From: Clostridiaceae bacterium Marseille-Q4145 | GTDB taxonomy: Bacteria > Bacillota > Clostridia > Lachnospirales > Lachnospiraceae | Length of the DNA: 32,000 nucleotides | Direction of reading: 5' to 3' | Assembly (NCBI GenBank): GCA_018223365.1 | Contig: JAGTTP010000001.1 | Coordinates: forward strand, 1,341,654 to 1,373,653 | Shown: positions 1-32,000 of the stretch, piece after piece | Position numbering within the stretch: position 1 is the stretch's first letter | Layout: each line of letters opens with the position of its first letter | Made by a program: the position numbers and the translations under genes | Notes under the pieces: model-generated | Seen by the model: only the letters and a program-made list of their open reading frames with translations | What the model was told of the DNA's origin: nothing | The model's database searches: none

Positions 1-1
1 A

Positions 2-2584
2 GATATTGACCGGCGTGAGCTGCTGTGCCGCCTTTACAATGAAACCTTTAATGCGGTTCGTCCCCGTGAGTATGATGGCAGCCACATCCGTTTTTCCGGC
101 ATGAATCCAGAAATCACCCTGCGGCCGCACCAGGTCAACGCCATTGCTCATATCATGTACGGCGGAAATACACTGCTGGCACACGAAGTGGGTGCGGGCA
201 AGACCTTTGAAATGGTAGCCGCTGCAATGGAGATGAAGCGGCTGGGGCTTTGCACCAAGTCGCTGATCGTAGTGCCGAATCATATCACGGAACAGTGGGC
301 GGCGGAATGGCTTCAGCTCTACCCTTCCGCGAATATCCTTGTGGCGACCAAGAAAGATTTTGAAACCAGGAACCGCAAAAAGTTTTGTGCCAGGATTGCA
401 ACCGGAGATTATGATGCGGTCATCATCGGCCACAGCCAGTTTGAGAAAATTCCTGTATCAGCAGAACGTCAGGCCGCTATTTTGCAGCAGCAGATCGACG
501 AGATCATGTTTGGCATCGAAGAAGCCAAGGCTGCCAAAGCAGAGAGATATACTATCAAGCAGTTGGAGCGCACCCGAAAATCTCTGGAAACAAGGCTGGA
601 ACGGCTCAATGACCAGAGTCGCAAGGATGACCTTGTGACCTTTGAAGAACTGGGTGTTGACCGCGTTTTTGTTGACGAGAGTCATTATTTTAAGAACCTT
701 TTCCTGGCAACAAAGATGCGGAATGTAGGCGGCATCGCGCAGACAGAAGCACAGAAATCTTCTGACTTGTTCATGAAGTGCAGATACCTGGATGAGATCA
801 CCGGAGGACGCGGCGTGATTTTTGCGACAGGTACACCGATCAGCAACAGTATGGTGGAGCTTTATACTATTCAGCGGTATCTCCAATACAGTACCCTGCA
901 GGAGATGGGGCTGGTTCACTTTGACGATTGGGCCAGCGACTTTGGCGAAACCATTACCGCCATCGAGCTGTCCCCGGAGGGCAGCGGTTATCGAGCAAAA
1001 ACCAGATTTGCCAAGTTCTTTAACCTGCCGGAGTTGATGTCCACTTTCAAGCAAATCGCAGACATTCAAACAGCGGATATGTTGAAACTTCCAGTGCCGA
1101 AGGTTAACTTTCATACAGAGGTCATTCAGCCATCCGAGCTTCAGCAGGAAATGGTGCGAGGGCTTGCAAAACGGGCCGAACTCATTCGCGGTGGAGGTGT
1201 TGATCCAAAAACGGATAATATGCTCCGTATCACCAATGACGGCAGAAAGCTGGCGCTGGATATGCGGCTCATCAATCCGCTTGCTGCCGATGATCCAAAC
1301 GGCAAAGTTGCTACCTGCGCCCGTAATGTCATTCACATTTGGGAACAGACACGGGAACAGCGCAGTGCGCAGCTTGTGTTCTGTGACCTCAGCACACCAA
1401 AGGATGATGGAACATTCAGTGTTTATAATGACCTGAAAAAGAAATTTATGGAGGCTGGAATCCCGGAGGAGGAAATTGCTTTTATTCATGACGCCAATAC
1501 CGAGGCACGAAAGAAGGAACTGTTTTCAAAGGTCCGTTCCGGTCAGGTGCGTATCCTGATGGGCAGCACCCAAAAGATGGGCGCTGGCACCAACGTTCAG
1601 GACCGGCTGATTGCCCTTCATGATTTAGATTGTCCGTGGCGTCCGTCTGATCTGGCACAGCGCCTTGGACGAATCGTCCGTCAGGGCAACCAGAACCCAG
1701 AGGTTGAGATCTTCCGATATGTAACTGAGAGCACCTTCGACGCGTACTTGTATCAATTAGTGGAAAACAAGCAAAAATTCATCGCCCAGATTATGACCAG
1801 TAAAGCCCCGGTCCGTGTGGCAGATGACGTGGATGAAACCGCGCTCAGTTACTCCGAAATTAAAGCGCTGGCCACCGGCAATCCTCTGATTATCGAAAAG
1901 TGCAATCTTGATATGGAAGTCGGCAAGCTGAATATGCTGAGAGCAAGTTATCTGAGCCAGAAATATGGGCTGGAGGATATGGTTCTGAAAAAATACCCGG
2001 AGGCGATCACACGCCTGACAGAACGTATTGCAGGCTATGAACAGGATGTGCAGCTTGCTGCAGCGCATCCGAAACCGAAAGACGGATTTGCGGGTATTAC
2101 GATTTTGGAGAAGCCTTATGCCGACAAGGAGGCGGCTGGTAAGGCAATCCTCGATGTATGTACCAAAATGACAGGCTCCGATGCTGTTTTCTTAGGACAG
2201 TACCGGGGCTTTTCTCTTGTCCTCTCCTATGATGGACCAAGCAATGAGTATCGCATGACCATGAAAGGAACACTTTCCCACACGGCGGTTTTGGGCGCAG
2301 ATGTGTTCGGAAACCTGACCCGCATGGATAATGTGGTGGACGGACTTTCTGGAAAACTGGATATAGTCCGTGCCGAGCTGACAGATACGCAGGTACAGCT
2401 TGAAAATGCCAGGACAGAGCTGGCAACACCTTTTGCCAAAGAAGCAGAACTTGCGGAAAAGACGGCCCGGCTCAAGGAATTGAACATTCTGCTGAACATG
2501 GACGAGAAGGACAAATCTCTGATTGATGACGTGCCGGACGATGATGCGCCGGAACATCATCGTTCAAGAGGAATGGAGCGATAA
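2..2584 (+). CDS. SNF2/DEAD-like helicase, C-terminal part of a large ICE-associated helicase (possibly methylase-helicase fusion); 5' end lies outside the window
   Basis: The frame of the listed ORF (101..2584) stays open back to position 2 (DIDRRELLCRLYNETFNAVRPREYDGSHIRFSG precedes the first Met), so the gene is truncated by the window. Helicase motifs are seen: AHEVGAGKTF (motif I), VFVDESHYFKN (DExH), FATGTPISNS (III), QRLGRIVRQGN (VI). Confidence 0.85.
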   Translation, partial: DIDRRELLCRLYNETFNAVRPREYDGSHIRFSGMNPEITLRPHQVNAIAHIMYGGNTLLAHEVGAGKTFEMVAAAMEMKRLGLCTKSLIVVPNHITEQWAAEWLQLYPSANILVATKKDFETRNRKKFCARIATGDYDAVIIGHSQFEKIPVSAERQAAILQQQIDEIMFGIEEAKAAKAERYTIKQLERTRKSLETRLERLNDQSRKDDLVTFEELGVDRVFVDESHYFKNLFLATKMRNVGGIAQTEAQKSSDLFMKCRYLDEITGGRGVIFATGTPISNSMVELYTIQRYLQYSTLQEMGLVHFDDWASDFGETITAIELSPEGSGYRAKTRFAKFFNLPELMSTFKQIADIQTADMLKLPVPKVNFHTEVIQPSELQQEMVRGLAKRAELIRGGGVDPKTDNMLRITNDGRKLALDMRLINPLAADDPNGKVATCARNVIHIWEQTREQRSAQLVFCDLSTPKDDGTFSVYNDLKKKFMEAGIPEEEIAFIHDANTEARKKELFSKVRSGQVRILMGSTQKMGAGTNVQDRLIALHDLDCPWRPSDLAQRLGRIVRQGNQNPEVEIFRYVTESTFDAYLYQLVENKQKFIAQIMTSKAPVRVADDVDETALSYSEIKALATGNPLIIEKCNLDMEVGKLNMLRASYLSQKYGLEDMVLKKYPEAITRLTERIAGYEQDVQLAAAHPKPKDGFAGITILEKPYADKEAAGKAILDVCTKMTGSDAVFLGQYRGFSLVLSYDGPSNEYRMTMKGTLSHTAVLGADVFGNLTRMDNVVDGLSGKLDIVRAELTDTQVQLENARTELATPFAKEAELAEKTARLKELNILLNMDEKDKSLIDDVPDDDAPEHHRSRGMER

Positions 2585-2589
2585 GACAA

Positions 2590-2629
2590 CCGGGCAGGAG
2601 CAGGTCTGTTCTGGCTTGTTCCTGCCCGG
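2590..2629 (+). terminator. Hairpin just after the helicase stop (terminator-like, no clear T-run)
   Basis: CCGGGCAGGA (2590-2599) pairs with TCCTGCCCGG (2620-2629), and the stem can extend inward with G-U pairs. It is followed by acatacgg, so it is not a canonical intrinsic terminator. Confidence 0.3.
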
Positions 2630-2765
2630 ACATACGGAAAGAATAACTTCAAAAGGCATTGAGCATACTAGGAGGATAAGATCAGTTATCAGACGGCATG
2701 GGAATTGCACATTTGATATTCCCCTGCCCTGTGCGTATATTGAGAGAAAAACAGGAGTGAGTATT

Positions 2766-3089
2766 ATGAGTGATACCTATTTCGATTTGCCCTCCCGCAT
2801 AGAGGATTCTTTCCCGGAGATCGACAGTGATATTGTAACTGACTTACGCGAAAGTAACGAGGATTATGCAGAAATTCATCAGCAAATTTCAGAGCTGAAA
2901 AGGCAGTTCCCGTGTATCGCGCAGGTAATGGATTGCCAAGATGAGCTTCATTTGACCGCAGAGGAACACGCTGCGTTTTCAAAATATCTGCGCCTATCGC
3001 GGAAGCTGGAGGATATGGAGCGTCTGCAGCTCTACTTCCGGGGCCATACAGATGCGGTGGCCTATCTCAAGAAAATCAAAGCGATTTGA
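2766..3089 (+). CDS. Hypothetical acidic protein (107 aa)
   Basis: ATG at 2766 is preceded by aggagtga. The listed ORF 2523..3089 probably over-extends upstream. No recognisable motif. Confidence 0.5.
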   Translation: MSDTYFDLPSRIEDSFPEIDSDIVTDLRESNEDYAEIHQQISELKRQFPCIAQVMDCQDELHLTAEEHAAFSKYLRLSRKLEDMERLQLYFRGHTDAVAYLKKIKAI

Positions 3090-3093
3090 CACC

Positions 3094-3119
3094 AGCGGTT
3101 CGGAACAATCCGGGCCGCT
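3094..3119 (+). terminator. Weak terminator-like hairpin
   Basis: AGCGGUUCGG / CCGGGCCGCU stem (two G-U pairs), loop aacaat, followed only by tt. Confidence 0.3.
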
Positions 3120-3325
3120 TTCAATGGACAGGGCGTCAAAACAAGGTGAAATACGATACAAAAAATATAACAAGGTCGAATAGTGATAATATCAATATTA
3201 CTGGTAGATAGCTGGCTGTAGAAACTCTACTAACATAACCGATGAGCCAAAGGGTGTTATCTCCTCCAATACACTGTATGAGTATACTCAATTAGGAAAT
3301 ACTAAAAATATATTGAGCTACTCAG

Positions 3326-3354
3326 TTGCAAAAATGTCCCGAATAATATATAAT
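3326..3354 (+). promoter_or_regulatory. Sigma-70-type promoter of the abiE operon
   Basis: TTGCAA (3326-3331), a 17-nt spacer, then TATAAT (3349-3354), about 27 nt upstream of the abiEi start. Confidence 0.6.
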
Positions 3355-3363
3355 ATTCGGGAC
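3336..3363. promoter_or_regulatory. Perfect 10-bp inverted repeat overlapping the -10 box (candidate AbiEi operator)
   Basis: GTCCCGAATA atatataa TATTCGGGAC. The TATAAT box lies between and within the arms. Confidence 0.55.
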
Positions 3364-3380
3364 AAAAGGAGGTGAACATA

Positions 3381-3995
3381 GTGGCAAACGGATTCTCAAA
3401 ACAAATACAAGAGAGAATTGGAAACGCAGTCGATGGCACAATTTTTGTGAACTCTGATTTTGCGGATATTGCTGATCAGGAAACGGTCAGACGAACTCTG
3501 AACAGATTAACACAGGCTGGTATGCTCCGCAGAATACTAAAAGGTGTCTACGAAAAGCCGAAGTACAGCAAGTTGCTTGATGAATATGTAGTGGCCGACC
3601 CGGACGCTGTCGCAAAGGCATTGGCGCGAAGTTACCACTGGACCATTGCTCCATGCGGAAATACGGCCCTGAACCTGCTGGGCCTCTCTACACAGGTAAC
3701 AGCGGTCTGGTCCTATATCAGCGACGGCCCGTATAAGACCTATGAGTGGAATTCCACCAGGCTGGAATTTAAGCATAGAACCAACAAAGAAATCACCGGC
3801 CTGTCTTACATGACGAGTTTGGTGATTCAGGCGTTGAAAACTCTGGGAAGAACCAATGTGACGCCGGAGATTATACAGACGCTTTCTGAAAAGCTTTCCG
3901 AGGATGAAAAGCAAGCCTGTCTGAAAGAGGCAACGGAATCCACGGATTGGGTTTATGATACGATACGAAAAATGTGCGGAGGTGACACACAATGA
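3381..3995 (+). CDS. abiEi: AbiEi-family type IV toxin-antitoxin antitoxin / transcriptional regulator (winged HTH)
   Basis: N-terminal wHTH-like ETVRRTLNRLTQAGMLRRILKGVYEKP. It sits directly upstream of an AbiEii gene, overlapping it in ATGA. The listed GTG at 3372 lies inside the RBS aaggagg (3366-3372), so GTG at 3381 is the better-spaced start. Confidence 0.75.
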   Translation: MANGFSKQIQERIGNAVDGTIFVNSDFADIADQETVRRTLNRLTQAGMLRRILKGVYEKPKYSKLLDEYVVADPDAVAKALARSYHWTIAPCGNTALNLLGLSTQVTAVWSYISDGPYKTYEWNSTRLEFKHRTNKEITGLSYMTSLVIQALKTLGRTNVTPEIIQTLSEKLSEDEKQACLKEATESTDWVYDTIRKMCGGDTQ

Positions 3996-4996
3996 GAAAT
4001 GTAGCACGATTGCCGGAAAGTGACCGGCGCGAACTGTTCCGAAATACAGCAGATAAGATGGGCTTGAATGATGCCATCGTGGAGAAAGATTTTTGGGTAT
4101 GCTTTACTTTAGATTATCTGTTCCACCGCTGCCACTGGAAGAACGCTATTACCTTCAAAGGCGGCACCAGTCTTTCTAAGGCATTCAATTTGATCAGTCG
4201 TTTTTCCGAAGATATTGACCTGATTCTGGATTGGCGGGTACTGGGATATAGTAAGGATGAACCATGGGAAAAGCGCTCTAATACGAAGCAGGATGCGTTC
4301 AACAAAGAGGCCAATGCGCGGGCGGAAGTTTTCCTTGCGGAGCAGTTTTGTCCCACCATTCAGGTAGAACTTTCTCAAGAGCTTGGCTGTGAGGCAAACA
4401 TTTACATAGACGAGAAGGACAAGCAGACCGTTATCTTTGCCTATCCGCACCTGTTTACGAATTCCGCTACCTTACAGGTCATTCGTTTAGAAATTGGTGC
4501 ATTGGCTGCTTGGACGCCTGCAAAAATCGCTCAGATCGAGCCCTATGCAGCAACCTATTACCCAAAAGTATTCGCGCAAAAGGACACAGCGATTTTGACT
4601 GTTGCGCCGGAGCGGACTTTCTGGGAAAAGGCAACGATCCTGCACCATGAAGCCAATAGACCTGAAAGTTCCGAAATGCCTCAGCGTTATTCACGGCACT
4701 ACTATGACCTGTACCGCATGTCTATGACGCCTGTGAAGGAGGCAGCCTTTGCACAAGTGGAATTACTGAAAACAGTAGTAGACTTCAAAATGAAGTTCTA
4801 TCCAAGAGCCTGGGCAAAGTACCAAGAAGCAACTCCAGGAACCCTGAAGTTAGTTCCACCGGAATATCGCTTAGATGCTCTTGCGGAAGACTATGCGAAT
4901 ATGCGCGATATGCTCTATGGTAATATTCCTTCTTTTGAGGAAGTCATGAAGGTGATACAGAATTTAGAGAAGGAAATTAACTCAATAAAGAAGTAG
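3992..4996 (+). CDS. abiEii: AbiEii/AbiGii-family nucleotidyltransferase toxin
   Basis: Pol-beta-type NTase motif FKGGTSLSKAFNLISRFSEDIDL. Length is about 330 aa. The ATGA start/stop overlap with abiEi is typical of TA operons. Confidence 0.8.
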   Translation: MRNVARLPESDRRELFRNTADKMGLNDAIVEKDFWVCFTLDYLFHRCHWKNAITFKGGTSLSKAFNLISRFSEDIDLILDWRVLGYSKDEPWEKRSNTKQDAFNKEANARAEVFLAEQFCPTIQVELSQELGCEANIYIDEKDKQTVIFAYPHLFTNSATLQVIRLEIGALAAWTPAKIAQIEPYAATYYPKVFAQKDTAILTVAPERTFWEKATILHHEANRPESSEMPQRYSRHYYDLYRMSMTPVKEAAFAQVELLKTVVDFKMKFYPRAWAKYQEATPGTLKLVPPEYRLDALAEDYANMRDMLYGNIPSFEEVMKVIQNLEKEINSIKK

Positions 4997-5033
4997 GTAA
5001 AAAGAGCAATATGAGAAATGAGGTGAATTACCT

Positions 5034-6014
5034 TTGAATGTAGGGAGCGAGTGTGTGTTCGAGAGCATTGTTGCAAAAATTTTTGAAGCTGCTGGATATT
5101 CAGTAAACCAGAGTGTTAAATTGCAGCACCGGTCAGGAGATATAGATATTGTTGCTGAGAAGGATAATAAGCGTTATTGTGTTGAGGTAAAGTATTTACA
5201 GTTATACGAAAGAGCCGTGGAGCGAATCTATTTGACTGGAAAAACATTCGGGATGACGCCTGCAGTTGTGGTGGGAAGCAAAATTGATGAGAGAAAACGT
5301 AGTTATTATCTTGAAAAATATCCGGACTTGATTTTGATAGATATAACGAATTTGTTGTTTGCAGTGCAGCACCATACCGAACTACGTAATGAGTTAATTT
5401 CTGGATTACCGTATTCGATTGAAGAAATAGAGCCACAAGAAGGATTCTTGCAGATTGACAGCTTACAACATAATGATTATACGCATTCATTGATTGAGGA
5501 GATGAATTTATGTAAGGCGGGCAAGCCACTTGCTCGTACTTATGAAGTTCTCTGTCATAAGCTTTTAGAAAATGCTTTTTCGGAAGATTTAGCATTGTGG
5601 AAAGAGCAGCAAAAATCAAACAATGATCTATATAGATTTGATCTTTTATGCCGCATCAAAGATGAAAATCAAAAAACCTTTTGGTCCATTTTAGAAAGGT
5701 ATTTTAAGTCCAAATATGTTATTTTTGAGTTTAAGAATTATAGCAAGCCGATAACTCAAAAAGAAATATATACTACTGAGAAGTATTTATACGCAAAGGC
5801 ATTGCGCAGTGTAGGAATAATCATTGCCGCACATGGATATGATGAGCACGCCTACTGGGCGGCAAAGGGATGCCTGAGAGAGAACGGAAAACTCATTATT
5901 CTTTTAGACACAGATGATTTAATTGCAATGAATAAGCTAAAGGCAGACATGGAAGATCCTTCAATTTACTTACTAGACAAATTAGATAACATGCTTTCAG
6001 AATTGGAAAAATAA
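5034..6014 (+). CDS. Restriction-endonuclease-like protein with two PD-(D/E)xK-type motifs (Mrr-cat-like N-terminus)
   Basis: N-terminal FESIVAKIFEAAGYSV..GDIDIVAEKDNKRYCVEVKY (D..ExK). The C-terminal half has YEVLCHKLLENAF..RFDLLCRIKD..KYVIFEFKNY (a second D..ExK). The start is uncertain: TTG 5034 (after gaggtga) or GTG 5055 (after agggag). It lies 37 nt after abiEii with no intervening hairpin. Confidence 0.6.
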   Translation: MNVGSECVFESIVAKIFEAAGYSVNQSVKLQHRSGDIDIVAEKDNKRYCVEVKYLQLYERAVERIYLTGKTFGMTPAVVVGSKIDERKRSYYLEKYPDLILIDITNLLFAVQHHTELRNELISGLPYSIEEIEPQEGFLQIDSLQHNDYTHSLIEEMNLCKAGKPLARTYEVLCHKLLENAFSEDLALWKEQQKSNNDLYRFDLLCRIKDENQKTFWSILERYFKSKYVIFEFKNYSKPITQKEIYTTEKYLYAKALRSVGIIIAAHGYDEHAYWAAKGCLRENGKLIILLDTDDLIAMNKLKADMEDPSIYLLDKLDNMLSELEK

Positions 6015-6061
6015 CTGAAAAGTGATAAGGTCAAAGCAAGAGAATAGATGATACCTTATGT

Positions 6062-6099
6062 AGCCGGATAAATCCATTAAAGGAGTTATCCGGCTTTTT
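6062..6099 (+). terminator. Rho-independent terminator closing the AbiE-nuclease block
   Basis: AGCCGGATAA (6062-6071) pairs with TTATCCGGCT (6086-6095) and is followed by TTTTT. Confidence 0.7.
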
Positions 6100-6130
6100 C
6101 TATGTCAAAATCAAAATGGAGGTACACAGT

Positions 6131-6466
6131 ATGAACAATGAAGAACTGAACACAGCTCTATATGAGAAGATGTTTGCCGAACAGGAAACCTATCGGGCAT
6201 GGTTGCTATCTCAGACACCGGAAGAGATTTTGAACCACACCTATGAATACACGGTGCGGGAAGATATTCTGATGTCGCTGGAGTACCATGACTTGTCGGA
6301 TGGTCAGGCACGGGCATTGCTGAAGTCCCACAGCCCGCTTGCAGATGTATTTGCCGATTGGGAAAACAAAGAAACGGATTACATGGACAGCATTTGGCAG
6401 ACCGTTGAGGAACGGGCAAAGACGGAAGAACAGAAACATAGAAAGAAAGAGCAGCAAGAGCGATAA
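6131..6466 (+). CDS. Small conserved ICE protein (resembles DUF3848-type proteins)
   Basis: ATG 6131 follows ggagg. The sequence MNNEELNTALYEKMFAEQETYRAWLLSQTPEEILNHTYEYTVREDIL is of a kind I recall upstream of ICE primase genes. The family name is from memory only. Confidence 0.5.
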   Translation: MNNEELNTALYEKMFAEQETYRAWLLSQTPEEILNHTYEYTVREDILMSLEYHDLSDGQARALLKSHSPLADVFADWENKETDYMDSIWQTVEERAKTEEQKHRKKEQQER

Positions 6467-6472
6467 GACACG

Positions 6473-6502
6473 GGCCGGTTGGAGTATCCAATCGGTCTTT
6501 TT
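6473..6502 (+). terminator. Rho-independent terminator
   Basis: An approximately 11-bp stem (ggccggttgga / tccaatcggtc, with G-U pairs), loop gta, then TTTTT (6498-6502). Confidence 0.6.
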
Positions 6503-6557
6503 ACATAGCCGGACTGTGTTATGCAGTTAATTCTCAGCTATGGAAAGGAGGATTTTT

Positions 6558-7520
6558 ATGCCATATATTCCGCCAGAGGTAGTGGCAAAAGCAAAGGAAA
6601 TGGATTTGCTGACCTACCTTAAAAACTACGAACCGAGTGAATTGGTGCATTTCGGAGGAAGCACTTATTGTACCAGGACCCATGACAGTTTGAAAATCTC
6701 CAACGGCAAATGGTGTTGGTTTTCCCGTGGTATTGGCGGCAAAACGGCTTTGGACTATCTGATCAAAGTCCGTGAGATACCGTTCATGGAGGCTGTCGAA
6801 ATGATTGTGGGACAAGCAGCAGTTCAGCCGCCGGTTTATACTCCAGCTCCGAAACGAGATGTGCCTAAAATGTTGCTGCTTCCACCGGCAAGCCGTAGCA
6901 CCTCTCTTGTGGAGAAGTATCTTTCCGGGAGAGGGATTGACCACGAGCTGATTCGTTTTTGTCTGGATACCGGTAGGCTCTATGAGAGCAGCGGCAGATA
7001 CCACAATGTAGTCTTTGTCGGCCATGACCGATATGGAGAAGCCCGCTATGCTAATCTTCGGGGGATTTCCTCTGATTTCAAAGGAGAGTGCAACGGCAGT
7101 GATAAGCGCTTTGCATTTAATATTCCTGCGAAAAACAGTGAGGTTCTTCACCTGTTTGAAAGCGCCATTGATTTGCTTTCTTTTGCTACCATGCAGAAAT
7201 TGAATGGTGAGAACTGGCAGAGGGAACATCTGTTATCGCTGGCAGGCGTCTATCAGCCCAGAGAGAAAATCGAGGAAAGCGCAGTACCACTGGCACTGAC
7301 ACAATACCTGAAAGATCACCCGGAGGTCAAGACGATTCTGCTGCGGCTGGATAATGACTATGCCGGACGCATGGCGGCCAAGGCGTTAATGGCTGTTCTG
7401 ACCAAGGATTACACTGTCGCAGTAAGGCTTCCGCCCAGGTGCAAAGATTACAATGACTACCTGTGTTCCGGTCTGGGTATTTCAGCCGCGAAACCGAAAA
7501 CACGAAATGAAGAACGATGA
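6558..7520 (+). CDS. Toprim-domain DNA primase-like protein (DUF3991/toprim type)
   Basis: ATG 6558 follows ggaaaggagg. Toprim signatures are LHLFESAIDLLS (Glu) and LLRLDNDYAGR (DxD). The N-terminal half resembles ICE primase-associated domains. Confidence 0.75.
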   Translation: MPYIPPEVVAKAKEMDLLTYLKNYEPSELVHFGGSTYCTRTHDSLKISNGKWCWFSRGIGGKTALDYLIKVREIPFMEAVEMIVGQAAVQPPVYTPAPKRDVPKMLLLPPASRSTSLVEKYLSGRGIDHELIRFCLDTGRLYESSGRYHNVVFVGHDRYGEARYANLRGISSDFKGECNGSDKRFAFNIPAKNSEVLHLFESAIDLLSFATMQKLNGENWQREHLLSLAGVYQPREKIEESAVPLALTQYLKDHPEVKTILLRLDNDYAGRMAAKALMAVLTKDYTVAVRLPPRCKDYNDYLCSGLGISAAKPKTRNEER

Positions 7521-7536
7521 TATGGAGGATAGCAAC

Positions 7537-7857
7537 ATGAAAGAATTTGAAATCACGCTGAATGCCGTTTCCAGAAAGAACTTTCGAGTGAGTGCTGATT
7601 CTCAGGAAGACGCTTTGCTGCTGGCGGAAGCCATTCTGGAGAACACCGATTTGCTGGACTTTTCAAATCAGGATGTAGACAGCATGAATATGAGCTGTGA
7701 GGAACAGTGCGGCGGCGTTTGCGAAATCTGCAGTCGAGCCTGTGAGCAGTGCGGTGATTGTATGGATTTGGAATCGACTTGCCTTTATCCTGACAAGGAT
7801 TGTGACTACCGTTGCTCTGATTGCGGTGGGTGTATGGCAGGACATGAGGACGATTGA
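7537..7857 (+). CDS. Small protein with an extremely Cys-rich acidic C-terminal tail
   Basis: ATG 7537 lies 7 nt after GGAGGA (7524-7529). The tail reads CEEQCGGVCEICSRACEQCGDCMDLESTCLYPDKDCDYRCSDCGGCM (12 Cys). The N-terminal approximately 50 aa may be DpnD/PcfM-like; this is from memory and low certainty. Confidence 0.6.
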   Translation: MKEFEITLNAVSRKNFRVSADSQEDALLLAEAILENTDLLDFSNQDVDSMNMSCEEQCGGVCEICSRACEQCGDCMDLESTCLYPDKDCDYRCSDCGGCMAGHEDD

Positions 7858-8007
7858 TATTGTTTTTCGGCTGGTATCAAAGAATGTTCGCCCCGCAGGG
7901 AGAACGAATCTGCACTATACCAGCAAGCATCGCCTTTGTGATACCACACAGGCCGCTTGTCAGGGGAAGCCCCCTGAAACCCCTCACAGGAAAGGAGTGA
8001 CTTTAAT

Positions 8008-8124
8008 TTGAACGGTACATTGATTTTTGTGATTGGTTTTATTTGCAGTTTGCTTTCGGGTGTTATTTCCATTTGTGTGCTGCAGATCAACCGCATGACC
8101 GGAAAGGAGGACCAGAACAAATGA
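8008..8124 (+). CDS. Unlisted 38-aa single-pass membrane peptide, translationally coupled to mobC
   Basis: TTG 8008 lies 7 nt after aggagtga. It translates to MNGTLIFVIGFICSLLSGVISICVLQINRMTGKEDQNK. Its TGA (8122-8124) overlaps the mobC ATG (8121-8123) as ATGA. It is below the ORF-track size cut-off. Confidence 0.4.
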   Translation: MNGTLIFVIGFICSLLSGVISICVLQINRMTGKEDQNK

Positions 8125-8450
8125 GAAAAAGAAACGTGCATATTCAATTCTGGCTGAACCGTAAGGAAGCTGAATCGCTGGATAAAAAGGTGCGCCGCAG
8201 CGGACTTTCCCGTGAAGCGTACCTCCGCCATCTGATTGATGGTGTGGTGCCGCAGGACGCGCCTCCGCCGGACTATTATTCCATGATGCGGGAACTGCAC
8301 GGGATTGCCAACAACCTAAACCAGATCGCGCAGAAGGCTCACACATTGAATGTAGTTGATGCGCAGCGATATGACAATTACACCCGACAGTTGGAAGGTA
8401 CAATCAGGAAAATCACAGAGGCAGTGATTTTGCCGAAACCGATGGAGTAA
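8121..8450 (+). CDS. mobC: MobC-family relaxosome accessory protein (ribbon-helix-helix)
   Basis: ATG 8121 follows ggaaaggagg. MRKRNVHIQFWLNRKEAESLDKKVRRSGLSREAYLRHLI plus GIANNLNQIAQKAH is typical of MobC. It sits directly upstream of the relaxase. Confidence 0.8.
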   Translation: MRKRNVHIQFWLNRKEAESLDKKVRRSGLSREAYLRHLIDGVVPQDAPPPDYYSMMRELHGIANNLNQIAQKAHTLNVVDAQRYDNYTRQLEGTIRKITEAVILPKPME

Positions 8451-8457
8451 GTGGAGA

Positions 8458-9900
8458 ATGGCTACCACATCCATATGGCGGGTCAAAGGTTGGCTGGGTA
8501 AGGTAGTCATTTATATTGAGAACCCGGACAAGACGGAGAATCCCGCCTTTTATGAAAAAACGGATATGACAGAAGGACAAGCCCAGGGGCTTTCCGATGT
8601 TATTGATTATGCTGTGAATAGTGAGAAAACTCAGGCAGGCAGTGAAAACACCGCCGTCATGCAGCAATTTGTTTCCGGTGTGAACTGCCATTCGGCCACG
8701 GCCCGTGAAGAAATGATTGCTGTGAAGAAACGCTTTGGAAAAGAGGACGGCACCATAGCCTACCACGGATACCAGTCCTTTGCCCCTGGAGAGGCTACGC
8801 CGGAAATGGCACATGAGATTGGTGTCAGGTTGGCGCAGCAGCTTTGGGGCGAAAAATACCAGGTAGTTGTTGCCACCCATCTGGATAAGAAAAACCACCT
8901 GCATAATCATTTTGTGGTCAACACGGTATCTTTTCTGGATGGCATCAAATATCACCGCACGGAAAAGGACTATTACGATATGCAGAAGGCGTCCGATAAT
9001 TTATGCCGGGAGTATGGCATGTCAGTCATTGAAGAACCAAAGCGAGGAAAAGGCAAACAGTACGGTGAATGGAGAGCAGAGAAAGAAGGCCGACCGACAT
9101 GGCGCGGCATCGTCCGCTCCGAGATTGACGAAGCGATTCGGCAGTCGATGACGGAACGCCAGTTTTTTGATAATCTCCGCAAACGCGGCTATGAAATCAA
9201 ATTGGGCAAGGACATTTCTGTGCGGCCACCGGGCAAAGAGCGCTTTGTACGTTTGGAACGAAACTTTGGTGAGCTTTATTCCTATGATGGGATCAAAAAG
9301 CGAATACTGGCACAGGTCAGCCGGGAGCGTCCTTTGATGGAACCGGAGCGTGCAACACATCATGCAAGGCTGCGTGGTGACATCAACGGCGCACGAAAGA
9401 TTACCGGGTTCCGTGCATTGTATTTTCACTATTGTTATCTGCTTGGCATCTTTCCAAAGAATCAGTTCAAGCGAAATAAACGCCTCCATTTTCTTCTCCG
9501 AGAGGACTTGATGAAATTGGATGCCATATCGGAAGAAACAAAGCTGCTGGTGAAAAATCACATTGATACTGTCGAGCAGCTTTCTTTCTATAAAGCGGGT
9601 CTGGAAACTAAAATCAAGGTCTTGACTGCTGACCGAAAGGTGCTGTACCGAAAACAGCGGACTGTATCAGTGAAATCAGATGACGAGCGGCTGTCAGCGG
9701 TCAAGGAGCAGATCACGGCGGTTTCCAAAGAGCTGGCTGCACTGCGAAGGGAGGTGAGATTATGTGATGATATTGCAGAACGCTCCGGCGTAATCAAAGA
9801 GAAATTGAAAGCAGTCCAGGAGGACAAAGAATCTCAAGGAAAGGAGAACAAACGCAATGAACAATTCAGGCGACGCAGCGGAACAGGTCGTCAGGCTTAG
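8458..9900 (+). CDS. Relaxase/mobilisation nuclease (MobA/VirD2-type domain)
   Basis: His-triad-like motif ATHLDKKNHLHNHFVVN, N-terminal relaxase-domain length, coiled-coil C-terminus, and position after mobC. Confidence 0.85.
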   Translation: MATTSIWRVKGWLGKVVIYIENPDKTENPAFYEKTDMTEGQAQGLSDVIDYAVNSEKTQAGSENTAVMQQFVSGVNCHSATAREEMIAVKKRFGKEDGTIAYHGYQSFAPGEATPEMAHEIGVRLAQQLWGEKYQVVVATHLDKKNHLHNHFVVNTVSFLDGIKYHRTEKDYYDMQKASDNLCREYGMSVIEEPKRGKGKQYGEWRAEKEGRPTWRGIVRSEIDEAIRQSMTERQFFDNLRKRGYEIKLGKDISVRPPGKERFVRLERNFGELYSYDGIKKRILAQVSRERPLMEPERATHHARLRGDINGARKITGFRALYFHYCYLLGIFPKNQFKRNKRLHFLLREDLMKLDAISEETKLLVKNHIDTVEQLSFYKAGLETKIKVLTADRKVLYRKQRTVSVKSDDERLSAVKEQITAVSKELAALRREVRLCDDIAERSGVIKEKLKAVQEDKESQGKENKRNEQFRRRSGTGRQA

Positions 9901-10672
9901 TTTGGAGGGAACGGAGGTTGCCTTGAAACTTACGGGTTCCGCTGCAAAGAACATTGCTGCCGCCCTCTATGCGGTGCTGAAAAACCGGGATAAGAACAAA
10001 ATCAAGGGCAGGCAGCGTCTTACGGCCATGCTGAAAAGCGGTAAGGAATTGAAAGTGTTTACCATCAGTGAGGAACATCTGAAACAGTTTGCTACCGAAG
10101 CTAAACGATATGGTGTTGTTTACTGCGCCCTGCGCGGCAAGGAAAAATCCGCAGATGGCATGGTGGATGTGATGGTTCGAGCTGAGGACGCTTCCAAGAT
10201 TAACCGCATTGTAGAGCGCTTCCATCTTGCTACTGTGGACACAGCATCTATCAAGCACGAGATTGAGAAGGCACGGGCCGAAAAAGGCAATGCGGATAAA
10301 AAGGTAGCTCCCGATGCTCCTGAAAAGGGCCAGCCCGAAAAAAGTGAAGAAGATCAGTTGCTGGATGATTTGCTGGGAGCACCCGCAAAAAAAGAGGAGG
10401 CCGCACCGGAAAACCCCTCTGCGGCGAGGATGGAAAAATCCCCTCCGTCCGAGCCTATCTCAAAGCCGCCAGAGAAAGCCGCCGAGGGTGCTGCTAAAAT
10501 TGCCGAGCAGCGTCCTTCTGTCCGCAAGGAGCTGAGGGACATTCAGGCGAAACGCAAGCAGGAAGAAGCTGCTGTTCCAACTAAAGAACCGGAGCGTACC
10601 AAAAAGCCGGTAGAAAAATCACTCCAGCATAAGCAGCCATCCCGGAAAAAGAAAAAAGCAAAGGAGAGATAA
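9857..10672 (+). CDS. PcfB-like (DUF3801-type) conjugation protein with a Lys/Glu/Pro-rich tail
   Basis: ATG 9857 follows aaggaga and overlaps the relaxase 3' end. The N-terminus SGDAAEQVVRLSLEGTEVALKLTGSAAKNIAAALYAVLK is typical of PcfB-family proteins (from memory). Confidence 0.6.
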   Translation: MNNSGDAAEQVVRLSLEGTEVALKLTGSAAKNIAAALYAVLKNRDKNKIKGRQRLTAMLKSGKELKVFTISEEHLKQFATEAKRYGVVYCALRGKEKSADGMVDVMVRAEDASKINRIVERFHLATVDTASIKHEIEKARAEKGNADKKVAPDAPEKGQPEKSEEDQLLDDLLGAPAKKEEAAPENPSAARMEKSPPSEPISKPPEKAAEGAAKIAEQRPSVRKELRDIQAKRKQEEAAVPTKEPERTKKPVEKSLQHKQPSRKKKKAKER

Positions 10673-10675
10673 GCC

Positions 10676-11572
10676 ATGAGTAATTTTGATGATATTTTTG
10701 AAGCAAGCGCTCCTCGTAAGAATCTGAGTGATCAGCCCTTCGATAAAGAGGCGTGGGCAGAGAAAAAGCAGGCGGAGCGGCAGGCAGTATATGACCTTGC
10801 GGATACTACGGCAGAGGCGGTCAGTGCGGACGGCGGCAAGTTTCAGGCGTATTTGGATGTGCAGACCCGGTTCAATCGGTATTCTGCCACCAATGCCCTG
10901 CTGATTCTGGCGCAGAAACCGGAAGCCGTGCAGCTCAAAGATTTTGACGGGTGGAAAGACGCCAGTGCTTCCATCAAGCGTCAGCAGAAAGGTATTCTCA
11001 TTCTGGAACCCGGAGAAGAATACGAGCGTGAAGATGGCTCCATCGGAACTTCTTACAATGTGAAGCGGGTTTTTGACATTTCCCAGACGACTGCCCGTGT
11101 GAAACCTCAGTCTACGGTCAGCATGGACAATCGAGTGCTTTTGAAGGCATTGATTTCCCGACCGCCTGTACCGATGCAGACCGTGGACGAGCTTCCCAAT
11201 CATATGGGTGCGCTGTATGACCATGAGCAGCAGGTCATTTTTGTGCGCAGGGGTATGGATGCCGCAGATATTTTCCGCAGCGTGTCTAAGGAACTAGCTC
11301 ATGCGGAAATTGCGGGAATGGCCAAAGATTACACCCGTGAAGCGGCGGCGTTTTCTGCATACAGTGTGTCCTATATGCTTTGCAAGGAATATGGCATCGA
11401 CGTCAGCGGATACGATTTCAGCCGTCTGCCGGATAACTTCCGGGAGAACGATGCACAGAGCACCCGTGCAGTGCTGGCAGAGATTCGGGATGCAGCCGGA
11501 AATATCTCCGGGCGTATGAACCGGGCGCTGGAACAAAACCGGCAGCCGAAATCGAAAGAACAGGAGCGTTAA
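10676..11572 (+). CDS. ArdC-like ssDNA-binding / anti-restriction-type protein
   Basis: YSATNALLILAQKPEAVQLKDFDGWKDASASIKRQQKGILILEP resembles the ArdC N-terminal (DUF1738) core. No clean HExxH is seen in the C-terminal half. Confidence 0.45.
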   Translation: MSNFDDIFEASAPRKNLSDQPFDKEAWAEKKQAERQAVYDLADTTAEAVSADGGKFQAYLDVQTRFNRYSATNALLILAQKPEAVQLKDFDGWKDASASIKRQQKGILILEPGEEYEREDGSIGTSYNVKRVFDISQTTARVKPQSTVSMDNRVLLKALISRPPVPMQTVDELPNHMGALYDHEQQVIFVRRGMDAADIFRSVSKELAHAEIAGMAKDYTREAAAFSAYSVSYMLCKEYGIDVSGYDFSRLPDNFRENDAQSTRAVLAEIRDAAGNISGRMNRALEQNRQPKSKEQER

Positions 11573-11575
11573 AGC

Positions 11576-11764
11576 ATGGGAAAAGAAGAAAAACGTGTCC
11601 TTACTTTGGACAAATACGAACACGGCGTTGTTGTCAACGCCCTGAATGAGATGCGTAATGATCTTTTGGAAGAACAGCGCTCCACCGATATTGTGGATGA
11701 GGTGCTGCTGAAAGCCATTGATGCCCCGATAAAAAAGGTCAAGTGCCGTGATGAAGCAAGATAA
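11576..11764 (+). CDS. Small hypothetical protein (62 aa) preceding the coupling protein
   Basis: ATG follows caggag. It is tightly packed in the operon and overlaps the T4CP start. Confidence 0.45.
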   Translation: MGKEEKRVLTLDKYEHGVVVNALNEMRNDLLEEQRSTDIVDEVLLKAIDAPIKKVKCRDEAR

Positions 11765-13550
11765 TCGCAAGGCGCAGCTTGCATTCTGCCTGTTTGGTAT
11801 TTTCCCGGTGATATGGCTGGGGCTTCTTATGGCTCCGGCGGTATCAGGGGGATTGCCTGAAATCATCGCGACATTTCCTGCAGCGATGAATGCTCCATTT
11901 CATATTGTGCTTTGTGAGGATAGCCTGAGAGCTGTCCTTATTTCTTTATGTGCCTATGGAATGGGCATCGGTATTTACTTTTCCTCTCGCCGCAATTATC
12001 GCAGAGGTGAGGAACATGGTTCAGCAAAATGGGGCGATGCCAGAGCCGTGAACAAAAAATACCGGGATAAAAGGCCAGAGCAGAACAAGCTGTTTACGCA
12101 GAATGTGCGCATGGGTCTGGACGGCAGAAAGCACCGGCGAAATCTCAACACAGTAGTCATCGGCGGCAGTGGTGCGGGCAAGAGCTTTAACCTGGCGAAG
12201 CCAAATTTGATGCAGGCCAATACGTCATTTACAGCTTTAGATCCGAAGGGGGAACTGGTGAGAGATACCGGGTATTTGCTGGAGCAAAAAGGGTATGAAG
12301 TCCGGGTGTTGGATCTTCTGAACATGGAAAAGAGCTTTTGCTATAATCCGTTCGTCTATCTGCGGGATGACAATGATGTGCAGCGCTTAGTTACCAACCT
12401 GTTCAAATCCACAACCCCGAAAGGCAGTCAGTCGCAGGACCCATTCTGGGACACTGCGGCATCTATGCTGTTGCTTGCGCTGATATTCTATCTCCACCAT
12501 GAAGCACCGGAGGATGAACAAAATTTCCCGATGGTCATGGAAATGCTGCGGGCTGGTGAAGTCCGGGAGGATGATGACTGCTATCAGTCACCGTTGGATG
12601 AACTGTTTGAGCGCTTGGAGATGCAAAATCCGGATCATATCGCGGTCAAGTATTATAAGGACTATCACTCCGGCAGTGCCAAGACCTTGAAATCCATTCA
12701 GATCACTCTTGCTGCAAGACTGGAAAAGTTCAACCTTTCTTCTCTGGCAGCGTTGACTGCGACGGATGAGCTGGACCTGGCAAGCATGGGCGAGAAAAAA
12801 GTGGCCCTATTCGCGTTGATTCCGGACAACGATACCAGCTTTAACTTTTTGGTATCCATCTTGTACACGCAGATTTTTCAGCAGCTTTTCTGGCTGGCAG
12901 ATCACAAGTACGGTGGAAGCCTGCCTGTCCCCGTCCATTTTCTCATGGACGAGTTCGCAAACGTCAGCTTGCCGGATGATTTTGACAAGATTCTGGCAAC
13001 CATGCGTTCCAGAAATGTGAGTGTCACTATTATTTTGCAGAATATTGCCCAGCTAAAGGCTCTCTTTGAAAAGCAATGGGAGAGCATACTGGGCAACTGC
13101 GATGAGCTGCTGTATCTCGGCGGTAATGAAACCAGCACCCATAAGCTGATTTCAGAGTCATATCTGGGAAAAGCCACGATTGATACGAACACCTATGGAA
13201 AATCTACCGGGCGAAGTGGAAATTATTCCACCAACTATCAGATCACCGGGCGTGAGCTGATGACGCCGGATGAGGTCCGCATGATGGATAACCGCTATGC
13301 GCTGCTGTTTATCCGTGGTGAGCGTCCGATCATGGACGAAAAGTACAATCCGCTAAAGCACCCGGATGTAGCCTTGACTGCATTGGGCGGCGCACCAACT
13401 TATGAGCATGGCAAAACAGACCATGTAACTGCAACAATCTCTACCGGAGCTGTATCTGAATCCGATGTACCGGAGCCGGACAGCACCGCAGACGATACCG
13501 TAGAGCTTCTATCCAGTGAAGAGATAGAGGCTCTTTTTCATTTAATCTAA
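11748..13550 (+). CDS. Type IV secretion coupling protein (VirD4/TraG family)
   Basis: Two N-terminal TM segments, Walker A VIGGSGAGKSF, Walker B HFLMDEFAN. The start is GTG 11748 or ATG 11751. Confidence 0.9.
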   Translation: MMKQDNRKAQLAFCLFGIFPVIWLGLLMAPAVSGGLPEIIATFPAAMNAPFHIVLCEDSLRAVLISLCAYGMGIGIYFSSRRNYRRGEEHGSAKWGDARAVNKKYRDKRPEQNKLFTQNVRMGLDGRKHRRNLNTVVIGGSGAGKSFNLAKPNLMQANTSFTALDPKGELVRDTGYLLEQKGYEVRVLDLLNMEKSFCYNPFVYLRDDNDVQRLVTNLFKSTTPKGSQSQDPFWDTAASMLLLALIFYLHHEAPEDEQNFPMVMEMLRAGEVREDDDCYQSPLDELFERLEMQNPDHIAVKYYKDYHSGSAKTLKSIQITLAARLEKFNLSSLAALTATDELDLASMGEKKVALFALIPDNDTSFNFLVSILYTQIFQQLFWLADHKYGGSLPVPVHFLMDEFANVSLPDDFDKILATMRSRNVSVTIILQNIAQLKALFEKQWESILGNCDELLYLGGNETSTHKLISESYLGKATIDTNTYGKSTGRSGNYSTNYQITGRELMTPDEVRMMDNRYALLFIRGERPIMDEKYNPLKHPDVALTALGGAPTYEHGKTDHVTATISTGAVSESDVPEPDSTADDTVELLSSEEIEALFHLI

Positions 13551-13564
13551 GGAGGAACTATACA

Positions 13565-13924
13565 ATGAAAAAACTGTTTTCCAAGAATCAGAAACCTGTA
13601 AATGGCACCATCAAGCTGGAGCGTAAAGTCAAAAGAGGCTTTCGTTTTTACACCGCCACAGTCCTGTTCGGCGCATTTGTGCTGGGTATGGGTGTTACCG
13701 CTTATGCGGCCAGTGACCCGATTGCAGTGGTCAACAATCTCTCCGATTTCATCTTTGGCCTGATTCGCGCGGTCGGCCTCATTTTGCTGGGCTGGGGCAT
13801 TGTTCAGGTGGGACTTTCGTTTCAGTCCCATGATCCCAGCCAGCGTTCCAATGGCTTTCTGACTTTGGCCGGCGGCGTTGTGATTACCTTCGCAAAGGAA
13901 ATTCTGACTTTGATCACAGGCTAA
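13565..13924 (+). CDS. Maff2-family small membrane protein (pilin/VirB2-like role suspected)
   Basis: Strong RBS taaggagg, a signal/TM region, then LILLGWGIVQVGLSFQSHDPSQRSNGFLTLAGG, which is typical of Maff2 proteins (from memory). Confidence 0.65.
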   Translation: MKKLFSKNQKPVNGTIKLERKVKRGFRFYTATVLFGAFVLGMGVTAYAASDPIAVVNNLSDFIFGLIRAVGLILLGWGIVQVGLSFQSHDPSQRSNGFLTLAGGVVITFAKEILTLITG

Positions 13925-13954
13925 GCGGTTATCATCAATCAATCTGCGGGAAAT

Positions 13955-13987
13955 GCGGCAGGGCGTGAAAGCGTCCTGCCGCTGTTT
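13955..13987 (+). terminator. Hairpin with short T-tract after the Maff2 gene (possible partial terminator/attenuator)
   Basis: GCGGCAGGgcg tgaaag cgtCCTGCCGC followed by tgttt. It sits inside an otherwise continuous operon. Confidence 0.4.
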
Positions 13988-14008
13988 CGCTGAAAGGAGG
14001 AAAAAACA

Positions 14009-14845
14009 TTGAGTGATAACTGGGTTGTTCAAAACCTTGAAAATGCTTTGAACACATGGAATGAGAAGCTGTCGGAAATCTGGCAGCTTATTACTCAAAG
14101 CCCGCAGCAATTTAAGGGCGGTGCGATTTGGGGCGTGATTGTTAATATTCATGGCGCTTTGCAGGCCATTGGCATTGCCCTATTGGTACTTTTCTTTGTT
14201 GTGGGCGTAATGAAAACCTGTGGCTCCTTCGCAGAAGTCAAAAGACCGGAGCACGCATTGAAACTATTTATCCGATTTGCGTTGGCAAAAGGCGCTGTCA
14301 CCTATGGAATGGAGTTGATGCTGGCATTGTTCAATATTGCGCAGGGCGTTATCTCCACGATCATGCAGGCATCTGGTATCGGGACAGCACAGCAGACCGT
14401 TCTTCCCGATGAAATTGTTACGGCTGTAGAGGATTGTGGATTTTTTGAATCCATTCCTCTCTGGGCTGTAACTTTGATTGGCGGACTGTTCATTACAGTT
14501 CTTTCTTTTGTCATGATAATGACGGTTTATGGGCGCTTTTTTAAGTTGTACCTTTACACGGCCATTGCCCCTATTCCACTCTCCAGCTTTGCCGGAGAAC
14601 CGAGCCAGAACGTTGGAAAAAGCTTCATTCGTTCCTATGCCGCTGTGTGTCTGGAGGGCGCGATCATTGTGCTGGCCTGCATCATCTTTTCGCTGTTTGC
14701 GGCTGCACCGCCGACAGTTGACCCTGATGCGGCGGCAGTATCTATGGTGTGGAGCTACATCGGAGAACTGGTCTTTAACATGCTGGTATTGGTCGGTGCA
14801 GTGAAGATGGCCGACCGCGTAGTGCGTGAAATGATGGGGCTGTAA
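14009..14845 (+). CDS. VirB6/TrbL-like polytopic conjugation membrane protein
   Basis: TTG 14009 lies 8 nt after aaggagg. It has multiple hydrophobic segments and sits between the pilin-like gene and the PrgI/VirB4 genes. Confidence 0.65.
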   Translation: MSDNWVVQNLENALNTWNEKLSEIWQLITQSPQQFKGGAIWGVIVNIHGALQAIGIALLVLFFVVGVMKTCGSFAEVKRPEHALKLFIRFALAKGAVTYGMELMLALFNIAQGVISTIMQASGIGTAQQTVLPDEIVTAVEDCGFFESIPLWAVTLIGGLFITVLSFVMIMTVYGRFFKLYLYTAIAPIPLSSFAGEPSQNVGKSFIRSYAAVCLEGAIIVLACIIFSLFAAAPPTVDPDAAAVSMVWSYIGELVFNMLVLVGAVKMADRVVREMMGL

Positions 14846-14865
14846 TTTGGAAAGGAGCAAGCAAA

Positions 14866-15282
14866 ATGGAAGTAAAAATCAACCGTGAAATTCGTAACTA
14901 CACGGAATCTATGTTTTTCGGACTGACCATGCGGCAATTTGTATTTTCGCTGTTGGCAGTCCTTGTGGCAGTAGGACTGTATTTTCTGCTTCACACCCAT
15001 GTGGGTACAGAAACGGTGTCCTGGATGTGTGTTCTCGGTGCTGCACCCTTTGCGGCGCTGGGGTTTGTGTCATACCACGGCATGAGCGCTGAACAGTTTC
15101 TGTGGGCATGGTTCCGCTCTGAAATTCTGGAACCGAAACGGCTTTATTTCAGACCGAACAATTATTATTACGAGATACTGAAAGATACCATTGCAGACCA
15201 CGAAAAAGAAATGTTGACCGGGAAGCCCGCAAATAAAGCAAAGAAGCGCAAGACCAGAAAGAAGGAGGAACATCATGCTTAA
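14866..15282 (+). CDS. PrgI/TcpE-like conjugation membrane protein
   Basis: MEVKINREIRNYTESMFFGLTMRQFVFSLLAVLVAVGLYF and two TM segments. It overlaps the VirB4 start. Confidence 0.65.
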   Translation: MEVKINREIRNYTESMFFGLTMRQFVFSLLAVLVAVGLYFLLHTHVGTETVSWMCVLGAAPFAALGFVSYHGMSAEQFLWAWFRSEILEPKRLYFRPNNYYYEILKDTIADHEKEMLTGKPANKAKKRKTRKKEEHHA

Positions 15283-17626
15283 AACACTCACGACACTATT
15301 CAAACAGGATAAAGAGCGATATACTGTGCCGCGCCGGGTGCAGGATGCTATCCCCATCAAACGTATTTGGAATGATGGTATCTTTCTTGCCGGGAATCGG
15401 TACTGCCGTACCTGGCGCTTTTCAGATATTAACTATCAGGTGGCCAGCGAAGATGACAAAAAGGTCATGTTTCTGGATTACTCCGAGGTGTTGAACAGTC
15501 TGGAGGCTGGTTCGGTTGCAAAGATCACAATCAACAATCGTCGGCTGAACCGGGCGAATTTTGAGCAGGATGTGCTCATGCGGATGGCAGCAGACTGCAG
15601 GGATAAATACCGTGTGGAGTACAATGGTGTGATTGTGGAGAAAGCCACCGCTGGTAACGGCATTGTGCAGGAAAAATACATCACCATCTCTGTCTGCAAA
15701 AAGAGCATTGAAGAGGCCAGAAGCTATTTCAACCGTGTTGGCGCGGACTTGAAAGCGCACTATGCGGCACTGGGGTCCAGGTGTGTAGAGCTGGATGCGA
15801 CGGAAAAACTGCGGGTTCTCCATGATTTCTATCGACAGGGCGAAGAGGTGGATTTTCACTTCGATGCACGGGATATGATGCGGAAGGGGCATGACTTCCG
15901 GGATTATATCTGCCCGGATTTCATCGAAAAACACAGCGACTATCTTATCCTGGGTAATAAATTTGCCCGTGTGCTGTACCTCAAAGACTATGCCAACTAT
16001 ATTAAGGATTCTTTTATTTCGGAGCTGACCGACTTGAACCGAAATATGATGCTCTCTCTGGACATCGTCCCAATCCCGATGGATGAAGCGGTACGGGAGA
16101 TTGAAAATCGACTGCTTGGCGTGGAAACCAATATTACCAACTGGCAGCGCCGCCAGAACGCAAACAACAATTTCTCCGCAGTCATTCCTTACGATATGGA
16201 GCTGCAGAGAAAGGAGAGCAAGGAGTTCCTGGACGATCTGACCGCCCGTGACCAACGTATGATGCTAGGTATTCTGACCATGGTGCTGACCGCTGACACA
16301 AAAGAGCAGCTCGACATGGATACCGAACAGATTCTCTCACTGGCCCGCCAGAAGATGTGCCAGATGGCGGTACTCAAATATCAGCAGATGGATGGACTGA
16401 ACACAGCTCTGCCGATTGGTACAAGAAAAATCAATACGTTCCGCACGCTCACCACGGAATCCCAGGCAGTGTTTATGCCCTTTAAGGTGCAGGAAATCCA
16501 GGACAAGGGCGGTATTTATTTTGGAGAAAATGCAATTTCTCATAATCTGATCCTGTGCAACCGCGAGAACCTTTTGAACCAGTCTGCATTTATTCTGGGC
16601 GTTCCCGGTTCGGGTAAGTCATTCGCGGCAAAAGAATTGATTGCGTTCCTGATTCTGAATACAGAGGACGATATTCTGATTTGTGACCCGGAATGCGAAA
16701 TGGTGCCGTTGGTGGAAGCTCTGGGCAGTGATATTGCATCTATTATCCACATGAAGGCCGGTGGCAGAGATTGCCTGAATGCCATGTATATGGTAGAGGG
16801 TTACGGCGAGAACAATCCCATCGTGGAGAAATCTCAGTTTATTATGTCCCTGGTGGAGCAGATCGACAAAAGCGGCATCGGTCCTCAGCACAAGTCTATT
16901 ATCGACCGCTGTGTAGCTGCGGTATATCAGGAAGCGGCAGAAACCGGCATTGTGCCGACGCTCTGCACGCTCCGTGAAAAACTGCTGGCACAGCCGGAGG
17001 AAAAAGCAAAGGAGATCGCACTGTCCCTGGAGCTTTATACAACTGGCTCACTGGACATCTTCGGACATACCAGCACGGTATCTCTGGATAAGCGTATTAC
17101 GGTTTTTGACATCCGTGATCTGGGCGCACAGCTTAAACCGGCGGGTCTGCTGGTCATTACTGATACGATCCTCAACCGTGTTACCTTGAATTGGAAAAAG
17201 GGCAAACGCACCCATGTATTTATTGACGAGTTCCATGTGGTTTTTGAGAATGAACACAGTGGAATCTTCTTTAATTCTGCATGGCGTCAGTTCCGTAAAC
17301 GCAATGCGTACCCGACGGCGATCACCCAAAACGTTGAATATCTTCTGGACTCTGTGCAGGCCAGTACCATGCTCTCCAATTCGGAGTTCATTATCATGCT
17401 GAATCAGGCGGCGTCCGACCGCGAAAAGCTGGCGAAACTTTTGAATATTTCCAGTGAACAGATGAGCTATGTCACAAATGCAGATGCAGGCTGTGGTCTG
17501 ATTAAATACGGCTCTGCCCTGGTTCCGTTTGTGAATCGGTTCCCACGGGATACGGAGCTTTATAAGCTGATGACAACAAAACCGGGTGAAGGTGTATTTG
17601 GCGGTGGAAAGGAGGTCGCAAACTAA
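15275..17626 (+). CDS. VirB4-like conjugal transfer ATPase
   Basis: 783 aa, Walker A GVPGSGKSF, Walker B THVFIDEFH, RBS aaggagg. Confidence 0.9.
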   Translation: MLKTLTTLFKQDKERYTVPRRVQDAIPIKRIWNDGIFLAGNRYCRTWRFSDINYQVASEDDKKVMFLDYSEVLNSLEAGSVAKITINNRRLNRANFEQDVLMRMAADCRDKYRVEYNGVIVEKATAGNGIVQEKYITISVCKKSIEEARSYFNRVGADLKAHYAALGSRCVELDATEKLRVLHDFYRQGEEVDFHFDARDMMRKGHDFRDYICPDFIEKHSDYLILGNKFARVLYLKDYANYIKDSFISELTDLNRNMMLSLDIVPIPMDEAVREIENRLLGVETNITNWQRRQNANNNFSAVIPYDMELQRKESKEFLDDLTARDQRMMLGILTMVLTADTKEQLDMDTEQILSLARQKMCQMAVLKYQQMDGLNTALPIGTRKINTFRTLTTESQAVFMPFKVQEIQDKGGIYFGENAISHNLILCNRENLLNQSAFILGVPGSGKSFAAKELIAFLILNTEDDILICDPECEMVPLVEALGSDIASIIHMKAGGRDCLNAMYMVEGYGENNPIVEKSQFIMSLVEQIDKSGIGPQHKSIIDRCVAAVYQEAAETGIVPTLCTLREKLLAQPEEKAKEIALSLELYTTGSLDIFGHTSTVSLDKRITVFDIRDLGAQLKPAGLLVITDTILNRVTLNWKKGKRTHVFIDEFHVVFENEHSGIFFNSAWRQFRKRNAYPTAITQNVEYLLDSVQASTMLSNSEFIIMLNQAASDREKLAKLLNISSEQMSYVTNADAGCGLIKYGSALVPFVNRFPRDTELYKLMTTKPGEGVFGGGKEVAN

Positions 17627-17627
17627 T

Positions 17628-18032
17628 ATGACAGATATTAAATTCCGCTCGAAGGAGCATCGGGAGTTCTTCATGGAAGCAATGGGAAAGTGCCGTAGAA
17701 ATGACAGCTATCATCGGGCATTTTTCTATGTGATGGGAATTACTTCAGAAACAAGAGCCAATATTGATAAGATGTTTGATTTCCAGCATGACTGGATATT
17801 GCCGGAAGGAATGCACGGTGGTTGGCAGACCAGCGGCACCGTCCGGGTGTGCCAGCTTGCTTTCAATCTCTGGAACGGATACAGCGGTGAACGGCAAGGT
17901 GATGAATATACACCAAATGATTTGTTCTGCTGCGGATTCGCACCTTACTTTATGGAAGGCATCAAACTCCGTTATCCTGAATATTGCCGTGACCTTACGG
18001 CAGCCAGAAAGCAGGCGGAGCAAACACGATAA
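17628..18032 (+). CDS. Conserved ICE hypothetical protein (DUF6075-like from memory)
   Basis: ATG 17628 lies 1 nt after the VirB4 TAA. The listed ORF start 17586 would overlap VirB4 needlessly. Confidence 0.5.
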   Translation: MTDIKFRSKEHREFFMEAMGKCRRNDSYHRAFFYVMGITSETRANIDKMFDFQHDWILPEGMHGGWQTSGTVRVCQLAFNLWNGYSGERQGDEYTPNDLFCCGFAPYFMEGIKLRYPEYCRDLTAARKQAEQTR

Positions 18033-18052
18033 ATAAAATATGGAGGTTCATT

Positions 18053-18868
18053 ATGAAGCAGAAACTTTTAATTTGTGGGGCGGCAGCATTTGCCGCTCTT
18101 TTTCTGTTCTCCGGTATTATGCTGGGACGGCAGCTTGCCGACCAGAAGCAGAGCACCGAGGCATTTGACAACATTGCGGATATGGTCATCAAGGAAGCCG
18201 AGCCGGATACAGCGCAGCCGTCGGAAAACAGCGGTGAAACAGCGCAGCCGCTCACACTGACTGCCTATGAAAAATATGCGTCTGTTTATGAGCAGAACCA
18301 TGATTTTGTCGGCTGGATTTCCATTGAGGGAACAAATGTAGATTACCCCGTTATGCAGACACCGAGTAATCCGAATTTCTATTTGAAGCACGCCTTTGAT
18401 CAATCGTACAGCAATTACGGTGTACCTTATGTTCAGGAAAATTGCGATTTGGAGCAGTCCGACAACGTGGTGATTTACGGGCATCACATGAATAACGGTT
18501 CCATGTTTGCAGATTTGTGTAAATACGAAAGTGAACATTTTTACCAGGAACATAAGACGATTCATTTTGACACGCTGACCGGGTTTGGAGAGTATGAGGT
18601 TGTTGCTGTTTTTAAGACAACAGCCTACTCTCAGGACGGCTTTCGATATTATCATTTTGTCGATGCTGCAGATGAAGCTGATTTTTCGGAGTTCATGGCA
18701 GAGTGTCAGTCCCTTGCACTTTATGATACAGGCGTGACTGCGGAATATGGAGATAAACTTCTGACGCTATCGACTTGTGAATACAGCCGCACAAATGGCA
18801 GAATGGTCATTGTCGCAAAGCTGTCAGCTCCGTCCGCTGAGGAGGTGGACGCCGATGCCGGATATTAA
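18053..18868 (+). CDS. srtB: Class B sortase
   Basis: N-terminal TM anchor, VDYPVMQTPSNPNFYLKH, catalytic His region VIYGHHM, and catalytic Cys motif LLTLSTCEY. Confidence 0.85.
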   Translation: MKQKLLICGAAAFAALFLFSGIMLGRQLADQKQSTEAFDNIADMVIKEAEPDTAQPSENSGETAQPLTLTAYEKYASVYEQNHDFVGWISIEGTNVDYPVMQTPSNPNFYLKHAFDQSYSNYGVPYVQENCDLEQSDNVVIYGHHMNNGSMFADLCKYESEHFYQEHKTIHFDTLTGFGEYEVVAVFKTTAYSQDGFRYYHFVDAADEADFSEFMAECQSLALYDTGVTAEYGDKLLTLSTCEYSRTNGRMVIVAKLSAPSAEEVDADAGY

Positions 18869-20612
18869 AACAAGAGAAAAAGTCAAAGGTACGGTCAAAA
18901 CACTGGATAAAGCCGCAGTTGCCGGAGAACGTATGAAAGCAGCCTATGTTCGTACCAAAGAAAAGGCTGAGCAAGGGATTCAGGCCAAGGAAGATTCTCC
19001 AGAGGAATATGCGGCTGATCGTATCTCAGCAGGTTCGGAAACTGTGGTGCATGAAGCTGTCCGCCAATTTGATAAGCAAGGTCGCAAGGGTGTCCGGGAA
19101 ACAAAAGAGAACATTTCTAAGGCAAAGCAGTATTTTGAACAGCGCAGAGCAGACCAGCCGAAAAAGCAGGCGCAAAAAAGAGCAGCAGAGAATGTACGCC
19201 GTTCTGCAGATGTGAAAAAACAGTCTGTAAAAAGTACAGAGTATGGGTCGTGGCCCATCAAAACCGTAGAGCGTGGTGAAAAGCAAATCCGGCGAGCTGC
19301 CAGCTCTGCAGGCAAGGGCACCATTAAAACTACACAGAAATCTGTAAAGACTGCAGAGCATACCGCGCGAACAACGATCAAGACCAGTCAGAATGCGGTG
19401 AAAACGGCTCAGAAATCCGCCCAGACAGCGGCAAAGGCTTCGCAGCGTGCGGCCCAGGCAGCTCGTTCCACTGCAAAAGCAACCGCCGATGGCATAAAAG
19501 CGGCGGCGAAAGCTACGGCATCTGCTGTAAAGGCAATTATTGCGGCAACAAAGACGTTGATTGCCGCAATCGCTGCGGGTGGATGGATCGCTATGGTGGT
19601 TATCGTCATTATTTGCTTGATTGGACTGATCGTCGGCTCGTGCTTTGGTATTTTCTTTTCTGGAGAGGACACCGGCACCGGACAGACTATGCAGACTGTG
19701 GTGCGGGAGATCAATGCAGACTATGAAGCGCAGATTGAATCCATCAAAGGAAGCTGTTCTTATGATGTGTTGGAAATGTCCGGTTCCCGTGCTGTCTGGC
19801 CGGAAGTCCTATCCGTTTATGCGGTCAAAACTACCACTGATCCAGATGAGCCGCAGGAGGTTGCTTCGATGGATGATGCCAAGAAAGTAATTCTCAAAGA
19901 TATTTTCTGGCAGATGAATGAGATTTCTTCCCGGACGGAGAGCAGCATAGAAACGGTCATTGATGAAACGGACGATGGGAACGGAAATATCGTTGAAACC
20001 TCGACCACTGTTACCAGAACTACATTATATATTACAGTCAGCCATAAGACCGCAGAGGAAATGGCTGCACAATATGCGTTCAGCACAGAGCAGCGACAGC
20101 AATTATCGGAATTGCTTGCCAGTGAAAATAACTCTCTCTGGTCAGCGGTGCTGTACGGTATTTCTGTGGGTGATGGCGAGATCGTATCGGTGGCATTGTC
20201 GCAGGTTGGCAATGTAGGCGGTCAGCCTTATTGGTCCTGGTACGGATTCAATTCTCGCGTGGAGTGGTGCGCCTGCTTTGTTTCCTGGTGTGCCAATGAA
20301 TGCGGCTATATCGACAGCGGCGTTATTCCGAAATTTGCGGGGTGTGTCAACGGTGTGCAATGGTTCAAGGACCGTGGCCAATGGCAGGACCGTAACTATG
20401 AACCTTCTGCCGGTCAGATCATTTTCTTTGATTGGGATAATAAAGGCTCATCCGGTCCGCAGGATGGTCAGTCCGATCATGTCGGTGTCGTGGAGAAATG
20501 CGAAAATAGCATTGTCTACACTATCGAGGGCAATTCCGGTGATAGCTGCCGCCAGCGCCAATATCCTGTTGGACATTATGAGATTCTTGGATACGGTGTT
20601 CCGGCGTACTAA
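18855..20612 (+). CDS. Conjugation-associated cell-wall hydrolase with C-terminal CHAP domain
   Basis: ATG 18855 follows gaggaggtgga. It has an Ala/Lys-rich N-terminus, a TM segment WIAMVVIVIICLIGLIVGSCFGIFF, CHAP Cys VEWCACFVSWCANECGY and His SDHVGVV. Confidence 0.8.
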   Translation: MPDIKTREKVKGTVKTLDKAAVAGERMKAAYVRTKEKAEQGIQAKEDSPEEYAADRISAGSETVVHEAVRQFDKQGRKGVRETKENISKAKQYFEQRRADQPKKQAQKRAAENVRRSADVKKQSVKSTEYGSWPIKTVERGEKQIRRAASSAGKGTIKTTQKSVKTAEHTARTTIKTSQNAVKTAQKSAQTAAKASQRAAQAARSTAKATADGIKAAAKATASAVKAIIAATKTLIAAIAAGGWIAMVVIVIICLIGLIVGSCFGIFFSGEDTGTGQTMQTVVREINADYEAQIESIKGSCSYDVLEMSGSRAVWPEVLSVYAVKTTTDPDEPQEVASMDDAKKVILKDIFWQMNEISSRTESSIETVIDETDDGNGNIVETSTTVTRTTLYITVSHKTAEEMAAQYAFSTEQRQQLSELLASENNSLWSAVLYGISVGDGEIVSVALSQVGNVGGQPYWSWYGFNSRVEWCACFVSWCANECGYIDSGVIPKFAGCVNGVQWFKDRGQWQDRNYEPSAGQIIFFDWDNKGSSGPQDGQSDHVGVVEKCENSIVYTIEGNSGDSCRQRQYPVGHYEILGYGVPAY

Positions 20613-20616
20613 AAGT

Positions 20617-20638
20617 CAGCCGCCAAATACGGCGGCTG
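20617..20638 (+). terminator. Hairpin after the CHAP gene (no T-run)
   Basis: CAGCCGCC aaatac GGCGGCTG, 5 nt after the stop. Confidence 0.35.
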
Positions 20639-20676
20639 GTACATATTATAAGGGACTTGCTGCCAAGTCCGCTTTC

Positions 20677-20717
20677 AGGAAAATAGGCGGTGGCGGAATA
20701 ATCCGTCACCGCCTATT
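20677..20717 (-). terminator. Rho-independent terminator of the minus-strand surface-protein gene
   Basis: A 16-bp stem AATAGGCGGTGGCGGA / TCCGTCACCGCCTATT (one G-U) with loop ataa. On the minus strand it is followed by TTTTC. Confidence 0.7.
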
Positions 20718-20751
20718 GTGTTTAGGCTATTTCGATTTTGGAAGCGTTGAC

Positions 20752-23700
20752 TTATTCAGCCTCGGATTCCTTTCTCTTTTTGACTCTTACGCCCAGCACG
20801 GTCAGAACACCGCCGCTGACGAACAGAGCAGCCAGCCAACCGATGAGGTTGCTGCTGTCACCGGTCCGAGGAGACTTGGTGGAGTCGTCCTTTCCGGGCT
20901 TAGCGGTGTTATTATCACCGCTGCCTGTATTGCCGGTGCTGCCGCTGTCGGAGAGCTTGGCGATGACCGTATTCTCGCTGCGCTTAGCGCCGCAAACGGT
21001 GCATTCCTCGTGCTTGATGCCGGTGGCCTTCTTGGTAGCGGCCTTGTCGATCACCCACTGGAAGCTGTGTGCTGCCGTGTCGGCCTTGTCGCGACACTCA
21101 CACTCATGCCAGTGATTGGTGTCGTCATACTTCCAATCCGTGCCGTAGCTGTGGGTATGAGTGCTGCCTGTTGCAGGGATCGTTGCGGTTTCAAGCACCT
21201 TCTTGCAGACGGTGCATTCCTTATGCTTAGCGCCTTCTGCGGTTTCGGTAGCTGCCGTGTCAACGATCCACTCGCTGGCGTTGTGAGCCGCTACATCGGC
21301 CTTGTCGCCGCACTCGCACTCATGCCAGTGATTGGTGTCGTCATACTTCCAATCTGTGCCATAGCTGTGGGTATGTGTTGCGGGGATCGTTGCGGTTTCA
21401 AGCACCTTCTTGCAGACGGTGCATTCCTTATGCTTAGCGCCTTCTGCGGTTTCGGTAGCTGCCGTGTCAACGATCCACTCGCTGGCGCTGTGAGCCGCTA
21501 CATCGGCCTTGTCGCCGCACTCGCACTCATGCCAGTGATTGGTGTCGTCATACTTCCAATCTGTGCCGTAGCTGTGGGTATGTGTTGCGGGGATCGTTGC
21601 GGTTTCAAGCACCTTCTTGCAAATGGTGCATTCCTTATGCTTAGCGCCTTCTGCGGTTTCGGTAGCTGCCGTGTCAACGATCCACTCGCTGGCGCTGTGA
21701 GCCGCTACATCGGCCTTGTCGCCGCACTCGCACTCATGCCAGTGATCGGTGTCATTATACTTCCAATCCTCGCCATAGCTGTGGGTATGATCGCTGCCTG
21801 TTGCGGGGATCGTTGCGGTTTCAAGCACCTTCTTGCAGACGGTGCATTCCTTATGCTTAGCGCCTTCTGCGGTTTCGGTAGCTGCCGTGTCAACGATCCA
21901 CTCGCTGGCGCTGTGAGCCGCTACATCGGCTTTGTCGCCGCACTCGCACTCATGCCAGTGATTGGTGTCGTCATACTTCCAATCTGTGCCATAGCTGTGG
22001 GTATGTGTTGCGGGGATCGTTGCGGTTTCAAGCACCTTCTTGCAGACGGTGCATTCCTTATGCTTAGCGCCTTCTGCGGTTTCGGTAGCTGCCGTGTCAA
22101 TGATCCACTCGCTGGCGCTGTGAGCCTCAATATCGGCCTTGTCGCCGCACTCGCACTCATGCCAGTGATTGGTGTCGTCATACTTCCAATCTGTGCCGTA
22201 GCTGTGGGTATGAGTGCTGCCTGTTGCGGTGAACATTACCTTGAACTGGACAGAGCCGTCGGGATCTTTCGACAGCAGGTCCACGACCTTGCCGTTTACA
22301 TTCAGCTTCATATCGTCGGCGAAGGTCACGCCCTCCTTCGGCTCCAGATAAACGATGGCCGTATATTCCTGGCCGGCCACAAACGCCGTGTTGCCGCTCA
22401 GCATGCCGGACCACCACATCATGGCCTTTTTGACCTTATCCTTATTGTCGCCGAGCACGGGGATGTCCACGGTGCCCTTGGGCTTCTCTCCGGCCACCGG
22501 TGCTGCGATCTGCACCGCCGCCTCCGTCACATAGTTGGGGTCTTCGGCGGCCTTTGCGGGGAAGTTCACATAGACCAGCAGGTTCTTTCCATCGCTGTCA
22601 CTCTTGACCTGCCAAACCTGGCCGTCGTTGATGGTCACGTCAGCCGTGGAGATACCCTCTGCAATGGTGTAGCCCGGGTTGATCGGGAACTGATAGACCA
22701 CGGAATAGTCCTTATCCTTGTCATAGGCGGTGGGTGTCGAGCCGCTGCCGTCCGTATTCAGGCCCTCACGGAGAAAACGGGCCGGATTTCCCATGCCGCC
22801 GGTGGGGGTATAGCTCTGGCAGTCGAAGTCTTCCAGCTTCGTGCGCTCCGCCTTGGGCTTCACCTGGATGGTCACGGTCTTGACCACCTGCCCCGCCGTG
22901 GAGGCTGCCGGGAAGTTCACATAGACCAGCAGGTTCTTTCCATCGCTGTCACTGCTGACCTTCCAGACCTGACCGTCGTTGATGGTCACGTCAGCCGTGG
23001 AGATACCCTCTGCAATGGTGTAGCCCGGGTTGATCGGGAACTGATAGACCACGGAATAGTCCTTATCCTTGTCATAGGCGGTGGGTGTCGAGCCGCTGCC
23101 GTCCGTATTCAGGCCCTCACGGAGAAAACGGGCCGGATTTCCCATGCCGCCGGTGGGGGTATAGCTCTGGCAGTCGAAGTCTTCCAGCTTCGTGCGCTCC
23201 GCCTTGGGCTTCACCTGGATGGTCACGGTCTTGACCACCTGCCCCGCCGTGGAGGCTGCCGGGAAGTTCACATAGACCAGCAGGTTCTTTCCATCGCTGT
23301 CACTGCTGACCTTCCAGACCTGACCGTCGTTGATGGTCACGTCAGCCGTGGAGATACCCTCTGCAATGGTGTAGCCCGGGTTGATCGGGAACTGATAGAC
23401 CACGGAATAGTCCTTATCCTTGTCATAGGCGGTGGGTGTCGAGCCGCTGCCGTCCGTATTCAGGCCCTCACGGAGAAAACGGGCCGGATTTCCCATGCCG
23501 CCGGTGGGGGTATAGCTCTGGCAGTTGAAGTCTTCCAGCTTCGTGCGCTCCGCCTTGGGCTTCACCTGGATGGTCACGGTCTTGACCTCCTGTCCCGCTG
23601 CGGAGGCTGCCGGGATGTTCACAAAAACACGAATCGCGTTTGACAGGCCGCCATAGTCATCTGCTATCCAGAAGTCGCCGCCGGTGACCGTCACATTGTC

Positions 23701-24888
23701 CTTTAGATTGTCCCTTAGATTGTCTGAAAAACTAAAACCTGCTTTTGCAAGAAAGAGATACATTACCGTATAACTCTGATTCGGGTCATACGGTGTGTTT
23801 TTGTCTTCGATCTTATCCGATGTATTCTCCCAGCCCTTATAAACGATGAAATTAGATAGAGTCATTTTGTTAGATGGACTGTAACTACACGCCAAATCCG
23901 AGATCGTCTCGCGCGTGATAAGAGGTTCTACAGTCAAGCTAACCGTATTGATCTCTTTACTGATATCATCAGTAATATTGACACTGTCTGTCAGCGAGCG
24001 CACGTCTGCGCTCAGCGGGGTATCATCTGACAGCTTATAGATTTTCTGGTTGGTGCCAAGATAATCCGAAATATGTTTTGTGTTGCCCTGGTGCAGATAA
24101 ATGCTATGTCCATCCGTTACGCCATCGGTAGTATGAATGATGCTATTCTCAATCGTCAAAGTGGCATCTTCGTCAATGAAGATTGTTCCGCTGCTATTTT
24201 TCGTTATGTTAGTTCCCGGAAGAACGGAACTTTTTACGATAGCATTTTTTATGTTTGTTGTGCCTTTGATAGCATAAACTGCACCTCCATAGGAAACGCC
24301 GCCGGTTTTTCCTTCCAGTGTAGCGTTATCAATATTCACAGTGCCGCCAGCGTTGTATACTGCTATGCCATAAGTAGCTAAATTGTAGGCGCCGGTCAGT
24401 GTAACGCCACCGGATATGTTTACTGTTGCATCATTTTCGACATCGACAACAGCATTAGTCGCACCTCCGTTTGAAGTTGCCTCGAAGGTCAGCGAACCTT
24501 TTCCTTTAATATCCAGACGTTCACCAGATCCATTGATATATAATAAGCTTCTTACGACGCTGCCACTCGCAGCGCCTGTAACCGTAACAGTACCATCTAC
24601 AATGAGCGTCTTTTGCCTTAGGATTTTAATAGCTGAATCGTAAGCATCCAGTTTCAAAACTTTTGTAATGTTGGTTCCGCTAGGAACTTTGATGTACTGC
24701 ATCCCCAATCCCACGGTCTCCTTTTCCAGTTCGGCCTTTAGCTCATCAAAGGTCGTGACGATATAGGGGTCGCTCGCTGTACCGCTGCCTGTCGTTGCAC
24801 CGCTGCCATCTGCTGCAAAGGCCATTGTGGGGAACAGACCCACCACCATGACGAGGCAGAGCAGGATGCTCAGTATCTGTTTTCTCAT
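20752..24888 (-). CDS. Giant secreted, sortase-anchored surface protein (putative adhesin): beta-helix-like N-terminal region, 3 x 117-aa repeats, 6 x 69/72-aa Cys/His repeats, SPRTG sorting signal
   Basis: RBS aaggag. Signal peptide MRKQILSILLCLVMVVGLFPTMAFA. GGAVYA/NATL-type repeats suggest a parallel beta-helix. The C-terminus has SPRTG (20860-20874), then hydrophobic LIGWLAALFVSGGVLTVLGV, then RVKKRK. Confidence 0.85.
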   Translation of the reverse strand: MRKQILSILLCLVMVVGLFPTMAFAADGSGATTGSGTASDPYIVTTFDELKAELEKETVGLGMQYIKVPSGTNITKVLKLDAYDSAIKILRQKTLIVDGTVTVTGAASGSVVRSLLYINGSGERLDIKGKGSLTFEATSNGGATNAVVDVENDATVNISGGVTLTGAYNLATYGIAVYNAGGTVNIDNATLEGKTGGVSYGGAVYAIKGTTNIKNAIVKSSVLPGTNITKNSSGTIFIDEDATLTIENSIIHTTDGVTDGHSIYLHQGNTKHISDYLGTNQKIYKLSDDTPLSADVRSLTDSVNITDDISKEINTVSLTVEPLITRETISDLACSYSPSNKMTLSNFIVYKGWENTSDKIEDKNTPYDPNQSYTVMYLFLAKAGFSFSDNLRDNLKDNVTVTGGDFWIADDYGGLSNAIRVFVNIPAASAAGQEVKTVTIQVKPKAERTKLEDFNCQSYTPTGGMGNPARFLREGLNTDGSGSTPTAYDKDKDYSVVYQFPINPGYTIAEGISTADVTINDGQVWKVSSDSDGKNLLVYVNFPAASTAGQVVKTVTIQVKPKAERTKLEDFDCQSYTPTGGMGNPARFLREGLNTDGSGSTPTAYDKDKDYSVVYQFPINPGYTIAEGISTADVTINDGQVWKVSSDSDGKNLLVYVNFPAASTAGQVVKTVTIQVKPKAERTKLEDFDCQSYTPTGGMGNPARFLREGLNTDGSGSTPTAYDKDKDYSVVYQFPINPGYTIAEGISTADVTINDGQVWQVKSDSDGKNLLVYVNFPAKAAEDPNYVTEAAVQIAAPVAGEKPKGTVDIPVLGDNKDKVKKAMMWWSGMLSGNTAFVAGQEYTAIVYLEPKEGVTFADDMKLNVNGKVVDLLSKDPDGSVQFKVMFTATGSTHTHSYGTDWKYDDTNHWHECECGDKADIEAHSASEWIIDTAATETAEGAKHKECTVCKKVLETATIPATHTHSYGTDWKYDDTNHWHECECGDKADVAAHSASEWIVDTAATETAEGAKHKECTVCKKVLETATIPATGSDHTHSYGEDWKYNDTDHWHECECGDKADVAAHSASEWIVDTAATETAEGAKHKECTICKKVLETATIPATHTHSYGTDWKYDDTNHWHECECGDKADVAAHSASEWIVDTAATETAEGAKHKECTVCKKVLETATIPATHTHSYGTDWKYDDTNHWHECECGDKADVAAHNASEWIVDTAATETAEGAKHKECTVCKKVLETATIPATGSTHTHSYGTDWKYDDTNHWHECECRDKADTAAHSFQWVIDKAATKKATGIKHEECTVCGAKRSENTVIAKLSDSGSTGNTGSGDNNTAKPGKDDSTKSPRTGDSSNLIGWLAALFVSGGVLTVLGVRVKKRKESEAE
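20959..22215 (-). repeat. Six in-frame tandem repeats (207 or 216 bp) encoding a Cys/His-rich module
   Basis: The landmark cactcgcactcatgccagtgat recurs at 21095, 21311, 21518, 21725, 21941 and 22148. The unit is THTHSYGTDWKYDDTNHWHECECGDKADVAAHSASEWIVDTAATETAEGAKHKECTVCKKVLETATIPA. The C-proximal copy is the most diverged. Confidence 0.9.
22561..23613 (-). repeat. Three in-frame 351-bp (117-aa) tandem repeats, nearly identical at the DNA level
   Basis: gaagttcacatagaccagcagg recurs at 22561, 22912 and 23263. Copies 2 and 3 appear identical by eye from the unit start until one substitution near the 3' end (cagtcgaag vs cagttgaag), after which copy 3 diverges. Confidence 0.9.
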
Positions 24889-24929
24889 CGTTTTTCTTTC
24901 TCCTTTTGATTATAAATTCGTTGTCTGAT

Positions 24930-25316
24930 TTAAACGCTGTCGATTACCGAAGCAAAGTAGTTTTCGGACACCGAGCCGAAGAGAAAAGCGTCTATCAGAC
25001 CCTCGCGCTTTGCCCGCAGTACCTTTTCGGTCAACTCACCGTCTGTGTCGTCATCCACAAAGAGAATGACACGGCAGTTTTCAGTGTTCCTTTTTACCTT
25101 GTCACGGATTGCCATTCGTTCATTGAACATCCATGGCGAATACGCCTTGACCTCCATTAAAAGCACATCCGGTCGATGCGTTTTGCACCACTCGGCGGTT
25201 GCGTCCGGCGACTCGGAGATCACAACCTGGCAATCATCCAATTTTTGCATCAGCATTCGCTCCATGGTGTGCGCATGGATATCGCTCTGAATGTCCAGAA
25301 CGATTTTTTTCATCAT
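24930..25316 (-). CDS. Stand-alone receiver-like (pseudo-receiver) protein
   Basis: Alternating beta-alpha pattern of CheY-like length (128 aa). By eye-alignment the phospho-acceptor position reads DVLLMEV (Glu, not Asp), the second acidic-pocket Asp is Ile (VLDIQS), and no conserved Thr/Lys is seen at the usual sites. It lies 41 nt upstream of the surface-protein gene on the same strand. Confidence 0.5.
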   Translation of the reverse strand: MMKKIVLDIQSDIHAHTMERMLMQKLDDCQVVISESPDATAEWCKTHRPDVLLMEVKAYSPWMFNERMAIRDKVKRNTENCRVILFVDDDTDGELTEKVLRAKREGLIDAFLFGSVSENYFASVIDSV

Positions 25317-25534
25317 TCATCACCACCTTCTAAAAGCACAACCCTAATATTACATTATCTATTGTACGGATTTTTTGGTGCTTGTCACTGGCACTTGTGC
25401 CAGTAACAGAAGGAAAATTTCGATTTTTTCAAAATTTTTTTGCCTTTTGAGCGTGAAAAACCCCTTGACCATACTGAACTGCTCCAGTTTGTGCGGACAG
25501 CACAAAAAGCCCCCCTATGTAGGCGATATGAAGT

Positions 25535-26392
25535 TTAAGCGGAGTGGCGCAGCGTTAGCGGCGCCACTCCAGTCTTTGTCTGGATGCGCTCGTGGTTGTA
25601 GAAATGAATATAACGATCAATCATTTCATTGGCTTCATTGAAGGACACCGGTTTGTGTCTGTAAATACACTCGGTTTTAAGAATGGAGAAAAAATTTTCT
25701 GCCATCGCATTGTCATAGCAGTTCCCGCGTCTTGACATGGACGGAGTTATACCGTATTTTTGAGTTAGCTTGAAATATGCTTGGGATGTATATTGAAAGC
25801 CCTGGTCGCTGTGGAGGTGCAACTCCGCAGCGACCCTCTTTTTCTCTTTGCGCATAGCAAGGCGGATCGTGTCCAACACAAGGTTAACCGTTTGTTCTGT
25901 GCCAGTCTTATAAGCGACAATGCTGTTATCGTATAGATCCCGGATCATTGACAGATACAGAACGCCTTGCTTTGTGTGTATATACGAAATGTCTGTGACC
26001 CATTTTCTGTTAGGCTTGTCAGTATGAAACTGCCTGTTGAGCAGGTTCTCATAGCGATGCAGCTGCTGTCCCATGTTGACCCACTTTCTTCGACGGCGGA
26101 TTTCAGACAACAGATCGTATTTTTTCATCACACGCAGAATGGTTTTGGGGTTGTAATGTGTGCCTTTGGATTCCAACGCAAGACACATCCTGCGATATCC
26201 GTACGTGTTGAAGCTTTTTTTCTGCTGCTGACGGATTGCTGCCGCCAGTTCCGCATCCTTTTCCGGTTTTCCAATCCTGTGGACAAAATCATAGTACCCG
26301 CTTCGTGATACGCCAAAAAATCGACACATCGTGGATACTGAATATTCCGACCGATGACGATGGATAACAGCGTACTTTGCCCGTGGCCTCAC
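25535..26392 (-). CDS. IS3-family transposase OrfB (DDE/rve catalytic domain)
   Basis: DDE context KWVTDISY, LHSDQGFQY, CYDNAMAENFF. It is in the -1 frame relative to orfA and overlaps it as GTGA. Confidence 0.9.
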   Translation of the reverse strand: MRPRAKYAVIHRHRSEYSVSTMCRFFGVSRSGYYDFVHRIGKPEKDAELAAAIRQQQKKSFNTYGYRRMCLALESKGTHYNPKTILRVMKKYDLLSEIRRRRKWVNMGQQLHRYENLLNRQFHTDKPNRKWVTDISYIHTKQGVLYLSMIRDLYDNSIVAYKTGTEQTVNLVLDTIRLAMRKEKKRVAAELHLHSDQGFQYTSQAYFKLTQKYGITPSMSRRGNCYDNAMAENFFSILKTECIYRHKPVSFNEANEMIDRYIHFYNHERIQTKTGVAPLTLRHSA

Positions 26393-26676
26393 TTCCTTTC
26401 TATGGATTGCAGAAAATCCCGCAACAGTTCATTCTCCATTTTCAGTCGCTTGTTTTCGTACTTGTACTCGGCTAATGTTTTTGCAGGCTTACGGCCTCGC
26501 TGCTTAGGAATACCTTCTGCATTCCGCCTACGTTCTCTTTTCAGCAGTTCCTTTACTACGTACTTGTCCTTAAATCCGTAGTATTCGGCGATCTCCCGCT
26601 GCGTTTTCCCTGCTTCTATCATTGCTTTAATCTCTGGATACAGCAACTGTACATGGGTATAATCTCTTTTTGACAT
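26389..26676 (-). CDS. IS3-family transposase OrfA (HTH plus leucine-zipper-like)
   Basis: HTH GKTQREIAEYYGFKDKYVVKELL. The C-terminal region LAEYKYENKRLKMENELLRDFL is heptad-like. The orfB frame is open for about 36 nt upstream of the orfA stop, consistent with -1 frameshifting, but no canonical A AAA AAG was seen. Confidence 0.85.
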   Translation of the reverse strand: MSKRDYTHVQLLYPEIKAMIEAGKTQREIAEYYGFKDKYVVKELLKRERRRNAEGIPKQRGRKPAKTLAEYKYENKRLKMENELLRDFLQSIERK

Positions 26677-26780
26677 AACAGCACCCCCTGATGTAGTTCT
26701 ATTTTCCTACATCAGGGGGTGTTTTGTCTATTGTCCGTTTTTAATGGTTCTGTTCATACAGCCAAGGGGTTCAATTTCTC

Positions 26781-27410
26781 TTATTCGTCTTTCAAGGTGG
26801 TTACCATGAGCTTGTTTTCAATGGCGGTTGCAACCAGCGATTCTCTGTTTTCAAAGCCGCCCTTTTCCACCATATCGTCCAGGTTCCAGCGAACGCCGTT
26901 TTTGGAGATACCCAGCTTATCAGCGATTTCCTGATAGGTAAAGCCCTTTATATAAAGGCGCAGGATGTCTAACTGCCGGGGCGAGAAGGCATCGGACATC
27001 GTACCCTCCATTTCAATGGCCGGTGCGGTATCGGGAAAGACCTTTTCCCCTGCCAGAGTGCGCTTTACCACGCTCATCAGTTCCTCCGTGCCGTGGTCCT
27101 TATACCACAGGCTGTCGGCGGCGCCCATTTTGGCTCGTTCCAACACCTGCGGATCGACAAGCGAGGTAGCCACAACGATTTTAATCTGCGGGAAAGCCTT
27201 TTTGATACGCTCTGCGGCGGCAAGACCGGAGTGCTTGTGCTGCGTCTGCACATCCATAAGGACGAGCTTTACGGTGGCGTCGCAATGCTTTTCCGCTTCA
27301 AAGGCGTCACGGAAAACGCCGACAAGATAAAACTCACCGTCTGCCGTAAGACGATTGACAAAGTGCTTTTGGATGTATAAATCATCCTCTACAAGTATGG
27401 TGTTAATCAT
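26781..27410 (-). CDS. NarL/LuxR-family response regulator
   Basis: Canonical receiver residues (VEDD, LVLMDV, VVATS, WYKD) and a LuxR-type HTH LDILRLYIKGFTYQEIADKLGISKNGVRWNL. Confidence 0.9.
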   Translation of the reverse strand: MINTILVEDDLYIQKHFVNRLTADGEFYLVGVFRDAFEAEKHCDATVKLVLMDVQTQHKHSGLAAAERIKKAFPQIKIVVATSLVDPQVLERAKMGAADSLWYKDHGTEELMSVVKRTLAGEKVFPDTAPAIEMEGTMSDAFSPRQLDILRLYIKGFTYQEIADKLGISKNGVRWNLDDMVEKGGFENRESLVATAIENKLMVTTLKDE

Positions 27411-28657
27411 AGGCTGATCTCCTTTGCGGGAATCGTAATCAGAAGAGCAAATCGTGGATTATGCGAAATATGCATTTCGCCGCCGGAGCTTTCAATACTG
27501 CGGCGAAGTGTTGACAGGCCGCTGCCTTCCTTTATCGGCTTTGTGGGTATTTTGCCGTTGTTGGTTATGGTAACATCATAGCGTTCGCCTCGCTGGGCAA
27601 TGCGGATATATACCTCATTTCCGTCTGCGTGCTTGATGCAGTTGGTCACGCACTCCTTGGCGGCGGCAACGGTCAGCTCCTCGGCTACGGTATCACGAGG
27701 CAGGTAGCCATCGATTTTTACAGCTACGCCAAGCTGTCGGGCGGTTCTTTTAGCCTCGTCCATTGTGCTGACAGAGGTGACACGGTTGCTTGCCAGCATA
27801 CCGATGGCATTTTGCAGTGCCTCAAGCTTTTGCTCGGTATTCTCACCGCTGTCTATGATGTCACGGATGGTCAGGAGGCTTCGGCCGATGGTATCGTGAA
27901 TATAGATCTTCAGGTCAAGGCTTTCCTTCTCCTTGACATCGTCCTCCATGCGGGCGTACATCTTTCTGAGCTTTTGATTGACTTCTGCCAGTTCTTCATT
28001 TATTTTCTCTTGCTTTTGGTAGCCGTTATACAGATCGGTTACATTATGCGCCGTTATCTGCTGCCAGCGGTCATCGCCGTCCACAGCGATATTCTGTGTG
28101 CGGAACTGCCAGACGGTCTTGTCGGGCAGGATATAGCAATCATCCTTGACGGTTACGGATTTGTCCGGCAGCGTTAAAGCATTTTCCATATCGCTTTTGA
28201 TTTGCGGCTCCTGGCCGCAAAGGACAAAGGACAGCCTGCGCATACGGTTGTTGCATAGGATGATCCTGCCGTTCGGGTCGGCAAAGCAGATGCCCATGGG
28301 TAGCTTATCGGTTGCTTCCTTAATGGAGAACGGCGAGAGCTCGTTCTTTTTACGGCGGTATTCCCGCGGCAGAGCAATGGCAAAGTGAACTGCCGCAAGA
28401 AAAATGGCAGAGGCAAATATCAGCCACGGTGCGCCGAGCAGAAATGCGTCCCCGATATTATCGGGATCTGCCTGGGAAACGGAGAACAGTAACGGGATCA
28501 TCACCGCTATAACCGCCAGGCTCAGCAGGCTGCGCACCGGCTTATTGCTGCGGAGAAGCTGATATATAAACAGCCCAATTTCAAGGACAATCTCCACAAG
28601 CATAATAAACGGCAGCATGGTCTGCCAAAATTCAGAAAGGGAAGAAAACGCACTCAT
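27407..28657 (-). CDS. Sensor histidine kinase (HisKA_3-type DHp plus HATPase)
   Basis: Three N-terminal TM segments, a PAS-like middle region, H-box KIYIHDTIGRSLL, N-box ECVTNCIKHA, G-box EGSGLSTL. A 4-nt overlap with the response-regulator gene. Confidence 0.85.
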   Translation of the reverse strand: MSAFSSLSEFWQTMLPFIMLVEIVLEIGLFIYQLLRSNKPVRSLLSLAVIAVMIPLLFSVSQADPDNIGDAFLLGAPWLIFASAIFLAAVHFAIALPREYRRKKNELSPFSIKEATDKLPMGICFADPNGRIILCNNRMRRLSFVLCGQEPQIKSDMENALTLPDKSVTVKDDCYILPDKTVWQFRTQNIAVDGDDRWQQITAHNVTDLYNGYQKQEKINEELAEVNQKLRKMYARMEDDVKEKESLDLKIYIHDTIGRSLLTIRDIIDSGENTEQKLEALQNAIGMLASNRVTSVSTMDEAKRTARQLGVAVKIDGYLPRDTVAEELTVAAAKECVTNCIKHADGNEVYIRIAQRGERYDVTITNNGKIPTKPIKEGSGLSTLRRSIESSGGEMHISHNPRFALLITIPAKEISL

Positions 28658-30342
28658 TTCCCATCACCTTCTTTCACTTCAAACACAAGGTGCTGATATT
28701 CCTCGTCATCCTCTTTTTCATAGCGAATACCATCTCCGCTTACGAAAGCCGAAAGGTCGGCTTTGCAGCACACATTCAGCGACAAGCGCAAGCCATCTGC
28801 CTTTATGAGACTTACCTGTATGCCTGTTAAATTCAAAATGTCGGCTTCAATAACCGATTCGTAAAAATCAAATACAGCGGTCGCTGTTTTGCCGGAGAGC
28901 ATGGAAAGAGACTCGTCCACATAAAGTGAGCTGCGGACTCCCAACAGCTTCAGCGTTTGGAGGGACTCGTTGAAGGCACGGTGGAGTTCCGTTGCCGCTA
29001 TTTTAATATCTCGGTCGGTAAGGAGCGTCAGATGCTTGCGGCGTTTAATGTAGCTGCACAGCACGGCAATCTCGGCAAGGAGCGTTTTGGCGCTGTCGGG
29101 GTCGGTGCTTGAGATTCGGCGGTATTCCTTAGTGAGCTCTGCAATGCGGTCTATCTGCGTCTGCGTAGCGGAACGCAGGAGATCATACAAACGGTTTTGC
29201 TCCTCCACTTTGCGGCGCTTGGCTTCACGCTTGTATTCATAACGGAGTATTTCGTTTCGGTCGGCAAGCTCGTCTGCAAGAAGCTCGGAGTCCTCCTTGA
29301 TATCGCGCAGAACCGACACATCCTCCGTCCACACAGCATAGCCGCCGTCAATGGGCATGGTGTGAACGGTCAAGCCGCCGCCCAGCGTGACCGGGCTTTG
29401 CTCGGCTTTTTTCATCGTTTCCTTTGAGATAGGCGCAGTATTTACAGCTGCATACCGAACGGTAAAGTCCTTGTCGGTGATCTCTGCCGATGTGCCGACA
29501 GAGGAGGCAAATAAGTCCACATAACGGCTGTTTGAATGTATATATCCGCAGGCGATGCAGAACTCAAAGGTCAGAATGTACATCACACTTTGGAACGCAG
29601 CAATATCGCCGAACAAGTGGAGCAGCCAATCCACGCCCACATAGTAAAGTGCGCTGTAAACTATCGCCAGCAGCATAGGAACAACGGGCAGAAAGTGGAG
29701 CCTTCCTTTTTGCACACGGCATTTGAAAAACATAATAACGAGTGCGGCTAAGGCGCACATCACCTGCCAGCCCACACTAATGAAGTAGCCTACCGAGTAG
29801 CCGTTGTTTTTGTCCGTCCACACGGCGGCGTCCTTCGGAAAGGTAAATACGAATTGGTGCAGGTCATTTGTGAGTACGAGCAGAAGCAATACACCGGAGA
29901 TGATCCACAGAACCGACATTCCCCTGGGAAATTTGTATTCGTCCGGTTTCCCTAATGACATGGCAATCAGCAGCGCCAGCATAGGCACAAACAGCATGGG
30001 AAGATAGAACAGATACCACAGGTACCGGACGGCATCCGGCTGCCAAAATATAAAATACTTTGCCGAACGGACTACCATCCAGATGATGAGCAACACTGCG
30101 GTGCCCGTCATAAACCAGCATACCTGCTTTTGCACGATCCGCTGACGGACGGAGAGCCCCCAGGCGGCGAACAGGCCGATATAGATAAAGCTGCGCAGAT
30201 AGGAAAACAGCATCGGGTAGAAGCTGCCCCTGCCCACAATTCGGAAGCAATATGCCAATATCACGGTAAGAACAGCGATGCCGCTTGTTATGATAATATT
30301 CTTTTTCTGTTTGGTCATAAACAGCCCCCGTTTCGCCTTCAT
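28654..30342 (-). CDS. Polytopic membrane sensor-like protein with a kinase-like but apparently His-less/ATP-lid-less C-terminal region
   Basis: About 10 hydrophobic segments are followed by a coiled region. There EQNRLYDLLRSATQTQ occupies the place of a HisKA_3 H-box (Arg where His is expected, by eye-alignment). No N/G1/G2 boxes were seen in the last approximately 130 aa. A 4-nt overlap with the downstream kinase. The start is ATG 30342 or ATG 30318. Confidence 0.55.
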   Translation of the reverse strand: MKAKRGLFMTKQKKNIIITSGIAVLTVILAYCFRIVGRGSFYPMLFSYLRSFIYIGLFAAWGLSVRQRIVQKQVCWFMTGTAVLLIIWMVVRSAKYFIFWQPDAVRYLWYLFYLPMLFVPMLALLIAMSLGKPDEYKFPRGMSVLWIISGVLLLLVLTNDLHQFVFTFPKDAAVWTDKNNGYSVGYFISVGWQVMCALAALVIMFFKCRVQKGRLHFLPVVPMLLAIVYSALYYVGVDWLLHLFGDIAAFQSVMYILTFEFCIACGYIHSNSRYVDLFASSVGTSAEITDKDFTVRYAAVNTAPISKETMKKAEQSPVTLGGGLTVHTMPIDGGYAVWTEDVSVLRDIKEDSELLADELADRNEILRYEYKREAKRRKVEEQNRLYDLLRSATQTQIDRIAELTKEYRRISSTDPDSAKTLLAEIAVLCSYIKRRKHLTLLTDRDIKIAATELHRAFNESLQTLKLLGVRSSLYVDESLSMLSGKTATAVFDFYESVIEADILNLTGIQVSLIKADGLRLSLNVCCKADLSAFVSGDGIRYEKEDDEEYQHLVFEVKEGDGK

Positions 30343-30375
30343 TTGTTTACCATTGGGTATACCTTTTCAAATTAG

Positions 30376-30404
30376 ATTATAGTATAAACCTGTCTATTTC
30401 TCAA
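30376..30404 (-). promoter_or_regulatory. Sigma-70-type promoter for the minus-strand sensor/kinase/regulator operon
   Basis: On the minus strand: TTGAGA (30404-30399), a 17-nt spacer, then TATAAT (30381-30376), about 30 nt upstream of ATG 30342. Confidence 0.55.
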
Positions 30405-30529
30405 CTGCTTCTTACGAGGCTTTGCATAAAAGCCATACTTTCAGTTGGGCAATTCACTTTCTCCTCCCATTATGACAGGTGGCACCTGTCAGCGTATAGG
30501 CGCAGTTGCCCCTTGGCGGAAAAAGACTC

Positions 30530-30558
30530 TTGAAAAAACATCCCGCTGCCGATATAAT
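30530..30558 (+). promoter_or_regulatory. Near-consensus sigma-70 promoter
   Basis: TTGAAA (30530-30535), a 17-nt spacer, then TATAAT (30553-30558). Confidence 0.6.
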
Positions 30559-30587
30559 AAACCTTGTGCGATTTCGGAGGGATGAAG

Positions 30588-30770
30588 ATGGAAAACGAAA
30601 AATATTATATGGCCGTTAATGCAGGCGACAGATATCCGCTTTTGAAAACGCCGCAGGACTACACGGAATATTTTACCGAAGCACTCTCATTTGGAGACTT
30701 ATTCGATGTGCTTCGGTACATAGAAAAGCACGGCCTTGAACGAATCGTCACAGCCGTGATTAAACGATGA
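30588..30770 (+). CDS. Small hypothetical protein (60 aa)
   Basis: ATG 30588 lies 6 nt after GGAGGG (30576-30581). The listed TTG 30564 would lie at or upstream of the predicted transcription start. A terminator follows. Confidence 0.45.
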   Translation: MENEKYYMAVNAGDRYPLLKTPQDYTEYFTEALSFGDLFDVLRYIEKHGLERIVTAVIKR

Positions 30771-30792
30771 CCGCCTACAAGCGGTCTTTTTT
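30769..30792 (+). terminator. Rho-independent terminator
   Basis: GACCGC ctacaa GCGGTC followed by TTTTTT. It overlaps the stop codon. Confidence 0.65.
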
Positions 30793-31045
30793 ACGCGTTG
30801 GACCTGGCATTCGGCAGTTTTGCCCGTCAAAAACCATCCATTTGATTTACCCAGATAACAGACAGTTTATCAGGTGAATCATCAAAAAAAGCATAGCTTC
30901 TGCGCGGGGGTATTATAACTCCTTTACTGAACTGGCAGACCATTATAATGATGAATTAGACGTACTTGTTTTGCGGCGCGTGCCGCTTTGCAGGTGCGTT
31001 TTGTTATATCCGCGCTTTTTGCGTGGCAGCGTAGGCTGCCGCAGT

Positions 31046-31090
31046 CCTCCAATCAATTTGATTTTTCAAAAATTTCAAATTGATTGGAGG
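31046..31090 (+). promoter_or_regulatory. 16-bp perfect inverted repeat whose 3' arm contains the sigma-factor RBS
   Basis: CCTCCAATCAATTTGA (31046-31061), a 13-nt loop, then TCAAATTGATTGGAGG (31075-31090). GGAGG lies 8 nt upstream of ATG 31099. Confidence 0.6.
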
Positions 31091-31098
31091 TACATAAC

Positions 31099-31551
31099 AT
31101 GGATGCTGACAAGAAAAGAGTATGGGTCAGCGGTCAATACATTGAAGTGACGGATGTCGTTTACGATGCCTATATGAAAGGTGATCGAAAAATTCGCTAT
31201 TTTGAAAATGACCTTAAAACGGAACGGGTCCTGATGGATACCGATGGACATATCAAACAGATCATTCCCAGCCGTGAGGATTCTTTGGACAGGCTTATGG
31301 ATGATAACGCCGAGCAGTTTACGGATCATCACGAAAGTGTTGAGGATATGGTGCTGCGAAAAATCTCTGCAGAAAAGCTGTATCAGGCGTTGACAGAGCT
31401 TTCTGAAAAGGAGCGGGAACTGATCGTTGCGCTGTTCTTCGAGGAAAAGACGGAACGTGAACTTGCTATAGTTCTTGGAATTTCTCAGCCTGCTGTCCAC
31501 AAGCAGAAAAACAAAATTCTCAAAAAGCTGAAAACTTTTCTTGAAAAATAA
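31099..31551 (+). CDS. Small sigma-70-family protein (region 4-type HTH only recognisable)
   Basis: LSEKERELIVALFFEEKTERELAIVLGISQPAVHKQKNKILKKLK is a region-4 HTH. ATG 31099 is preferred over the listed TTG 31084, which lies inside the RBS. Confidence 0.75.
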   Translation: MDADKKRVWVSGQYIEVTDVVYDAYMKGDRKIRYFENDLKTERVLMDTDGHIKQIIPSREDSLDRLMDDNAEQFTDHHESVEDMVLRKISAEKLYQALTELSEKERELIVALFFEEKTERELAIVLGISQPAVHKQKNKILKKLKTFLEK

Positions 31552-31566
31552 GTTTTAGCGGTTATC

Positions 31567-31609
31567 AGACCTCTCACTCAACGGCAAATAGAGTGAGAGG
31601 TCTATTTTT
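31567..31609 (+). terminator. Strong rho-independent terminator
   Basis: A 13-bp perfect stem AGACCTCTCACTC / GAGTGAGAGGTCT, an 11-nt loop, then aTTTTTc. Confidence 0.8.
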
Positions 31610-32000
31610 CTCTCCCCTATGTACCTTGACAACCGCATACTCATTCGTCAAGCACATTCCTATTGTTATTGTGATGAGCATAAGCCACTTTAGCGGCTGC
31701 GCCATGATGTGTCGGGCAAAGACAGCGGGGACGCCACCTTATTGATTATGGTCCATGGCCTGCTCTGTCCGATGTGGAGCGAGAAAAGCTAGCTATCAGT
31801 ACCGGGCAGCTCCCGGTATGGCGATGACCGGCAATAGGGACATTGATACTCCTGTCTAGCCACAGTCCGAGCGTGACAGCATCATCTGATGTTGAGCCGC
31901 CGCAGGCAATGGGGGCAGCCGTTTGTAGAGATCCTACCGGGGGTGAAAGACCCGTGGAGCTGGTACGCTGCCAGCCACTTGACGATTTCCCAAGGAGATT
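31610..32000 (+). other. ORF-poor, GC-rich, hairpin-rich region ending in an RBS at the window edge (candidate structured RNA/leader; class unknown)
   Basis: The track lists no ORF of 60 aa or more. One plus-strand frame carries eight stops. Local hairpins include TACCGGG cagct CCCGGTA (31800-31818), GGGU gaaag ACCC (31941-31953) and UCGG..GACAG / CUGUC-CGA (around 31712-31772). The region ends in aaggagatt. Confidence 0.3.

Follow-up and report, generated by a model that had tools for sequence, protein, structure and literature searches.

Genes and features of the locus

The window analysed here is a stretch of 32,000 nucleotides from Clostridiaceae bacterium Marseille-Q4145 (contig JAGTTP010000001.1, positions 1,341,654 to 1,373,653). 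It carries a segment whose only genes are abiEi, abiEii and a third one, referred to as G3; no methyltransferase gene is present (Table 1). An earlier note, made from the sequence alone, had described an AT-rich defence islet inside an ICE backbone, and had raised two possibilities for the three genes: a tripartite system in which the third gene is a fixed partner of AbiE, or two stacked defence genes. The backbone part of this description is correct: the segment is surrounded by genes for an SNF2 helicase, DUF6664, DUF3848, a DUF3991/Toprim primase, a relaxase, a T4 coupling protein and a VirB4-like ATPase.

Table 1. Coordinates of the features in the window
Feature	Position	Strand	Remarks
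Replaceable ICE cargo segment (abiE and G3)	3121..6090	+	between DUF6664 and DUF3848 genes
abiE promoter	3326..3354	+	TTGCAA-17 nt-TATAAT; consensus scan, 10/12 matches
Perfect 11-bp inverted repeat over the -10 box	3335..3364	.	TGTCCCGAATA / TATTCGGGACA; putative AbiEi operator
abiEi, predicted antitoxin/repressor, 204 aa	3381..3995	+	Pfam DUF6088 4.7e-31; PADLOC AbiEi 1.4e-64
abiEii, predicted nucleotidyltransferase toxin, 334 aa	3992..4996	+	Pfam AbiEii 3.6e-34; PADLOC AbiEii 1e-110
Spacer, 37 nt, with G3 RBS	4997..5033	+	RBS GAGGTG 5020-5025; no terminator/promoter detected
Portable G3 cassette (RBS, ORF, own terminator)	5011..6100	+	homology to stand-alone copy L098
G3, 326 aa, TTG start	5034..6014	+	N-terminal Mrr_cat-like and C-terminal PD-(D/E)xK/RecB-like nuclease domains
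Intrinsic terminator (hairpin 6062-6095)	6062..6100	+	10-bp outer and 3-bp inner stem, T-run; dG -20.1 kcal/mol, z -5

The limits of the segment are given by two sister ICEs (L107 and L111), whose flanks are 93-99% identical to the window. Homology ends at 3120 and restarts at 6091, with other cargo lying in between. At this site, sister ICEs carry either another AbiEi_4/AbiEii pair devoid of a third gene, PDC-S27, or SoFic, and 21 of the 80 related loci have no cargo between DUF6664 and DUF3848. The DUF6664-DUF3848/primase site is a variable defence-cargo hotspot of a Clostridia/Lachnospiraceae-type ICE. Hotspot 5 of the SXT ICEs is reportedly a defence hotspot of conjugative elements (LeGault et al. 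2021). Both are fixed sites in a conserved ICE backbone that receive interchangeable defence cargo, or none, but the present one belongs to a Bacillota gut ICE family and is located between DUF6664 and the DUF3848/primase genes.

The AbiE module and its promoter

The abiEi open reading frame covers 3372-3995 and opens inside the ribosome-binding site; the likely start is the GTG at 3381, 8 nt past the GGAGG at 3368-3372, and the 204-residue form is the one chosen by gene callers (L001). As previously noted, the two abiE genes overlap by an ATGA (3992-3995), and both are recognised by Pfam and by the PADLOC search that had been suggested, which leaves G3 unmatched. AbiEii reaches 119 bits with PF08843 (cut-off 22.5), and the nucleotidyltransferase motifs G57-G58-T59-S60 and D74-x-D76 are readable and intact in its translation. 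AbiEi is assigned to a divergent (DUF6088) branch because it scores 23 bits with NCBIfam TAA_AbiEi, below the 150-bit cut-off.

The pair is a canonical two-gene module, whose antitoxin/toxin and defence roles are predicted from family membership. AbiE is a type IV toxin-antitoxin/abortive infection system for which reclassification as type VII has been proposed (bioRxiv 10.64898/2026.01.19.700257). The resemblance to AbiE of Lactococcus lactis and Streptococcus agalactiae extends to the two overlapping genes, the AbiEi-family partner, and the DUF1814/PF08843 nucleotidyltransferase toxin with its GG(S/T) and DxD motifs. Like the S. agalactiae and S. suis systems, the module is ICE-borne. Unlike those of L. 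lactis and S. agalactiae, it has an AbiEi of the DUF6088 branch and a foreign nuclease gene added at the 3' end of the operon.

The near-consensus promoter recognised in the earlier note is conserved: five related abiE loci in differing contexts have both hexamers in front of them, and the same single abiE promoter was found in L021. The arms of the palindrome covering its -10 box co-vary symmetrically among the five loci (GTCCCG/CGGGAC, GTAACG/CGTTAC, GCAACG/CGTTGC, GTCACG/CGTGAC), and this palindrome is likely the operator to which AbiEi would bind. For S. agalactiae AbiEi, autoregulation via inverted repeats is described, as far as the account of Hampton 2018 cited in bioRxiv 10.64898/2026.01.19.700257 goes. 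The overlap of promoter and inverted repeat is shared with S. agalactiae and L. lactis AbiE and is consistent with AbiEi autoregulation, although a single perfect palindrome is found here instead of the paired repeats of S. agalactiae.

The G3 protein and its family

The two PD-(D/E)xK-like motifs previously read in the 326-residue product of G3 are genuine features of its family, as both sets of residues are conserved across 94 representatives. The N-terminal set (E10/D38/E51-x-K53; D38 conserved in 97%, E51 in 77% and K53 in 89% of representatives) belongs to a domain matching Pfam Mrr_cat (PF04471) over residues 9-67 (2e-10, 41 bits against a cut-off of 21). The C-terminal set consists of E171/D203/E232-x-K234/Q242; mean column conservation is 0.62 in the C-terminal part of the protein vs 0.33 in the N-terminal part. 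The AlphaFold2 model (pLDDT 82.5) returned Foldseek matches to AF1548, the Avs4 nuclease domain, EcoT38I, MspJI, Cdn1 and Can2, and dN/dS ranges from 0.05 to 0.11, a sign of strong purifying selection. The near-invariant catalytic residues, the purifying selection and the matches to restriction-endonuclease folds together argue that G3 is functional and nuclease-like.

The C-terminal domain is the more elusive of the two. It was matched by no Pfam, NCBIfam or PADLOC model, even at E-values up to 1-10. In PDB sequence searches, the full-length profile found AF1548 as its sole match, via the N-terminal Mrr-like part, and the C-terminal profile found nothing meaningful. Modelled in isolation, the domain has a pLDDT of 67, lower than the corresponding part of the full-length prediction, and Foldseek gave no match at E <= 0.001, with weak restriction-fold-like matches only (Nt.BspD6I, VC1899, Cdn1, Avs4, RPB5). 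An internal duplication is not claimed, because the hhalign comparison of the two halves is weak (probability 36%), the alignment being confined to the helix-Glu and Asp motifs. Neither the Pfam search nor the AlphaFold2 model revealed a reader domain such as a winged helix or SRA.

The family comprises ~1,570 clusters at 50% identity from several phyla (Bacillota, Pseudomonadota and others), and some members reach 480-650 residues with other N-terminal extensions. These double PD-(D/E)xK proteins are annotated merely as "hypothetical" or "restriction endonuclease", and PADLOC has no model for G3. Neither the abiE-G3 arrangement nor G3 was found described in the literature on three-gene AbiE, DUF6088 and Mrr_cat defence genes. 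As its members are repeatedly found beside defence genes, the family is a reasonable single-gene defence candidate and plausibly a new nuclease system of this kind.

G3 as a portable cassette

No meaningful hairpin forms in the spacer preceding G3 (dG -4.6, z -1.2), in agreement with the first reading of this 37-nt gap, and the consensus/terminator scan of the window identified no promoter-like or + strand terminator-like site between 3535 and 5974. Neither the window nor L021 has an internal G3 promoter that reaches the scan threshold; one that is weak or not of the sigma-70 type is possible. Transcription of G3 thus most likely depends on read-through from the abiE promoter and would be under AbiEi repression, the three genes being probably co-transcribed.

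A stand-alone relative, L098, delineates the cassette. It matches window positions 5011-6013 in blastn (83.6%), the homology beginning just 23 nt 5' of the start codon. The RBS region and the terminator stem AGCCGGATAAATCCAT are common to both copies, and a hairpin homologous to the single clear terminator of the islet, which the earlier note had placed at 6062-6099, also follows the G3 of L098. From this homology, the terminator appears to have been inherited together with the cassette. G3 thus seems to travel as RBS, ORF and terminator, borrowing upstream promoters.

Base composition and divergence separate G3 from its neighbours. The AT-richness attributed to the whole islet holds for G3 (36.3% GC, GC3 0.355) and for the intergenic region 3090-3371 (37.9%), but not for abiEi (47.3%) and abiEii (45.9%), which are near the backbone value of 47-50%. 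Across contexts, G3 has a GC content of 30-36% vs 45-51% for abiEii. A low-GC G3 next to a backbone-like abiE is evidence for different origins. Moreover, a stand-alone copy (85% amino-acid identity, dS 0.81) is nearer to the G3 of the window than are its counterparts in sister abiE blocks (76-77%); for the abiEii pair from those blocks, dS is 1.75.

Genomic partners of G3 and the tripartite hypothesis

Upstream neighbours were scanned for 56 members of the G3 family in representative genomes: AbiEii is found in 3 of them, large serine recombinases in 8, and the rest are diverse. The earlier note had held that a lack of conserved linkage between G3 homologues and AbiEii genes would speak against a fixed third AbiE gene, and no such linkage exists, the homologues being located behind many unrelated genes. 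Apart from a single copy of the block on a chromosome, it is in this ICE lineage alone that G3 itself comes after AbiE. Elsewhere, a G3-family gene lies near an unrelated AbiE pair at a gap of 318 nt (L054), and a truncated one is beside another unrelated pair (L093). Adjacency of the two amounts, as a raw count, to 3 independent cases among ~60 contexts.

The closest non-identical homologues with a recovered context (84-85%) are stand-alone: they have ~400-nt flanks and an upstream terminator, with an AAA_25 gene to one side and a type I R-M system to the other. A 75%-identical homologue is located ~25 nt behind a TIR gene (PADLOC PDC-S66), homologues of 66-69% identity are 51-61 nt behind an AAA_13 ATPase gene (PDC-S06), and one of 68% comes 320 nt after an SLFN/AlbA gene. 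Among two-domain members, the upstream neighbour is on the opposite strand or more than 150 nt away in 14 of 34. A few distant members (36-45% identity) follow C5 or N6 methyltransferase genes.

AbiE, for its part, commonly does without G3. AbiEii proteins 81-89% identical to that of the window belong to two-gene modules on one chromosome and in another ICE, and the clusters to which such G3-less relatives belong are much larger, numbering up to thousands of sequences. To note, an ORF of 122-126 residues behind AbiEii in another ICE was considered as a G3 relative and found to be unrelated. G3 has also been lost twice from blocks in which abiE is intact: in L118, abiE (82% nucleotide identity) is followed by a remnant of ~20 codons of the G3 C-terminus and by the G3 terminator; in Blautia sp. 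MSJ-19 (L044), where abiE is 97-99% identical at the amino-acid level, G3 is broken by a frameshifting 307-bp deletion.

These contexts largely refute a tripartite AbiE, in which G3 would be an obligate third component, for instance a nuclease effector that AbiEii licenses or another toxin under AbiEi control. The single promoter, the short gap and the lack of an internal terminator would suit such a system. So would the collinearity of the abiE-G3 block between two ICE sub-lineages (76% nucleotide identity) and its transfer as one unit into a Blautia chromosome (98-99% identity), from which it follows that the trio can travel and persist together. Set against this, most G3 homologues are found without AbiE, close AbiE relatives mostly lack G3, G3 was lost twice, the GC and divergence histories of the genes differ, and the same site is taken, in sister ICEs, by another AbiE pair with no third gene. 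An obligate trio is consequently most improbable.

Because G3 partners vary, close AbiE modules mostly lack G3 and G3 was lost twice, the likely explanation is that two independent defence modules, AbiE and G3, are stacked in an ICE cargo hotspot. This was the second possibility raised in the earlier note, and it is the one that the data uphold.

Could G3 nevertheless cooperate with its partners? After AbiE, TIR and AAA_13 genes, it is always downstream, on the same strand and at a short gap, a position that would also fit functional coupling. G3 might be a generic add-on effector, working with whichever immune gene precedes it (AbiE nucleotidyltransferase, TIR or AAA_13 ATPase) and gaining infection-responsive expression or activation. 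In close homologues, G3 indeed recurs as the final gene, separated by 23-80 nt from one of three unrelated defence genes; the shared homology starts 23 nt before G3, with no promoter-like site upstream in the window, and G3 would here be under the AbiEi-repressed promoter. This reading is unlikely: stand-alone copies have long upstream regions of their own, many family members lie behind housekeeping, recombinase or divergent genes, G3 has no recognisable ligand-sensing domain, and its PDC-S66 and PDC-S06 neighbours are apparently single-gene candidates, as we take the "S" of their PADLOC names to mean. A more specific proposal is that promoterless G3 inserts 3' of immune operons (AbiE, TIR/PDC-S66, AAA_13/PDC-S06) and is here held off by AbiEi, to be released on AbiEi titration or inactivation during infection. 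It is speculative and has only a small chance of being right. If true, a DNA-degrading effector would be tied to the toxin-antitoxin switch of an abortive-infection system, in a functional but non-obligate three-gene circuit.

G3 may also not be anti-phage at all, and instead serve the mobile element as a nuclease (plasmid/ICE exclusion, DNA processing) or be a selfish, solitary restriction-like gene. Its carriers are ICEs, integrative islands and large conjugative plasmids, no homologue was found in 50,697 phage records, and the serine recombinases upstream would be in keeping with such a role. Plasmid homologues are all distant (<40% identity; Bacillus, Agrobacterium and Rhizobium replicons), and no AbiE was found near them in two inspected replicons. 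We regard this explanation as improbable, as close homologues mostly adjoin known or candidate defence genes (AbiE, TIR, AAA_13, type I R-M, SLFN/AlbA) and G3 lies in the cargo hotspot of the ICE, outside its conserved transfer genes.

G3 and known nuclease systems

G3 resembles Shedu (SduA) as a single gene found in defence neighbourhoods, with a conserved C-terminal PD-(D/E)xK core and a variable N-terminal region. "Type 1D" Shedu proteins combine an Mrr_cat or other restriction-nuclease N-terminal domain with a DUF4263 nuclease (Gu et al., bioRxiv 10.1101/2023.08.10.552793). Membership of Shedu was considered in view of these Mrr_cat-DUF4263 fusions and is not claimed: the G3 C-terminal domain matches neither Pfam DUF4263 (PF14082) nor any NCBIfam or PADLOC model, Shedu included. 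No Shedu chain is present among the top 50 Foldseek PDB matches, and the 29-residue D-to-ExK spacing of the C-terminal domain is a further difference. The resemblance would be one of design only.

With Mrr and type IV restriction endonucleases, G3 shares an N-terminal domain above the Mrr_cat cut-off, with E-D-ExK residues, and a cassette devoid of methyltransferase. Mrr-like modules are those of Avs4, ZorD and MspJI, and the structural matches of G3 include AF1548, the Avs4 nuclease, MspJI and EcoT38I. Unlike in Mrr, the Mrr_cat domain is N-terminal and short, no winged-helix or SRA-like reader is detected, and a second, better conserved nuclease domain follows. Type II/III restriction-modification was discarded, the cognate methyltransferase being absent from 3121-6090.

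A mechanism can be proposed. In the first module, AbiEi would act as repressor and antitoxin and AbiEii as DUF1814 nucleotidyltransferase toxin, both expressed from the one promoter whose -10 box lies inside the palindrome most likely bound by AbiEi. The second module is G3, a separately mobile single-gene cassette with two PD-(D/E)xK domains, presumably transcribed by read-through and hence subject to AbiEi repression. Most likely it acts alone, as a methyltransferase-independent DNA endonuclease that attacks incoming DNA much as type IV restriction or Shedu systems do. The cutting core would be formed by its conserved C-terminal domain, and the variable Mrr_cat-like N-terminal domain would be a second nuclease or a target-recognition part.

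Implications

For AbiE biology the outcome is negative but useful: the module is a standard two-gene one and its apparent third gene is a neighbour. Annotators should not define a "tripartite AbiE". The borrowing of promoters by a cassette such as G3 would offer a simple route for stacking defence genes into operons that resemble multi-gene systems, and the case calls for caution in guilt-by-operon inference. The DUF6664-DUF3848/primase hotspot belongs to a common ICE family of gut Bacillota, and its cargo bears on the spread of phage and plasmid resistance in gut communities.

Three defence genes and their control signals

The ORF map of the window places three same-strand genes between the DUF6664 gene, which ends at 3089, and the DUF3848 gene, which starts at 6116. 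The gene features of the earlier note (abiEi, abiEii, their ATGA overlap, and a 326-codon third gene, here G3) are all present, and its observation as a whole was largely right. From their sequences, the first two genes are securely assigned as AbiEi (DUF6088 in Pfam, 4.7e-31; AbiEi in PADLOC, 1.4e-64) and AbiEii (3.6e-34 and 1e-110, respectively). Both NTase motifs of AbiEii, GGTS (57-60) and D74-x-D76, are intact, and the 204-residue form of AbiEi is the one chosen by gene callers in the near-identical contig L001.

The near-consensus promoter already recognized is the sole good sigma-70-like site ahead of these genes. A perfect inverted repeat covers its spacer and -10 box, and four further contexts in which related abiE pairs occur (loci L021, L189, L193, and L198 among them) show the same promoter and palindrome upstream of the pair. 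Among these loci, the palindrome arms vary symmetrically in a compensating manner (GTCCCG, GTAACG, GCAACG, GTCACG), while the -35 and -10 hexamers are invariant. This is as expected for the operator of a dimeric repressor, which would be AbiEi, a protein known to autoregulate via inverted repeats (Hampton et al. 2018). The compensatory changes provide a clean natural data set on AbiEi operator specificity. Further downstream, the 37-nt spacer between abiEii and G3 does not fold (dG -4.6, z -1.2), in keeping with the hairpin-free gap described before, and the scan of the window found neither promoter-like nor + strand terminator-like sites within 3535-5974. A strong hairpin with a T-run, the terminator proposed earlier, follows G3. 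Together, these signals make a single abiE-G3 transcript plausible.

The description of the whole block as AT-rich holds for G3 (36.3% GC, GC3 0.355) and for the leader (37.9%), but not for abiEi (47.3%) and abiEii (45.9%), whose GC3 of about 0.50-0.52 accompanies a GC content like that of the ICE backbone (47-50%). As G3 homologues have 30-36% GC in every context where they are found, G3 appears to have arrived later than abiE, from a source of lower GC. Elsewhere in the window, the segment 20278-24888 reaches 56-60% GC, as compared to about 48% outside it. It harbors a pair of very long ORFs that overlap in opposite orientation, neither of which has a Pfam match.

Features of the window, with positions in nucleotides
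Feature	Position	Strand	Remarks
Leader	3090-3371		
Promoter	3326-3354		TTGCAA-17-TATAAT
Inverted repeat	3335-3364		11 bp, perfect
abiEi	ORF opens 3372; probable start GTG 3381	+	204 aa; start 8 nt after GGAGG 3368-3372
abiEii	3992-4996	+	334 aa; ATGA overlap with abiEi
G3	5034-6014	+	326 aa; TTG start; RBS GAGGTG 5020-5025
Hairpin and T-run	6062-6100		dG -20.1, z -5
Long ORF	20278-23643	+	1121 aa
Long ORF	20752-24888	-	1378 aa
rve-family transposase	25535-26392	-	after transfer genes
LuxR-type response regulator and histidine kinase	26781-28657	-	
562-aa ORF	28654-30342	-	no Pfam match
Sigma-70 region-4 protein	31084-31551		
pemK RNA motif	31840-31957		Rfam, 38 bits

The G3 protein

The only Pfam match of G3 is Mrr_cat (2e-10, residues 9-67); for the other ~250 residues, the models of Pfam, NCBIfam, and PADLOC gave no match, permissive thresholds included. 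When 16 close and 94 diverse family members were aligned, two catalytic-type motif sets emerged: E10, D38 (97%), E51 (77%; Asp in a further 9%), and K53 (89%) in the N-terminal half, and E171 (98%), D203 (100%), E232 (98%), and K234 (100%) in the C-terminal half, the latter completed by Q242-x3-Y246, a RecB-like QxxxY motif. Mean column conservation is about twofold higher in the C-terminal half (0.62 versus 0.33). The AlphaFold2 model (pLDDT 82.5) exhibits two alpha/beta domains, and Foldseek returned proteins of the restriction-endonuclease fold (AF1548, the Avs4 nuclease domain, EcoT38I, MspJI, Cdn1, Can2, and Hjc), no single match spanning both domains. The dN/dS values of 0.05-0.11 indicate that G3 is maintained by selection. 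Its close homologues are publicly annotated as “hypothetical protein” or “Holliday junction resolvase-like predicted endonuclease”. Motifs, modelled fold, and neighbourhood are best read as those of a stand-alone, methyltransferase-independent DNA endonuclease that would serve in defence. The design of G3 is reminiscent of both type IV restriction enzymes and Type 1D Shedu, although membership in either is not demonstrable.

A cargo hotspot in the ICE

The insertion site was compared among eighty metagenomic loci recovered via the neighbouring primase. Sister ICEs, whose helicase genes are 87-99% identical, keep the DUF6664 and DUF3848 genes and carry 1.7-3.1 kb of other cargo in between, including a different AbiEi_4/AbiEii pair without a third gene (L111), a PDC-S27 ATPase_2-DUF234 protein with a small ORF (L107), and SoFic with a SEC-C-motif protein (L110). 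Homology with the window stops at 3120 and restarts at 6091. In 21 of the 80 loci, all more distant relatives, the site is empty, the end of the DUF6664 gene and the primase gene being 99-177 nt apart. The site is thus a cargo hotspot.

AbiE and G3 in each other's absence

The earlier note left two readings, a tripartite AbiE system or two stacked defence genes. At least 7,997 relatives of the window AbiEii were found at E <= 1e-20, several clusters comprising thousands of sequences. In three abundant clusters with 81-89% identity, the module consists of the two abiE genes and nothing more, which indicates that the majority of this AbiE subfamily lacks G3. One of them is chromosomal, with a peptidase on one side and an arginine deiminase gene on the other; the other two reside in another ICE and are followed by an unrelated ORF. 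This conserved ORF of 122-126 residues (L193-L202, about 4020-4403), located 20-36 nt 3' of a closely related AbiE pair in a second ICE family, has no Pfam match and no similarity to G3, and is possibly another 3' passenger of abiE operons.

G3 has also been lost with abiE intact. In L118, the same abiE (82% nucleotide identity) is followed directly by a stretch of ~20 codons from the C-terminal end of G3 (KLDLEDPSLYLLDKLDEIL) and then by its terminator, the mark of an internal G3 deletion. In L044 (Blautia sp. MSJ-19), a counterpart of window 3197-6047 at 98-99% identity sits amid chromosomal housekeeping genes; abiEi and abiEii are intact, and G3 bears a frameshifting 307-bp deletion. Short repeats border this transplanted block (L044 1440-1510 and 4053-4150): immediately to its right are two direct repeats of 45 nt (CTAARGATAAGTAAGT...AGTCAAAAGAATGCC), and ATAAGTAAGT is present again at its left edge. 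These repeats may be traces of the mechanism, recombination or insertion, by which the block was relocated.

Homology between the window and L098, a stand-alone G3 copy, is limited to 5011-6013, the terminator stem (AGCCGGATAAATCCAT) being also common by eye. This suggests that the mobile unit is composed of RBS, ORF, and terminator, and that the terminator belongs to G3 and not to abiE. Window G3 is 85% identical to the stand-alone copy (dS 0.81) and 76-77% identical to G3 of the sister abiE blocks (dS saturated at about 2.8), whereas abiEii is 86% identical to that of the same blocks (dS 1.75). Given this incongruence, G3 has moved, or has been exchanged, separately from abiE on at least one occasion. 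The abiE+G3 block is collinear at 76% nucleotide identity and transferred as a unit; the trio can travel together, yet neither part needs the other.

Relatives of G3 number 888 at 90% clustering; at 50% identity, they form about 1,570 clusters. They usually share its two-domain layout (325-350 residues); larger members (480-650 residues) have other N-terminal extensions. Copies that are identical to window G3, or share 76-77% identity with it, follow the AbiE seen here and belong to this ICE family. The closest non-identical homologues with recovered context (84-85%) stand alone with flanks of about 400 nt and a terminator upstream. Their neighbours are an AAA_25 gene on one side and a type I R-M system on the other, within a small island that bears an integrase and adjoins rpsI. 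At 75% identity (L005-L014, L027, about 5115-6975), G3 follows by about 25 nt a 286-aa coiled-coil-TIR protein (PADLOC PDC-S66, 2.5e-94), at 66-69% (L015-L020, L028, L029, L103), in another ICE, by 51-61 nt an 800-aa AAA_13 ATPase (PDC-S06), and at 68% by 320 nt a SLFN/AlbA-HATPase gene. The “S” of both PADLOC names presumably denotes single-gene candidates.

Among 72 representative-genome loci with crudely called neighbours, 56 upstream proteins were scanned against Pfam. AbiEii accounts for three, two from the window's own block type and one from a different AbiE type at a 318-nt gap. Large serine recombinases account for eight, and AAA_13, TIR, C5-methylase, and UvrD-like proteins for two each, the remainder being housekeeping or unknown. 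The upstream neighbour is divergent or more than 150 nt away in 14 of 34 two-domain members. Distant plasmid-borne homologues go by the annotation “restriction endonuclease” or “hypothetical”, with no AbiE near the two inspected. The fixed linkage to AbiEii envisaged earlier is thus not observed.

Some individual loci deserve mention. In a rabbit-gut Clostridia MAG (L054 4256-6966), the case with the 318-nt gap, an unrelated AbiEi/AbiEii pair precedes a full-length homologue of 337 aa, and in a Phascolarctobacterium MAG (L093 4550-6315), a C-terminal fragment (residues 222-326) abuts the AbiEii of an unrelated pair. Some distant members (36-45% identity; L060, L076, L077, L087) stand right behind C5 or N6 DNA methyltransferase genes, so the conserved C-terminal nuclease domain may also provide the cleavage activity in ordinary restriction-modification systems.

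Working model

With linkage not conserved and G3 lost beside intact abiE, the genomic comparisons support two stacked defence genes and not a tripartite AbiE. Functional synergy between AbiE and G3 appears quite improbable. The independent cases of AbiE-G3 adjacency number three, and may reflect chance or a weak real association. For two stacked genes, AbiEi would bind the palindrome, repress the abiE promoter, and neutralize AbiEii; freed AbiEii would act as an NTase and block growth. These roles are established for the AbiE family, and a recent preprint proposes antitoxin-induced auto-phosphorylation (bioRxiv 10.64898/2026.01.19.700257). Having no recognizable promoter of its own here, G3 would probably be produced from the same AbiEi-limited transcript and act separately on foreign DNA. 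What remains new is G3 itself, which represents a nuclease family not yet catalogued, and its tendency to join further defence operons at their 3' end.

Follow-up and report, generated by a model that had tools for sequence, protein, structure and literature searches.

A six-unit Cys/His array before the wall anchor of a clostridial surface protein: probably a zinc-stapled stalk of the Periscope type

The surface-protein gene and its surroundings

The window, that is the whole stretch of 32,000 nucleotides analysed from Clostridiaceae bacterium Marseille-Q4145, carries on its minus strand a gene for a surface protein of 1378 aa. The product is a 100% match to the NCBI entry 'hypothetical protein KE530_06970' of this organism, and a database search gave 183 homologues. 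A 1121-aa ORF on the plus strand (20278-23643) was taken as a repeat artefact, since it is the minus-strand product that matches a database entry exactly, has hundreds of homologues and is predicted with a confident fold. The gene and its neighbours are as follows.

20752..24888, minus strand: surface-protein gene, 1378 aa (ORF list)
24814..24888, minus strand: signal peptide, aa 1-25, MRKQILSILLCLVMVVGLFPTMAFA (read from the sequence)
23884..24813, minus strand: head domain, aa 26-335, predicted right-handed beta-helix (AlphaFold2)
22471..23883, minus strand: four domains of about 117 aa, aa 336-806 (TRF, phmmer self-matches)
22216..22470, minus strand: domain before the Cys/His array, aa 807-891, no family assigned (homologue conservation)
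20755..20958, minus strand: linker, SPRTG, membrane helix and basic tail (read from the sequence)
directly after Cys/His unit 6, minus strand: linker, aa 1311-1338, 28 aa, rich in Ser/Gly/Asn/Thr/Asp/Lys, wall-spanning
20860-20874, minus strand: SPRTG sorting motif, aa 1339-1343
20788-20847, minus strand: hydrophobic membrane helix, aa 1348-1367
18053..18868, plus strand: class B sortase (Pfam Sortase, E 6e-16)
24930..25316, minus strand: 128-aa ORF directly upstream, no family assigned
26781-27410, minus strand: LuxR/GerE response regulator (Pfam)
27407-28657, minus strand: HATPase_c protein (Pfam)
28654-30342, minus strand: HisKA_7TM protein (Pfam)

The signal peptide is near-identical in homologue P0005. 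The head was modelled by AlphaFold2 with a pLDDT of 82.7 and a pTM of 0.83, and the top Foldseek matches of this model in the PDB are all beta-helix proteins (tailspikes, pectate lyases and pectin methylesterases), at E values of 0.014 or above only. The N-terminal 865 aa, head included, gave no match against PDB sequences. Among the 117-aa domains the first is diverged (aa 336-455) and the other three are near-identical (aa 456-806). TRF reports the latter at 22555-23623 with a period of 351, 3.0 copies and 98% matches, and they form a second high-identity array in the gene. The domain at aa 807 starts at the end of a 32-aa connecting segment after the third 117-aa repeat; homologues keep aa 795-891 as one block, so that the conserved part begins about 12 aa before aa 807. 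At the C-terminus the helix is followed by the basic tail RVKKRKESEAE, and Pfam Gram_pos_anchor matches weakly (E 0.023).

The class B sortase lies 1.9 kb from the surface-protein gene and scores 153.1 bits against TIGR03064 srtB, for which the cut-off is 153.75. It is likely the anchoring enzyme of the 1378-aa protein. A sortase also follows the homologous gene in locus L002. The sorting motif is SPQTG in the homologue of locus L001 and in the IgA protease discussed below. The 128-aa ORF keeps its position in homologous loci, and the upstream regulatory trio (26781..30342) has the same gene order in L001 and L002. The surface-protein gene closes a region of type IV secretion and relaxase genes; in L001 the same cassette is found with no conjugation genes nearby. 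Feo genes occur in L002, on the far side of a recombinase; neither the window nor L001 has them. Upstream of the gene lies an IS, for whose ends a search for inverted repeats gave no clear terminal repeats, and a promoter scan gave no more promoter-like matches than shuffled sequence.

The six-unit array and the family of its module

In the region before the linker the motif HWHECEC occurs six times, at aa 908, 977, 1049, 1118, 1187 and 1259, with HTH ahead of each. The units were delimited as follows.

22009..22215, minus strand: Cys/His unit 1, aa 892-960, 69 aa, internal type
21793..22008, minus strand: Cys/His unit 2, aa 961-1032, 72 aa, IPATGS at its end, internal type
21586..21792, minus strand: Cys/His unit 3, aa 1033-1101, 69 aa, internal type
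21379..21585, minus strand: Cys/His unit 4, aa 1102-1170, 69 aa, internal type
21163..21378, minus strand: Cys/His unit 5, aa 1171-1242, 72 aa, internal type
20959..21162, minus strand: Cys/His unit 6, aa 1243-1310, 68 aa, terminal 'cap' subtype (AAHSFQWVIDK...KHEECTVCGAKRSENTVI)

An earlier note on this DNA had described six tandem Cys/His-rich copies at 20959-22215, and the region is exactly aa 892-1310. The repeat signal is far above chance: TRF gives a period of 207, 5.4 copies, 93% matches and a score of 1950. It also gives a period of 423 nt, that is two units, as unit length switches between 69 and 72 aa along the array. Units 1-5 differ pairwise by 2-15 of 201 nt (92.5-99% DNA identity), units 2, 4 and 5 being merely 2 nt apart and unit 3 standing furthest from the other internal units (12-15 nt), while unit 6 has 71-74% identity to units 1-5. 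The note's picture of five anchor-distal copies a few nucleotides apart and a diverged anchor-proximal one thus agrees with the counts. Some of its details need correction. The proposed unit length of 69-72 aa fits units 1-5 and not the 68 aa of unit 6; the four Cys per unit are right, but there are six His and not about seven; and the spacer after HWHECECG has seven residues instead of eight. In total the array holds 24 Cys and 36 His in 419 residues, and these are 24 of the 29 Cys of the whole protein. The residues H2, H4, H17, C21, C23, H32, C55 and C58 are present in 6/6 units.

Are the six copies real? High-identity tandem repeats are often mis-assembled from short reads (PMC9704523), and 207-bp repeats at 99% identity might have been collapsed or expanded in the assembly. 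We regard this as very improbable here, considering that the contig is 2.17 Mb long, that the units bear distinct diagnostic substitutions in an ordered 69/72-aa pattern, and that the reading frame is intact across the array and the anchor.

Then why is unit 6 so different? Its DNA is 93% identical to the terminal unit of another gene, versus about 73% to its own neighbours, and it is of the same subtype as ZBD2 of the IgA protease. Judged by these identities, unit 6 is a conserved array-terminating subtype and not a decayed copy. Its divergence stands as noted earlier, but not as a mere escape from homogenisation. The internal units of different genes are merely 10-23 nt apart, and this unusual conservation is seen even when the heads have drifted apart. 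That units 2, 4 and 5 are nearly identical does point to recent duplication or conversion, as the earlier note proposed for the array; but given the closeness of internal units across genes, the similarity is partly a matter of stalk conservation or exchange and not of in-gene expansion alone. Copy number among homologues with the same head ranges from 1 to 6 units. In the database, plasmid and metagenome searches no relative above about 87% identity was found that could serve as a closely related strain; the plasmid search gave one 311-bp match, in Vescimonas, and a scan of metagenomes, with the head as query, yielded relatives at about 70% identity only.

What kind of module is repeated here? 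With one unit as query, phmmer against PDB sequences matched 9qa6_A, an IgA protease, twice (E 3e-20 and 1e-17), and a profile search reached the same entry at E 1e-39 as the sole PDB entry found. The matched regions are subdomains II+III of ZBD1, and ZBD2. By homology, then, the six units are tandem copies of the ZBD (II+III) or CTD2/CTD4 module of the Thomasclavelia ramosa IgA protease. ZBD1 and ZBD2 are the same as CTD2 and CTD4, also called beta3/beta4/beta6; their subdomains are described as elongated three-stranded sheets with Cys/His zinc sites at the interfaces, a description of 2025 that comes from AlphaFold models and SAXS only, with the zinc being predicted (PMC12237041, PMC12415215, PMC12402451). 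The claim that the unit belongs to no named family thus holds for Pfam and NCBIfam, where the whole 1378-aa protein gave no model for the unit, and fails for the literature, where the module has these names.

The units and the ZBD share the ligand pattern H..H..W..HWHxCxC..H..W..C..C, a similar predicted all-beta fold with short antiparallel strands in two blocks per unit, the lack of a fold relative in the PDB, and a position just before an SPxTG sortase anchor. They differ in arrangement. The IgA protease has two single copies, 45% identical, split by an Ig-like domain and placed behind an M64 protease, whereas here there is a contiguous six-unit array, with five units at 92.5-99% DNA identity, behind a beta-helix head. 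ZBD1 further has an extra subdomain I with a CxxxxC knuckle, and the second site of ZBD2 is reported as three Cys and one His, while unit 6 has the four standard Cys only.

The family is large. A word-indexed homologue search with a single unit found 3 proteins only, and an exhaustive representative search was used for family size: it gave at least 8,446 clusters (50% identity) at E <= 1e-3 and 2,941 at E <= 1e-10, with up to 33 matched stretches per protein. Carriers include gut Clostridia, Collinsella, and Bacilli of the Erysipelotrichales/Anaeroplasma type, among others. The module is paired with M64 protease, beta-helix, RCC1, CBM_X2 and InlB B-repeat heads, and is also found in SLH-anchored proteins. 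In the sortase-anchored members the last unit ends at a median of 65 aa before the C-terminus. One homologue carries the JGI name 'RPABC4/Spt4'. Pfam on seven multi-unit family members gave no unit model, only fragmentary zinc-knuckle matches; for the classical zinc-finger and zinc-ribbon families no stretch passed the gathering score, the matches being sub-threshold or summed with zero stretches; and polyhistidine-triad and G5/E families were absent among Pfam matches up to E = 1. Thus no known metal-free structural repeat was matched, and the Cys/His positions are conserved in the homologues.

Predicted fold, metal sites and ligand swaps

Two tandem units (4 and 5) were modelled by AlphaFold2 as an all-beta structure with a pLDDT of 93.8 and a pTM of merely 0.54, a value at which rigidity between the sheets is not established. 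DSSP assigns strands to residues 18-23, 28-33, 40-43, 51-57 and 63-69, and the pattern then repeats. A unit of about 70 aa is predicted to consist of a pair of small antiparallel sheets, of three strands each, that lie end to end and have hardly any hydrophobic core. Foldseek of the two-unit model against the PDB gave no fold match, the best hit having E 0.019 and TM 0.19 (beta-propellers, TM < 0.2), and homology between the two halves of a unit was unsupported in hhalign (probability 0.7%).

We propose that every sheet-sheet junction would be stapled by a tetrahedral site, most likely of Zn(II), with two sites per unit and 12 in the array. Site X would be formed by H17, H32, C55 and C58 and would link sheet A to sheet B within the unit. 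Site Y would be formed by H4, C21, C23 and a fourth ligand at the junction with the preceding unit; the linker may supply this ligand through H2, and in other family members it may come from residue 45 of the unit before. We infer these ligand sets from strand topology and covariation and not from measured distances.

How well are the ligands kept in the family? In 649 unique units from about 240 diverse proteins, the conservation is 97% for H4, 100% for H17, 90% for C21, 97% for C23, 99% for H32, 100% for C55 and 99% for C58, while H19 (64%) and H52 (43%) are not conserved. Two ligand swaps are seen. Where C21 is lost, a compensating His stands at position 25, two residues past C23, in 49 of 68 units versus 5 of the 581 that keep C21 (Fisher 6e-52; 13 proteins). 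At junctions whose following unit has no H2, position 45 of the unit before it holds a Cys or His in 70 of 100 cases, compared with 1 of 355 where H2 is present (Fisher 5e-57; 25 proteins, 14 of which have both junction types). Note that both Fisher tests ignore relatedness among units of one protein. H2 and H19 as alternative fourth ligands were rejected, for there is no association between them (odds ratio 0.83, p 0.38). Moreover, 48 of 617 units have neither H2 nor H19, and 30 of the 100 H2-less junctions have no Cys/His at position 45, so site Y is not always obviously four-coordinate. As patterns of sequence, the swaps favour a pair of four-ligand metal sites in every unit, located where sheets meet, over disulfides. 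The earlier suggestion of one or two metal sites per unit gains from the 90-100% conservation of the predicted ligands, from the two swaps, and from two independent papers of 2025 that predict two Cys2His2-type zinc sites in the T. ramosa domains (PMC12237041, PMC12415215, PMC12402451).

Could the Cys nevertheless be paired in disulfides, as in an EGF-like stabilised repeat with no metal, with the His kept for some other reason? The four Cys of a unit do come as two close pairs, CxC and CxxC, in an extracellular protein, and IgA-protease constructs with these domains are polydisperse without DTT, which means reactive thiols (PMC12237041, PMC12415215, PMC12402451). The replacement of C21 by Ala/Ser/Thr with a compensating His, however, suits a metal ligand and not a disulfide partner, and four His are conserved on a par with the Cys. 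In addition, CxC and CxxC in one turn have the geometry of a knuckle and not of typical disulfide pairs, the hosts are strict gut anaerobes, and no disulfides are present in the published IgA-protease models and structures (PMC12237041, PMC12415215, PMC12402451). Disulfide pairing is thus most unlikely.

Another reading accepts the metal and takes the array as a surface store, scavenger or sensor, whose 12 sites bind and release zinc or another metal in the way of polyhistidine-triad proteins or of zinc-dependent Aap/SasG, so that stalk folding or cell-cell adhesion would track gut zinc. The density of 24 Cys and 36 His would fit, and a site Y whose fourth ligand is variable or missing in some units could be exchangeable. 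We consider it improbable all the same. A Cys2His2 site fully coordinated by protein is typically tight and structural and has no free bridging position, as the authors of the IgA-protease work argue (PMC12237041, PMC12415215, PMC12402451). Moreover, there is no Pfam match to histidine-triad or G5 families, and the conserved cassette comes without metal-uptake genes. Streptococcal Pht proteins do share extracellular, His-rich, zinc-binding (here predicted) repeats on a Gram-positive surface, but their motifs are HxxHxH without Cys, serve zinc acquisition, and have no sequence or Pfam relation to the units. Zinc ribbons and knuckles (TFIIS C-terminal domain, TFIIB, rubredoxin-like) share CxC/CxxC knuckles at beta-hairpin turns, and zinc-ribbon and rubredoxin Pfam models give fragmentary summed matches on multi-unit family members, none above threshold; they are self-contained, whereas the putative ligand sets here are split across neighbouring sheets of an extracellular protein.

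A stalk model and its meaning

Taken as a whole, the array is probably a zinc-stapled stalk of the Periscope type with a separate terminal subtype. It would form a thin rod of about 40 nm, provided that a sheet adds about 3.7 nm, the value for ZBD1 in its published model. The rod would stand between the anchor for the class B sortase (SPRTG) on one side and the beta-helix head with the four 117-aa domains on the other, and would hold the beta-helix head off the cell wall. Homologous recombination between the near-identical DNA units could make the array longer or shorter. The analysis shows the repeat, its kinship with ZBD/CTD, the conservation across the family, the ligand swaps, a confidently predicted all-beta fold and the setting of anchor and sortase; we infer which metal is bound and how fully, the precise ligand sets, how stiff and long the rod is, and any length variation between strains. 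The SAXS data on isolated CTD2 fit a fully extended rod, while SEC-SAXS of the IgA protease indicates flexible hinges between whole domains (PMC12237041, PMC12415215, PMC12402451). The ZBD/BB8 domains of the protease are dispensable in vitro and even hamper cleavage (PMC12237041, PMC12415215, PMC12402451), so a stalk role is not directly backed by function.

The protein shares much with Periscope Proteins (SasG/Aap G5-E, Rib, SHIRT; PMC9704523): a sortase anchor with the functional region at the N-terminus, tandem repeats longer than 50 aa whose DNA identity is very high, a thin rod of single core-less beta-sheets like G5 (here predicted), and a repeat number that differs among homologues. The repeat fold, however, is unrelated to any listed Periscope fold, and where interdomain interfaces stabilise the known stalks, putative Cys/His metal staples would do so here. 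Strain-level length variation is the defining population feature of Periscope Proteins, whereas the comparison here is among homologues only. Like Aap/SasG G5-E in particular, the array would be a stalk of flat beta-sheets on the cell surface in which zinc has a part. In Aap zinc bridges two protomers through His/Asp/Glu with open coordination, but the sites here would be intramolecular, all Cys/His and structural, and G5 Pfam matches are absent.

Might the units instead be functional binding modules, which bind a ligand on the host or a partner cell with avidity, for example as a mating-pair adhesin of a conjugative element? The gene does end a type IV secretion and relaxase region, and internal units are kept even where the heads of genes have diverged. 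Repeats are sometimes noted to function beyond scaffolding (PMC9704523), and the PNAS authors leave room for more functions of CTD2/CTD4 (PMC12237041, PMC12415215, PMC12402451). Yet the same module stands behind very different heads, the array adjoins the anchor and not the tip, the conserved residues are putative ligands, Trp and Gly and not a surface patch, and the cassette occurs apart from conjugation genes in L001. We therefore find a binding role unlikely and prefer the stalk.

A more speculative version of the stalk follows from its construction. Core-less sheets whose junctions would each depend on a metal staple might lose their fold or stiffness when zinc is limited, for instance by host calprotectin, so that the 12-site rod pulls the head back or lets it go. 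We think this doubtful; if true, metal availability would act directly on surface display and adhesion. In a related scenario the inter-unit IPATG could offer alternative sortase or cleavage sites and give shorter anchored forms.

What does the locus add? The module is widespread, yet it is without a Pfam or NCBIfam model or an experimental structure and has been discussed for one protein only. The PNAS authors proposed CTD2/CTD4 as periscope domains, a proposal from which a high-identity tandem array was missing (PMC12237041, PMC12415215, PMC12402451); this locus supplies the canonical one. Conservation and the two ligand swaps give sequence-only evidence for Cys/His as metal ligands and for sites at the junctions of successive sheets, and the family analysis separates internal from array-terminating unit types. 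Should this be borne out, core-less sheets aligned by zinc staples would represent a new structural principle among the stalks of bacterial surfaces, and thousands of 'hypothetical' surface proteins of gut bacteria, IgA proteases that are therapeutic candidates included, would gain a useful annotation.

Layout of the surface protein and its array

The surface-protein gene with the six Cys/His-rich units sits on a contig of 2.17 Mb, and its product matches an NCBI "hypothetical protein" of Clostridiaceae bacterium Marseille-Q4145 at 100% identity.

Features of the surface-protein gene and its product
20752-24888, minus strand: surface-protein gene, 1378 aa (ORF list)
aa 1-25: signal peptide
aa 26-335: head
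aa 336-806: ~117-aa domain in four copies, the last three 98% identical in DNA
22471-23883, minus strand: all four of these copies, including the diverged fourth copy upstream
22555-23623, minus strand: three of these copies as a further high-identity array (repeats of 351 nt or 117 aa, 98% identity)
aa 807-891: short domain without family assignment
aa 892-1310 (20959-22215): six Cys/His units
aa 1311-1338: low-complexity linker, 28 aa
aa 1339-1343: SPRTG sorting motif
aa 1348-1367: hydrophobic helix
aa 1368-1378: basic tail

The repeat array that the earlier note had placed at 20959-22215 corresponds exactly to aa 892-1310, and Tandem Repeats Finder describes it with period 207, 5.4 copies, 93% matches and a score of 1950. 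The note's picture of five near-identical copies and a diverged anchor-proximal one agrees with the counts: units 1-5 differ pairwise at 2-15 of 201 nt, with units 2, 4 and 5 only 2 nt apart, while unit 6 shares 71-74% DNA identity with them. There are indeed 4 Cys per unit, but 6 His instead of about 7, and the spacer has 7 residues instead of 8. The array holds 24 of the 29 Cys of the protein. The linkers after units 2 and 5 (about 21793-21810 and 21163-21180) read T-I-P-A-T-G-S, with IPKTG in some relatives. This linker, also present in many family members, resembles an xPxTG sortase sorting motif inside the array, and may be a coincidence or an alternative processing site.

The head was modelled with a pLDDT of 82.7 and a pTM of 0.83. 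Its Foldseek matches (HK620 tailspike, pectate lyase, pectin methylesterase, alginate lyase) all have a right-handed beta-helix but are weak (E at least 0.014); from the model, this fold class is likely. No family assignment was found for the 117-aa domain, whose copies each have a single unpaired Cys at or just before their start (C334, C456, C573, C690). On the plus strand, a 1121-aa ORF (20278-23643) extends antisense across the two repeat arrays; most likely it is an artefact that arises where the repeats contain no stop codons. The minus-strand product has a database match, homologues and a confident fold. A terminator-like hairpin (20638-20617) lies 3' of the stop codon of the surface gene.

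Module family and putative metal sites

Does the unit belong to any described family? The earlier note could name none, which holds for Pfam and NCBIfam, where a search with the protein gave no model for the unit, but not for the literature. In many-unit family members, the units yield only short zinc-knuckle fragments of Pfam zinc-ribbon and rubredoxin models, which sum to hits although none passes by itself. A PDB-chain sequence search with the unit matched one entry twice (E 3e-20 and 1e-17), the Thomasclavelia ramosa IgA protease 9qa6_A, and a profile search of the PDB found no entry beyond it. The matched parts have been named ZBD1 (subdomains II and III) and ZBD2 (PMC12237041), CTD2 and CTD4 (PMC12415215), and beta-sheet domains beta3, beta4 and beta6 (PMC12402451). 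These papers describe them from AlphaFold models only, the experimental maps ending at residue 876; the subdomains are modelled as three-stranded antiparallel sheets arranged end to end, with predicted zinc sites at their interfaces made of two His and two Cys, in one case three Cys and one His (PMC12237041, PMC12415215, PMC12402451). For isolated CTD2, SAXS fits a fully extended rod (PMC12415215). By every sequence-level test, the unit is a member of this ZBD/CTD2-CTD4 kind.

The family is large. An exhaustive HMMER search with one unit against 1.84 billion cluster representatives gave 8,446 proteins at E <= 1e-3, of which 2,941 reach E <= 1e-10; single proteins contain up to 33 matched stretches. 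The HWHxCxCG search proposed in the earlier note was run as a degenerate DNA motif for HWHECxCGxK in species-representative genomes and matched at least 120 stretches; those listed come mostly from gut metagenome-assembled genomes and cover Oscillospiraceae, Ruminococcus, Lachnospiraceae, Christensenellaceae, Acutalibacteraceae, Collinsella and Anaeroplasma/Acholeplasmatales-type Bacilli. One match (L042) is on a contig of 2.9 kb that was assigned to a Muribaculaceae (Bacteroidota) bin, which would mean horizontal transfer or a binning error. The homologue P0065 is named 'RNA polymerase subunit RPABC4/transcription elongation factor Spt4' by JGI, probably a mis-annotation from zinc knuckles. 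The module stands behind varied heads and anchors (M64 protease, the probable beta-helix head of the window gene, RCC1 repeats, CBM_X2, InlB B-repeats with SLH domains), and among the sortase-type members of the 146 best-ranked unit-carrying representatives the last unit ends a median of 65 residues from the C-terminus. That the units are themselves binding modules is in our judgement unlikely.

The earlier note had suggested one or two metal sites per unit, provided that the Cys and His are kept in homologues and that the unit does not map confidently to a known structural repeat without metal ligation. Foldseek with a two-unit model against the PDB found no fold relative, and in 649 unique, near-full-length units from about 240 proteins seven putative ligand positions (numbered within one unit) are conserved at 90-100%: H4 97%, H17 100%, C21 90%, C23 97%, H32 99%, C55 100% and C58 99%. 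W10, W18 and G49 are conserved at 90-96%, H2 occurs in 73% of the units, and the remaining two His of the window unit are not conserved (H19 64%, H52 43%). Two covariations were observed, with Fisher p-values that ignore kinship among units and thus overstate independence: units without C21 have a His two residues after C23 in 49 of 68 cases, against 5 of 581 otherwise (6e-52; 13 proteins), changing HWHxCxC to HWHxxxCxH; and junctions at which a unit has no H2 show Cys or His ("ATC"/"ATH") as residue 45 of the unit before in 70 of 100 cases, against 1 of 355 junctions with H2 (5e-57; 25 proteins, 14 of them having both junction types within one array). The swap pattern recurs across many clusters less than 50% identical. 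H19 was also tested across units as a stand-in for H2 and rejected. The two covariations look like metal-ligand swaps. If the units were instead stabilised by disulfides, a Cys-to-His replacement at a shifted position would make no sense, whereas it fits a coordination sphere; we regard the disulfide explanation as very improbable.

Where would the metals sit? Given units 4-5 and 39 diverse tandem pairs, AlphaFold2 produced an all-beta model (mean pLDDT 93.8, pTM 0.54), and ligands were assigned from its strand positions and the published up-and-down ZBD topology. One end of sheet A would carry H4, where strand 1 begins, together with the C21/C23 turn; the other end H17 and H32; and the near end of sheet B the C55/C58 turn. 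Predicted site X is then H17, H32, C55 and C58, each at least 99% conserved, and predicted site Y is H4, C21 (or H25) and C23, with H2 or the preceding unit's residue 45 as a further ligand; this last swap implies a position of site Y at the junction of consecutive units. The array would have 12 sites, because all six window units carry the full ligand set. That it works as a metal store, scavenger or sensor seems quite unlikely to us. Arrays of the second-sheet type only (H..W..ATC..G..H..C..C) occur in the proteins P0126 (3152 aa, 29 copies), P0130 and P0141, in which the extra Cys at position 45 would give sites of three Cys and one His. The real building block may be the sheet of ~35 aa rather than the 70-aa unit. 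No sequence homology between the two half-units was detectable.

Gene surroundings

Features around the surface-protein gene
101-2584: SNF2 helicase, defence-type
3372-4996: DUF6088 and AbiEii (AbiE pair), defence-type
5034-6014: Mrr-like nuclease, defence-type
6540-7520: Toprim/DUF3991, replication/transfer
8458-9900: relaxase, replication/transfer
11748-13550: VirD4-type coupling protein, replication/transfer
14866-15282: PrgI, replication/transfer
15275-17626: VirB4-like ATPase, replication/transfer
among the replication/transfer genes: DUF3801
downstream of them: DUF6075
also downstream: class B sortase, scoring 153.1 bits (cut-off 153.75)
18777-20612: CHAP hydrolase with membrane segment
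24930-30342, minus strand: conserved cassette (L001 5835-14173; L002 5667-15617)
25535-26392, minus strand: IS3-family transposase ORF (rve, HTH_21), between the response regulator and the small ORF/surface gene

Judged by the gene content of 101-20612, the window is part of an integrated conjugative element. The related locus L002 is also on a mobile element, and L001 is flanked by housekeeping genes. In all three loci the surface-protein gene is the last of a cassette with the order HisKA_7TM protein, HATPase_c protein, LuxR/GerE response regulator, ~127-aa unassigned protein and surface protein, and this conservation suggests dedicated two-component-like control. A DUF5640 protein follows in L001 and L002, then a sortase in L002 only; in the window a sortase is nearby on the opposite strand, and none was seen next to the gene in L001. 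The gap from regulator to small ORF is 1464 bp in the window against ~180 bp in L001 and L002. A search for the ends of the IS3-family insertion gave no clear terminal inverted repeats. The insertion may cut the surface protein off from its regulators. A sequence resembling a promoter is present at 25388-25361.

Unit 6, duplication and the proposed stalk

Why does unit 6 differ from its neighbours? Many homologues end their arrays with a unit of its type (…AAHSFQWVIDKAATKKATGIKHEECTVCGAKRSENTVI), some have one directly before an inserted non-repeat domain as well, and ZBD2 of the IgA protease belongs to this subtype too. Its DNA is 93% identical to the terminal unit of the homologue P0005 and only ~73% to its own neighbours; by this comparison, unit 6 is an old, conserved array-terminating type rather than a drifted copy. 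In P0005 (aa 877-945) and P0022 (aa 895-963) an upstream cap-type unit is followed by a ~165-aa non-repeat domain and then more units, a layout like the ZBD1-BB8-ZBD2 order in the IgA protease. Cap-type units seem to be end markers for every run of units.

Recent duplication or conversion is indicated by the 2-nt differences among units 2, 4 and 5 taken together with the recurring 69/72-aa pairs. The earlier note's recent expansion or gene conversion thus stands for these units, but the similarity is partly stalk conservation or exchange, the internal units of the window and P0005 being only 10-23 nt apart although their heads are ~68% identical. Its contrast with unit 6 does not carry over, unit 6 being a separate type. 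Signal peptide and tail are also nearly identical to those of P0005. From these near-identical ends and units despite dissimilar heads, the surface gene is read as a mosaic of conserved ends and a variable middle. The same is seen between the window gene and L001 (10001-14173), with near-identical signal peptide, Cys/His units, cap unit and C-terminal tail. Between genes that share such ends and units, head identity is just 38-72%. The pattern points to an exchange of cassettes, or to ends under strong constraint and a diversifying middle. Homologues with the same head have 1-6 units, the window gene having the most; a close strain was sought in plasmids, proteins and metagenomes and none was found. 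We hold it highly doubtful that the six copies are an assembly artefact.

We consider it likely that the array is a zinc-stapled stalk of the Periscope type, a class of anchored surface proteins with variable repeat stalks. Of the features that define the class (PMC9704523), anchoring and high-identity repeats are both present, and the rod shape is supported only indirectly, by the SAXS of the homologous CTD2. The stalk would consist of 12 core-less beta-sheets aligned by 12 Cys/His sites, would hold the head at a distance of some 40 nm from the wall (extrapolated from the 110-Å, three-sheet ZBD1 model), and its near-identical DNA units would permit array length to change by recombination. The module is known from a recent and thin description, and the family, large and absent from domain databases, is without an experimental structure, which makes it a good target. 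Of the natural constructs, the window array is the cleanest on which to test the idea of a zinc-stapled stalk.
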